64,000 bases of DNA, taken from assembly GCF_006345805.1 (NCBI RefSeq), contig NC_043024.1, positions 15,934,001-15,998,000 of the forward strand, written 5' to 3'. The stretch comes from Octopus sinensis (Eukaryota). The notes below the pieces were generated by a model. The model made no database searches and was not told the DNA's origin. It was given only the letters and a program-made list of their open reading frames with translations. The position numbers and the translations under genes were made by a program. Shown here piece by piece: positions 1 to 64,000 of the stretch (its first letter is position 1; the number at the start of each line of letters is the position of its first letter).

Positions 1-745
1 CTCTATCTCTGTCTTTTTCTCTGTCTTTTCGTTTGCATTTCCCTCTTACCCTCTTTCTCCTCCTACAGCCATAACTTCCTCTCTTTCTCTCTTACACTCC
101 CTCCTCTCCGTCCTGAACATGCTTCACTGCCCGTTCTTTCCTGTCTACTCTAACTATTCCTCTCTCCCTCACAACCTCATAACATTAGAGAGGTTAAACC
201 ACTTCCCGGGTAAGGTCTTCTCTCTGGTTACGCTTCGTTTCGTCTTTCCTGTGATCGTCGCCATGTCAAATTTAATTAACGCTATGTCCGAATTCTCATT
301 AATTCATTAAATTAGTACTTTTTTTCACTGGACCCAAAGGTAACCTGAATAGTGTGAACAGAGGGAAGTACAGATATTATGTAAGACAATGCGGTTGCTT
401 TACCTGTTGGAAATAGCAGCCAGGTTGCCCTCAAATCACTTCTTACTGTCTCTTAGAAAAGATGCATTTGACGGTGTATTTCTAGACGTATTATGTCAGA
501 AATACAGAATGGCTGGTCAAGCTGAAACATCCTTGATCGTAGGTCTGCTAGCTCAGGAGTGGCCTGGGGCTGAATAATCATATATTTTTATGTACTTTAT
601 AAAATAGAAATTAAAAATCAGTGGTGGCCTTTCTCCTATAAAAACCAACAATCACCTCAATGTGGTTTGGGGGCGAACCAGAAATTGGGAGAACGATGGC
701 AACGGTACTTGAATGACAATCTAAATAGTAACTTATATGATATAT

Positions 746-1055
746 GGAGGCGCAATGGCCCAGTGGTTAGGGCAGCGGACTCACGGTCCGAGGATCGCGG
801 TTTCGATTCCCAGACCGGGCGTTGTGTGTGTTTATTGAGCGAAAACACCTAAGGCTCTGCGAGATTCCGGCAGAGGGTGGTGGCGACCCCTGTTGTACTC
901 TTTCGCCCCAACTTTCTCTCACTCTCTCTTCCTGTTTCTTGAGTAACGCTGCGATGGACTGACGTCCCGTCCAGCTGGTGGTGGGGAATACATACGCCAT
1001 AGAAACCGGGACACCGGGCCTATGAGTCTGGCTAGGCTTGAAAAGGGCAATGAAA
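746..1055 (+). mobile_element. tRNA-derived SINE, family A
   Basis: A box TGGCCCAGTGG and B box GTTTCGATTCCC; same head recurs at 25390, 26217 and on the minus strand at about 56430 and 57720. Confidence 0.85.
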
Positions 1056-1084
1056 AAAACATCTTAAAAGTAAGAAATTTAAAT

Positions 1085-1945
1085 AGAAAAAAATTCCTGT
1101 TTTACAGAAAAAGAGTTTAAGAAAATATTCAAACTTCCAATTTTTCTGAAAAATATTATTGTTATACAGAAAAAGGTTTAATAAAATGTTGAGCATTCAA
1201 AATTTAGAAACTGGAATCGAAAAATAAATGAAATTTAATTGGCATTTTGTTGTCCTTTTTGAAATGCTCACCTCATTATCAAACATATCTTATTTCCAAA
1301 GTGGGGTGGAATACCACCTTTTTTTAACAAATGAAGATTAACTATATAATTTCTTTTGGAAGCATAGGAGAAGGATTTGATGGGATTAAGGACAGAAGGA
1401 GACGTTTAATCGAATAGAAGAGAGAAGCGAAAAAAGAGGGGAGGAGGAGGCAAGAAACATGAAACAATGGTAGGTCCAGGAAGAAGGAAAATGAGTTATT
1501 CGAAGAGGGAAGATGGTGGGAGGTGAATGATGAAATGAAGAGAGAAGGAAAAGAAGGAGGAAAAGAGAAAAAGATAAGAAGAAGAGAAAGAGAGAAGAAG
1601 AATAAAAGAGAGATAGGTCTGAGAAGAAGGATAATCACTCAGATAATGTCCCAGATAAAGAGAAAGGATTGTAAAATGGAATGGGGGAGAGAAAAGAAAG
1701 AGGAGGAAGTGAAGAGATTTTATTGTTAAAACTATTTTTTTTTCAAAAAGTGTAACAAGATGCCAATTAATTTTTTTTATTTTTTCGATTCTAGTTTCTA
1801 ACTTTTGAAGGCTCAAAATTTTATGAAACCTTTTTCTGTAAAACAACAATTTTCTTTTTTTCCTTTTTTTTTTTTTAGAAAAATTTAAAGTATGAACATT
1901 TTGTTAAACCCTTTTTTCTGTAAAACAGAACGTTTTTTTCCATTT
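1085..1945. repeat. Foldback-like element: degenerate inverted arms of about 190 bp around a purine-rich (GA) core
   Basis: 1085-1265 approximates the reverse complement of 1738-1945, with internal TTACAGAAAAAGGTTT subrepeats. Confidence 0.65.
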
Positions 1946-1947
1946 AG

Positions 1948-3310
1948 ATATTACAAATGATTTGGAGCAAACATCTGAAACAAGATATGGCGCTCAGACA
2001 TTGGCAATCAAAATGGATTACGCTGAAACTGCTCTGATGGTGACGATCTGAATTCTAATTCTTTTACATTTTAACAGTACACAAAGTTTTTCAAGGAATT
2101 GAAGTTCGTCTGAACAAAGTGGTAGATCTAACCGATTCTTTAAAAAACTTTCTGAAATCATATTGAGATAGGTATGAAGAGTTGGAACTGGATGCTAGGA
2201 ACGTGTGGAAATACAGACTCTAAAACAACAACAAATATAACAAGGAAGACAAACAGGCATGGAGTAAATCTAGCATCAGCCTCGGAGGGAGTTGTCCTTT
2301 CTTATTTCTTTACTGTCCACAAGAGGCTACACACAGAGGGGACAAACAAGTACACACAAACGGATTAAGTCAATTATATCGACCCCAGTGCGTAACCGGT
2401 ACTTAATTTATCGACCCCGAAAGGATGAAAGGCAAAGTCGACCTCGGCGGAATTTGAACTCAAAACGTAACGGCAGACGAAATACCGCTAAGCATTTCGC
2501 CCGGCGTGCTAACTTTTCTGCCAACTCGCCGCCTTTCTGCAAGAGAACAATGCAGATGCAGGACTTTCAATATCATTTTACATCAGTTTTTCATTCTCTT
2601 ACAAAATCACAGATGAGTTTATCGATCTGTGTACGACAAGCTCAAAGTAATACATGCAGATTTCAGAACTGAATCTGAGAAACTCATCCCCGTTTCCCTG
2701 TGATTTTAGTAATGCGTTCATAGAAGTAATTGTACAGCTTACAGCCTTTTGTTAACCCAGGACATATTTCACTTTATCTAAAGAGGCTCTTTTAATCCAT
2801 AATAAAAGGCTTGCTTATAACTTTCCAACTATTGATGTAACTCTTAAAATATATTTGAGCTTGATGGTTATTAGTTGTTCAGGAGAAAGGTTATTCGATA
2901 AACTGAGACTGATAAAGAATTGTCTGAGAACCAAAACGACTCATGAAAGACTAAGTATTCTGTGCCTTTTGAATGTAGAGAACCGTATTCTAAAAACGCG
3001 TATCTTGAGAAATTCATTAAAGATTTTTCTGATACAAAGTGCAGAAAGAAAGTCGCTTTTGTAGGTATCATAGTGTATAGTGGTAAGTTGATAAAACTTG
3101 TTGTACTTTGTTTAGATTGCAAACTTTGCACTGACTGATGCCTTTAAATTTTGTGTGTTAACTTGTCAATTTCAGTTATATGCAATAGACGGATAATGAG
3201 ATGTAAATTTGGTAATTTTACATGGATTTTAATATCTGAGTATGAATGACCCCCCCCCCACCACCGAATTTAAAGTGCTCTGGGCCCTACAAGATGTGAA
3301 CCCAGTCCTG
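1948..3310 (+). mobile_element. Degenerate hAT transposon, 3' part
   Basis: ISCSGERLFDKLRLIKNCLRTKTTHERLSILCLLNVE (hAT C-terminal dimerisation domain) at 2855-3064; further hAT-like decayed coding upstream; terminus ...GGGCCCTACAAGATGTGAACCCAGTCCTG. Confidence 0.8.
2298..2533 (-). mobile_element. tRNA-derived SINE, family B, nested in the hAT element
   Basis: Core GCCTTTCATCCTTTCGGGGTCGATAAATTAAGTACC (probably the Meta/Nin-type core) on the minus strand; near-identical copies at 27933, 44345, 52145, 53894, 55230. Confidence 0.88.
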
Positions 3311-3359
3311 CGCTCCACACATGCACAAATAGATAGATAGACAGACAGATAAATATAGG

Positions 3360-3395
<36 letters not shown>

Positions 3396-3865
3396 TAGAT
3401 AAGTTCCATTTGCTGTGAGGAACGAAGAATCCGCATGAAAACATTATAATTATGGTGCCTAATCTGGAGAAATAAAGGTCAGAATCAGAATCAGGACAAT
3501 TTTTTGACCCAGAAACAAGTCTTACTTAACTTGTATTTCTTTTGAACCTGAAATTTGTTGCACAGTGTTATTAAACTCTTCTATTAAATCTTGGACTGAG
3601 CAGAATGGTTCTCTTGCAGAGTTGAAATGCTCAAGAACACAACAGGCGACCCAGTCCGGGATTCGAACTCACAACCTCACGATCGTAAGCTCGACTCTCT
3701 AACGGATAAAAATTTCTTAGCTTCTCTTCCCAATTTTGCAATATTTCTTTATTACAAAAATATCATTAAACTTTATAACTTGTTGGTCGACATCTCGAAC
3801 AATTTCTTGCTCACAGGACAGAAGGTTCAAACTATTTCCAATTATTTTGATTCTATTCTCAACAG

Positions 3866-3980
3866 GATGATTTCCCTGGTTTAATTCCTCTCATACACAA
3901 ATATCTTGATTATAATTACGATACCGGTAGCAGACCTCAAAATATGAAATACCTGAAATATATTTCAGACAAAGCTGCAG
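3866..3980 (+). CDS. GCLC: GCLC-like paralog 1, penultimate exon (DDFPGLIPLIHKYLDYNYDTGSRPQNMKYLKYISDKAA-G)
   Basis: AACAG acceptor at 3861-3865; 115 nt (38 codons+1); matches human GCLC EGVFPGLIPILNSYL...YLKLIKKRAS/G; phase 1 joins the next exon; donor reads G|ATAAGA instead of G|GTAAG. Confidence 0.9.
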
Positions 3981-4520
3981 ATAAGATGATTCATTTGTTT
4001 CCGTCGACTCATCCACCTTCAGATAGTTTTGAAAGCCCATAGAAAATGCGAGCCTTTTACGTGAAAAACTGTGGATTTGTATAAAGGACACACAGACACA
4101 CAGATACACAAACATTTTGCCGTTTATAGATATAGAGATGTTGCTGCAAATACACAACATTTAATCTCTAATGATGCTAGTTTGTTCTTTTTAATTATAA
4201 AATATAATGTTAAACTATCTTTTAACCTTGTAACAACCATCGTTAATAAACCATCAAACTCCAAATACTACGTACTTATATGAAGAAAACTGTGTGTGTG
4301 TGTGATTCTATCACAGTTAAACCATTCTATCACAGTTTGGTTTTAAGCAATGTTTTCAAAACAGTTATCACAGCTAAAACGAATAAAGAAAAGAAACAAT
4401 TAGGGCTTTATCTGTTTTTGCCTCAGATCACGAAGTCAGGATATTGTTACAGAATACAGCAAATAATTTCCATATAAAATAAATAATAAACCTTTTTTTT
4501 TATTTTCATTTAATTTATAG

Positions 4521-4687
4521 GAAAGATAATGACAATGGCCCAATGGACAAGACAGTTTGTAACAAATCATGAAGATTACAAGAATGACTCTGTTGTCAGT
4601 GAGAGAATCGCTTATGATTTTATGATGGAATGTGAGAAGATTGTCAACAACGAAGAAGGATGTCCTCAAGCATTTATCAGGAGTTAA
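4521..4687 (+). CDS. GCLC: GCLC-like paralog 1, terminal exon (GKIMTMAQWTRQFVTNHEDYKNDSVVSERIAYDFMMECEKIVNNEEGCPQAFIRS*)
   Basis: TTTATAG acceptor; matches human GELMTVARWMREFIANHPDYKQDSVITDEMNY...C; TAA at 4685-4687; AATAAA at 4723-4728. Confidence 0.93.
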
Positions 4688-5116
4688 CAAAAACTACAAC
4701 AATTTCACTTTGTATTCAGTCGAATAAAATTATGCCAGTGCTTATTATTTTCTACCGGTAGCTTTTGTCAAACCGCTAAGTTACAAGGATATAAGCAAAC
4801 AAACTCCAGTTGTTAAGAGATGATGGGTACAAAGACAGACACAACGCTTTATAGGTGCGAAAACAATGGTCACTCTCTTACCGGCCATAACAAACGACCT
4901 TATATGTATGTGTATCAGGTATTATATCTATGTGTATATCAGGTATCAGGTGTTAACAAAAGCCATAATTTTGTTTAACTTATAAATAGGTAAAAAGAAA
5001 AACATGAAATCGGTACCAGAGGAATTTGAACTCAGAACGTAAGACGCTTAAAGAAATAACACTAAGAATTTCGCCCATGATTCTACTTTCTCACTGCTTT
5101 GTTGCTACTAAGCATG

Positions 5117-5445
5117 TGTGAAGGTGCGTGGCTTAGTGGTTATGGCATTCGGCTCACGATTGTAAAGTCGTGATTTCGATTCCCGGCGACGCGTTGTGGC
5201 CTTGAGCAAGACACTTTATTTCACATTGCTCCAGTCCACTCAGCTGGCAAAAATGAGTAGTACCTATATTTCGAAGGGCCAGCCTTGTCACACTCTGTGT
5301 CACGCTGAATCTCCCTGAGAACTACGTTAGGGGTACGCGTGTCTGTGGATTGCTCAGTCACTTGCACGTTAATTTCATGAGCAGGCTGTTCCGTTGATCG
5401 TATCAGCTGGGACCCTCGTCGTCGTAACCGACGGTGTGATCCTAA
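5117..5445 (+). mobile_element. tRNA-derived SINE, family D
   Basis: GTGAAGGTGCGTGGCTTAGTGG head and CCTTGAGCAAGACACTT central domain; paralog at 44920-45247. Confidence 0.85.
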
Positions 5446-5492
5446 CTAAGCATGTTGTCCGTCATATGCAATATATAATAAATGTCTATATA

Positions 5493-5619
5493 CAGGGTGA
5501 TTCAAAAGTCGCCATACATAAGAACAATTAATTTTTTTTATAAGAAACAGTTTTTTTAATTAACTGTTTCTTATAAAAAATAAATTTTTCCTATGTATGG
5601 TGACTTTTGAATCACCCTG
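5493..5619. mobile_element. Palindromic Tc1/mariner-type MITE
   Basis: CAGGGTGATTCAAAAGTCGCCATACATAG ... CTATGTATGGTGACTTTTGAATCACCCTG; almost fully self-complementary; TA on the left flank. Confidence 0.85.
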
Positions 5620-5625
5620 TGTATG

Positions 5626-5656
<31 letters not shown>

Positions 5657-5657
<1 letters not shown>

Positions 5658-5890
5658 GGCGTGGCTGTGTGGTAAGTAGCTTGCTTACGAACCACATGGT
5701 TCCGGGTTCAGTCCCGCTGCGTGGCACCTTGGGCAAGTGTTTTCTACTATAGCCTCGGGCCGACCAAAGTCTTGTGAGTGGATTTGGTAGATGGAAACTG
5801 AAAGAAGCCCGTCGTATATATGCATGTGTATGTATATGTTTGTGTGTCTGTGTTTGTCCCCCCAACATCGCTTGACAACCGATGCTTGTA
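5657..5890 (+). mobile_element. tRNA-derived CORE-like SINE, family C
   Basis: GGCGTGGCTGTGTGGTAAG head and GTGGCACCTTGGGCAAGTG core; copies at 17900, 26655, 27665, 42090(-), 61480. Confidence 0.85.
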
Positions 5891-6327
5891 AACCGTAACC
5901 CTCCCCCTTTCGGAGAAGGGGCTTTGGTTATTGTTTCAAAATTGAATTGTGTCCTTGTTTGGGGAAATTGACAATATTTTTACCGTCTTTACGGAAGCAT
6001 TTTTGTTAAAATGCCTTCCATAGAAGAAAGTCAAAAAATGAATTTCGCTGCAGCCGTACACTTCTATACAAGATCCAATTGATCGAAATTGCAAGAGATG
6101 GGCCTACAATTCCAGTCTGTTAGATATTTTGAGTATTGTTATCACTAGCGATATCAAAATATAACTTTGTATTTTGTATTTTATGTGTAGATGTATATAT
6201 ATATATATATATATAGATGTACATGTAATATGTACACATATATATACACACATATATACATGCATAATATATCTACCCATACACACACACACACACACAT
6301 ACATAGGGGCAGGTGTGGCTGTGTGGT

Positions 6328-7647
6328 AACAAACTACGTTCGAAGATACTGTACTTGATATGGGCGGTAGTGCCTTGCCGGTTTATGGCCTACCTTCAAC
6401 AAACCGGGAAGGCACAAATACTCTGTCTTCACATTTGCTGCGTGAGACATGTTTCAATGTTGACGAGCTTGCCGAGTACATAGCCGACAATGAGCCAAAG
6501 CTCCTTCCAGAACACAAGTTCGCTTACAACTCCGTTGTTAATTCAGTCCAGGCCAAAACTGGGAGGATTTTTTTTCCTGGACGCTCCTGGGGGCACTGGG
6601 AAAACTTTTGTCAACAAATTAATATTGGCTGGGATTAGGCGAACACAAGGCATTGCCCTAGCTGTGGAATCATCTGGAATTGCGGCTACTTTGTTGCCAG
6701 GCGGCAGGACAGCTCACTCCACTTTCAAGCTTCCGCTTCACTTAGCGAAGACTGAGACACCAACTTGCAACATCAGTAACAGCTCCGATCAGGCAGAAGT
6801 CTTCAGACGATGCAAGCTTATCGTTTGGGATGAATGCCCGATGGCCCACAGACGTGCTCTTGAAGCACTAAATAGATCTCTCAGAGACATCAAACACTCT
6901 TCACCTCCGATGGGAGGCATAACACTTCTTCTTTCAGGGGACTTCCGACAAACACTTCCCGTTATTCCCAAAGGGACTACAGCTGATGCAGTAAGTGCGT
7001 GTCTTAAGTCATCCACATTGTGGCCACTGGTGAAGACTCTCAAACTTCACACCAATATGCGTGCTCATATGCGATGTAATATCACATCAGCTGCATTTCC
7101 TCACACCCTCCTTGCACTTGGCGAAGGCAAAATACCAGGGGATGAAAATGGTAATATTGCCATCGATTCCATTTGTACCATTGTTAAAACGCCTTCTGAT
7201 CTCAGAGATGCAGTGTTCCCAGATCTACAAGCTAATTATCAGAATATGGATTGGATTGGCCAAAGGGCTATTCTGGCCCCGAGGAATAAAACTGTTCACC
7301 ATATGAAATGCTAAAACTCATTCTTGGGGAAGTCTATGTATATCAGTCTATCGATACAACTCCTGACCCAGAGGACGTCATCAACTATCCAATAGAGGTA
7401 CTCAATTCCTTTGAGCACCCCGGACTACCACCACACATTCTCAAACTTAAAGTTGGTGCCCCTATAATGCTCATCAGAAATTTGGTTCCCCCAAAACAAT
7501 GCAATGGCACACGTTTGATCGTTAAGTCCTTATCTCCCACCGTAAACTTATATCAATATTTGCCTGAATAATCATCATAATTCAGTGCAATCATTAACAG
7601 TACTTTCAAGCAATTCAGCCCCGAGCATCGCCGGGCAATTCTGCTAG
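6328..7647 (+). mobile_element. Helitron fragment with PIF1-type helicase (frameshifted, internally deleted) and intact 3' terminus
   Basis: ORFs 6490-7314 (DAPGGTGKT, IVWDECPM, GDFRQTLP) and 7308-7571 (LKVGAPIMLIRN...CNGTRL); GC hairpin at 7617-7636 then CTAG|T at 7644-7648. Confidence 0.93.
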
Positions 7648-7666
7648 TTATATATATATATGTATA

Positions 7667-8175
7667 TGATCTCCCTTTGCAGGCTAGCAAGGACACCGTG
7701 ATGGTGTCGGCTCTTCTAGTGACGTCGATAGTCGCCTGGGGCTAAATGCATCAGTAATACCCCCACCACCCCGCCCTGTCCCTAGCCACATTCAGATGGC
7801 TGATCCCGCTTATATTATAGAGCAGTTACTGTTTATACCTCGCTCAGAGATTTATTATTGTCTTCGAACAGATTTTCTACGCCAGTGACTGTAGTTACTG
7901 TGAAAATCTATATATATCTAGCCTGTACAGGAAGTCCCTCAACGAAGAACGGTGCTTGCCATGCGCTGACAAGAGGCAATTACCTCGAAACCGGTCCGTG
8001 TGTAGCATCCGTATCTTCGGGGAGGCTGATCTCCCTTTGCAGGCTAGCAAGGACACCGTGATGGTTTCGGCTCTTCTGATGACGTCGATAGTCGCCTGGG
8101 GCTAAATGCATCAGTAACACCCCCACCACCCCGCCCTGTCCCTAGCCACATTCAGATGGCTGATCCCGCTTATAT

Positions 8176-8179
<4 letters not shown>
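7667..8179 (+). repeat. Penelope-type pseudo-LTR remnant: 153-bp direct repeat (offset 360) around a hammerhead-like motif
   Basis: 7667-7819 repeats at 8027-8179; shares CAGTTACTGTTTATACCTCGCTCAGAGATTTATTATTG with 49134-49540. Confidence 0.7.
7960..8002 (+). ncRNA. Minimal type I hammerhead ribozyme with a G8->A core mutation
   Basis: CATGCG-CTGACAA-GAGG(caatta)CCTC-GAAAC-CG-GTC-CGTGTG: stems I and II pair, palindromic stem III ACCGGT. Confidence 0.75.
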
Positions 8180-8207
<28 letters not shown>

Positions 8208-8315
8208 CATACATATTATATATATACATATATACATATATATATATATACATATTATATATATACATATATATATATATACATATTACATATATACATA
8301 TATATATATATATAC

Positions 8316-8364
<49 letters not shown>

Positions 8365-8559
8365 TATATATATATATATACATGTTACTCTTTTACTTGT
8401 TTCAGTCATGTGACTGTGGCCATGCTGGAGCACCGCCTTTAGTCGAGCAAATCGACCCCAGGACTTATTCTTTGTAAGCCTAGTACTTATTCTATCGGTC
8501 TCTTTTGCCGAACCGCTAAGTTACGGCATCAGTTGTCAAGCGATGGGGGAGGGGGCAAA

Positions 8560-9740
8560 CACAACACACAAACATATATGCTAAAATGGAAATAACAATG
8601 GGGCATGTTCGGTATATCTTGCTTTATGATTTCAATAAAGGCAACAACGCGACGGAAAGTGCGAGGAATATTAATGCAATATATGGGGGTCGGACAATAA
8701 ACGTAAGCCAGTGTCAACGGCTGTACCAGAAATTCTGAGCCAGAAGCTGCAACCTAGAAATGAACCTTGAACTGGAAGATCTGTAGAGCTCGACGAGGAT
8801 GTCTCGCAAAACCTGGTGGAACAAAATCCCACCGTAACTATTGAGGAACAAGCACAGAAACTTGAATTTGGTCGGTCAACCATGCATCGACACCTGGATG
8901 CCATTGGTAAAGCCAGCAAATTGAGTCAGTGGATTTGTCACAAACTTTCTGAGTCTAATCGCATGGAGAGAGTGAATATGTGCTCTTCTTTATTGTCACG
9001 TCTCAAGAACGAACCTTGTTTGGACCGAATAGTGATTGGTGACGTGAAACGAATTCTCTATAAAAATGTCACGGTGGGTAGGGAAAGGAGAAACACCGGC
9101 ACCGCAGGCTAATGAAGGTCTTCACTCACGTAAGTTGTTGTTATCTGTTTGATGGGATATGAACAGTTTCGTCCAATTTGAACTTTTAAACCCGAACCAA
9201 ACGATAACACTGGAGATCTTCTGCGAGCAGCTTGGGCGGCTTAAGACACTACTAGAAGGAAAACAAATAACCAGCTTTGGTTTCAAGATGAGAGGTGTTC
9301 TTCCATCAGGATAATGCTTGGATACATACAGCGAGGATGACACCGCAAAGGCGGGAGCAGTTTGAATGGGAAACGATGTCCCACCCTTCATATTCACTGG
9401 ACTTTGCCCTAACTGATTATCATTTATTCCACAGTCTTCAAAATCATTTTATTTTTTATTTTATTTTATCTAGTTTCAGCTCACGAGCTGTGGCCATGCT
9501 GGGGCACCGCCATTTGGACAGAAAAAAATATAAATTCTGTAGACGAAGTCAGAACAGTAGCAGAGGAGTATTTTTCATCATGGACAACTGAATTTTGGAA
9601 GAGGGACCTTGCAAGTTTACCAGATAGATAGAAGAGCATTGTAGAAAATGAAGGAGATTAAAAAAGAAAGTTCTTAATCTTAATTTTAACAAATAAAAAA
9701 GTATTTAAAGACCAAATTATCTATAGGATGACCCATTATA
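8560..9740 (+). mobile_element. Degenerate mariner transposon interrupted by a SINE/LINE tail
   Basis: MEITMGHVRYILLYDF N-terminus, WICHKLSE (WVPHEL), FHQDNAWIH, HPSYSLDFALTDYHLF (YSPDL) motifs. Confidence 0.9.
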
Positions 9741-9754
9741 TATATGTGTGTCTG

Positions 9755-9797
<43 letters not shown>

Positions 9798-10499
9798 AAA
9801 TAAATGGAGTTTAACACAGGTGTTAAATCAAATATTTTTACTTTCGACACATGTTTCGAAAATTCCACTGATACTATTCAAAAAAATAAATGGTATAAAA
9901 CTCAACTTGTGTGTCTCTGTGTTTAACTTCCCGGCACATCTCCTCCTAGCCAACAAATCGTTGAACCACCAAAAATGGGTCACTTAAAGTTTTGGCGAAT
10001 GAAAATTGAACTGCGCTATTTCTGTTCCGAAATTCATCTCGCACGTGCAAAAATTGATAATGTGTTTGTTTAGGCCTTATCCCATGCATTGAATAGTGAA
10101 CTTTACTCAGTCAGCTGTTTGACGTGAACTGTGTTCACCACGCGTGCAAGCATACGTAAATTGCATAAAAAATAAAAAATCAAGATATAAAAACGAATCG
10201 CCGTAAACATTGTAGAAATTCTGCAAAGAAATGAATTTTCGGGATGTAGCCTGAAGGGTTTTTTCGTATTAATCGTTTGGTCTTTGTGAACAATTGTTTT
10301 CATAACATTTTTAACGCTTTGAATTAAATGTGGCCATTTTGCGTTTGAATCACTTTAACCAAATTTTAGCAGGCCGGATTTTTGATCATCATGATACATC
10401 GCCAGCGACTCCTTGAAACTCTCCCCTGAAATCCCCGTTGAGAAATACTGATCTAAAAGAATAATTCAACAATGCAATTATTTGATCAGCAAAAATTTA

Positions 10500-10779
<280 letters not shown>

Positions 10780-11354
10780 ATCAAAATAATCAACAAGAAT
10801 ATCCAGAGGTAATGCAGTGCGATCGTTTCAAGCAACTCCATTTAATTGACCAATACAATAATTTTTGTGTGACTTCAATCGTAAGAAGATATAACAATAA
10901 TGTCAACATTGCGTTGATAGCACGTGTTTTTAATCATTTAATAAGCGAAAAAATTACCAAAAAAAAAAGATTACCAACACATTTTGTTGTTTTAAGCATT
11001 CAATATGCATTTAAAGTGAAAAAGTAAAACGGTAAACAACCCATTTTGTAGTTTCCAGAGTAGAAAAAAGAAACTGTAAAAAAATTAAATATGTCATAAA
11101 CAAATAAAATATTTCGTAAACAATGCATGCGAGCACAGAGACAGCAATTTAGCGACCTTTATGTCAGACAGATAGAAGTTGTCATTTGGCATGATACGGC
11201 AACATAATTTTTTTTTTCTGGGATCTTTTCAATCTGCGAAGTTTCAAGGTGTTTAGTTTTAAAAAATTAATTCAAAAATCTGGTCATCATATTGAAAAGA
11301 ATCCAGAAGGATCTTTCCCAGAATCGTTAGCACACCTTGCAAAATACTGGGATC

Positions 11355-14300
11355 TGTTATTTTATTACCCATTAAGGGCCAACATAGAGGGGACAATACA
11401 GCATGATCGGGGTCACACATAAACGAATGATACAATAAAACTTTACATGAGTAATGAAAACGAATGGGTTACAATACAATAAATAACAACAGTAAATAAC
11501 AAACAATAATTACAAACAACAGGTTACAAACAATAATATACACGGTGAGATGTTAAAAACGGGTATGCTCCGACCCCGCGAGCCCTGTCTTAAAGACACC
11601 GATCTACTGTAAGTCACACTAGCGTGTTCACGCAGCGCCTTTCACTCCCAAAATGCGTGCTACACGCGTCCATCGTTTTCTAAACTCACTCTGTGACAAA
11701 CACCTCCTTTCCAGCCCCACCTTCCTTTTCAAATGAAAAGCGAACATATTCACGAGGGCGAGGCCGGAGACGCAGGTGTGTATCACTATACCTTTCATTC
11801 TCGACTTCCATATCACCTCTCTCATAATTGCTACTATCACGAGAAAGAAATTCTTACCTTCTTCCGTTGGGAGATGCAGCGGGTTAATTTTTACAATTGG
11901 GCAAGACGGAAAGACGGAAAGACGGAACACGATGACCGATGCGATAAACACATTGGCCACATCTGCCCTCCCTTTCAAGAATAGCCACCGCCAAGACCAG
12001 GTCCTGACTATGCTGGCCACCTTGCTGGAGACCTCAGCCCAGTTCTTTTCTATCTGGAGATCTGGGCCAACCCAAATTCCTAGCAACTTAATCGGGCCCT
12101 CCGTCCAACGTCCTACGATGCTATTCGAAGGCATCGACTTGCCCCTCCAGGTGCCGAGTTGCAAGCCGACCGACTTTTCCCGGTTAACTTTTGCTCCTGC
12201 CACCGTCTCGTAAACCTTAATGGTTTCATCTACTTGCTGCAGATGTCCCATCTTGATCTCGATGATAGTGATGTCGTCCGCGTAGGCTGTAACCGATCCT
12301 CCACCTCCTGGATTCATCGGGATGCCGTTCAGCTTTCTCAGTAATGGCTCTAGGGGCATCACGTACAAAAGCACAGGGAGCGGACACCCTTGGCGAACCA
12401 AACGTTTGATGCAGAACGGCTTTGATAAAAAGCCGTTCACCCGAACGACCAAGTCGATGTTATCGTACACCTAACTATATGATCCACCTGAGAAAACCAA
12501 AACCCAGTCCGAACCGCGCGAGAACAGAAACCAGGTATCGAATGCTTTAGCTTGGTCTAAATGGACCAGTGCCCCGCCCTTGCCAGCTTTTTTGCCATAC
12601 CCTTCTACAGTGTAGCGTATAAGATGAAGATTATCCTGGATGGTTCTGCCGGGGACAGCACACGTTTGAGCCCCTCCAATTAGGCCATCCGTGACACGCG
12701 TCAATCTTTTTGCTAACACTTTGGCCAAAATCATCTCTGCGTTCAGCAGAGTGATGGGCCTAAAATTATCTATATTATCCCCCTTGTCTGAGTCCTTCCT
12801 GACCAGCGTCACAACTCCCCGGTGTACAGATCTGGAGATAAGCCCATTCTGCTGCCAGTTTGTGTAAACGCTAGCCAGTATGTTCCCAAACAAATCTGGC
12901 ATACTTTTATACAGCTCGTAGGGAAGACCATCGAGACCCGGCGCCTTACCACCACCGCAGTCTGCTATGGCCTCAATAATTTCCCTAGTTGTGATCGACC
13001 CTTCACAGCTCTCCGTATCCTGCCCCGAGAGAGCGGCAGGCCGGCGAGGAAGTCCGTAAGGTCCATCCTGCAATCCGGCCCATCGCTTCCCCCGAAAAGC
13101 TGGGCGAAGTGTTCTGGATAGGTCCGACACATCTCCTCGGGTTTGTTTATCAAATCACCTTGCGCATTCACCACAGATCGAATTATGGAATCATTTCCAT
13201 GTTGAGCTTCCACAACCCGTGCCCATCCAGCGGCCTTGATTCCCTCGCTCCAGATTGCACGAAGTCTAGATCTGACTATACACCCCATGTGTTTGGCTTC
13301 GAGGTGCTGGTTTAATTCCAGTCTCTTCACTTTCACCTGGGATGCGTCGCAAGATAACATGGCTTCCTCTAGGGCCTTAACTAATTCTTTTTCTTCCTTA
13401 CGCCCTCTAGCCACTAATCTTATGCTATATCTAATAGACTCAAATTTAATTGCTCTTTTGAGGGCGTACCACCATTTGTTGTTGATAATGAAACCGGTTA
13501 ACACCCTCTGTATTAGTACCTTGATCCGGCTCCTGTACTCCTCAATCGCCAAAAGGGACTTATTTAGTTTCCAGTAGCTGGAACCCTTACTATATATCCT
13601 ATCTAGATTCAGTTTACATGTTACCAACTTGTGGTCACTGTAACTGACCAAGTGGAATTGTGGACGCGTAACTATTTCTTTATCTAATTTTATAATAAAT
13701 ATCCTATCTATGTAAGACCTAAATGACCCGTCGCTATTTGACCATGTCCACAATGGAGCGTTCGGGAATTCTATTCTGTAGGGATTTACTAGCTGAAAGT
13801 GACTTAGTAGATCCTGGAAACCTATGTTCGGTTTTCAATTGGGATTCGAACCGACACTATCTACGCGCGCATCGAGAATAGTGTTGAAGTCTCCTAACAC
13901 AACTAGTGAACGTGACGTGCCTAGAAACTTCTCCAAATCTCGGTAATAATCAGTCTGACTTGAACTAGGTGCATAAACTGCAACCAGCCTGATTTCCTTA
14001 CCACTGAACGTCAAATCTAAAACGACCAGCCTACCTTCTGGATCAGAAAAATCAACTTTTTCTCTGAAACTTGGTTTCTTTTAATTAGGACCAACACCCC
14101 ACTCCGCCACCTGGTAGGCCTGGAGAAGCGAACCTCTCGTAACCATTCAGGAGCGGAGAGCAGATCTCTTGGCCCTTTTAATCAAGTTTCAGTAGCAACA
14201 ATGACATTGTGCCCTGACGTCATTTAGGAAACGTCCTAGTTTCCAGCTCGACGCCAGGCCACGCACATTTATACATCCTACGTGAACAATCATTTAAATG

Positions 14301-16010
14301 ACTTACCTCAGTCGGTGTCTGGAGGCGGAGGGTTATCCGCTTTCTCTTTTTTTCCGGGCTCGCGGTGTCGGGATGATGAGGCCATCATATATATCTCGGT
14401 AATGTCATGTCTGAGAGGGCCTACATCATTTCGAAACTCACTCTGTAACCTGTTATAATTTTTTGGGTCAGTCTTAAAAATAGAAAACCCATCCATACCT
14501 TCAGTTTCTATTTTGGGGGCATGAATTACTGCCACGGGCTTCGCTAGATCTCGATTCGAGCTGCGAACCGCCATGAAATAGTCTTCTACCTCACTTTTCC
14601 TTGGCCTTTTTTTTTACTTGTCATTTTTTTTCTCTTTTTCCTTCTCGGAAAATTTTTCTCTCATGGTTCACCGCTTCCCACCCCTCGCCTGCCTTTGCCT
14701 CTGGTATTGATGTCTGTTCCTTCGGTTTTGCTGTGTTTTCTTCTGTTTCATTTGTCTTTTTCTGATTCCTTGGTCTTGCAGTCCGACCTGAGGTGGCCCT
14801 TTTTTCCACACTGGAAGCATCGAGGTTGGCGACCCTTCACCACGACCACTAATCGGGTCTCACCAACCTCGATAATTTCTGTTATTTCTTCCAGTTTTGC
14901 TCAGTCTGCATAATAATACGAAGGCTCTATCCAAACCAATTACGTGGCTCCATCGCGGCAGCTTCCACTATGCTTATTTTTTTTCTTCCAAACCCATAGT
15001 GACTGCCGCGACGAGCCACTCGGGGTCCACCTCAGGGAGAATATTACTTCTAGTCACTCTCGGTGTTCTTCTGCCCATATATATATACTGGTAGAAGTAC
15101 CAACTCCTCAGTCATTAGTGGGTCGACTGAATAAAGTCGTGGTGCCTTTTCGTACCCCATTCTTACTTCCACGGCGGCATACCAATTTCTTAATTGTCTA
15201 CCGGGGGCCAAACATAGAAATGGACAGAACTGATGGGATCAGTAAAGCGATATGGCTTTACATATAATGTGACTTTAAAAATTTTAATAAAATATTAAAA
15301 AATCGAATGAAATTAACAATACAAAGACAATACAAATGAAGCGATGATCAGACCACGCTCCGACCCCGATCTATCACTGGTACCGTTTTTGCCGGGATTT
15401 TTTTGTTCTTTTTCCACGGCGGCATAGCGCCTACCTCGATTGACCTATTTGACCAAATGCCATATCGGCTTCAAACATTTTTCTATTTCGCTTTCAATTA
15501 CATAATCTATTTTTTTCTTTTACTTTATACATTTTATGGGTGATGGTCTTTTTTTCAATGTCTTGTTGTATTCTTTTGGATGGGCCACTTTAATTTCGTT
15601 CCCCTCCTTTTTTAAAAGTTCTTTGTGTTTTCCTAGGTTATCCACGTTATTCAATTTTACTTTAGTTCCTGCTGCTGCAGCAAAGTCTAATTTTTTTGTT
15701 TTTTTTCTTTTCATTTTTTTTTCATAACTTTCTCCGCTGTATTTAAACTTTCGACTTCAATATTTTTTTCTTGATGTTGATGGTCTCGGTGAGTAAATAT
15801 CCGTTGCGTCTTCAATAAGCACCTTTTCACAAATCTCCTCTTCACTTGTTACTTGTTCACTGTTGGGTTTTCTTGAGCTTGCCATAATGCAAGCCTCCCC
15901 ACACAAATAAAGTTTTCCCAAAAATTGCACTTCAATAATACTATCGCGCTCACCTCCTCGTAAACAACCGCAATAATTCAACAATAATTAACACAACTCG
16001 CACGCGCTGG
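11355..16010 (-). mobile_element. Near full-length Tx1/L1-clade LINE (ORF1 with CCHC knuckle; ORF2 with AP endonuclease and RT), inactivated
   Basis: ORF2 starts at 14293 (MIVHVGCINVRGL), with GDFN, YIDRIF, SDHKLV, KAPGLDG, FRPITLLN, DQAKAFD, QGCPL and YADD motifs; ORF1 has CFQCGKKGHLRSDC near 14800; stops and frameshifts present. Confidence 0.93.
15182..15411 (-). mobile_element. 5'-truncated Tx1-like LINE tail nested in ORF1
   Basis: 15-bp direct repeat TTCCACGGCGGCATA at 15167-15181 and 15412-15426; content resembles the LINE 3' UTR (GGGGTCGGAGC...CTATGTTTGGCCC). Confidence 0.8.
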
Positions 16011-16149
16011 TTAGACTTGGGATCGATTCGCCGGACAAGGATTTTGGATTATTTTTTCCTGCCTCTTTACTTAATTTTTGAGAGCGGTCAGGTTCAATTC
16101 TAGTATTCCTATTTGTGAGAGTAATTGAGTTTATTTCAGATATTCTCAT

Positions 16150-17790
16150 TTAAAAAAATCATCTCCAGCTAAATCGTGGTGAAATGGTAGAAGGAAAGTG
16201 TAAGAGCGGAGAGTACTGGATTGAGTTTGTTATTGTATTTGAAAATTGTAGTTGTTGAACCTGTTGAATTTATATTGTTATCGAAATTCCTTTCTACCCA
16301 TTGTCGGGGATGGAAGCGGGAAGCTACGCTGCGGCAGCGGAAAAAAGCCTGTCTGCCGACACGGTGAGCATGAGGGAAGTTGAAATTAACAAGGAGTTGA
16401 AAAAATATAATACATTATTTAAGAAGGAAGGAGACTGCCTCCGGTTGACACCGCCAGCAGAAGCAGTGCAGAAAGCAGAAAAATAAAAAAATATTTACTG
16501 GACTCTTAACATAGAGTCTAAAAAGTGGAAATAGCCAACACAGAAGAAACTGAAGAGGCGTTAAATGCTATCAAGGATGTGGCCACATTTTACACACGTG
16601 GAAGGAAGTTCGGTAGAGTGGAGGTGCGCTTCGGGAGTAAGGAGGAAGCAAAAAGTACTCCACTGTACTTTTAAGAACTGCAAAGTGAGCACTCTTGCCT
16701 ACCTATTGCAGAAAACGTGCTGCAAGAGTGAGAATAGGGAGAGTGCCCCCGGAGATAGACGAGGCGTGGTTGGTGGTGGCCATTCTCTTCAATTGCGAGG
16801 AGGAGGTTGAGATAATTAAGGTGGAGAGGTCGAGAGAGATCAATTGGTGGAGGTGTGGACTCGAAGTCCTACTTCATATTTCCCTACCAGATCTCCACAT
16901 TATAGTAGAAGAGTTGGTACTCCCCGGTGAGACCTAACTGAGAGTTATGGCGGAAGGGAGGCGCCCAATTTGTTACAACTGTAGGAATAGGGGACACATG
17001 CAAGCAAGGTGTCCCCATAAAAAAGACCGAATACAAACAGAAGTGGAGGAGGTAGCTGTGGAAGAGTCGAAGGTGGAAACAGCGATTGATAGAAAGTGTG
17101 CAAGGATGGAGTCGGCACCAAAAAACAAGAAAAAAAAGAAAGGATGAAGAAGAGTAATGTAGTTGAGGAGGAGGGTTATGGAGAGAGTCGAACCACGGAA
17201 CCAGAGATGTTAATAAGTTATGAGAATGAGGAAACAATTTTACTGGTGGAATATATAGGAGAGAGACAGAGGACAAAGGAAAGGGTGGATGAACTTGACA
17301 GAAGAGACTTGAAAGTAATGATTGCGTATATACAGAATGAAGAGATTGATAAAAAAAAGTTTAAAAAATAAAGAATAAAACCTGGGTGATAATGGGTGAG
17401 AAGTGGTATAGCAAGGACTCAAGAACATTACTAGTGGCAAACAGAAAAGCAGAGATGTTATTGGAATTGTTCGATAAGAAAATAAAAAATACAGAAATGT
17501 ACTTCGAGTACAAAGTCATGCCGAAAACCGTAAAATTCGATGATTTGGTGGCAACACAGATCGATTTTTTTTTTAAAAAGGATGAATTACAATGATACAT
17601 ACATGAACATAAGAACAGTAAAATGGAACTGCGAGCTTGGGGTGGGGTGGGGCTCATAAGCCATTACATTTTTTTTTTCATTCGATTTTATTGTCATACA
17701 CATTTTCATTTATTCGTTTTATGTACCCCACGTTTTGTGTTGTCCGTCTTTGTAATGTCCCCTCTTTTTTAGGCTAATAAAGATAAAACG
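16150..17790 (+). mobile_element. ORF1-only (HAL1-like) non-autonomous Tx1 derivative
   Basis: Decayed ORF1 homologous to the neighbouring LINE ORF1 (TRGRKFGRVEVRF, RVRIGRVPPEIDEAWL, CYNCRNRGHMQARC), followed directly by a LINE-type tail (GTCCCCTCT...GCTAATAAAG); no ORF2. Confidence 0.75.
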
Positions 17791-18268
17791 ACGTTGGTAT
17801 TGCCTTGGCGGAGGTTTGCGCTCTCTGAGTGCTCTTGCTTATATGTGAATCGTTTTGGTTCCTAATGAACCCGCCCAGTTATTCAATATCTAAAAAGTCG
17901 TATGGCTGTGTGGCAAGAACCCTGCTTCTCAACCATATAGTTCTGAGTTCAGTCGCACTGCGTGGCACCTTGGGCAAGTGTCTTCTACTATAGCCTAGGG
18001 CCGATTAAATCCTTGTGAGTGGATTTGGTAGACGGAAACTGAAAGAAGCCCGTCGTATATATATATACGCGTCTGACCACTGTCCGAAGTCAGGACGCCA
18101 TGATAGATCGTTAGCTCCTACACGCATTTTTTTCTCTCCTTGTTTCTCTCCTTGTTTTTTCCGTGTATCTTTCTGTCGAAGAGCGTAGGCTCGAAACGTA
18201 AAATACTTTTTCTATTCCTGAGCGCTATACTAATACATTTATTTGTTTGTACTCCACCTGCCTTCATC

Positions 18269-18636
18269 TGGTCATTTTGCCAGTTTAGCCAATAAAACAC
18301 ACGCACTATATATATTTGTTGTTACTGTGCTTCAGCGTTATTTATTTTTTACATTAATCTTAATCTTATTTCCGCCAGAGTTCTTTCGTCACACTCCTGT
18401 GACCGCATCAGTGGTCCTTTGTTTTCTTCTTTCTTATTTGTGTGTCTCTCCTTACTAATGGTCAGCCATTTTGTATTTTGTATTCCTAGGACCACTGATG
18501 AGGTCACAGGAGTGTGACGAAAGAACTCTGGCCGAAATAAGATTAAGATTAATGTAAAAAATAAATAACGCTGAAGCAAAGTAACACCAAATATGTAGTG
18601 CGTGTGTTTTTATTGGCTAAACTGGCAAAATGACCA
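18269..18636. repeat. 150-bp inverted repeat carrying mirrored hammerhead-like motifs (Penelope remnant)
   Basis: 18269-18419 is approximately the reverse complement of 18487-18636; core CTGATGA-G-GTCAC(aggagt)GTGAC-GAAAG-AA-CTC at 18495-18528. Confidence 0.8.
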
Positions 18637-18728
18637 TTCCTAAATACAACACTATGTTTCAACACACGATTTCACATGAAAAAATCTTGCAAAAGAAATA
18701 TATAAACGTATATATATATATATCTCGC

Positions 18729-18985
18729 GAAGGACCTGAGAGACCTGCATGAGGTGGGTGTAGGTGTCTTCAAAATAAAGCTGGACCTCTTCCTGTCAGC
18801 TGTCCCAGATGAACCAACTTCGCGGCAGGAGGTGCAGATGAGGGCAGCTGCATCAAACTCTCTCATGCACCAAATATCAATTCCTAAAAAGCATTCGTGA
18901 AGTAAAATTATGTAGCAACATCAAATGGCGGTGCCCCACCATGGCCGCAGCTCGTGAGCTGAAACTAGATAAAATAAAAATAAAG
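18729..18985 (+). mobile_element. 3' fragment of a CR1/L2-like LINE
   Basis: KDLRDLHEVGVGVFKIKLDLFLSAVPDEP C-terminal coding; tail GGCGGTGCCCCACCATGGCCGCAGCTCGTGAGCTGAAACTAG then A-rich. Confidence 0.7.
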
Positions 18986-19224
18986 AAATTATATTTATGA
19001 CGAGCTTCTTTCGGTTTCCATCTACCGAAGTTACGCACCAAGTTTTGGTCATCCCGAGGCTATAGCGAAAGACACTTGTCCAAGGGGCCACTCAGGGTCA
19101 ATCTAGAATGACGTGGACGGGAAATTTCTTACTACAGAGCCACGACCGCGCCTATATTGTCCAGATATTTTAACAGCAAAATCTTATACGAACCCCTCAA
19201 CGGTCACTAGTCTATATTATTGAA

Positions 19225-19630
19225 GGATCTTTTCGGTTTGACCGGCAGTTTTTTTTAAATAATTTCCACGTAACTAAACACTTTTAAACTTCGTATACTG
19301 GTAGAATGTGTTTATAAAACATCTTTTTCTCTTGGCTTTCTTGAGAAAATTCTATGGTTTGTTAGATATTTGTTGTCTTCAATTTCTGCAATTTCAACCA
19401 ATCACTGACGTCTATTGAGATGAAAACATTCTGTGCCGTATGAATATGATTGGGTTTATTTATATTTCTGAAGAAAAAAGATACCCTTCCCCCACCCCTA
19501 ACCCTAACTAACCCTAACTCTAACCCTAAAACAGATTGAAATGCAATAGATCGATACTAGGGTCATAATTATGGGTGACAATTTCACATGACACTGCTAG
19601 AAAAAACTGCCGTTCAAACCGAAAAGATCT
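19225..19630. mobile_element. Non-autonomous DNA transposon (MITE) with about 30-bp TIRs, 8-bp TSD and internal (CCCTAA)-like repeats
   Basis: GGATCTTTTCGGTTTGACCGGCAGTTTTTT / AAAAAACTGCCGTTCAAACCGAAAAGATCT; TTATTGAA at 19217-19224 and 19631-19638. Confidence 0.85.
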
Positions 19631-21038
19631 TTATTGAATATTTCTTTGAAAAAAAAACGATTATTTCAATTTCAAGGAGATTTGACTGTTATTTCTAGCA
19701 GGCCGAACATCCATATAGAAGCCACCATATCAGCTTCTTTAACTACCGACCTACTAATTTTCAATTGTTCATACGCTTCGTCTCATTCGATACCTTGACC
19801 CCATTGTTTGTTTTGTCTGTCCTCGTATCGCCCCCCCCCCTCTTTTTCTCAACCTCATGGTTAATAAAGAAATTGACCTACTTATCCTCATCACTTTACG
19901 TCCTCTTTCCCATACCCTGTGTTGACTTTTTCTCAACAACACCACTACCAGCTATGCTTTGGCTTATATCAAAAGGCACATCACTGTTTGAAGAGACGGT
20001 AGTGTTATTTGCAACAGTGGCACACACAATACTCTACTTCTGCAGCAAAGCAAATTACTTCAACCGCAACATTTTCTTCAAAAGTTCGGCTATTTTGGTG
20101 TACGAACCAACACCCAAGTAAATGGCAATTGTATATCAATCATAGCAATTGAGCAAACCATTGTAGCAACTAGCACGGTGTTGGCATTATGAAGTGCAAC
20201 ATTTTTCAGCGGCAGACGACATTTCGGAGGTTGATTATTACTCTATTCAGAACATTTTTTTGGCAATCAACCGTATCACTCGACACTATTCTAGCTTAAC
20301 TTTTATTGAGGGTGCACTGTCGTGAAATGCCTTTATGCATACTTATATGCATGTGAGTGTGTGGGTGTGTGTATACCTTACAATAGAAAGATCACTGCTG
20401 ACCTCAATTGCATATCTCAAGTTTATTGCATAAAAACACATTTACATTCCTTCAATATTGCTGCAGACTTGCTCGTATATGCATACACAGACACAAATGC
20501 ACTCAATATAAAAAAAAACATAAAGAAAAAATTATGAGAAAAAAGTGTGAACTTCTTGTGTTTAGAAATAAAGAAAAAGAAGGAAAACCTGTTTAAATCA
20601 TGTCCAAATGTAACCACTCAACTTTGGGGTTCGAGTGGGCATTACGCCTCATTTTATCATTATTCATAATTTCATTCGTTTCTTTTATTTTTTTCTTTCT
20701 CACTTGATTGCCTTTTTGTATTTTTATTCCCCCGATTTTATGTTTTGTATTTGTCATTGTGCTGTGTAACATCTTTATTTAGCCCCTTGGTGGTAATTTA
20801 AAAAAAGGAGACAGAGAACGGCCATTTGGAATATCGTACGTTGAGTCAAGACTATCGTGGATAACACTATATAATTGGCCCTTCTATTTAGAACTATGAC
20901 TAGAAATTGGTTTGTTTGAACCAGGATTTACTGGTCATACATAACAATCAAAGAAACAAATTTCTGAAAAATACACAATTGGAGAAGTTGCTGAGCAGGC
21001 TATAGAGAAAGGACGTGGGAAAGGATTTGTGAAAGGAC

Positions 21039-22165
21039 GTGTCCGATATGAAAAGATACTTGAAATCTGACAGATTGAATGTAAACCCAAATTCCACAAA
21101 TACAGATAAAACTTTTAATCACTGGTTTAGAACTTTCACCAACTTTATAGACTCACTACTCGGGCAAGAAGGTAGGATTAGCGATAAACTTTTGATTATG
21201 TGGAACGGAACGTATACGAACTCATCAGTGAAGCTAAGAACTACGAACAAGCTGTGAATACACTAAAGAGTGTGTACATTCAACCAAAGAACATCGTAAT
21301 GGCACGCCATCTTTTAACCACAAGAAAACAGAAACCAGGGGAATCTCTAGACCAGTTCTTAAACGAACTCAAAATATTAGCGAAAGACTGTGACTTTGTT
21401 GCACTGAGTGCTGAGCAGTACCGGTCTGAAATGATTCGAGATGCATTTATAAATGGGTTCACTTCGAATCAAATTCGAATCAAATATTAAAAAACAAAAG
21501 TGTTGACCTCAGTACAGGTTATGAGCGAGCACGTTCACTAGATGTGGCGCAAAAGAGTTCCAGTGTATATCTAAACTCTGAGGGTGCCAACTTCAGTCCA
21601 ACTGCACCCTTTGTAGCTAAGCCAATAGATTCCGCAAAGCTGGAAGGAAAACACTCTGCCGCGACCCGAAAAAGGAGACCCCTTCCCAATGTTGGTTTTG
21701 TAGCTATTCCAGAGACCGGCGGACTCACTGCCCTGCACAGAAAGCAGTCTGTCACAAATGCCAAAAAAATAGGGCATTTTGGAAAATTATGTAGGAGCAA
21801 CGCAGCAACTGTAACACAGGATGATGGTAAATATGATTTGCCATTGGCAGTATGAGCTTCAACAGGCTCACCCTTCTGAGTAATCTTTATGGTTATACTG
21901 AACAATAGCTGCAAAGCCGAAGCATTAATTAATAGCGGTAGCACTGAGAAGAGCTTCATCAGTGAGAAGCTAGTGAACATACTCAACATCAAGACGGTCA
22001 AATTGAAGAACGTCATGGTATGGCTTCTGCATCTCTTTCTGCGGAATCCAAGGGATACTGCACTGTTTCACTAACCCAGAATAATCAGAAATACTATCAT
22101 GTGAAACTGTACGTGCTCAGAAACTTGTGCACTGACCTCATTCTGGGTACTAACTTCCAAGAACG
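21039..22165 (+). mobile_element. Ty3/gypsy gag-protease fragment
   Basis: RHLLTTRKQKPGESLDQFLNELKILAKDCDF, frameshifted CxxCxxxGHxxxxC knuckle, ALINSGST (degenerate DSG). Confidence 0.85.
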
Positions 22166-22544
22166 TCTGTATTGATTTCCCAGAACTTATAAGCTTTTTT
22201 GTATTTCCTCACTTCTGCTGTCTGCTTTTCTGGTAGTAACACACACACATGTGCCACCCTGCTATGTTCGTATATCCTTTTCTATCGACAAATTTTGCCG
22301 TCTTCCAATCTGTTACTTTCCGAATTAGTTCCCTATTCTCCTTGTCCGTCGACATACAAACGTAATTTAATTCACGGGGAGGGGAATTCTTTGTACTTTG
22401 TTGTGATTGCATTTCTTTTTCCTTTTTGGATCGTGTAGGAGTGAGATGGGTGGGTTCGGTGCCTGTAGGGTGAGGGTGGGTCTGAGAGGGTATGGGTCAG
22501 GTGGGTAAGGTTTGGAATTCCACATCACACTCTTTCAGTGAGTG

Positions 22545-23930
22545 AATGAATTTCTTTATTGCCTATAAGGGCATTCTTAGAAGATACAAAAGGAGGGGCC
22601 TGGGACAAACAAAGGACAGTCTTACAGGGGAAGGGGTAGTGGTGTTGGGGTTACAAACATGAAAACTGTGATGAAAAACTGTATGAGTTAAAAAATTTTA
22701 ATGAATAAAAAATACTGAAATATATATTTTCCGGGTTTATTTTTAACCCGCCAATTTGGAACCATTGTCTTTTTTCTCCTTTTTGGGAGTGCAAGAAAAC
22801 GTTTTCTTCCCTCTCCGTTTGACCGACTATACCAGCATTCATACTCAACTCCCTTACATTTGTCCATCTTTTTTCATACACGCTAAGAGGCAGGTACTTT
22901 CTCTCCAGACGGATCTTCCTTAAAAGGTGGAAGTTGAACCAACTTACCAACCCTTGTCCGGAGATTAAGTGGCCTGCCCCAGTCCCTTTTGCACGTGTCC
23001 TCCACACTCTCTTTCAGTATGGCCACTACGCAGAAAAAGGTTGCCTTCCTTTCCTTGTTCAGGAAGGGAGGCGGTACAATCTTAACTATGGTCTCAATCG
23101 AGAGCTGTACTCCTTCCACATCCGACATCAGTTGTTCGACATAGACTATCAACCCCTTCAACTCCCCCACGGTGTACGAAGACATGCGTGACAGTTTCAC
23201 TGACGCGCCCGCACCTCGAACATGTGGGGGGGGGGTGTTGAAACCGTGTCTACAACCTCTCTCGAACCGGTAAGACCGATCAGTAGCACAACCAAGCCAA
23301 GGATTTCTGGAAATTATCCATATGCCTCGGCCCGAATGTCCTTCCGAACAGGTTGGCCAGTTGTTCGTCATCAAAGCCTAGAGTCTCCCACAGGACGTCA
23401 TCGGACTTAAACTCTACCAACCCTCTATAGAAATCCGCAGTGGTAACCTCGCTGCCGGTATTGCTCGCTCGGGCAGCAGATAGGGCGCTTCATAAGTGGT
23501 GATTTCCCCTTCCACAAAAAGCGGAAAAGGATCCGTTCCAGCTCGGTCAGTCACAAACCAGGGCCAGGCACGACGGTCAGGCGGTAGGTTATCACATGCT
23601 ATAAACACCTGTGCAACCTCAGTCCTCCCTGGGTTATGGCCGTCACCTTACTCGTTACCTCACTCCAGTTCTTCTCCACCTGAAGATCTGATGTAAACTA
23701 GATTCCGAGCAATTTAACCGGGCCCTCCGTCCAGCGTCCGACGACGCTGTTGGGAGGCATCGACTTGCCACGCCAGGTGCCGAGTTGCAAGCCGACTGAT
23801 TTTTCCCGGTTAATTTTTGCCCCTGCCACCGCTTCGTATCCTTTGATGGCGTCTTCTACACGAGGTAACTACCCTTCATCAGATACGGTGATGGTAACAT
23901 TATCCGCATATGCCGTCGCACTTCTACCAT
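22545..23930 (-). mobile_element. 5'-truncated Tx1-like LINE
   Basis: AYADNV, GAKINREKSVGLQLGTWRG, CSRCGRVSETVTHVF C-terminal motif; tail TGTCCTTTGTTTGTCCC...GGCAATAAAG. Confidence 0.85.
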
Positions 23931-24067
23931 AACATAGATCTGGCCATCAAATTGAAAAGATCCCGATTCTGCCAGTTCGCTGCCTTCAGATAGGAAAATA
24001 ATGATTTGTATTTTCCTCCTCCTTCTCCGTTTGACCGGCTACACCAGCACGGCCCCATTCATACTCG

Positions 24068-24250
24068 ACTTGTGCACTGACCTAATTCTGGGTACTAACT
24101 TCCAAGAACGGCATGAAAGTATTACCATACAATACGGAGGACGGAAACCATCAAAAACATTTACTACGGTAACAGCTATGAAAACTGACCCCCCAAAGCT
24201 ATTCGCGCATCTCAAAGAAGACTGTAAACCTATTGCAGTCAAATGCATGT
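24068..24250 (+). mobile_element. Continuation of the gypsy pol fragment
   Basis: DLCTDLILGTNFQERHESITIQYGG...PPKLFAHLKEDCKPIA; starts with a 43-bp duplicate of 22123-22165. Confidence 0.75.
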
Positions 24251-25388
24251 GTGGTGATTCGTAAAAGTTTATTGTTCTTGGAGTAAGTTACAAAAAATTT
24301 CTAAGATTCTCTTGACTTGTAATTCAAACCGCCTCATGGACCCGACGTTACACCGGAAGATGACGAGGGGAGGTGCACTGAAACAGCCACTCTGAATAGT
24401 TCCGAAGCCTGATAAGCTGGCTGGGTTGTTAAGAAGTAGAATAACTGAGAGTGAAGGAATAGACAGGAATTTATAGGAGGTCAATCACCGTAGATACATG
24501 CGGCATACCAACAAAAAAGTTTAAGAGTAACGATCCTAATTACATGCTAAAAGAGTGTTGTCCCGACCTCATCTTCAACTCTTGTTTGTCAATGCTTTTT
24601 ATAGACTGCCTTTTCTTAACATATTTGCTCAATCAACCACGCAATTTTCTACATTAAACATCCATTCAGTCGGTCTGTCACTCTACTCGCAAGTTAACAT
24701 TGCGGTCAAATCTTATTGAAACTACATATATTCGTCTTCAAAATAGTATAAATTTCATAAAATGTTAACAACCTAAATACTGTCTGACACACATACAAAA
24801 AAAAAAATCCGACTGATGCAGCTTTATTAAAACTTAACTTAAACAGGAGAAGCATTAAAAATTAGCAGCAGCTGAAGCAACGAGTGGCTAGCGTTATTTT
24901 GTGCCAATACCTCATTGCATATGCTTCTTATTATTATTCGGGGGGGGTGTGATAAAAGTTTCAAACATTCTCAAAACAAACGATAAGGTTTTTTTTATCA
25001 CTTCACAATTTTTCAACACTCGGCGTTTTTTTCTATTTCTAGAAACTTGTAAATTTTTTCATGTCAGCAGTTAACTAGTTGTATGTATTTATCTGCAGCA
25101 ACAAATATACTGTAACATTTCAGAATTAGCAGACGCCGTCTCTTTCAACATCACAGTAAGTCCCGATGCTTTTATTATTATTATTATTATTATTATTCAG
25201 TAGATTTATTTTCATAGCGTGCTTTCACTTCACTACCGAGCGCAGCTCTGTAGTGCCTTGGGTTTATTGTGCTGTGGTTTGTTGTGATGTTCTTTCTTTT
25301 ATTGTATTGAAAATGTTTTACGTAGGATGTGTGCAATGCCTACTAGTGCTATCTTCTGTGTGTTATATTTGTTATTCCTGGTGTAGTG

Positions 25389-25745
25389 CAGGCGCAATGG
25401 CCCAGTGGTTAGGGCAGCGGACTCGCGGTCGTAGGATCGCGGTTTCGATTCCCAGACCGGGCGTTGTGAGTGTTTATTGAGCGAAAACACCTAAAGCTCC
25501 ACGAGGCTCCGGCAGGGGATGGTGGTGATCCCTGCTGTACTCTTTCACCACAACTTTCTCTCGCTCTTACTTCCTGTTTCTGTTGTGCCTGTATTTCAAA
25601 GGGCCGGCCTTGTCACTCTCTGTGTCACGCTGAATATCCCCGAGAACTACGTTAAGGGTACACGTGTCTGTGGAGTGCTCAGCCACTTACACGTTAATTT
25701 CACGAGCAGGCTGTTCCGTTGATTCGGATCAACCGGAACCCTCGT
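25389..25745 (+). mobile_element. tRNA-derived SINE, family A
   Basis: Same head as 746; body shared with 26217-26590. Confidence 0.85.
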
Positions 25746-26090
25746 CGTCGTAACCGACGGAGTGCTTCCATCCAGTCCTGGTGTTTTTGTTATGTATTTG
25801 TCTGAATATTTTTTTATCATACTGAATGAGCCTACTATGATAGGAATTGCTTCTGTTTTTAAACTCCACATTCGAGTTACCTCTATTTCAAAGTCTTTGT
25901 ATTTTGAAAGTTTCTCCATTTCTTTTAGAGAAACGTTGTCATCTGTTGGAATTAATTCATCAATTAGAAAGCATTTTTTTTATTGATAATCTCTGACAAC
26001 TATATTCAGCATATTGGCCTTAATTTCTCTATCTGTGTGTATTGGCATATCCCATAGTATGGTTGCTTTCTCATTATTATTATTTGTTTT
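25745..26090 (-). mobile_element. R4/Dong/NeSL-like LINE fragment (restriction-like endonuclease domain)
   Basis: ILWDMPIHTDREIKAN...LID..PTDDNVSLKEMEKLSKYKDFEIEVTRMWSLKTEAIPIIVG. Confidence 0.75.
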
Positions 26091-26214
26091 GGTTTTGCTT
26101 TTATTTATAATTGTTGCACCCAAGTTTCAACCAGAGATGTTAAAGGACTACAAGATTTTGCCTCTGATGATTTGTTTATATTTATTTCTTCACCTTAGAT
26201 GTAATGTAATTGTG

Positions 26215-26590
26215 TGGAGGCGCAATGGCCCAGTGGTTAGGGCAGCGGACTCGCGGTCGTAGGATCGTGGTTTCGATTCCCAGAGCGGGCTTTGAGTTTA
26301 TTGAGTGAAAACACCTAAAAGTTCCACGAGGCTCTAGCAGGAGTTGGTGGTGATCCCTGCTGTACTCTTTCACCACAAATTTTTGTCACTCTATCTTCCT
26401 GTTTCTGTTGTGCCTGTATTTCAAAGGGCCAGCTTTGTCAAACTCTGTGTCACGCTGAATCTCCTCCGAGAACTAGAACTATGTTAAGGGTACACGTGTC
26501 TATGGAGTACTCAGCCACTTGCACGTTAAGCAGGCTCTTCCGTTGATCGGATCGACTGGAACTCTCGTCGTCGCAACCGACGGAGTGCCA
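26215..26590 (+). mobile_element. tRNA-derived SINE, family A
   Basis: GGAGGCGCAATGGCCCAGTGG head and body matching 25389. Confidence 0.85.
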
Positions 26591-26654
26591 CGTTGCCCTT
26601 TTAATGCGATTGGCAATTATTGAAGTAATTGTTATTGTTATAATTGAGTTATGT

Positions 26655-26831
26655 GGGAGTGGCTGTGTGGTAAGTAGCTTGCTTACCAACCACATGGTTC
26701 CGGGTTCAGTCCTACTGCGTGGTACCTTGGGAAAGTGTCTTCTACAATAGCCTTGGATCGACCAAAGCCTTGTGAGTGGATTTGGTAGACGGAAACTGAA
26801 AGAAGCTCGTCGTAATATATATATATGTATG

Positions 26832-26914
<83 letters not shown>

Positions 26915-27120
26915 GTGTGTTTGTGTGTCTGTGTTTATCCTCCCAACATCGCTTGACAACCGATGCTGGTATATTTACGTCCCCGTAACTTAGCGGTTCG
27001 GCAAAAGTGACCGATAGAATAAGTACAAGGCTTACAAAGAATAAGTCCTGGGGTCGATTTGTTCGACAAAAGGCGATGCTCCAGCATGGCCGCAGTCAAA
27101 TGACTGAAACAAGTAGAAGA
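26655..27120 (+). mobile_element. CORE-like SINE, family C, with internal microsatellite
   Basis: Head, core and GGCGATGCTCCAGCATGGCCGCAGTCAAATGACTGAAAC tail. Confidence 0.85.
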
Positions 27121-27932
27121 TTATGAGTGAAGGCGCATGGTTCAGTGGTTAGAACGTCGGACTTAGAATCATGAGGTAGTGAGTTCGATTATTGGACTGG
27201 GCTGCGTGTTGTGTTCTTGAGCAAGACACTTTGTCTCACGTTGCTCCAATTCACTCATCTGTAGAAATGAGTTGCGGCATCACTGTTACCAAGCTATATC
27301 GGCCCCTTTGCCTTTCTCATGGGTAACATCGGTGGCGTGGAGACGGGTGGCTGGTATGAAGGGTGTGACTGTTGGTCTTCCATAAATAATCTTGCCCGGA
27401 CTTGAACCTCAGAAAGGAATTTTCTACGCGCAATTCCATGGTCGTTTATGACTGAAAGGGGTCTCTACCATTCACCCTTTATATTGGTAGGGTACTCTTC
27501 AAAATTTTTAACCATTAAACAGCAAGAAAAATTTGCGTGAATGTGTATTGTGAACAAGCAAAAAATAAAAAGTATGTTTCTTATGGGTAATTTTTATATC
27601 TATTTTCACTTTAAATAAACAAAAGAAAATGTATCATCATTCTTAGTCTCCCACACAGTAAAATTTGGCGTGGCTGTGTGGTAAGAAGCTTGCCTCCTAA
27701 TCACATGGTTCCGAGTTCAGTTTCATTACATGGCATCTTGGGAAAGAGTCTTCTGCTATAGCCTCAGGCCGACCAAAGCCTTGTGAGTGGATTTGGTAGA
27801 CGGAAACTGAAAGAAGCCCAAAGTGCGTGTGTGTGTGTTTGTATTGATTTGGTAGTTGGAAACTGAAAGAAACCCGTCGTATAAATATTTGTCCCCCTCC
27901 TCTGATTGACAACCGGTCTTGTTATGTTCGCC

Positions 27933-28172
27933 GAGCTGGCGGCGAGCTGGCAGAAACGTTAGCACGCCGGGCGAAATGCGTTGCCGTATTTCGTCTGTCG
28001 TTACGTTGTGAGTTCAAATTCCGCCGAGGTCGACTTTGCCTTTCATCCTTTCGGGGACGATAAATTAAGTACCAGTTACGCACTGGGGTCGATGTAATCG
28101 ACTTAATACCTATGTCTGTCCTTGTTTGTCCCCTCTGTGTTTAGCCCCTTGTGGGTAATAAAGAAATAGGTG
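27933..28172 (+). mobile_element. SINE family B with 14-bp TSD
   Basis: TTGTTATGTTCGCC at 27919-27932 and 28173-28186. Confidence 0.9.
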
Positions 28173-28789
28173 TTGTTATGTTCGCCCTCTATAAATCTTT
28201 GCGTTACTGAGAAATTTTTAGAGCAAAAAAAACTTCTAAGCAAACAACTCTAGACTTGTTTTTTAAAAAGAAATCTATACGTCCGTCTACGAGTTCTTGT
28301 AAATCGGGGATCACGTCTACAAGTGATGTGTGCAAGTCTAGTTCGAGTGAAAGTGATTCAGAAAACGGTTATGATTAAAATATTTTGACATTCTTTTTAC
28401 ATTACATAAAATATTCTTTACATTCAACTGTTGTTTTATTACCATTTACTCACGAGTATTATAGATTTTATAGGTAAACTATTTTTCTGGGAACGAATTA
28501 CGATTTATGACATTGCTACTATGGGAAATTATCGCTCTGCTTTACGAGTTTTCGCTTTATTAGCGGTTTGTGGGAACAGATTAACTCGTATATTGAGACA
28601 TTGCTGTATAAATATTTGGTCTTTCAATAAATAGCAGTAATTGTGGGTGATACAACAGCCTACCCGACTCCTGTGAAATGAGGACTGCTATAACATGTGG
28701 TAGTTTAGCAGTACCATGTTTAATGTGGCACGATTTAATCGTAAATAATCGAAATAAATAAAGTATGGTAAAAGTAACATGTAGGTCAA

Positions 28790-28825
<36 letters not shown>

Positions 28826-28884
28826 GTGTGTGTGTGTGTTGTGTGTGTGTGTGTGTATGTGTGTGTGTGTATATATATATATAT

Positions 28885-28916
<32 letters not shown>

Positions 28917-28968
28917 ATATATATATGTTGTGTGTGTGTGTGTGTGTGGTGTGTGTGTGTGTGTATGT

Positions 28969-29016
<48 letters not shown>

Positions 29017-29288
29017 ATATATATGTTGTGTGTGTGTGTGTGTGTGTGTGTGGGGGTGTATATATGTTTGTGTGTGTATATATATATGTATGTGTGTGTA
29101 TGTATGTATGTTTATATGTATGTATTTACATGCATTTATATATAGCACCAGGTGGTGCTATTAAGTTAGACATGGCCTGGGCCAATAATGGCCGAAACCT
29201 ATCAAAGTATCAAAGTATATAGTTTCAGCTCACGAGCTGTGGCTAGCGTGGCCACAGCTCGTGAGCTGAAACTAGAATCAATCAATCA

Positions 29289-29360
<72 letters not shown>

Positions 29361-29805
29361 TATATATTATATATATGCGTATATATATATATATGCGTAT
29401 ATATATATATATATGCGTATATATATATATATATATAATATATATATATATATGCATGTATATATATGCATGTATATATATATATATATGCATGTATATA
29501 TATATATGCATGTATATATATATATATATATATATGCATGTTATATATATGTATATATATATATGTATATATATGCATGTATAATATATGTATATATAAT
29601 ATATATATATGCATGTATATATATATGTATATATATATATGCATGTATATAATATGTATATATATATGCATGTATATATATATGTATATATATATATGCA
29701 TGTATATATATATGTATATATATATATGCATGTATATATATAGTATATATATATATATGCATGTATATATATATGTATATATATATATGCATATATATAT
29801 ATATA

Positions 29806-29853
<48 letters not shown>

Positions 29854-30230
29854 TTGATAAAGATTCCTAACAATGGGCTACATGGAAATAATCATTTACC
29901 AGGAATCTTTATCAATCTTTGGAAACCTCCTTTCTCAATACATAAAAGAGAATTGGAAACGATTCTTATTTATATTATGTATGTATGTGTGCGTGTGTTG
30001 TGTGTTGTGTGTGTATGTGTGTTATATATGTGTGTGTATTATATATAAATACATGTTATATTTGTGTGCTGTGTGTGTATATTATATATGTGTGTGCGTT
30101 GTGTATGTGTGTGTTCTGTGTGTGTGTGTGTTGTGTGTGTGTGTTGTGACGTTTGTATATTATGTGTGTGTGTGTATGTGTGTGTGTATGTGTGTGACAA
30201 ACAGACGCCGTCTGACCAGATACTGCGGAC
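28790..30230. repeat. Compound (AT)n/(GT)n microsatellite tract with a roughly 30-nt higher-order GCATGT(AT)n unit
   Basis: Direct reading; periodic GCATGTATAT at 29450-29810. Confidence 0.95.
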
Positions 30231-30872
30231 ACACAGACACATCTATTCACACTCACATACTCACCTCCTGATAACCCCAAAATCATTGATGCTTGAAGGG
30301 GAGCCATAAACAAAACAAAACTGGGTACTTTTCTCTCAATTCAACATTTCTGCTAAAACGAACAGGCCAGTAAAAACAAACTCTCGCCTTCAATTCAAAA
30401 TATTCTGAGATGTACAAAATATTCATTTTAATTTTTTCTGTCAATATTACAAATTTTCTCACCATACTATTGCACTTCCTTATGTCTTTAACATGTCCTT
30501 TCTACCCAAGACTGTATATATATACATGTAATGTGACAATTTGCAACAACCAATAATTAACGCAACCAAATTTCCAATAATATATTTGTTTTATTCTTTT
30601 CTGCCAATCTTTCCAAATATTCTCATCACACTGTTGAACTTCTTTATGCCCTTAACATATCTCTGTTACCAAACACTATATTTATACATGTAATGTGACA
30701 ATTATGTAAAAAAAACTTTTTTGAATTCATAATATTCAATGTGGCAATTATGTAAAAAACTTTTTTGAATTCATAATATTCAATGTTACTTTTGACAATC
30801 TTTTACCAAAGAGTGAAACCGGTTAAGTAAATAAACATCTTTTAAATTGCATTTTCAAACCTTCTTTCGTAT

Positions 30873-30931
<59 letters not shown>

Positions 30932-31026
30932 ATATATATATGCATATATATATATGCATATATATATATGCATATATATATATGCATATATATATATATG
31001 CATATATATAAATGCATATATATATA

Positions 31027-31050
<24 letters not shown>

Positions 31051-31065
<15 letters not shown>

Positions 31066-32118
31066 ACACACACACTCACGCATATTCCTTCTTCAGATAT
31101 TCTCAGATGGAATCACTACTATAATCGGCTTTCTAAGACATTAGAAAACACATCCACACACATACACACATATATAGAGAGAGAGAGATACGCACCTACA
31201 TACTCACACACACACACACACACATACACACATACACACACCCACACACACTCACACACATTCCCACTCTTAAGAAATTATTACACACACACACACGCAC
31301 ACATACACACACGTTCACTTTAAACATACTTCGAAGTTACACACAACCCCAAAAGACCAATAAAGAACTTGCTTGCTCGCATATTCATAATTTTGGCAAT
31401 GTAGGGTAAAGAATGATCTGAAAATATTTTGAAAGTTTCACGTTTCGTTTTATTTCTACTTTCAGTCCTCGTTTGAACAAAGAAGATCTGTCAAAGTTAA
31501 ACTGGTTTAATAAAATCAAAACAAAGATGGTATTTATAACAGACGGTACCCTAATGACATATATATATATGCATATATTATATATATATATTATATATAT
31601 ATAATATATATATATAAACACACACACACACTCACGCATATTCCTTCTTCAGATATTCTCAGATGGAATCACTACTATAATCGGCTTTCTAAGACATTAG
31701 AAAACACATCCACACACATACACACATATATATAGAGAGAGAGATACGCACCTACATACTCACACACACACACACACACACATACACACATACACACACC
31801 CACACACACTCACACACATTCCCACTCTTAAGAAATTATTACACACACACACACGCACACATACACACACGTTCACTTTAAACATACTTCGAAGTTACAC
31901 ACAACCCCAAAAGACCAATAAAGAACTTGCTTGCTCGCATATTCATAATTTTGGCAATGTAGGGTAAAGAATGATCTGAAAATATTTTGAAAGTTTCACG
32001 TTTCGTTTTATTTCTACTTTCAGTCCTCGTTTGAACAAAGAAGATCTGTCAAAGTTAAACTGGTTTAATAAAATCAAAACAAAGATGGTATTTATAACAG
32101 ACGGTACCCTAATGACAT
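31051..32118 (+). repeat. Tandem duplication (offset 558 bp) of the region upstream of exon 1 plus its first 34 coding nt
   Basis: ATG at 31527 mirrors ATG at 32085; the first copy breaks into (AT)n after ...CTAATGACAT at 31560. Confidence 0.92.
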
Positions 32119-32234
32119 GGGAAGAAATTTTACCCCACATTTCAAATGTCAAGAAACAAGGAACGATGCAGTTTCTTTACCAGTATAAGAAATATAAAGA
32201 CGAAAAAAATTATCCATTTTACTGGGGCGATGAG
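32085..32234 (+). CDS. GCLC: GCLC-like paralog 2, coding exon 1 (MVFITDGTLMTWEEILPHISNVKKQGTMQFLYQYKKYKDEKNYPFYWGDE)
   Basis: 50 codons ending WGDE|GTAAGT, the same length and boundary as vertebrate GCLC exon 1 (MGLLSQGSPLSWEE...LKWGDE). Confidence 0.95.
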
Positions 32235-32887
32235 GTAAGTACAACGCACGATAAAAACTTGCATGAAAATAGAGAGGGGGGGAAGGAGAAAGGGCACTTG
32301 CTGATTTTAATTAAGATCAATGGCCAAGCGTAGCCACGTGGTAAGAAGTATGCTTCCTAATCACGTGGTACCGGGTTCATTTCCACGCTGAGGCAGTTTG
32401 CGCACTGAGACGTTCTGCTAAAGCCTCGGGTCGACTAAAACCATGTTGGTGAGAGGATTTGTGAGAGGGAAACTGAAAGAAGCCTGTCGCATATATATAT
32501 ATTGTGTGTGTGTATATATACCTTTCTTTCCTTCCTTGAGCGTCTGCTAATATTTTGCATGTACCACGTCCTCGCGCTATCGTTTTTTCTTGTGTTTTTT
32601 CTTCGTTTCTTTTTTTGTGGTGGGGAGATATGATTATATATGTGGAGCCACAATGGCCCAATGGTTAGGGCAGCGGACTCGCGGTCGTAGGAATTTCCGT
32701 CTACCAAATCCATTCTCGGGCTTTGGTTGGTCCGAGGCTCTAGAAGACACTTACCCAAGTAGGGAACATGCAGTGGGACTGAACCCGGAACCATGTGATT
32801 GTGAAGTAACCCTTTTACGGCACAGGTACGCCTGCGCCTATATATATATATATATATTTGATTTGCCTAATAGTGGTTTTATCTCTA

Positions 32888-32924
<37 letters not shown>

Positions 32925-33829
32925 GTGAAATAGAAAGATGAATAATCTTGTAGTAGATTAATCAAAAGTTTAACCGATACCTTAGTAGCAAAAATCACAG
33001 CAGTAAACAGCACGGTTGGAGGTACAACCATCTGGCGTTGCAACCGTGCGTTGGTGCGGATAATTGAAATTAAAACATTATTGGTGAATTGAAGAAATGG
33101 AGCTGAACGCAGATTGAACAGAAATCGTTTTATTGTGTCTTTCTCTTCAGGAAGAAAAAAGGAAATCCGTTGGAAAAAACAAAAACAGAACAGAGGCGGA
33201 ACAAAAAACAAATCGAACTGTGCTCCTAAGAGCCCATGGCGAAACTGTTTATCAGTGTATGTTGAGAACCGGTGGCTGAAGAATTCAACGGGTCAGGCAT
33301 CGGTCAATCATGTGGGTGAGGGTGTATAGATGTTCTTTGTGACCGAGAATAAAGTTCTGACTATTTAAAGAATATTGGATGTTTTATAAGGGGCGAGAAA
33401 AAATCTACTTAGAGACGTGTGTGTGTGTATACTGTTCTATATATGTGTGTGTTGGCGTAGGGGTAGAAAACATTTTTTGTGTACGTGTGTGCGTTTGATC
33501 GTTCGGCTGTCAGTGGCTACTGCCGTGATAACCGTTGGGTGGCAGAAAGAAAAAAATAAAAAAATTATATATATATATTATGTTTTATGTGTGTGTGTTC
33601 ATCTAAGCCTGCCTTGTCAAGGAAACCCCCCGCTGTGAAAAAACCAAGCCCCGTTTGTCTTACAGGAGTAATTCCCCTTGCAGTGGTTAATCGTAGATAT
33701 CTTAAAGGCTATTTCAGAATTTGTTACCAAGGGCTATGGGTGCCGGTATTATTTATAAACGCTATTTAAAGGCCAGATAAGTGTAACGCCGCCAATGGGG
33801 GCATCGAAAAGCCGACTGTAAGAGCCCGT

Positions 33830-36441
33830 TTACCATCCGGCCTCTGGCAACAAAATATGGAAGAGTTCGGAGACACAAAGGTTGCACTGTCTTCTGCCCC
33901 TATCAAATGGGAGGGCCACCGACAAAATTGACCATTCCAGCCTATAGCTTAAGTTCGCATCCTTCAGTCGCCATATTAGCTTACTGAGTCCCGTGGTCTG
34001 GCGCTTGTTCACGTCCCGAAAAGTTGCGTAATGGTTGGAGACACGCAAAGACAATCTTGAGGATGATGCCCCTACATAAGTGAAGGCATCTGAGTCCGTG
34101 TAAACCTTGCATTGGTAGACGGCGTTTTTGATCTTGGAGTTCGCCGACGTGAATCTTAATCTGCTAGGATTGGTTTCTGAAATTAGAACTGCGTTCCTGT
34201 CACTATATTCGTTCCGAGACCTGCAGCCGCTTACTACTCTATTTTCCACTACGTCACTATTAACTATAGGAATAACCCCTGATTCTCCACTATCTATCAG
34301 AGTGCTGTCATTGCTACTGCCCGTGGTACTGCTATTGCGGGAAATGATGCTGGGGATGCTAATGGGGCTCTCTACCCTACTCCCATTGTTACCGTCAACC
34401 ACAACACCCCTATTTATAACTATACCCCTAGTGGGTACTCCCTGGCTGGAGCTGAGATTATGTGTCACTGTACTGGCTCTCATATCATTATTACTACTAT
34501 AATTATTCCTACTGAGCATTAAACCGGGAGCGGAAGAGGCTGTGCCTCCGGAAAAAGGTGATAGGGTCTTAGTAAGTAGCCTATTATTATGGGAGGCGAT
34601 TATCTGGGCGAGGTTTTTAGTGTTGGAGAAAGCTATCCTAACTTTATGTGAGTTAACCGTGGAGTAATATTTGGAATTTCTGGGGAAGTTATTGGCGATG
34701 GCTTGTCTAAACATGAGGGGGAGGTTAGTTCTAATCTGCTTACCAAAGGGGATTACAAACCATATATGCTTATTCCTATCAGTGTGATGGGTCGGGACGC
34801 CAGCTCTCGCATTCGGGTGGGTGATTCTCGGATGAATAACGGGTCTTGGGTTAGTGTAAGACCTCCCGGACCGATAATTATCCTTGTTCGCTAAAGTAAA
34901 TGCGGGAGCGACTACCCCGGCATCCGCCGCGCTCCCGTCCTTACTTAAAATGTTAATGTTATTATATACGGCCCTATCCTGATGACCGAATGATGGCATC
35001 GGAAGGGCGGATCAATATAAATTACCTTCTGCCTATAACCGGCCTTGGATAGTGCGGCGTTATAAAATTCCGCTTTCTGCATAAAAATATCGGCACTGGC
35101 GGACAAGCCAGACAATCTTAGAGAGATGTTTTTAACCAAATTGTCTGTTACGGTTTTGGCATGATTTGAGAAGACACTGACATACTTCAAATTAGTGGAA
35201 GGCTTATGGTAAGGGCAGTATGAGTCGCTATTAAGGTTAAGTGTAACGTCTAGGAAATTAGCCTTGGTGAGTTCATTATCAAAAACTATACTCATGCCCA
35301 TTCTATTAAAAAACCTAGCTAACCTGCTCTTAGTTTTCTGCACTATTCTGTTCGTGGTGTTTTGCAGGTAAAACAGACAATCGTCACGATACAGGCCGCC
35401 CGCGATCTCCGGGAATTGATCGGACAATTCGTAGAGAATATATATTCCGACCAAATCGGCTATCTGCGCACTATCCGAACTACCCATAGGCACATCAATT
35501 CATTGGAGTATCTTTACGGATCCACAACTTATTATCAAACTTAATAAACGATTCCTGGCAACTAAAATGATATCTATCTCTTCTCTGTGAGGCCAGCCTT
35601 GTTGTGAGCATGCCAGAGGGCCTTATTTAGCACACTAGGGTTAATCGAGGGGTAGAAGCTGGCGATATCAAACTGAATGAACTAGTACGGTTCTTATTGG
35701 GGATGGAAGAGAACCACTTCACTACCTGCGAGGAGTTGGCCCAGAGGCTGAGCTTCAGCTTGTTTACTAAACTAGGGATATATTTATCTAAAATGTACTT
35801 ACTGATTATCCCGATATCAGATCTAGCAGGGCATATGAGTCTTAGCGCTGGGTTGGTGTGGAAGTTAGGTTTATGGTCCTTCACTATAAATCTGGGTTGC
35901 TTGGGGCTAAGCGGCTGAGTTCTCATTTGAATTCGGTGTTTAAATATTATATCCTTAATTTCCAAGTTTACCTTCCTCAGGGTACTCCAATTGGTTTTTC
36001 TATAATTTTTCTTGATCTCTTTACCGAGTAAATCTAGGTACTGCTTAATGGGCATCTTGTATGTGTTCCTGGTCTTGTCGGACTGGACCAGGACTCCGTC
36101 CGTTCTATTAATGTCCTTGGTAATTTTATCTAGGTATCTGAGGTGGGCATTTCTCCTGGGTGACTTCCTGAACTTAATCTTTCTAACTATGTCCCACAAG
36201 TCGTCCTCAAACTTCTTCAGTCTTGGGTTCGGTGGCGGCGTATCCAATGTTTTAAAAAGCCGGCCGTATTCGGACGATGCTGTTGTCCGGTTCGATTTTA
36301 GATCTTCGTTCTCGTGGAAGAAAATGAGCCATCTTATCCGGTTTATGAATGCGTTGGTTTTACAAACCAACTCCTTAAGGAAGGCATCCTTTGGTGGTAT
36401 AGGAATATCCTTAAGGACGCATCAATCTCGAACAACTCCAT
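33830..36441 (-). pseudogene. Frameshifted PLE polyprotein: RT and C-terminal GIY-YIG endonuclease
   Basis: LKDIPIPP N-terminus; FIQFDIASFYPSI; PMGS; LYRDD; AVYQCKVY..TYVG..R..H..F; CNLCVSE. Confidence 0.92.
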
Positions 36442-36700
36442 TATTGGCATCGGTTAAAGTAGCAGTTTCTTGACGAAGCGGTATGTATTATGTGAAATAG
36501 AAAGATGAATAATCTTGTAGTAGATTAATCAAAAGTTTAACCGATACCTTAGTAGCAAAAATCACAGCAGTAAACAGCACGGTTGGAGGTACAACCATCT
36601 GGCGTTGCAACCGTGCGTTGGTGCGGATAATTGAAATTAAAACATTATTGGTGAATTGAAGAAATGGAGCTGAACGCAGATTGAACAGAAATCGTTTTAT

Positions 36701-36789
36701 TTCATTCTACACGTGTTTCGAAAGGCACAAATTCCCAAAATCCGATTGAATAATGGGACCATATTGTGTCTTTCTCTTCAGGAAGAAAA
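36701..36789 (-). ncRNA. Minimal type I hammerhead ribozyme in the PLE 5' pseudo-LTR (core intact)
   Basis: Minus strand: TTC-CTGAAGA-GAAAGACACAA...TTGTGCCTTTC-GAAAC-ACGT-GTA-GAA; palindromic stem III; predicted GUA cleavage at 36708/36707. Confidence 0.8.
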
Positions 36790-37203
36790 AAGGAAATCCG
36801 TTGGAAAAAACAAAAACAGAACAGAGGCGGAACAAAAAACAAATCGAACTGTGCTCCTAAGAGCCCATGGCGAAACTGTTTATCAGTGTATGTTGAGAAC
36901 CGGTGGCTGAGAACACGTGTAGAATGAAATAAAACGATTTCTGTTCAATCTGCGTTCAGCTCCATTTCTTCAATTCACCAATAATGTTTTATATATATAT
37001 ATATATACAAATTGAGATAGGGGTTGTAAATGCAACCCTCTATGGGATAACGTATATCCAATATACTACTAGTGAAGTACCCAACAAAGTTAATACATAA
37101 ATGTTAATGATTGCGATGCAATCAATTCATTTACTGTATTATATGGGCAAAGGTAAAATGACTTACCACAAATTACGAATACAAGATAAGAAAATGGAGA
37201 AAT

Positions 37204-37371
37204 ACATCTAAATCAAATATCAATTACCAGATAATACTCAATCACATACTTTATTAAACCACCACATAAGAGACTTCTGCTTTTTATGTTTAACCCTACA
37301 GTCTCTTATGTGGTGGTTTAATAAAGTATGTGATTGAGTTTTATCTGGTAATTGATATTTGATTTAGATGT
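37204..37371. repeat. Near-perfect hairpin, 72-bp arms with a 24-nt loop
   Basis: 37204-37275 is the reverse complement of 37300-37371 with one mismatch. Confidence 0.95.
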
Positions 37372-37418
37372 GTTTCTCCATTTTCTTATCTTGAAATTTC
37401 TCTGTGATTTCTTTTCAG

Positions 37419-37525
37419 ACTGAATATTCTTTAATACGGTTTGACCACGAAGAACGAGTTGTCCAGTTACCTTTGACTTCCACGTCTTTCTTTGAATCCC
37501 CTCAAGTACAAGCATTAGAATCAAG
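37419..37525 (+). CDS. GCLC: GCLC-like paralog 2, exon 2 (TEYSLIRFDHEERVVQLPLTSTSFFESPQVQALES)
   Basis: TTTTCAG acceptor, GTGAGT donor, phase 0->2; matches VEYMLVSFDHENKKVRL. Confidence 0.92.
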
Positions 37526-37814
37526 GTGAGTGTCATTATCTGTATCAAATGTGAAATGGTCTTTCATAAACCCAACATATGTACAGTTCTATATTTAAGA
37601 AATGAGGAATTATGTACATTATATACATTCGACGGATATTTGTCCTCATCTTGTTTGTTGTTAACGTTTCGACTTCTTTAGGTGTCTTGGGGAAATTTCG
37701 AACCTGGTTCTCATTCCTACCGTATTTTTCGAAGTTATTATTATTATTATTGTTCAGGTCACTGCTTGGAATCGAACTCGGAATCTTGGGGTTAATAGCC
37801 TGCGCTCTTAACTA

Positions 37815-38265
37815 CTACGCCATATGCCCGTGGCCATATGGCTACCTATTGGAATCGTTTAGCATCGCTCGTTCGATCCGTCAAAGATGTCCTCTCTCAC
37901 CTCTTCTGTACGTACTGGTTCCCGAGCCATTGCTGCGGTTACCTGTATATTTCCAGGGGCATCCCGCGTGATCTAGGATGTGAAAGGTTCGTGTCGGCTT
38001 ACGGGGACGACGTCACCATAATAGTGTCGGACATCTGAGAAATCAAAATGGTCGGCACTGCTCCAAGGGAGTACGAAGCGGTGGCCGGAGAAAAAAAATC
38101 ACCCAGGGCAAGTCGGTGGGTCTGCAGCTCCGCACCTCGAGAGGAAGGTCCATGCCAACCGGCAGCGTTGTAGGGCGCTGGACAGAAGGACCGGTTAAAT
38201 CGCTCGGGGTCTGGTTTGGTCCCGGTAGCACTGCCAGGCTAGGGATTTCTGAAAGTTATCCATAG
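37815..38265 (+). mobile_element. Tx1-like RT fragment
   Basis: SIRQRCPLSPLLYVL, AYGDDVT, GKSVGLQLRT..G motifs shared with the 11.3-16 kb LINE. Confidence 0.8.
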
Positions 38266-38959
38266 GCCCGGGCCTGAAAGTTCTCCGGAAAACATCTGTC
38301 TTTACGTTCTGAGTTCAAACTCCGCCAAGGTTGACTTTGTCTTTTATCCTTCCAGGGTCAATGAAATAACTACCAGTTGAACTCTGGGGTTGATGAATCC
38401 GACTTGCACCCTTCCCCGAACCTGATGGCTTTGTGCCAAACTTTGAAAGCGGTGTTGTTGACGTTGTAGCGATGGCTCATAAGTGGAAGCTGCTGCATTT
38501 CGTGTTCTGCTGCCGAGTATCCTCTCTGGTGTGTTATCCAGTTCTTACTCTCCCAGTATAGGGTGATCGATAGGATCCAAACCTGGGCAGAATAGTATGA
38601 AAGACAGATTGTTGTCCACACAGCTTGTCCCAGTCTCCGGGAGGACAAGCTGCACGGTTATACACAACATCGAACTGCTTCAGCGGCTCCGACTCCGACC
38701 AACCCAACATTAGGATGATAAGTCAGAAACTGTCATTCTTGCATATTTTGGACGAGTGTTTAACTTTTGGGAAACATTCGTTGAGGAATGACGACGTCAT
38801 TTGAAGATTTTTTTCCAACACAAGCAAACAGAATCAGCTCTCCCATGTATGGGTTTCTAAATTTAATATTATTCATAATTGTATTTTTATTGATTGAACA
38901 AATTTCTGATAACTAGTTTGGTAAACATAATCTCATTTTTTAATACCGAAATATCAAAG

Positions 38960-39067
38960 TCTATGGACCCCAGAATATGCCGAATTTATGATGGAAGGCA
39001 AACCCAGAAATCCATTTGGTACTGCCATCACCGATTTGAATCGTACAGAAGAACATTTTATAGAAAG
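38960..39067 (+). CDS. GCLC: GCLC-like paralog 2, exon 3 (LWTPEYAEFMMEGKPRNPFGTAITDLNRTEEHFIE)
   Basis: Matches [20 protein letters not shown]; donor AG|GTAACC; the only phase-compatible acceptor is a weak AAG at 38957-38959, so the 5' boundary is less certain. Confidence 0.88.
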
Positions 39068-39724
39068 GTAACCATAATACTTTGAATTTGCTTTACTTTT
39101 TTTTTATCTTTTACTTGTTTCAGTCATTTGACTGCGGCCATGCTGGGCCACCACCTTGAAAGGTTTTAGTCGAACAAATCGATCCCAAGACTCTTTTGGG
39201 TATGAGCTTATCTCCTAAGATTTTGTTTAAACTAGAGGCACAACTAAAAGATTCTTAATATTTCTCTGTAACCATGCAGTTGAGGAAAGTGTTTATTGAC
39301 TAAACTTAGATCTTACCGACACAAATTTTTACGTTCAGGGAGGAGGGTTGAACCACAAAACATTGCGGTAACGTTTGCTCTTGATTGGGGTTTGAGTTGG
39401 GTGTATAACTAATCTTATCCTTAGATCTATTCGCTGCCAGTTTCTTGTACTACGGAACCACGGCGTCGAAATTCTCTTTACTCGATGTGTGCCTGTGCGT
39501 GTGGCTTACGCACACGCACGCACGCACACACACACACATACACACACACACACACACATACACACACACCTCTACACAGTTTCCGTCAATTTAGTTTTCA
39601 CTAAGAATGCGTTGGTGAAGCCGAGGTTATAGCAGGAAATACCTAAAGTTCCATGTAGTAATATCAAACTTGGACCCACGTAATTTTGAAACGAATTTCT
39701 TAACCATAAAGCCATGGTTTAACT

Positions 39725-39858
39725 CAGTGGACCTCAACCGGGGTCCATCTAATATTTAATAAAAATACTTAAAGATTTTTTTATAGCATTGAATAACTAT
39801 GAGGGTCTAGGAGAGTAAAAGAGGTTCTTGGGGGGTAAAAAACGGTTGAGAACCACTG
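39725..39858. mobile_element. hAT/Charlie-type MITE
   Basis: CAGTGGACCTCAACC...GGTTGAGAACCACTG; 8-bp flanks GTTTAACT / GTTTAAGC. Confidence 0.8.
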
Positions 39859-40116
39859 GTTTAAGCCAAATTCAGACCCCTCCAGCCACTGATGTATATG
39901 AAATATACAGGATGGTCATAGTTGGAACGTTATTGATCACAAGTCTGCTCTTCAACTAAGCAACAACCACAATATACTAATTTTTTTCCTGTTCTAAAAT
40001 TTTATTTCCTTATTTTTTATTGCTTTTTGTTGTTACTTCCTACGTATAATGTATGAAATGTCTTTTGTCCAGTTTCGTGATGCTAACATCAAGAATCCAT
40101 TTTGTTTATATTTTAG

Positions 40117-40182
40117 ACGCAAAGCGATCAAGCAATTCTTGGGCCCAAATGAAAGTTTAGTGTCTTTGACAGCTTTTCCCAG
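40117..40182 (+). CDS. GCLC: GCLC-like paralog 2, exon 4 (RKAIKQFLGPNESLVSLTAFP)
   Basis: TTTTAG acceptor, GT donor; matches RRKEATSILEENQALCTITSFPR. Confidence 0.92.
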
Positions 40183-41220
40183 GTGTGTGAAATCTTGGAA
40201 CTAATGTTTATTGGTTCCATTTTGTTAAATTTTTGGTTTTGAATGTAAATATTTTTGTGCTTTTATGGCAATATTTATGAGCTTTCAGAATCGTTAGCAT
40301 ATCGGAAAAAATGCTTAGCAACATTTCTACCGGCTTTTTTTCCGTTCACATCTTGCTGAAGTAAATTTTGCTTTTCCTACCTCCTCCTTGAGGTCGATAA
40401 ATTAAAGTACCAGTAAAATAATGGGTTCAATGTAATCTACTAAACCTCTCCACTTAAAATTATCGGACAAATTTAGAAACATTGGGGGTTTTTTCAGATT
40501 TAATTTCCCTACGTTTTTATATGAATGTATTTGTGGGGGTTTTTTCTGTAAATATTTAAGATTTTACGGTAATGGGTCTCAATTAAATAATTATGTCTTT
40601 AAGTAAATATTTAGTATTTTTGTTACCTATGTTTTTTATGTGAATATTTGAGTGATTTTTATTTCAATGTGTGTGTGTGTGTGTAAAATATAGTTCGTTG
40701 GTTTGTGTCAAACGAATGACAGAGGAATGCTCAATATTTGTTTTAAAGAACTATGACTTTTATTGAAACTGAAACTTGGCGTTTCTCTCACGACTCTAAC
40801 TTCATGCCACTGCGTTCTCGCCTAAAGATCGCAGTCGCGTGAAACTTGACTGACAGTTTCAATAAAAGATACATATGAAATAGTGTCCAGTAGAGCTGTT
40901 GCAAAAGTTTGCCTCCTTGGCATAGCCAGAATTACCAGAATAGTACCAGATAGTTGAAGAGAACAAGTTGCACGGTACTTAAGGCTATAGGCGGCAAACC
41001 CGCTACTCATGCAAGATTTCAGGAGTTCCAACAAACCCTAAATTAAAAGAAATAATAATGTATTTTATTTGGCATTATAGTGGATGGGTGATGGTGGTGT
41101 TACGTAGACAGGTTACAAAACCGTCTGGTGTTTTACAAAGAAATCGGATAAAGGAAAGGGGGAAAATGACATTAATTATAAATGCATTTCATTAGTTACA
41201 ACTTTGTTTTTCAATTTCAG

Positions 41221-41337
41221 GTTGGGCTGTCCTAATTTCAGTTTCCCTTCCTATGAGGTAAACAAGCATCCAACAGAACTTTACAAATCTGTTTTCGTAC
41301 CAGATGAAGCACTGTCTTCCCGGCTTCCTTTATTTCT
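41221..41337 (+). CDS. GCLC: GCLC-like paralog 2, exon 5 (LGCPNFSFPSYEVNKHPTELYKSVFVPDEALSSRLPLF)
   Basis: TTTCAG acceptor, GTGAGT donor; matches LGCPGFT...SKSLFFPDEAINKHPRF. Confidence 0.93.
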
Positions 41338-41916
41338 GTGAGTCATTGTTCTTCTTTTTGCAATTCATTAGCGCTTTCTTATGTTAAGGTGTATTAGATG
41401 GTTCAATCTCCACTAAGCTGAAAAGCCACAATCTGTGCAGACTTTTAGACTAGCACCGGGCTAATTAGGCCTGTGGCCCCAAACTAAACAGAGCTAAATA
41501 GCATAACTACAATACGTCTGTAATGACTATGTGCCTCAGTGGTGTTTGATCAGAGGTTAAGGATGGATGAGAATTAATTCTGTAATGCAATCATTCTATT
41601 GTTCCAGTCCCAAGTTGAATTCCAACTGTTGGCCAATTTGTCCCAGAGATCTTATCTCGACGTAAAATTAACGAAGCGAATGTCATTTATCTCCCCTTGA
41701 TCTCTGACGTCATCTGACAAACACCAAATAGGATGGCGTAAATCAACTAGGCTAGAAATAGCAACCCAAATGCTTTTAAATCAGATCCCAATGCTGGATG
41801 TTCAAGAACCAAATGAAGGACAGGTTTTTCTTCCCGGGATCATTCTTATTCCAAAAATATATAATATAATCTATGTAGAGCGAACGTAGACCGAGATACA
41901 GGAGTTCTGTCGTGTA

Positions 41917-41958
<42 letters not shown>

Positions 41959-42089
41959 TCCTCCAGCACTGCTTGGCAACCGGTGTCGGTGTGTTTATGA
42001 CCCCCGAAACTTATCGGTTCTGTATAAGAATAAGTACGATAGGATAAGTACCAGGCTCAGAAAAACGTACAGGGTTCCATTCATTCGAC

Positions 42090-42340
42090 TGAAATTTCTT
42101 CAAGGCTGTGCCCCAGCATGGCCGCAGTCTAATGACTGAAACAAATAAATGTAAAAGATATGTATATATATTTTTTTATTCTTTTACCTTTAGTCGAACA
42201 AATCGACCCTACAACTTATTCTTTGTAAGCCTAGTACTTATTCTGCCGGTGACTTTTGCTGAACCGCTTGGTTATAGGAACGTAACCACACCAACATCGG
42301 TTGTCAAGTGACAGTAGAGAAACACACAAACACATACACA

Positions 42341-42391
<51 letters not shown>

Positions 42392-42550
42392 GATGGGCTT
42401 CTTTCGGTTTCCGTCTACCAAATCCACTCACAAGGCTTTGATCGGCCCGAGACTAAAGTAGAAGACACTTGCCCAAGGTGCCACGCAGTGGGACTGAACC
42501 CGGAACCATGTGGTTCGTAAGCAAGCTACTTACCATTCTGCCACTCCTGC
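42090..42550 (-). mobile_element. CORE-like SINE, family C
   Basis: Reverse complement of the family C head, core and tail. Confidence 0.85.
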
Positions 42551-43359
42551 ACCTTTTCACTTCACTTGTTTCAGTCATTGGACTTTGGCCATGCTGGGGC
42601 ATCGCCTTGAAGTTTTCTCCATTCAAATGAATCGGCTCTAGTACTTTATTTAAGCCTGGTTCGCTTTGTCAAACCGCTAAGTTACGAGGTCATAAGCAAA
42701 CCAACACTGGTTGTCAAGGGGTGGTGATGGACAACTACACACACACACACACACGTTTCCTTTCAATTTCCTTATACGAAACCCAGGGCACTAATAAAAG
42801 ACACTTGCCCAAGGTGCCACACAACAGGAACTGAACCCAGAACCATAAGGTTGGGAAGCGACTTTTTACTATAAAATCAAGTCGTCTGACCCTATAAACT
42901 CTGAGTATAAGACACCTGTTGAGTACTGTAGTGAACTGTAGTCGTCTAAGCTTTGTATTTGAGAATATCCGAACTATTTCTTTTATATATTAGCAAGATC
43001 AAAGATTAAGGAATCTTGTCTTGTATCATTGAAAGAAGGGAAGTTTCAGGGTGGCGTTGGCATCAAGATTTTTCGGCTTAAATCCAAGCAATATGCTGTG
43101 TTTACGGAGAGAAAATATTGAAAAACATCAAAACGTCAGAGTGACAAATAAACGAGGGCAGTGTGAGGTGATCATGAGATGTGCTAAAAATAGCAGCTAA
43201 ATACACATAAAAAAAAAACGCAATTTTTATTTTTATTTTATTTGTTTGCTTTTTTGTTTCGGTTTTGCATAGTTGTATGATTTCATGTGTGTAGAACACA
43301 AATTGGCGAAAAGTTTTCTAAAAATATGTTATGAGGGGGTTTATGCTGTGCATCAAGTA

Positions 43360-43860
43360 TCAGGTTGTCCGGAAAGTTCTTGCCAATTTATAGCAGCTTA
43401 CCTTTCGACTTATTTTAGAACATAGTTGAGTCCATAATATAGGACTTCACCTCCATTTAGAGCACAGTTTAAGCTATTTTTTCGTGGAAGAAGGTTTATG
43501 TTACTATAACCTGTGTTAATTCTGTAACCCTTTAAAATGGAAGATAAGAAAGTTCATTTTCGGCACTTGATGCTTTGGGAACCATGTTCCTTCGGATTTC
43601 CACTTATTCAGGTCTCTGCAGAATAGTCTTAACAGTAAAAATTTCAATTCCTTGGATGACGTAAAAAGATACCTTGATGAATTCTTTGCCATGAAACCAC
43701 CTCAATTCTGGGAAGAGGGTGTTTTCAAGTTAAAGGAAAGATGGGGACGTATTGTGCAACAAAATGGTTCATATTTGGTTGATTAAAAATGTAACGGCAA
43801 GTATTTATTGACCCTTTTCCTTTCCTTTAAAAATCGGCACAATCTTTCCGGACAACCCAA
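43360..43860 (+). mobile_element. Internally deleted mariner
   Basis: TIRs TCAGGTTGTCCGGAAAG / CTTTCCGGACAACCCAA with TA flanks; carries transposase 5' and 3' remnants. Confidence 0.85.
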
Positions 43861-43951
43861 TAGAATTCCTCCAATATGATTATGCATAAACTACAATCGT
43901 TAAAACAGTCAAATCCTCAGGAATAAACTGTTTTGAATTTTCCTTTTCAAG

Positions 43952-44010
43952 AAACATAAGGGAAAATTTCACGACCAGAAAGGAAGAAAGAATTTCTATC
44001 AATGTGCCAA
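43952..44010 (+). CDS. GCLC: GCLC-like paralog 2, exon 6 (NIRENFTTRKEERISINVP)
   Basis: TTCAAG acceptor, GTAAGT donor, phase 2->1; matches TLTRNIRHRRGEKVVINVP. Confidence 0.9.
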
Positions 44011-44097
44011 GTAAGTATATCAGCTATCAAATCTTTTATCTTGTTTTAGTCATTAGATCGCGACCATGCCCGTCTTATATATGTACATATATATATA

Positions 44098-44147
<50 letters not shown>

Positions 44148-44344
44148 TGTGTGTCTTCATGTCCCTATTTGTCCCTACAACCGTTCGGCAAAAGAAACCG
44201 ATAGAATAAGTACTAAGCATTAAAAAAAAAGTCATGGAGTCGATTTGTTCGATCAAAACCCTTCAAGGCGGTGCTCCAGCATGGCCTCAGTCAAATAACC
44301 GAAACAAATCAAAAATAAAAAAAGATAAATATTAAACATTTTTC

Positions 44345-44570
44345 TAAACTTATTTCTTTATTGCTCAGAGGGGGCTAAATATAGAGGGGACAAACAAGGA
44401 CAGACAAAGGGATTAAGTCGATTGCATAGACCCCAGTGCGTAACTGGTACTTAATTTATCGATCCCGAAAGGATGAAGGGCAAAGTCGACCTCGGCGGAA
44501 TTTGAACTCAGAACGTAGCGGCAGACGAAATACCGTTAAGCATTTCGCCCGGCGTGCTAACGTTTCTGCC
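44345..44570 (-). mobile_element. SINE family B
   Basis: Reverse complement of the family B consensus. Confidence 0.88.
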
Positions 44571-44651
44571 ACCATTTTTCTAAACTAAAACAATGAAAGT
44601 CAACAATGAAAAACATTAGTAATTAAAGTGAATGGTTAGCATTTCTCTACC

Positions 44652-44777
44652 TTGTATTTAAACATTTCGGGGTTAGGACCCCTTCTTCAAGAAATCTTCA
44701 GAGAAATTAGCTCACAGTACCATTTCTCTAAAGATTTCCTGAAGAAGGAGTCCTAACCCCGAGATACTGAAATACAA
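44652..44777. repeat. 56-bp inverted repeat with mirrored, damaged hammerhead cores
   Basis: 44652-44707 vs 44722-44777; CTGAAGA-A-GGAG(tcctaa)CCCC-GAGAT. Confidence 0.7.
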
Positions 44778-44919
44778 CAAAAGAGTACAATCCATGGAAC
44801 TATGTCATAACTTGCATTCTTTTGGCTTTAAAAAATAAACACACACACACACATGCACGCGTACAGGGTTGGCCAAAAGTCACCTGACAGTAAATCAAAA
44901 CCATTTAATCCCAAGATTT

Positions 44920-45247
44920 GTGAGGGCGCGTGGCTTAGTGGTTAGGGCATTCGGCTCATGATCGTAAGGTTGTGAGTTCGATTCCCGGCGACGCGTTGTG
45001 TCCTTGAGCAAGACACTTTATTTCACGTTGCTCCAGTCCACTCAGCTGGCAAAAATGAGTTGTACTTGTATTTCAAAGGGTCAGCCTTGTCACTCTCTGT
45101 GTCACGCTGATTATCCCCGAGAACTACGTTAAGGGTACACGTGTCTGTGGAATGCTCAGCCATTTGCACGTTAATTTCACGAGCAAGCTGTTCCGTTGAT
45201 CGTATCAGCTGCGACCCTCGTCGTCGTAACCGGCGGAGTCTTTTTTT
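44920..45247 (+). mobile_element. SINE family D with 16-bp TSD, inserted in a Tc1-like remnant (44863-45480)
   Basis: TTTAATCCCAAGATTT at 44904-44919 and 45248-45263; host begins TA|CAGGGTTGGCCAAAAGTCAC. Confidence 0.88.
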
Positions 45248-45623
45248 TTTAATCCCAAGATTTATATATATTTAACAACTGAAGGAATTTAATAAAAGCA
45301 TCTTAATATGAAAACTCATAAAAAATTGTTCAAATTGAAGTCCTTCTTGAGCGACACATTTTTCCATCCGAGTTAATACAGAATTACAGATAGTATTTGT
45401 GGCATATTCGCCATTACCTTCTGCGGGAGCCGGGTGGCCCTTAAGTGTTTCTCTCTTAAACACACACTTTCTGAGAGTCGAACCCGCCATCCCTCGACCG
45501 CGAGTTCGCTACTCTAACCACTAGGCCATGTGCCTCCATGTATTTGTATAGCCTATAATATATGTATATAAATATATATATATATATATATCTAATATAT
45601 ATATATATATATTATAAAATATA

Positions 45624-45675
<52 letters not shown>

Positions 45676-45705
45676 ATACATATATATATACATATACAAT
45701 ATATT

Positions 45706-45795
<90 letters not shown>

Positions 45796-45803
45796 CATAT
45801 ATA

Positions 45804-45903
45804 NNNNNNNNNNNNNNNNNNNNNNNNNNNNNNNNNNNNNNNNNNNNNNNNNNNNNNNNNNNNNNNNNNNNNNNNNNNNNNNNNNNNNNNNNNNNNNNNN
45901 NNN
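45804..45903. other. Assembly gap (100 N) within an (AT)n tract
   Basis: Run of N flanked by ATAT/ACAT repeats at 45560-46100. Confidence 1.
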
Positions 45904-46054
45904 TTATATACATATATATATATATACATATATATATACACATATATATATATACACATATATATAATATACATATATATATATACATATATATTATATA
46001 CATATATATATATATACAATATATATATATATATATATACATATAATATATACA

Positions 46055-46106
<52 letters not shown>

Positions 46107-46504
46107 CTCTAGCGTCAGAAATTAATTAGCACTTCTCAAGTTTCTACATTAAATAGGTTAAATCAATTAACCTATGAGCTGTTCAAAACGTCTTACGCGA
46201 TGAGAAAACTTAGTATGGTGTGATTTCGGTCCTTGCGAGGCGCTACCTATATCTATTAAACAAAGGAAGATTTGTCTGCATCCGCACTCCAAGTTGTTGT
46301 TGCACTGCTATGTCAACATCATAAGGCTGTAGACTCTCAAACTGCTCTGCAAACAAAGTTACGTCATCGTTCTGCGCAACAGTGTACTCGCAACAAAGCA
46401 ATTAGTTTGAGATATGGCCACTAGGTGACAGCACATACCTTGAGTGAAGAGCAAATCAAGGGTGCTAATTAATTTCTGACGGTAGTGTATATATATATAT
46501 ATAC

Positions 46505-46579
<75 letters not shown>

Positions 46580-47185
46580 AATTAAGGACTGCACACGAAA
46601 AGTGGACAGTCAACATGCTAGATATAGACGTCAAATCGCCATTCTCCACAAAAAGTTTATGTTCTCAGATCAAACTCAACAAAACCAAAGTAATAAACAA
46701 GTGAAAAATATACGAAATAAATATTTACCCATGTACTAAATTTAGTTTCAGCTGTTATTTTCGCAAGGAAAAGTGCAGCATCGTCAGCATGGTCCCATAT
46801 AAAATGTAATTTGCTGGACTAAATGCCAACACGACACCAAAATATCGCGTGCATGGAGTCCGGCCTATTACATTTGAAATATATATTTCAAATGCCCTTG
46901 CTTTTGGCGCGATGAGACCCGAGAAAACTAGCCTGCAGCTAATAGTTAACAGCAGTTAATTTATCGGTTAGAGAACAAATATTTATAAAATTAAATTTAG
47001 GGTAAAAATTGATATTTATCAATTAGAACCAGTGGTCTAGCATATTAAAGAAAGAATCCGAAGATTAAAATATTTATATATACCAATTAAGGACTGCACA
47101 CGAAAAGTGGACAGTCAACATGCTAGATATAGACGTCAAATCGCCATTCTCCACAAAAAATTATATATATATATATATAAAAAAT

Positions 47186-47216
<31 letters not shown>

Positions 47217-48393
47217 TATATATATGTGTGTGTGTATGTGTGTGCATGTGGTCTATACTATATATGTGTGAGTGTGTAGTATAAGCCACAACTTATACTC
47301 TTATACTCTTTATGTCAACACTCTTTCTGTAAATGAATTGAGTAATCCTTTAGTTTAATTGGAAAGTGTTTGCTTTATAACTCCACTTAAGAACAAACGT
47401 GTGAGAGAGAGGGAGGGGGAGGGAAGGCAGGAGAGAGCGAAAGAGAGAGGGAGAGAGAGAGCCGGATGGAGGGAGGGAGGGAGAGAGAGAGAATATATAA
47501 CAAGATGAGTGAAAGAGAGAGAGAGAAGGAGAGAACGCGGGAGGGAAGGAAGGAGAGAGAGAGAGAATATATAACAAGTTTATGTCATTATTTCAGTATG
47601 TGAAGGCGGCGAGGTCGACTTTGCCTTTCATCCTTTCGGGGGTCGATAAATTAAGTACCAGTTACGCACTGAGGTCGATATAATCGACTTAATCCGTTTG
47701 TCTGTCGTTGTTTGTCCCCTCTGTGTTTAGCCCCTTGTGGGTAGTAAAGAAATAAGTATTTCGTCTGCAGCTATGTTCTGAGTTCAAATTCCGCCGAGGT
47801 CGACTTTACCCTTTATCCTCTCGGGGTCGACAGAGTAAGTACCGCTTGAACACTGGGGTCGATGTAATCGACTCATACCCAGCTCCCCCCAAGTTGCCCT
47901 TGCGGCAAAAAATAGAAGTAATTATTTCTGTATGTTAGTTTGTGAAGGCGCATGGCTCAGTGGTTAGAGCGTCGAGCTTACGATCGCGAGGTTGTGAGTT
48001 CGAATCCGGGACCGGGCTGCGTATTGTGTTCTTGAGCAAGACACTTTATTACACGTTGCTCCAGTTCACTCACCTGTAGAAATGAGTTGCGACATCACAG
48101 GTGCCAAGCTGTATCAGCCTTTGCCTTTCCCTTGGATAAGATCAGTGGCATAGAGAGGGGAGGCTGGTATGTATGGGCGACTGCTGGTCTTCCATAAACA
48201 ACCTTGCCCGGATTGTGCCTGGGAGGGTAGCTTTCTAGGTGCAATCCCATGGTCAGTCATGACCGAAGGGGGTTTCAGATGTTAATTTATAAAAAGCATG
48301 ATACTTCTTCAAATTAAATCTTGTCTTATTCTGTATTTCATTTTGATTTCTTTAAAATGCTTTTATCTCAAATATTGAAAATTCTTGTTTCAG

Positions 48394-48611
48394 TTTATAA
48401 AGATAAAAATACCATGATGCCATACGGGGAAGACTTGTCTGAATATGGAGACAATGAAGAGATGAAGAAATATTTAACACCAGGCTTTATCTACATGGAC
48501 GCACCAGTATTTGGGGCTGGTTGTTGTTCCATCCAAGTTACATTTCAAGCTGCTGATATAAAAGAAGCTGCTTATCTTTATGACAATCTGGTACCTCTTA
48601 CTCCAATTATG
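48394..48611 (+). CDS. GCLC: GCLC-like paralog 2, exon 7 (IYKDKNT...GFIYMDAPVFGAGCCSIQVTFQAADIKEAAYLYDNLVPLTPIM)
   Basis: Lies within ORF 48321-48689; TTTCAG acceptor, GTAAGG donor; matches [35 protein letters not shown]. Confidence 0.96.
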
Positions 48612-48876
48612 GTAAGGATGACCTTTTGGGGGTGGGGGACGGTAAAGTTACGAACAGAACATCTCCATTTAGACAATGTGTGTTCGTAACACATGATGCT
48701 CAGCAGCTGTGTAAGGGGATACCGAGACACTGGGATGTTTCGACCTTACTGCATGTCTCCTCAGTTAAAGCTACTCTGACTGAAGAGCTACGGCATTAAG
48801 ATTATTCTTAGTTGGTCTTCTATTGAAGTTTTTACCTTTACTAGCGAGTGTCTCCACTTAATTACAAACTCAGATC

Positions 48877-48938
<62 letters not shown>

Positions 48939-49540
48939 CGTGAAGTATATTTGCCACCTAAATGTGGCTAACCCTTAAGGGTGGATGCTACTGTAGCTTG
49001 TAGCCTCTGGAGGACACCTCCTCCAGCCGGCTATTGACACACTTTGTGTGCGCTATCAGTATTTGCAAAGGGAAGCCATCCTTCCCATCTCCAACCTGAC
49101 GTGATATACACGGACCCGAGTTTCTGAGTATTGGTCGTGCAGCTACTGTTCATACCTCACTCAAAGAATTATTATTGCTTGTTTACGCTTTTTCGAGATC
49201 AGCGACTTTTCGTCACTGGAAAAATGATATATATATATGCATTGGGAACCACTTCACATCGACAACCGGTGATTGTCACACGCTGATGACGGGTCAATAA
49301 TCAGAAACTCGGGTCCGTGTGTATCACGTCAGGTTGGAGATGGGAAGGATGGCTTCCCTTTGCAAATACTGATAGGGCACAAAATGTGTGTCAATAGCCA
49401 GCTGGAGGAGGTGTCCTCCTGGGGCTACAAGCTACAGTAGCATCTACCCTTAAGGGTCAGCCACATTTAAGTGGCAAGTATACTTCACGGTGTCGTGCAG
49501 CTACTGTTTATACCTAGCTCAGAGATTTATTATTGCTTAT
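48939..49540. repeat. 189-bp inverted repeat plus a short direct repeat; Penelope remnant with a hammerhead-like motif
   Basis: 48939-49127 vs 49301-49489; CACACG-CTGATGA...GAAAC-TCGG-GTC-CGTGTG at 49277-49321. Confidence 0.8.
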
Positions 49541-49553
49541 ATATATATATATA

Positions 49554-49631
<78 letters not shown>

Positions 49632-50039
49632 GGTAAGATCGAAGGATCCAAGTGTAGGAAGTTAGTAAGCTTCGAGCAGTCCGTTGAAGGTATAAAAAAC
49701 AGCTTTCAGAAACAATAGGGGGAGGGGCCTATTGACATAGAAGGTTGTGAATTTTTCCTCATGTTGATAAGTTCGATAAGTTGAAAATGTTATTTTATAG
49801 TTCACGGTTAGCAGCTGTGGTTGCTGTGGATGCGAATAAAAATTCAAAATTAGGTGATAGAGCAGATAAACTCCAGGTTAGATGTGTTTCATAGCTAGCA
49901 GAACCCAGGAAGGCCCGACGAGTAGCTAGCGGATTACCCCTCGTTTGGGTAATTATCACTTCAGGGGTTCTTCTAGCTATGAAACATATGGCCTGGATTT
50001 TATCTGCTCCATTCCCTTACTTTGGAGATATATATATAA

Positions 50040-50771
50040 TTTCTTTTTATTTATTTATCGGTTTCAGCTCAAAGCTGTCGCCATGCTGGGGCACTGCCGT
50101 TTTTCTACTGTTATTGTTGACACCTTCTTCTGATATGTGGCACTTGGTCAGTAAAGGAGTTTGATGTCGCTGCCCCCATTTGCGCCTCCTGCCGCGAGGT
50201 ATGTTCATCTGGGACACTCAACAGGAAGAGATCCAGTTTTGTTTTGAAAACACCTACATCCACCTTGTGTAGGTCCCTCAGGCTCTTGAGAGAATATTAA
50301 AAAACTGTGGGCCCCTAAATCACAGGCTGTTGCAGTAACTGGTCCTGAAGCGTGACGACATTGTCGGGATCTTTGGCACTGTGCAGTGACGGTCCGTTCT
50401 GGTATTTGTGTAGCTTTCAATGCCAAAATTTGGCACAATTATTTCCAGGATCTTCCAGGATCACCACTCCATCTATGGCTAATATATCTTCTTCGCTAAT
50501 GTCGATGTAATCCATCGTAACTGCCTCACTGGTTATAGCTGAGGCGGCAAAGAAATCCACTGGTTCGTTCTCTTGCCTGTGTTCCAACGGGATAGTAAAC
50601 ACACTTTTGAATTGGTCATTAAGTACCCCACTGATCCTGGTTGGGTTATCTGTGATGGAGCCATCCTTCTGGAAGAGGGGTCCTATTTTGCAGCATACTG
50701 AGACCCCTCCTTTCGCATAAAGAAAGAAAGCCTTTGGATTTGACTTTGTTTTTTATAACACAGGCTTCTTT

Positions 50772-50855
<84 letters not shown>

Positions 50856-51860
50856 ACATAGGATTGTTGCAGACGTTCTTCAATCTCCATCAGTGTTCTT
50901 TTTAGGCGGAACCTTTCACTGCTTTTGGAATGTTGGTTGAAACGATTTGCAACTTTCGTCCGTCGCCTCATGAGGATTTTCCTCTCCCTTGGAATCCCGT
51001 TCCTTTTTTTGTGTTAGCCTTGTGCTCTGGGACATATTTCTGACATATGGTTTGTATAATAGACATGAAATACTCTAGTTTCATGCTAATGTCTGGTGCA
51101 GAGAGACATTTTCGTCAGTCCTGAGGTTCTCTTTTTGGATCGATTTCCAGTCTGCTTTGTGGAAGTTCAGATTGGAGAGGTTTTGCGTTCTTCCTTTAGA
51201 TTGTATGACTCTCGCTACTTTTTTCCTGTACATAGACAGCTGTATTATATTAATCCGAAACTAATATCGGCGTCACTTTCACATTATGAACGATGTCTAT
51301 ATTGTTTGTGAAGCAGAGATCCAAAATGTTATTTTCTCTGGTTGGTCGGAGCACAATTTGCTCCATGACTAGGGCATTAGTGAGGTTGAACAGGGACGCC
51401 GCCTGTACTTGTTTGCAATGAGTCATTCTTGAGAGCATGAGGCCCTCGGGCCATTTAACAGTTAGGAAGTTGAATCACCCATAAGAAACACGCTCACGTG
51501 ATATTCCAGTTTCATGAGGGTTTCTTTTAATTTTGTGAAGCAATCTTCAGACTTTCCCGTGTGGTTTGGAGTATCCGGTGGGCGATATGTATTGCATATG
51601 ACTGTATTGTGTCGTCTTATGTATACAATTTGAGTGTCACATGCTGAATTTTAGTATGACAGTAGGGCATGGGGCGCGAGGTCAACTCCACCATGGCTCC
51701 TTTTCCTTCTGTCCGTTCGCAGCACGGTATATTTTGGCACGTGTACTCCTGTATTCTCTCTATCAGGCCTATGATGAGTTTCTACAAGTGCTATGCATAG
51801 GGCTTGATGGCATGCAGTAAGATCTCTCAGGAAAAAGATTTTGATTTTGTTGTGATACAA
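50040..51860 (-). mobile_element. Internally deleted CR1/L2-like LINE (AP endonuclease plus 3' tail)
   Basis: LVETH...YTVLRTDRRKRSHGGV; PTRENNILDLCFTN...VSD; 3' end matches 18729-18985. Confidence 0.75.
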
Positions 51861-52004
51861 CAGGCCTGAGGCTATAGTAAAAGAGAGTTGCCCAAGATTT
51901 CACGCAGTGGGACTGAACCCGGAACAATGTGGCTGGTAAGCAAAACTTCTTACTACACAGCCATTTAAAAAAAATATTTGCTCATTTGTCTTTCTTCTTT
52001 TCAG

Positions 52005-52121
52005 CTTCCATTCACTGCTGCGGCTCCCATTCATCGTGGCTTTTTGACTGATGTTGACACTCGCTGGCTTTCCCTTTCTCAGAGTTGTGATGATCGTACC
52101 AGACAAGAACGTGGATTAGAA
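52005..52121 (+). CDS. GCLC: GCLC-like paralog 2, exon 8 (LPFTAAAPIHRGFLTDVDTRWLSLSQSCDDRTRQERGLE)
   Basis: TTTCAG acceptor, GTGAGT donor; matches [39 protein letters not shown]. Confidence 0.95.
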
Positions 52122-52144
52122 GTGAGTTTTAATACGTTTACCTA

Positions 52145-52385
52145 ACTCAAGGCGGTGAGCTGGCGGAATCGTTAGGACGCCAGGCGAAATGTATAGCCGT
52201 ATTTCGTCTGCCGTTACGTTCTGAGTTCAAATTCCGCCGAGGTCGACTTTGCCTTTCATCCTTTCGGGGTCGATTAAATAAGTACCAGTTACGCACTGGG
52301 GGTCGATATAATCGAATTAATCCGTTTGTCTGTCCTTGTTTGTCCCATCTGTGTGTAGTCCCTTGTGGGCAATAAAGAAATAAGA
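52145..52385 (+). mobile_element. SINE family B, followed by a second degenerate copy to about 52560
   Basis: Family B head, core and tail immediately after exon 8. Confidence 0.88.
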
Positions 52386-52692
52386 ATAGTTAGGACGTCG
52401 GGCAAAATGCTTAGAGGCATTTCGTCCGTCCTTACATTCTGAGGTCGACTTTACCTTTTATCCTTTCAGGGTTGGTAAAATAAGTACCAGTTGAGCACTG
52501 GGATTGATGTAATTAACTTAACCCCACTCCTGATATTGCTGGCCTTGTGCCAAATTTGAAACCAGTATATATATCTCACTCTGTAAATGGCGTCTAAAGT
52601 AAATTTTTTAAAGATTCCTCCTCAGTTTCTTAACAAAAATCGTCTTGAAGAATACACGTTGAGTGTTTGGGCAAAATTTGATAGTTGGCATG

Positions 52693-53573
52693 CGAGGTCT
52701 GATCAATTAGTATCCGAACTGTTGCCATAGTAACGAATCTAAAGCAGGCAGAGTAAAGTCGCTTGGTAAAAATTGACCTTAAACTCTGCTGTGTATGCGC
52801 ACTAAATTTTAATGTTCTAGCTCACTTCCGCTGTTTACTGCAGTGCTTGAAAGGAACGTGTGTAGCGTGTGATCGTCGCATTGACCATGACAGAGAACGT
52901 TGTCTTGGCGATACCTGCTCAGAAGTCTACACAAAGTTGCAGAAAGTGTCTGGAGAGGAGTGTATGAGCCGCATACAAGGGTACGGGTGGTTCAGGCGTT
53001 TCCAAAATGGTCGAAAAATTTCGAACATTCTACGAGATACGCAACCAATCATAACTGTGAAAAACATCGCAGATGTGCGTACAGCCGTGAGTGGAAATTC
53101 TCGAATCACCATCCGTGAGTTATCAGAGGATGTGCAGATTAGTTACGGTTCAGTTCAGTCCATTATCACTGAAGATTTGGGTATGAGACGCATGTCTGCC
53201 AATTTTGTGCCAAAACTGCTTTCAGCTGACCAAAAAGACACTCGGGTTTCAGTTACACAAGATCTCCTTCATTGTGTCGAGAACGATGAAAACTTTTTGA
53301 AAACTTTGCGCAGGCCTCTGAGCTGGTATCTCCAAGCTTTTGGCAAAACTTGATGCAGATCCTCTGCTCAACTTTCTCCATCATGGTCAATGCGACGATC
53401 AAACACTACACACCTTACTTTCAAGCACTGCTATAAACAACGGAAGTAAGCTAGAACGTTAAAACTTAGTGCGCATGCACAACAGAGTTGTACAGAGTTC
53501 CAAACGGCTTTACTCTGCGTGCTTTAGTTTCGTTACTATGGCAACAGTTCGAACATTTGTTGATTAGACCAGG
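52693..53573. mobile_element. Mariner derivative with two inverted left ends (about 250-bp foldback arms)
   Basis: CGAGGTCTGATCAATTAG / TGATTAGACCAGG|TA termini; internal arm symmetry; central HTH fragment (ISYGSVQSIITEDLGMRRMSANFVPKLL). Confidence 0.85.
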
Positions 53574-53649
53574 TACAAAGAAAAGAAAATGCAATATCCC
53601 ATCTAATAAAAATTGTATTTAAAAAACTTCAAAAAATATCAACTAGATT

Positions 53650-55010
53650 ATGGCTGAGAGATAACAGGTTACTCAAAGTAACCGCCTTCCGCTTCCATCG
53701 TAGCCTTAAGAAGGTTTCGGAATCCCTGTGTCCCTGGAAAGATCTTCAAGCACCTTCTTGATCTTGGTCACCAGCTCGGTGTTGGTGTTGCAGGCAGAGC
53801 GGTTGGCGTCTTCCCCAACCACGCCCTACACATAGTAATCCATGGCATGACAATCGGAGGAATTAGGAAGCCAGAAATTGGGGCTAGAAAAAGGTGGCGA
53901 GCTAGCAGAATCGTTAGCACGTCGGGCGAAATGCTTTGCGGTATTTCGTCTGCCGTTATGTTCTGAGTTCAAATTCCGCCGAGGTCGACTTTGCCTTTCA
54001 TCCTTTCGGGGTCGATAAATTAAGCACCAGTTACGCACTGGGGTCGATGTAATCGACTTAATACCTATGTCTGTCCTTGTTTGTCCCCTCTATGTTTAGC
54101 CCCTTGTGGGTAATAAAGAAATAGGTATTTCGTCTGCCGTTACGTTCTGAGTTCAAATTCCGCCGAGGTTGACTTTGCTTTTCATCCTTTCGGGGTCGAT
54201 AAAATAAGCACCAGTTAAGCACTGGGGTCGATATAATCGACTTAATCCATTTGTCTGTCCTTGTGTGTCCCCTCTATGTTTAGCCCCTTGTGGACAATAA
54301 AGAAATAAGAAACTGGGGCTAATGAAGTTGCAAGCATTCTCAGCCAACCAATTCTGAATCTTTCCCAAGATGTGGCAAGGAGCTGAATCCTGCTGCCACA
54401 CATTATGGCCTTCCATCAGTGACCCTCTCCATCCAGGGTTTGACCACAGTCTCCATCAGTTTCACATAGCCGTCTGAACTAAGCCAAAGACCCTGTTCAA
54501 AGATGTAAGGCGGCATGATGTTACCCTTACTAGAGACACATACAAAGACCGTCACAGTTTGGGGAACCTTGATTTTCATGATTCATGACGCATTACATGG
54601 ATTGTGGGTAAACCACGTGTTCTTTTGGGTGTTGTGAAACTGGTCCTGGTAGACCTTTTTACATGAGAAGGTCCAGACGATCCCCTTGATCAGCTTGTTC
54701 GGGAGCTTCTTTGCGTTTGTCAAGCTGTTCTCCTTAGTCTTGGCTGTCAGAATTTGTCCCTTGCGCCTCTTGTATGAGTTGTAACTAAGGTCCTCATTCA
54801 GGGCCATCTTCATGATGGTGACTCCAACACTTATCACTCTCGCCAAAGCCTGGATTCCTTTACTTAGATCTTCTATTATGTTGTCCTGCAGTTGTTGGAT
54901 GAATTCTGGCGTGCAGAACGCCTGCTTTGTTCCTTCCTGTTAGCAACGGCTTCACACAGTCTCCCTCTTGCAGCTGGCCATATCACGTCTTACAGCCTTT
55001 ACACTGTTCT
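53650..55010 (-). mobile_element. Degenerate Tc1/mariner-superfamily transposase interrupted by a SINE dimer
   Basis: VWQQDSAPCH and SYKRRKGQILT motifs in ORFs 54153-54416 and 54583-54846. Confidence 0.7.
53894..54310 (+). mobile_element. Dimeric SINE family B
   Basis: Full monomer followed by a 5'-truncated monomer starting GGTATTTCGTCTGCC at about 54123. Confidence 0.85.
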
Positions 55011-55229
55011 CAAAGCTTTGTGCTGCAGACATGATGACAGCATTTTGATACCCAGCAATAATCATCATGGCACAGGTAATTCTTTTTTAATATTCAGACC
55101 GTCGACCGTTCACCTGTACATTAAGCTGTTTCTGAAATGAAGACATAAAAAAAATCGCCAGATTGAGTCGGGACACTCTATATTAAAGAAGACCTTGAAG
55201 CAGGTGAGAAGTTTAGTTGTAGAAAATCT

Positions 55230-55660
55230 GTCTCCACGAAGGCGACGAGTTGGCAGAAACGTTAGCACGCCGGGCGAAATGCGTAGCCGTATTTCGTCTG
55301 TCTTTACGTTCTGAGTTCAAATTCCACCGTGGTCGACTTTGCCTTTCATCCTTTCGGGGTCGATTAAATAAGTACCAGTTAAGCACTGGGGTCCATATAA
55401 TCGACTTAATCCATTTGTCTGTCCTTGTTTGTCCTCTCCGTGTTTAGCCCCTAGTGGGTAGTAAAGAGATAGGTATTTCGTCTGCCGTTACGTTCTGAGT
55501 TCAAATTCCGCCTAGGTCGACTTTGCCTTTCATCCTTTTGGGGTCGATGAATTAAGTACCAGTTACGCACTGGGTCGATGTAATCGACTTAATCCATTTG
55601 TCTGCCCTTGTTTGTCCCCTCTCTGTGTAGCCCCTTGTGGGCAGTAAAGAAATAAGAAAA
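55230..55660 (+). mobile_element. Dimeric SINE family B
   Basis: Same junction AAAGA(G/A)ATAGGTATTTCGTCTGCC at about 55465-55485. Confidence 0.85.
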
Positions 55661-55849
55661 TCTGTCTCCACAAATTCTGTCTGATTCATGCGAGCATGGA
55701 AAGTGTACGCATTTAAACTATGATGGTAATAGTACTAATCTAAATATGAACCGCTTATGGCCGTGGGTGAGTTGGTATTAGTTAAAGAATAAATGTCTTG
55801 AAATCGTTTCTTTTACATATATACTTTATAATCTCTTGTCTTCATTTAG

Positions 55850-55988
55850 CCTTTGACAAATGGAAGTGTTTTTATTCCAACAACGCGTTTTGATACAGTA
55901 TGCAGTTACCTTTCTGTGAGCGACCAATTTTATAACGACTATGATTACAGTTATGATCCTGAGCAGTATGAAGTATTGAAGGCTGAAG
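55850..55988 (+). CDS. GCLC: GCLC-like paralog 2, exon 9 (PLTNGSVFIPTTRFDTVCSYLSVSDQFYNDYDYSYDPEQYEVLKAE-G)
   Basis: TTTAG acceptor, GT donor; matches PLKNNNYRISKSRYDSIDSYL...YNDIDL...EG. Confidence 0.93.
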
Positions 55989-56124
55989 GTATTTAGAAAT
56001 TATTTAAAACATAAAAATAGTTTTGGGTTTATTTTGTATGAAAATATTATCATTAACAGAATTATCTTTTTTACTTTTCCGACTTTGTATCGAGTTGCAA
56101 AAATTTACTCTCAATTTTTTTTAT

Positions 56125-56432
56125 TTATGCGCCCTTTTCAAGCCTAGCTAGGCTCATGGGCCCGGTTTCCCGGTTTCTGTGGCGCATGTGTTCCTCACCA
56201 GCTGGACGGGACGCCAGTCCATCGCAGCGTTACTCAAGAAACAGAAAGAAAGAGTGAGAGAAAGTTGGGGCGAAAAAGTACAACAGGGGTCACCACCATC
56301 CCCTGCCGGAGCCTCGTGGAGCTTTAGGTGTTTTCGCTCAATAAAAACACACATTGCCCGGTCTGGGAATCGAAACCGCGATCCTCCGACCGCGAGTCCA
56401 CTGCCCTAACCACTGGGTCATTGCGCCTCCAC
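56125..56432 (-). mobile_element. SINE family A
   Basis: Reverse complement of 746-1040. Confidence 0.85.
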
Positions 56433-56825
56433 TTACTCTCAATTGCATTCATTAAAGCATCTAAGATTCGTGTTAATCGTTCAAAAATACACAGAAACGA
56501 ATAATTTCACTTAACTGCTTGGTGTCAAAATCATCGTTGCACTGTCTGTAATCTGGTTAGGAATGAGGATTTTGACACCAAGTAATGCCAAGGACCACTC
56601 CGTCGTTTACGACGAAGAGGGTCTCAGCTGATACGAAGGTATGTCTACGAAATACTAGATTAGGTATTTGACTGCAATAAAGGACATTTTATTTCTTGAA
56701 ATAAATCTTTAAAAAATGGTCTCTATTTACCTTTGATACATATTACTCAATTATCAATTTTTCTCTTGAAAACATGCTACAATTTTATAAATTTAATTAA
56801 TTAAAATATTTTTTTAATTAATCAG

Positions 56826-56935
56826 GTGTTGATGAAATGATGGCCAAATATGTTGCCCAACTTCTTGTTAGAGATCCAATCACTTTGTACAAAGAAAAGG
56901 TTCATCAAGACGTGGAAGACACTGATCACATTCAG
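56826..56935 (+). CDS. GCLC: GCLC-like paralog 2, exon 10 (VDEMMAKYVAQLLVRDPITLYKEKVHQDVEDTDHIQ)
   Basis: CAG acceptor, GTGAG donor; matches [37 protein letters not shown]. Confidence 0.93.
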
Positions 56936-57741
56936 GTGAGACATCGGTTGAACACTTTATTTGTAAATAAGTTCATTAAATAGTAAAGGAACGTAGCTAA
57001 AGTGGTTGAGGTGTTCGGTTCACAATCATAGTGTCGTGGGTTCAATTCGTAGTGAATAGGACGCCAAAGTGTTACAGAGTTAACTTCCTAACTGCTCCTA
57101 CTACTTCTTTCTTTTTCTTTTTCCTCTTTTTCCATTTCTTTTATCCTTTTCTTTTTCTTTTTCTTTTATTTTTATTTTCTTTTTCTTTTTCTTCTTTTTC
57201 TTCTTCTAATCAAGACTCACGCCATTAGCCACACAGAATAATCTCTAATTCGAGCCTACCCTAAGCTACTAAGAGTGCATGTGGCAACTTGAAGATCCAC
57301 CCACCACACATGATAGACTGGCGACGGCACGGGCGCGAAAGCTATGTTGTTATACGCATTCCGTAAACGGTGGCTTTTAACGGGTGGAGAGCTGAACCAT
57401 CATTGGGTACAGAGGATTCGTAATCTAGACTAGGGTCTGAAAGTTTACCACCCCATAGTGGATTACACATTGGTTCCTCCTGCCACAAAGCTTTGTGGCA
57501 GAAGTAAGAAAAGAGTGAGAGAAAGTTGTGGTGAAAGAGTACAGCGGGGTTCACAACACCAACACCCCCCTGCGCCGGGGCCTCGTAGAGCTTAGGTGTT
57601 TTGCTCAATAAATACTCACAATGGGAATCGAAACCGCATTCTTACGACTGCGAGTCTTCTACCCTAACCATTCTTACGACTGTGAGTCCGCTACCCCAAC
57701 CACTGGGCCATTGCGCATCCACCTAACTGCTGCTGGAACTC

Positions 57742-57855
57742 TGTGCCACATAAAAAGCACTGGTGATGGTGCCTTGTAAAAATCACTGGTGATAGTGCCA
57801 TATAAACGGCGCTGGTGTTGGTGCCACATAAAAAGCAGCGGTGATGGAACCATAA
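57742..57855 (+). repeat. Minisatellite, about 26-bp unit x4 (GTGCCACATAAAAAGCACTGGTGATG)
   Basis: Contiguous degenerate units, no spacers. Confidence 0.8.
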
Positions 57856-59185
57856 ACATAGGATTCCTTGAAGAGAAGCAAACACTCATAAGAATCTTGT
57901 ACTCTGCTATTTTATTTATCCAACCCAAATAGTTGAAAGCAGGATTTGAACTCATACTGGAGAGAACTAGAAGAAATAAGTGGTACATTTATAGGAACTC
58001 TAACAACTCTGTAGTCTTGTTACCTAATGCAAGAATTAATATATTGTGGAACACGATTTTTGTCCTTGGGCAGCAACTGTTATTTCCTATTTGCTTACCC
58101 TAAGAAAGTAAGAAAAATAACTAATATTTCCTTCAAACTTTACTTTTCTTATATTTATTCAAACCCAAAGAATTCCTCTCAACACATGGCTATGATGCTC
58201 CTCCATTACTGCTGCTCATCATCAGAGATGCACATATTGTCAGCCACTTAGGGACTTGCTCAAGTGATTAAGGTCAAGCAACTGTTAAGTAAATCTGTGC
58301 TATTGAACAGAATATTTGATTCAGCTTCTGCAACTCAGTGCTGAATTTGTCTGAAATTTAAAGGAAAATAGGTCAATTTCAGAACATCGATGTCCAAGTG
58401 ACAAAGGCAAACTATGAAGGGGATAGTAGTCATTTCCTTTGATTTCTAGATAGAAGCAAATAGGAAATGTAACACTTACTGGCAAACACACACAAAAATA
58501 ATAAAATTTTTTTTTTACAGTGCTATCAATGTGCAGGAAAGTTGAGACAAATGCGTGATAGCATAATTGCTTGAATTCAATAATGTTGTTGAAATATAAG
58601 GAATCTTTTCTTGAACTTTCAAATTTCTTACATTTTTCGTAAAAGAGGACCATTAAAGGGAATAAAAGTATTATGAACAAAAATGTTGAAGGGTTAAATG
58701 TGATATTTCGATACAATATCGATAAAGTCAGTAAACCATTTATTGATATTAAAAGGCGAAGCTGAAAGCTCTGTGCAATAGTAATTGTCAATAGATGTTT
58801 GTTATGAATCTTTATCGAAGGATTCCAAAAAATCAATGAGAAAATTCTATTGGATGTGTTTTAATTGAAAAATTTTTCACAGCTTTGACCTCACAAAATA
58901 TACACTTTTACATCATACATTGGTAAAGGTCAAAGGTCACTTTAGATTTTGCTTTTTGTTTAAAATATGTAAACATTTTCTATTCATTTTACACAGCAAT
59001 TATAACAAACATGACTAAATACTTTTTCTACACATCATAATACTAAATAACAATTAGGTGTATGTTATAAATGTGAGCTACGCCCTACATGTTATCATAA
59101 CCAACAATTAGTGATGTGCATTATACTCTAGTATGTATTATGAATGGATGAATATATTTGTTATTAAATCAATTATATATATATG

Positions 59186-59221
<36 letters not shown>

Positions 59222-59263
59222 GTTCTATATATGTGACTAAAGTTGTTTAACATTCTGTTTTAG

Positions 59264-59350
59264 ACCATTATTGGAAGTAATTGGCACACCCTGAAACTGA
59301 AACTTCCTGATGAGAAATCTGGATGGAAAATAGAATTCAGGACAATGGAG
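59264..59350 (+). CDS. GCLC: GCLC-like paralog 2, exon 11 (TIIGSNWHTLKLKLPDEKSGWKIEFRTME)
   Basis: TTTTAG acceptor, GTAAC donor; matches [31 protein letters not shown]. Confidence 0.94.
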
Positions 59351-59739
59351 GTAACATTTTACTAGAAACTGTCTCCGTAAAAGATATTTCTGTATACTTC
59401 ATTGTATATAGGCACAGACATAGCTTTTTGGTGTTGGTTTCATATCAGCATGGTTATGAGTTCAATCTCAGTGCAAGACTCCTTGCAGAAATATTTTCTA
59501 ATAACATTGGGTTGATTGATACTTTGTGAGTGGGATTTGGTGCAGTTTGGTATATTATTTGACTTGTTTGAACCATCGGACAGCAACCATCCTACAGGCA
59601 CCAGTTCCAAGGATTCGATCAGTCATATCAATTCCAGAACTTATATTTTTAAGTCCAGACTTTATTTTCTCGATCTCCATAAACACCAAGACTGGTAGTT
59701 TGTAAATAGTCAGTGAACCATGAAGCCATACACACACAC

Positions 59740-60130
59740 GCTCACATGCATGCACACACATAGATACATATATAAATGTATGACTTGTTTGAACCATCAG
59801 ACACACATAAGCATGCACACATGCACACACATAAGGATGTACACATACACACACACAAGCATGCAAACATACACACACAGACACACATAAGCATGCACAC
59901 ATACATACACACATATAAGCATTCACACACACACACACACATAAGCATGCACACATACACACACACAGACACACATAAGCATGTACACACACACACACAT
60001 AAGCAGGCACACACACACACACACACAAGCATGCAAACATACACACACAGACACACATAAGCATGCATACATACACACACATAAGCAGGCACACTGACAC
60101 ACACAAGCATGCACACATACTCACACACAC
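59740..60130. repeat. CA-rich higher-order repeat (CACACATAAGCATGCACAC units)
   Basis: Direct reading. Confidence 0.9.
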
Positions 60131-60390
60131 ACGACAGGCTTTTACACACTTTTTGGCTACCAAATTCCACTTGGATTTTCACTTCTCCATATATCATTGT
60201 TATGATACCTGTATATTATATCACTCTCCATATATCTATATTACCACCTATGTATTATAATACATTCTGTTATATTAATATCACTGCCTGTTATATTTAT
60301 ATCAGTGCATAAACAGTAGTATCATTACCTATAAATTAGTAAATGCTGATGTTGGCATGAAAATTATACGGAAAATAAAATTAATATTAA

Positions 60391-60610
60391 CCCTTTCATT
60401 ACCAACCCGGCTGAAACCGGCTCTGGCTCTAAGTACAAATGTCTTGTTTTCAAAAGTTCTGAATTAAAATCTTCCACCAAACCTTAGTCACAATTTGTGT
60501 TCCTAACACCAGCTTAATGATAACCGAGTTATTTTACTAAATTCTCTGTTATATTTAAAGTAATTGAAAGAAACACAGAGCATCTCAACAGAAATATGGT
60601 AACAAAAGGG
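60391..60610. mobile_element. piggyBac-type MITE
   Basis: TTAA|CCCTTTCATTACCA ... TGGTAACAAAAGGG|TTAA. Confidence 0.88.
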
Positions 60611-60743
60611 TTAAAAGATTACACCCTTTATTTAGTAATTACTTCAACACCACGTTTCTAGTGAGAACCCTTGCCAAGCTGGAGGGGAGTGATTCACTCC
60701 CTTACTCACAATATATCGGACATAGGTTGTGTTTCTTATTTAT

Positions 60744-60937
60744 ATTATTTACATTCGATGGATATTTGTCCTCATCTTGTTTGTTGTTAACACGACGTTT
60801 CAGCTGATATACCCTCCAGCTTTCTTCTGGTGTCTTGGGGAAATTTCGAACCTGATGAAGGCTGGAAGTTATATCAGCTGAAACGTTGTGTTAACAACAA
60901 ACAAGATGAGGACAAATATCCGTTGAATGTAAATAAT
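60744..60937. repeat. About 87-bp inverted repeat with a hammerhead-like core (Penelope remnant)
   Basis: 60744-60830 vs 60851-60937; CTGATGA-A-GGCTG...CAGCT-GAAAC-GTT at 60852-60887. Confidence 0.8.
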
Positions 60938-61479
60938 GCACATAATTCCTCATCTCTTAAATATAGAACTGTATAGGTTGTGTGTCGTTAACCAGCTGGA
61001 AAAGTCGTTTTACTGGGGTTAAAATGTAGTAACAGCGTTTTAAGATTTTATGCTTGTAAGTCTTAAAGATATCAGTATTTATCAAAAACAAATAAATAAT
61101 GCAGAATAATTAACCATAAAAAAATTTAGTGGAAAGACAAATCCAAAGGAGACAAACTCCAAAATATGCCACTCTACTGTAACATCCTTGATTCATTGCT
61201 TCATCCACGTGAATTTACGAGAAATCCCATGAATGAAGTGAGATTGTTTTCCAGAATGGAGGTAAACACCTTTCTCCATGTGATCGGCTTGAAAAATTAA
61301 GACACTATTTTGCTACTTTTCTTAATATGAAACCACTGGTAGCCTTAATTAACAAATAAAGAAATTATATATCCACTAATGTGGTGTTGAGCACTCTTTT
61401 CTTCATTCGACATTTACATGCACACACACACACACACATACATATATATAATAACATACGTTGCTGTGTGAAGGTGCAG

Positions 61480-61870
61480 GTGTGGCTGTGTGGAGGTGGA
61501 GGCGTGGCTGTGTAGCAAGAAGCTTGCTTCCCAACCAGATCGTTCTGGGTTCAATCACACCTTGAGCAAGTGTCTTCTGCCATAGCCTTGGACCGACCAA
61601 AGCCTTGTGAGTGGATTTGGTAGACGGAGCCTGAAAGAAGCCCGTCGTATATTTACTTTGCATATATCTGTGTTTGTGTGTTTATCTCCACTCCGCCATC
61701 GCTTGATAACCGATGTTGGTATGTTTACATCCAGTAACTTAGCAGTTAGGCAAAAGACGCCGATAGCATAAGTACTAGGCTTACAAAGAATACATCCTAG
61801 GGTCGATTTGTTCGACTAGAAACCCCTTACTAGACTAGAAACATTGCTGCAGTCAAATGACTGAAACAAG
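61480..61870 (+). mobile_element. CORE-like SINE, family C, ending about 30 nt before exon 12
   Basis: Family C head, core and GCTGCAGTCAAATGACTGAAAC tail. Confidence 0.82.
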
Positions 61871-61902
61871 TCCAAGAATAAAATAATTGACTGTATTTCC
61901 AG

Positions 61903-62007
61903 CTTCAATTGACTGACTTTGAAAACGCTGCCCTTGTTGTATTTATGGTTCTTCTTACCCGAGCCATTGTTACCTTCAAACTGAACTTTTTGGTCCCAAT
62001 AACAAAG
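61903..62007 (+). CDS. GCLC: GCLC-like paralog 2, exon 12 (LQLTDFENAALVVFMVLLTRAIVTFKLNFLVPITK); gene continues beyond the window
   Basis: CCAG acceptor, GTAAAT donor; matches [35 protein letters not shown]. Confidence 0.96.
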
Positions 62008-62329
62008 GTAAATATTGATTTCTCTACAATAAATATTGGACTCTTTCATTTAACTAAAGATATTTATGAACTACAGTTGGCGTTTAATTATATCTCAAAA
62101 CATTGCTTTCTTAAGATTGTTCTTTTAAAATTAACATCTTTTTTAATCATGAAACATTTTAAAATATTTACACTATATTTCAACCGGTTTGGCTTCAGCC
62201 ACTATCATGTTTCGGGTTTTGGGATGGAAACAGGAAACTGCTTCGTGAGATTAGGGCAAAGCAACTGAGATTTCTATGTCATGTAATAAGGAACAGCGCC
62301 TGGAAAATTTATAACCAGTTCTTTTTCTT

Positions 62330-63205
62330 AAATCATTTACAATCTGCCACATGTCACAGCCCATGTTTCACTGTCATGTAGCATAGCTGTTTGCACACAG
62401 GCATCATACAATCTACCTTTCACTCTAAGGTGGGGTCCCATTGTTAATAACAAAACTGGTAGCTCTCTGTACTTTGCCCAGCTTGTTCTTATTCTAGCAA
62501 CTATGCTCTCAGAACTTCTTCCACCACTGTTAACTTGATCATTTGGGTAATGGAAGTTATCTACTGCTTCCAAGGATTTTCACAGATATTTGAAGAAGCT
62601 TATTTTCTGTACCTTCCGAGTTTTTATTGTACCCACTCATCTGTCACACATAAAGACTACTTTCTCTGTTAATTTTCCTGTAGCACTGCTGCACCTCTTA
62701 TGTATCCATAGCTTGCACTGGGTACCCTGTATGAAGTACCTACAAACACATTTTCTACATACGATCAGTGTTAGTGATTTGTCCACTTTTGCTACTTACT
62801 AGAACTTTGTTCAATACCTGAAAGTTCTTTAGTTCTTGTAGGGATTCAGCTACAAAAACAAGGTCATCAGCTAGAGAAGCTCCCAAGGGCAGCCAGTCTT
62901 AAATTCCACTGTTATGTCCTGGAGGACTATGATAAACAAGAGGAGGCTGAGAACTGATCCTTGGTGAACTCCTACCTGTGCACTAAATTCCTTGCTATGC
63001 TCATTGCTGATTTTCACCTTATCGACATCTCTGCACATGGCAGGTGCAGCTCTCACCAACCACTCATCTATCCCTTGCTTCCACATTAATCACAAGGTAA
63101 GAGAGTGGAGGATCCTATCACTGGCTTTCTCCATATTGCTAAAAGCCAAGTACAGAGGTTTATTTTTGGCTAAATATTTTCCCTACAGTTGTCTTAATAG
63201 TTAAT
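62330..63205 (-). mobile_element. RTE-clade LINE RT fragment
   Basis: VGVHQGSVLSLLLFIIVLQDITVEFKTGCPWELL..ADDL; KGRLYDACVQTAMLHDSETW. Confidence 0.85.
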
Positions 63206-63451
63206 ATCACCAGAAAAGGATTAAGTCTGAACAACTCAATATTACACATGACACACTAATGTATTTTATTCTCTCCGTCTTTTTTGTAATAATATATATA
63301 TATATACTATGTCATTGGCCAGTGCTGGTGAGTCATAAAAGGCACCCATTACACTATTGGAGTGGTTGGTGTTAGGAAGTGCATCCAGCTGTAGACACCA
63401 AGCACAATCAGACTAAAGCCTGGTATAGCTCTCTGGCTTACCAGTTCCAGA

Positions 63452-63489
<38 letters not shown>

Positions 63490-64000
63490 TAATCGAAGTG
63501 TGCAATATTATATATCCATTACAGCTGATCGGTTTCACATCAGGAGTTCAAAGGTGCGTTAGGTAACAGTCCAGTTAAGCAACCCTGCGCTCTTTAAAGG
63601 TAGCTGTTATGGAATGTAGAATGATGGCTACCTCTGAAGAGCGTGGGGTTATATAATTCAACTGTTACCTAACACTGTGCGAAACCGATTGGTAAGATCT
63701 GCTGTGGTGGATATATAATATTGTAGACTTTGATTAATATACCCACTGCTGACAGATATATGAGTGCATTTTTTCCTGACTTATGGACTCTTAGACAGCT
63801 TACAGATACACACACACACACATATATATTCAATGTATCATATAATATACCCGAAAAAGAAGAACATTCCAAGGCATAGACGTAATGTATTTTTATGTAG
63901 TTAAGTCTAAGTGCGGTCATAGTGATCAATGGTTTCGCATCAAGCCCTATGGATGGTTCGTCAGACTCTAAAGCCGAAGGCCCATATAACTCTTCAACCC

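What the first reader, a model, noticed from the sequence alone, without database searches (positions are those of the whole stretch)
3866..4687. Second GCLC-like gene upstream: a tandem array of a normally single-copy gene
Seen: the final two GCLC exons with stop codon and AATAAA lie 27 kb upstream of, and on the same strand as, the start of another GCLC-like gene, so they cannot belong to it. This copy is also divergent (HPDYK->HEDYK, VDTRCSI->TGSRPQN, short C-terminus). Established: GCLC is usually single-copy in bilaterians. Inference: a lineage-specific expanded cluster that may extend beyond both window edges.
Basis: partly seen in the sequence, partly recalled or inferred. Interest (0 to 1): 0.72.

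Follow-up and report, generated by a model that had tools for sequence, protein, structure and literature searches.

The report
Octopus GCLC-like tandem gene cluster
The segment is the real 3' end of a second, separate, already annotated copy of the glutathione-synthesis enzyme gene GCLC, one of four neighbouring and six chromosome-linked divergent copies that octopuses carry besides the normal gene, and whose function nobody has described.

Summary
The window is 100% identical to Octopus sinensis chromosome CM016886.1:15,934,001-15,998,000. Window 3866-3980 and 4521-4687 are coding exons 15 and 16 (of 16) of the RefSeq gene for XP_036370512.1 ("GCLC-like", here gene B), and AATAAA sits at 4723-4728. 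The gene starting at 32085 is a different paralog (XP_029652730.2, gene C). C's own last exons are only about 87% identical to B's, so this is not a haplotig or misassembly. The cluster runs A>B>C><D and extends past both window edges. Two further paralogs lie on the same chromosome, and the canonical GCLC is elsewhere. O. vulgaris has the same order, O. bimaculoides has at least four paralogs, and Argonauta has one.

The paralogs form their own clade and are under purifying selection (dN/dS about 0.3). They keep the metal, ATP and glutamate ligands. They have changed about half of the positions that are invariant in animal GCLC, including Cys553, and they lack the C-terminal tail.

New here: in the O. 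sinensis reference the last intron of B starts with AT instead of GT, whereas all relatives have GT. No paper found describes the expansion. Function is inferred, not shown.

The parts
1..3865 (+). 3' part of intron 14 of GCLC-like gene B (XP_036370512.1). Exon 14 lies about 2 kb left of the window start.
   Evidence: Exact exon map of P0006 on L003. L003 position 62588 equals window position 1. No GCLC-like coding match in 1-3865.
3866..3980 (+). Coding exon 15 of gene B (aa 514-551 plus the first base of codon 552). It carries TGSRPQN where canonical GCLC has VDTRC(S/T).
   Evidence: Acceptor AG at 3864-3865.
3981..4520 (+). Intron 15, the last intron (phase 1), with the non-canonical boundaries AT...AG. 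The donor dinucleotide AT is at 3981-3982 (CM016886.1:15,937,981).
   Evidence: this is the only non-GT-AG junction of 15. In alignment A1, the O. vulgaris ortholog and all five other copies aligned read GCAG|GTAAGA or GCAG|GTGAGA, while the window reads GCAG|ATAAGA.
4521..4687 (+). Coding exon 16 of gene B (aa 552-606) and stop codon TAA at 4685-4687.
   Evidence: 100% identical to the C-terminus of P0006.
4723..4728 (+). AATAAA poly(A) signal, 36 bases after the stop.
   Evidence: It is the only such hexamer in 4688-5200.
4320..4692 (+). Probable gene-conversion tract shared with upstream neighbour gene A. It covers the last 200 bases of intron 15 plus exon 16.
   Evidence: 94.9% DNA identity to L003 4832-5198 (gene A), including intron sequence. 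By contrast, exon 15 is 66% and exons 1-14 are 73% identical at protein level.
4729..32084 (.). 27-kb intergenic spacer between genes B and C. It is filled with repeats and transposon remnants.
   Evidence: PIF1-helicase ORF at 6490-7314 (+), E=2e-59. Reverse-transcriptase ORFs at 11628-13130 (-). (TA)n arrays. No tRNA and no Rfam match.
32085..62007 (+). Coding exons 1-12 of GCLC-like gene C (XP_029652730.2). Exon coordinates: 32085-32234, 37419-37525, 38960-39067, 40117-40182, 41221-41337, 43952-44010, 48394-48611, 52005-52121, 55850-55988, 56826-56935, 59264-59350, 61903-62007. Exons 13-16 lie at window-equivalent 64165-68012, outside the window.
   Evidence: Exact exon map of P0004 on L004, all junctions GT-AG. 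tblastn.

Best explanation
Window 3866-4687 is the true 3' end (coding exons 15 and 16, stop, then a poly(A) signal) of Octopus sinensis gene B, which encodes XP_036370512.1. B is the second gene of a cluster of divergent GCLC paralogs on chromosome CM016886.1:
- A: + strand, ends at 15,876,606.
- B: + strand, 15,881,414-15,938,687.
- C: + strand, 15,966,085-16,002,015.
- D: - strand, 16,013,489-16,081,824.

The cluster arose by DNA-level duplication of a whole intron-containing gene; the four O. sinensis paralogs that were mapped (B, C, D, F) each have 16 coding exons. The founder paralog split from the canonical GCLC before octopuses and argonauts diverged. It then multiplied to six orthogroups in Octopus.

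Shown: gene identity, cluster layout, conservation in other species, purifying selection, and retention of the catalytic ligands.

Inferred: the proteins are still Mg-ATP-dependent gamma-glutamyl ligases. Their control, and possibly their substrate pocket, has changed. They have no Cys553 (a regulatory, 4-hydroxynonenal-modified residue) and no C-terminal tail. The glutamate-site Tyr is Phe, Met245 is Leu, and His370 is Tyr.

In the O. sinensis reference only, the donor of B's last intron is AT instead of GT. This is either a real allele that weakens splicing or a base error.
For: - Window identity: 100% identical to CM016886.1.
- Gene model: the exon map of P0006 has 16 exons and translates exactly.
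- Neighbours and positions.
- Census: six O. sinensis and O. vulgaris paralogs plus canonical P0016 on another chromosome.
- Tree: NJ, 200 bootstraps. The octopod paralog clade including Argonauta P0008 has 91% support, and each of the six orthogroups has 100%.
- Family match: Pfam GCS E=2e-136. Colinear match to yeast GCL 3IG5 over residues 6-596, E=1e-88.
- Catalytic residues kept in B: D49, E50, E52, E96, E103, Q251, R296, K412, E425, R427 in human numbering. Their roles are taken from PMC5613772.
- Selection among paralogs: dN/dS 0.27-0.32.
- Ortholog check: the O. vulgaris ortholog of B has all 16 exons intact and 15 GT-AG introns. It shows 8 synonymous against 3 non-synonymous differences.
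- Not an assembly duplicate: the last exons of C and D are only 87% identical to those of B.
Against: - No expression or enzyme data could be reached. The only transcript-type record found is QHX41528.1, for a different paralog (group E); that it is cDNA-derived is my assumption.
- The AT donor could make the reference allele of B non-functional.
- About half of the positions invariant in animal GCLC are changed: 99 of 191. These include the glutamate-contacting Tyr (yeast Y362) and Met (yeast M262), so classical glutamate-cysteine ligase activity is not assured.
- Group F has even lost R296.
- The tree is distance-based only, and the placement of the clade's root is not strongly tested.
Confidence: 0.88

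Rival explanations
1. Gene B in the sequenced O. sinensis animal is a freshly disabled or weakened allele. The G>A change at +1 of the last intron's donor blocks normal splicing. Read-through then gives a 571-aa protein ending ...DKAADKMIHLFPSTHPPSDSFESP*, without the last 55 residues of the GCS domain. This is compatible with the main explanation for the gene as a whole.
For: AT at 3981-3982, where the O. vulgaris ortholog (99.5% identical locally) and all other paralog copies have GT. The read-through stop is at 4040-4042. The only in-frame cryptic GT donors are poor ones, at exon ends 3926 and 4025. The Pfam domain runs to residue 592, so the lost part belongs to the fold.
Against: RefSeq still models the AT-AG junction without marking the protein as low quality (name). 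From general knowledge of the pipeline, this usually needs spliced transcript support. It is a single base in one assembly, so it could be a polishing error or one haplotype. The rest of the gene is intact.
Confidence: 0.3
2. The upstream exons are an assembly artefact (haplotig or misassembled duplicate) of the downstream gene's own last exons.
For: There is a 100-N gap in the window (45804-45903), and the region is rich in repeats.
Against: The downstream gene's own exons 15-16 exist 2-4 kb beyond the window and are only 87% identical in DNA. The two proteins differ at about a quarter of residues. The O. vulgaris chromosome assembly, made independently, shows genes A and B adjacent in the same way.
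Confidence: 0.01
3. The two exons are an orphan relic, a truncated pseudogene copy without upstream exons, like the dispersed 5-exon fragment P0001/P0003.
For: No further GCLC exon is found in window 1-3865. Truncated, frameshifted copies of this family do exist elsewhere (L001 and L002).
Against: Exons 1-14 lie upstream on the same strand with GT-AG junctions, and together they give an uninterrupted 606-codon frame. That frame is conserved in O. vulgaris with mostly synonymous differences.
Confidence: 0.01
4. The paralogs no longer work as ligases. They serve another role, for example as abundant structural proteins (as glutathione S-transferase copies became cephalopod lens S-crystallins) or as decoys for the modifier subunit.
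For: 99 of 191 animal-invariant positions are changed, and the stem branch is long. Group F lost R296, R328 and W406. Recruitment of duplicated enzymes as S-crystallins is documented in cephalopods (PMC13218726).
Against: All metal, phosphate and glutamate-binding acidic and basic residues are kept in groups A-E across species that split long ago. This is hard to explain without catalysis. dN/dS of about 0.3 indicates continuing constraint.
Confidence: 0.12

Closest known systems
Canonical animal GCLC (glutamate-cysteine ligase catalytic subunit; in octopods P0016 and P0018)
   Same: Same Pfam family (GCS, PF03074), and colinear over the whole length. The catalytic Glu, Gln, Arg and Lys residues are the same. 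The last exon is still about 73% identical to the octopod canonical one. The human gene also has 16 exons, but that is from memory and was not tested here.
   Different: Only 46-48% identical overall, and it forms a separate clade. 99 of 191 animal-invariant columns are changed, including M245, C249, Y329 (in most groups), H370, the FENIQSTNWQ motif, R423 and C553. It has a 3-residue deletion before GW(R/K) and lacks the roughly 30-residue C-terminal tail. It is multi-copy and clustered rather than single-copy.
Saccharomyces cerevisiae Gsh1 / GCL (PDB 3IG5, 3IG8, 3LVV, 3LVW)
   Same: This is the only solved relative. It aligns with residues 6-596 of B at E=1e-88, and the active-site motifs WGDExEY, PEYxxYMxEG, LQVTFQ and EFRxME are shared.
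   Different: Yeast M262 and Y362 (glutamate pocket; mapping) are Leu and Phe in B. The yeast enzyme works without a modifier subunit. Whether B does the same is unknown.
Cephalopod S-crystallins (expanded glutathione S-transferase copies)
   Same: An enzyme of glutathione chemistry that has multiplied in a cephalopod lineage into clustered, divergent copies (PMC13218726).
   Different: An unrelated protein family. For S-crystallins, loss of activity and lens expression are documented. For the GCLC-like genes, neither expression site nor activity is known. This is an analogy only.

Membership tests
Eukaryotic glutamate-cysteine ligase family (Pfam GCS PF03074; yeast Gsh1 / animal GCLC type) | GCS domain above the curated threshold | tested here: met
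   P0006: 455 bits against a cut-off of 25, profile positions 1-372 of 372. The 93 aa encoded by the two exons alone: 90 bits.
Eukaryotic glutamate-cysteine ligase family (Pfam GCS PF03074; yeast Gsh1 / animal GCLC type) | Colinear full-length similarity to a solved GCL | tested here: met
   3IG5 chain A, E=1e-88, query residues 6-596.
Eukaryotic glutamate-cysteine ligase family (Pfam GCS PF03074; yeast Gsh1 / animal GCLC type) | Metal-, ATP- and glutamate-binding residues (human D49, E50, E52, E96, E103, Q251, R296, K412, E425, R427) | tested here: met
   All are present in gene B and in groups A, C, D and E. Group F lacks R296. Residue roles are from PMC5613772.
Eukaryotic glutamate-cysteine ligase family (Pfam GCS PF03074; yeast Gsh1 / animal GCLC type) | [quoted passage not shown] | not testable with these tools
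   Needs the recombinant enzyme.
Canonical (orthologous) animal GCLC | Groups with the canonical GCLC of its own lineage in a tree | tested here: not met
   It forms a separate octopod-only clade with 91% bootstrap support. The canonical O. sinensis and Argonauta proteins group together elsewhere. The canonical gene is on another chromosome.
Canonical (orthologous) animal GCLC | Keeps the positions invariant across animal GCLC | tested here: not met
   Only 92 of 191 columns that are at least 97% invariant in 101 canonical sequences are kept in all nine full-length paralogs.
Canonical (orthologous) animal GCLC | Regulatory Cys553 (VDTRC) and the C-terminal tail | tested here: not met
   Cys553 is Pro in B (Arg in A) and the tail is absent. 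Cys553 is a modified regulatory residue according to PMC6875399.
Canonical (orthologous) animal GCLC | Forms a holoenzyme with the modifier subunit GCLM | not testable with these tools
   Needs co-expression and binding assays.
Tandem gene array | Adjacent paralogs on one chromosome, same strand | tested here: met
   A, B and C lie head-to-tail on the + strand. D is adjacent but inverted.
Tandem gene array | The copies are distinct loci, not assembly duplicates | tested here: met
   B and C are 87% identical in DNA at the last exons. dS between B and C is 0.50. The A-B adjacency is also seen in O. vulgaris.
Pseudogene | Disrupted reading frame or lost splice signals | tested here: inconclusive
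   The frame is intact over all 16 exons. However, one donor is AT in the O. sinensis reference only, and the O. vulgaris ortholog is fully intact.

The most novel reading that the evidence does not exclude
Octopods own a private, six-member subfamily of GCLC-derived ligases. These keep the catalytic machinery, escape the usual redox and modifier-subunit control (no Cys553, no tail), and have a rebuilt glutamate/cysteine pocket (Met245, Tyr329, Cys249 and His370 changed). They would then make gamma-glutamyl products other than, or in amounts and places different from, ordinary gamma-glutamylcysteine. That would be a new branch of thiol or gamma-glutamyl metabolism specific to octopuses.
Probability: 0.25. 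Interest if true: 0.65.

Novelty: new variant of a known kind. Interest (0 to 1): 0.42.

Why it matters
GCLC catalyses the rate-limiting step of glutathione synthesis. From general knowledge, it is almost always a single gene in animals; the homolog list is in line with that but is not a count. Octopuses carry six extra, clustered and selectively maintained copies. These have intact catalytic residues but changed regulatory and pocket residues. That makes them a natural experiment in how a tightly controlled housekeeping enzyme can be duplicated and rewired.

If the copies prove active, they could reveal modifier-independent or substrate-shifted gamma-glutamyl ligases. If inactive, they would be a second case, after S-crystallins, of a glutathione-pathway enzyme recruited to another role in cephalopods.

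The gene models are already in RefSeq and GenBank. What is new is the recognition and description of the family, not the sequences themselves.

Tried and rejected
- The first protein search, with the 93-aa peptide, returned only three short fragments and missed the true gene. The word index limits it, so it was a misleading start. At first it suggested an orphan fragment similar to P0001/P0003.
- A search of window 1-3865 for upstream exons found none. This is explained by the 5.85-kb intron 14.
- The haplotig and orphan-relic readings were tested and rejected.
- A Biopython bootstrap tree timed out. It was replaced by a numpy-based NJ tree.
- The look-up of P0010 found no locus; isoform P0129 was used instead.
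- tRNA and Rfam scans of the window found nothing.
- Pfam scans of 15 other ORFs gave only transposon-type hits (PIF1 helicase, reverse transcriptase, a weak Mos1 HTH) or nothing.
- Six literature searches found no paper on a GCLC expansion in octopus or other cephalopods. This includes a 2026 comparative analysis of expanded cephalopod families. One further search failed on syntax.
- The search of 1.84 billion representatives showed no intermediate relatives, but it carries no names. It therefore cannot prove that squids and cuttlefish lack the clade.

Full report
**1. What is at the coordinates.**
Translation of window 3866 onward gives DDFPGLIPLIHKYLDYNYDTGSRPQNMKYLKYISDKAA. Translation from 4521 gives (G)KIMTMAQWTRQFVTNHEDYKNDSVVSERIAYDFMMECEKIVNNEEGCPQAFIRS followed by TAA at 4685-4687. 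AATAAA lies at 4723-4728. The joined 93 residues match the end of the Pfam GCS profile (positions 294-372 of 372) with E=2e-25. A tblastn with a mammalian GCLC sequence and with octopus fragments found these two exons and a second gene, whose exons run from 32085 to 62007 on the same strand. It found no GCLC exon in 1-3865.

**2. Where the window comes from and which gene this is.**
A protein search with the downstream gene's exons returned a set of octopod "GCLC-like" proteins. One of them, P0006 (XP_036370512.1, Octopus sinensis, 606 aa), ends with exactly the 93 residues of the finding. Fetching its locus showed that the window is 100% identical to O. sinensis chromosome CM016886.1:15,934,001-15,998,000.

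An exact protein-to-genome map shows 16 coding exons for P0006. Window 3866-3980 is exon 15 and 4521-4684 is exon 16. Exon 14 lies 5.85 kb upstream, about 2 kb left of the window edge, which explains why nothing was seen in 1-3865. The downstream gene is P0004 (XP_029652730.2). Its exons 1-12 are in the window and exons 13-16 are at window-equivalent 64165-68012.

**3.
The downstream gene's own exons 15 and 16 are only 87.7% and 87.3% identical in DNA to the finding. The two proteins are 74% identical over exons 1-14, and the synonymous divergence is 0.50. In the independently assembled O. vulgaris chromosome OX597840.1, the ortholog of B again follows the ortholog of A. A, C and D there carry the accessions CAI9741796, CAI9741798 and CAI9741799; that B is the missing number is my inference. 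A haplotig or misassembly is excluded.

**4. The cluster.**
On CM016886.1 the layout is as follows:

| Gene | Protein | Strand | Position |
|---|---|---|---|
| A | P0132, XP_029652761.2 | + | ends at 15,876,606 |
| B | P0006 | + | 15,881,414-15,938,687 |
| C | P0004 | + | 15,966,085-16,002,015 |
| D | P0133, XP_036370436.1 | - | 16,013,489-16,081,824 (convergent with C) |
| F | P0129 | - | 12.18-12.22 Mb |
| E | fragments P0126, P0127 | not determined | same chromosome |

- E is the ortholog of the O. vulgaris GenBank protein record QHX41528.1.
- The canonical GCLC (P0016, 649 aa) is on a different, 165-Mb chromosome.
- A truncated copy (exons 12-16; P0001 and P0003) lies elsewhere and is frameshifted.

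**5. Evolution.**
- A neighbour-joining tree (Kimura protein distances, 200 bootstraps) puts all octopod GCLC-like proteins, including the single Argonauta hians one (P0008), in one clade with 91% support. The clade sits on a long stem next to the cephalopod canonical GCLCs.
- Six Octopus orthogroups each have 100% support. Four of them contain an O. bimaculoides member. No annotated O. bimaculoides ortholog was retrieved for A or B.
- In a library of 1.84 billion representatives clustered at 50% identity, the clade collapses to one representative, and the next best protein is 46% identical. The clade is therefore isolated.
- The four O. sinensis paralogs mapped have 16 coding exons each, so duplication was at the DNA level.
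- Pairwise Nei-Gojobori dN/dS among O. sinensis paralogs is 0.27-0.32.
- The O. vulgaris ortholog of B is intact in all 16 exons with GT-AG throughout. It differs at 11 of 1818 coding bases, 8 of them synonymous. These values indicate maintained protein-coding function.

**6. What the protein probably does.**
B matches Pfam GCS over the whole domain (E=2e-136). It aligns colinearly with the solved yeast enzyme 3IG5 (E=1e-88). Residue roles were taken from PMC5613772 and mapped through the yeast alignment.

The residues that bind metal, phosphate and glutamate are all kept in B. In human numbering these are D49, E50, E52, E96, E103, Q251, R296, K412, E425 and R427.

Yet of 191 alignment columns that are at least 97% invariant in 101 canonical animal GCLCs, only 92 are kept in all nine full-length paralogs. 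Changes in B include:
- M245L (yeast M262, glutamate pocket)
- C249S
- Y329F (yeast Y362, which hydrogen-bonds the glutamate carboxylate)
- H370Y
- FENIQSTNWQ changed to IQTIIGSNWH
- R423K
- a 3-residue deletion before GW(R/K)
- C553P
- loss of the roughly 30-residue tail

Cys553 is a documented regulatory residue, the one modified by 4-hydroxynonenal (PMC6875399). Its proposed role in the disulfide with the modifier subunit is from my memory of Tu and Anders 1998 and was not checked.

My inference is a still-catalytic gamma-glutamyl ligase with altered regulation and possibly altered substrate handling. Group F, which has also lost R296, R328 and W406, may no longer bind glutamate. None of this is shown experimentally.

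**7.
The last intron of B begins with AT (3981-3982) instead of GT. It is the only non-canonical junction of the gene. The O. vulgaris ortholog, 99.5% identical across this 1.1 kb, and all other copies aligned have GT.
- If the base is real and splicing fails, read-through ends at a stop at 4040-4042 and removes the last 55 residues.
- Only two weak in-frame cryptic donors exist.
- RefSeq nevertheless models the AT-AG junction.
- Intron-15 read-through forms are annotated for other paralogs (P0010, P0007).
- Whether this is an error, a heterozygous variant or a tolerated odd intron cannot be decided here.

**8. Also seen.**
The last 200 bases of intron 15 plus exon 16 of B (4320-4692) are 94.9% identical to the same part of neighbour A, although A is the most distant Octopus paralog elsewhere (66-73% protein identity). 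The similarity stops 5 bases after the stop codon. Synonymous divergence in the last two exons is also far lower than in exons 1-14: 0.17 against 0.57 for B compared with C. This looks like gene conversion between cluster members.

**9. Known or new.**
The gene models are public (RefSeq, GenBank) and named "GCLC-like". Six full-text searches, and a 2026 comparative paper on expanded cephalopod gene families, gave no mention of a GCLC expansion. I therefore rate the sequences as known, and the family as an undescribed, divergent variant of a known enzyme kind.

**10. Verdict.**
The finding is real and the tandem-array reading is supported. The specific segment is an ordinary gene 3' end. The wider family is moderately interesting. 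Interest score: 0.42.

Noticed in passing
window 3981-3982 (CM016886.1:15,937,981): The donor of the last intron of gene B reads AT instead of GT. The O. vulgaris ortholog and all other paralog copies aligned have GT. Read-through would stop at 4040-4042.
   Followed up: yes
window 4320-4692 compared with L003 4832-5198: A 373-base tract (end of intron 15 plus exon 16) is 95% identical between neighbours A and B, which are otherwise about 73% identical as proteins. This is probably gene conversion within the cluster.
   Followed up: partly
L001 10001-13751 (O. vulgaris OX597822.1, 9.5-13 kb from the chromosome end); L002 7686-11403 (O. sinensis unplaced contig): A dispersed truncated copy of the family (exons 12-16 only, closest to group E) is annotated as protein-coding (P0001, P0003). 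It carries a 1-base deletion in exon 15 in O. sinensis and a frameshift in exon 16 in O. vulgaris, so it is probably a pseudogene.
   Followed up: partly
L007 (O. sinensis CM016886.1:12.18-12.22 Mb), protein P0129; O. bimaculoides P0138: Paralog group F has lost R296, R328, W406 and Y97, residues that are invariant in animal GCLC and include a glutamate-binding arginine. It may no longer be a ligase. Its first intron is GC-AG.
   Followed up: partly
window 6490-7314 (+): A 274-aa ORF with a PIF1-like helicase domain (E=2e-59) lies in the spacer between genes B and C. It is probably a Helitron-type transposon remnant. Window 7036-7648 is 92% identical to part of an unplaced O. sinensis contig (L002 458-1062).
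   Followed up: partly
window 11628-13753 (-): Broken reverse-transcriptase ORFs (RVT_1) lie in a GC-richer block, a retroelement remnant in the spacer.
   Followed up: partly
window 45804-45903: A 100-N assembly gap lies inside a long (TA)n array in intron 6 of gene C.
   Followed up: yes
window 34099-35418 (intron 1 of gene C): A 1.3-kb element has a 99.6% identical inverted copy about 38 kb downstream (L004 50206-51528). It overlaps a 389-aa ORF (33830-34999, minus strand) that has no Pfam match. It may be a recently active unknown mobile element.
   Followed up: no
window 53940-54307; also about 3640-3690 (-) and about 5000-5040: There are tRNA-like SINE sequences: a 184-base unit repeated twice in tandem, and T-arm-like GGTTCGAA motifs elsewhere. 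ARAGORN and Rfam call no real tRNA.
   Followed up: partly
window 52763-53353 (+): An ORF with a weak Mos1-transposase HTH match (E=3e-4, below the Pfam cut-off) lies in intron 8 of gene C. It is probably a mariner-type remnant.
   Followed up: no
L006 56316/62123 (gene D, O. sinensis): One junction of the RefSeq model for gene D could not be placed on GT-AG by my exact mapping; it came out as AA..GG. This may be a model or assembly problem in that gene.
   Followed up: no
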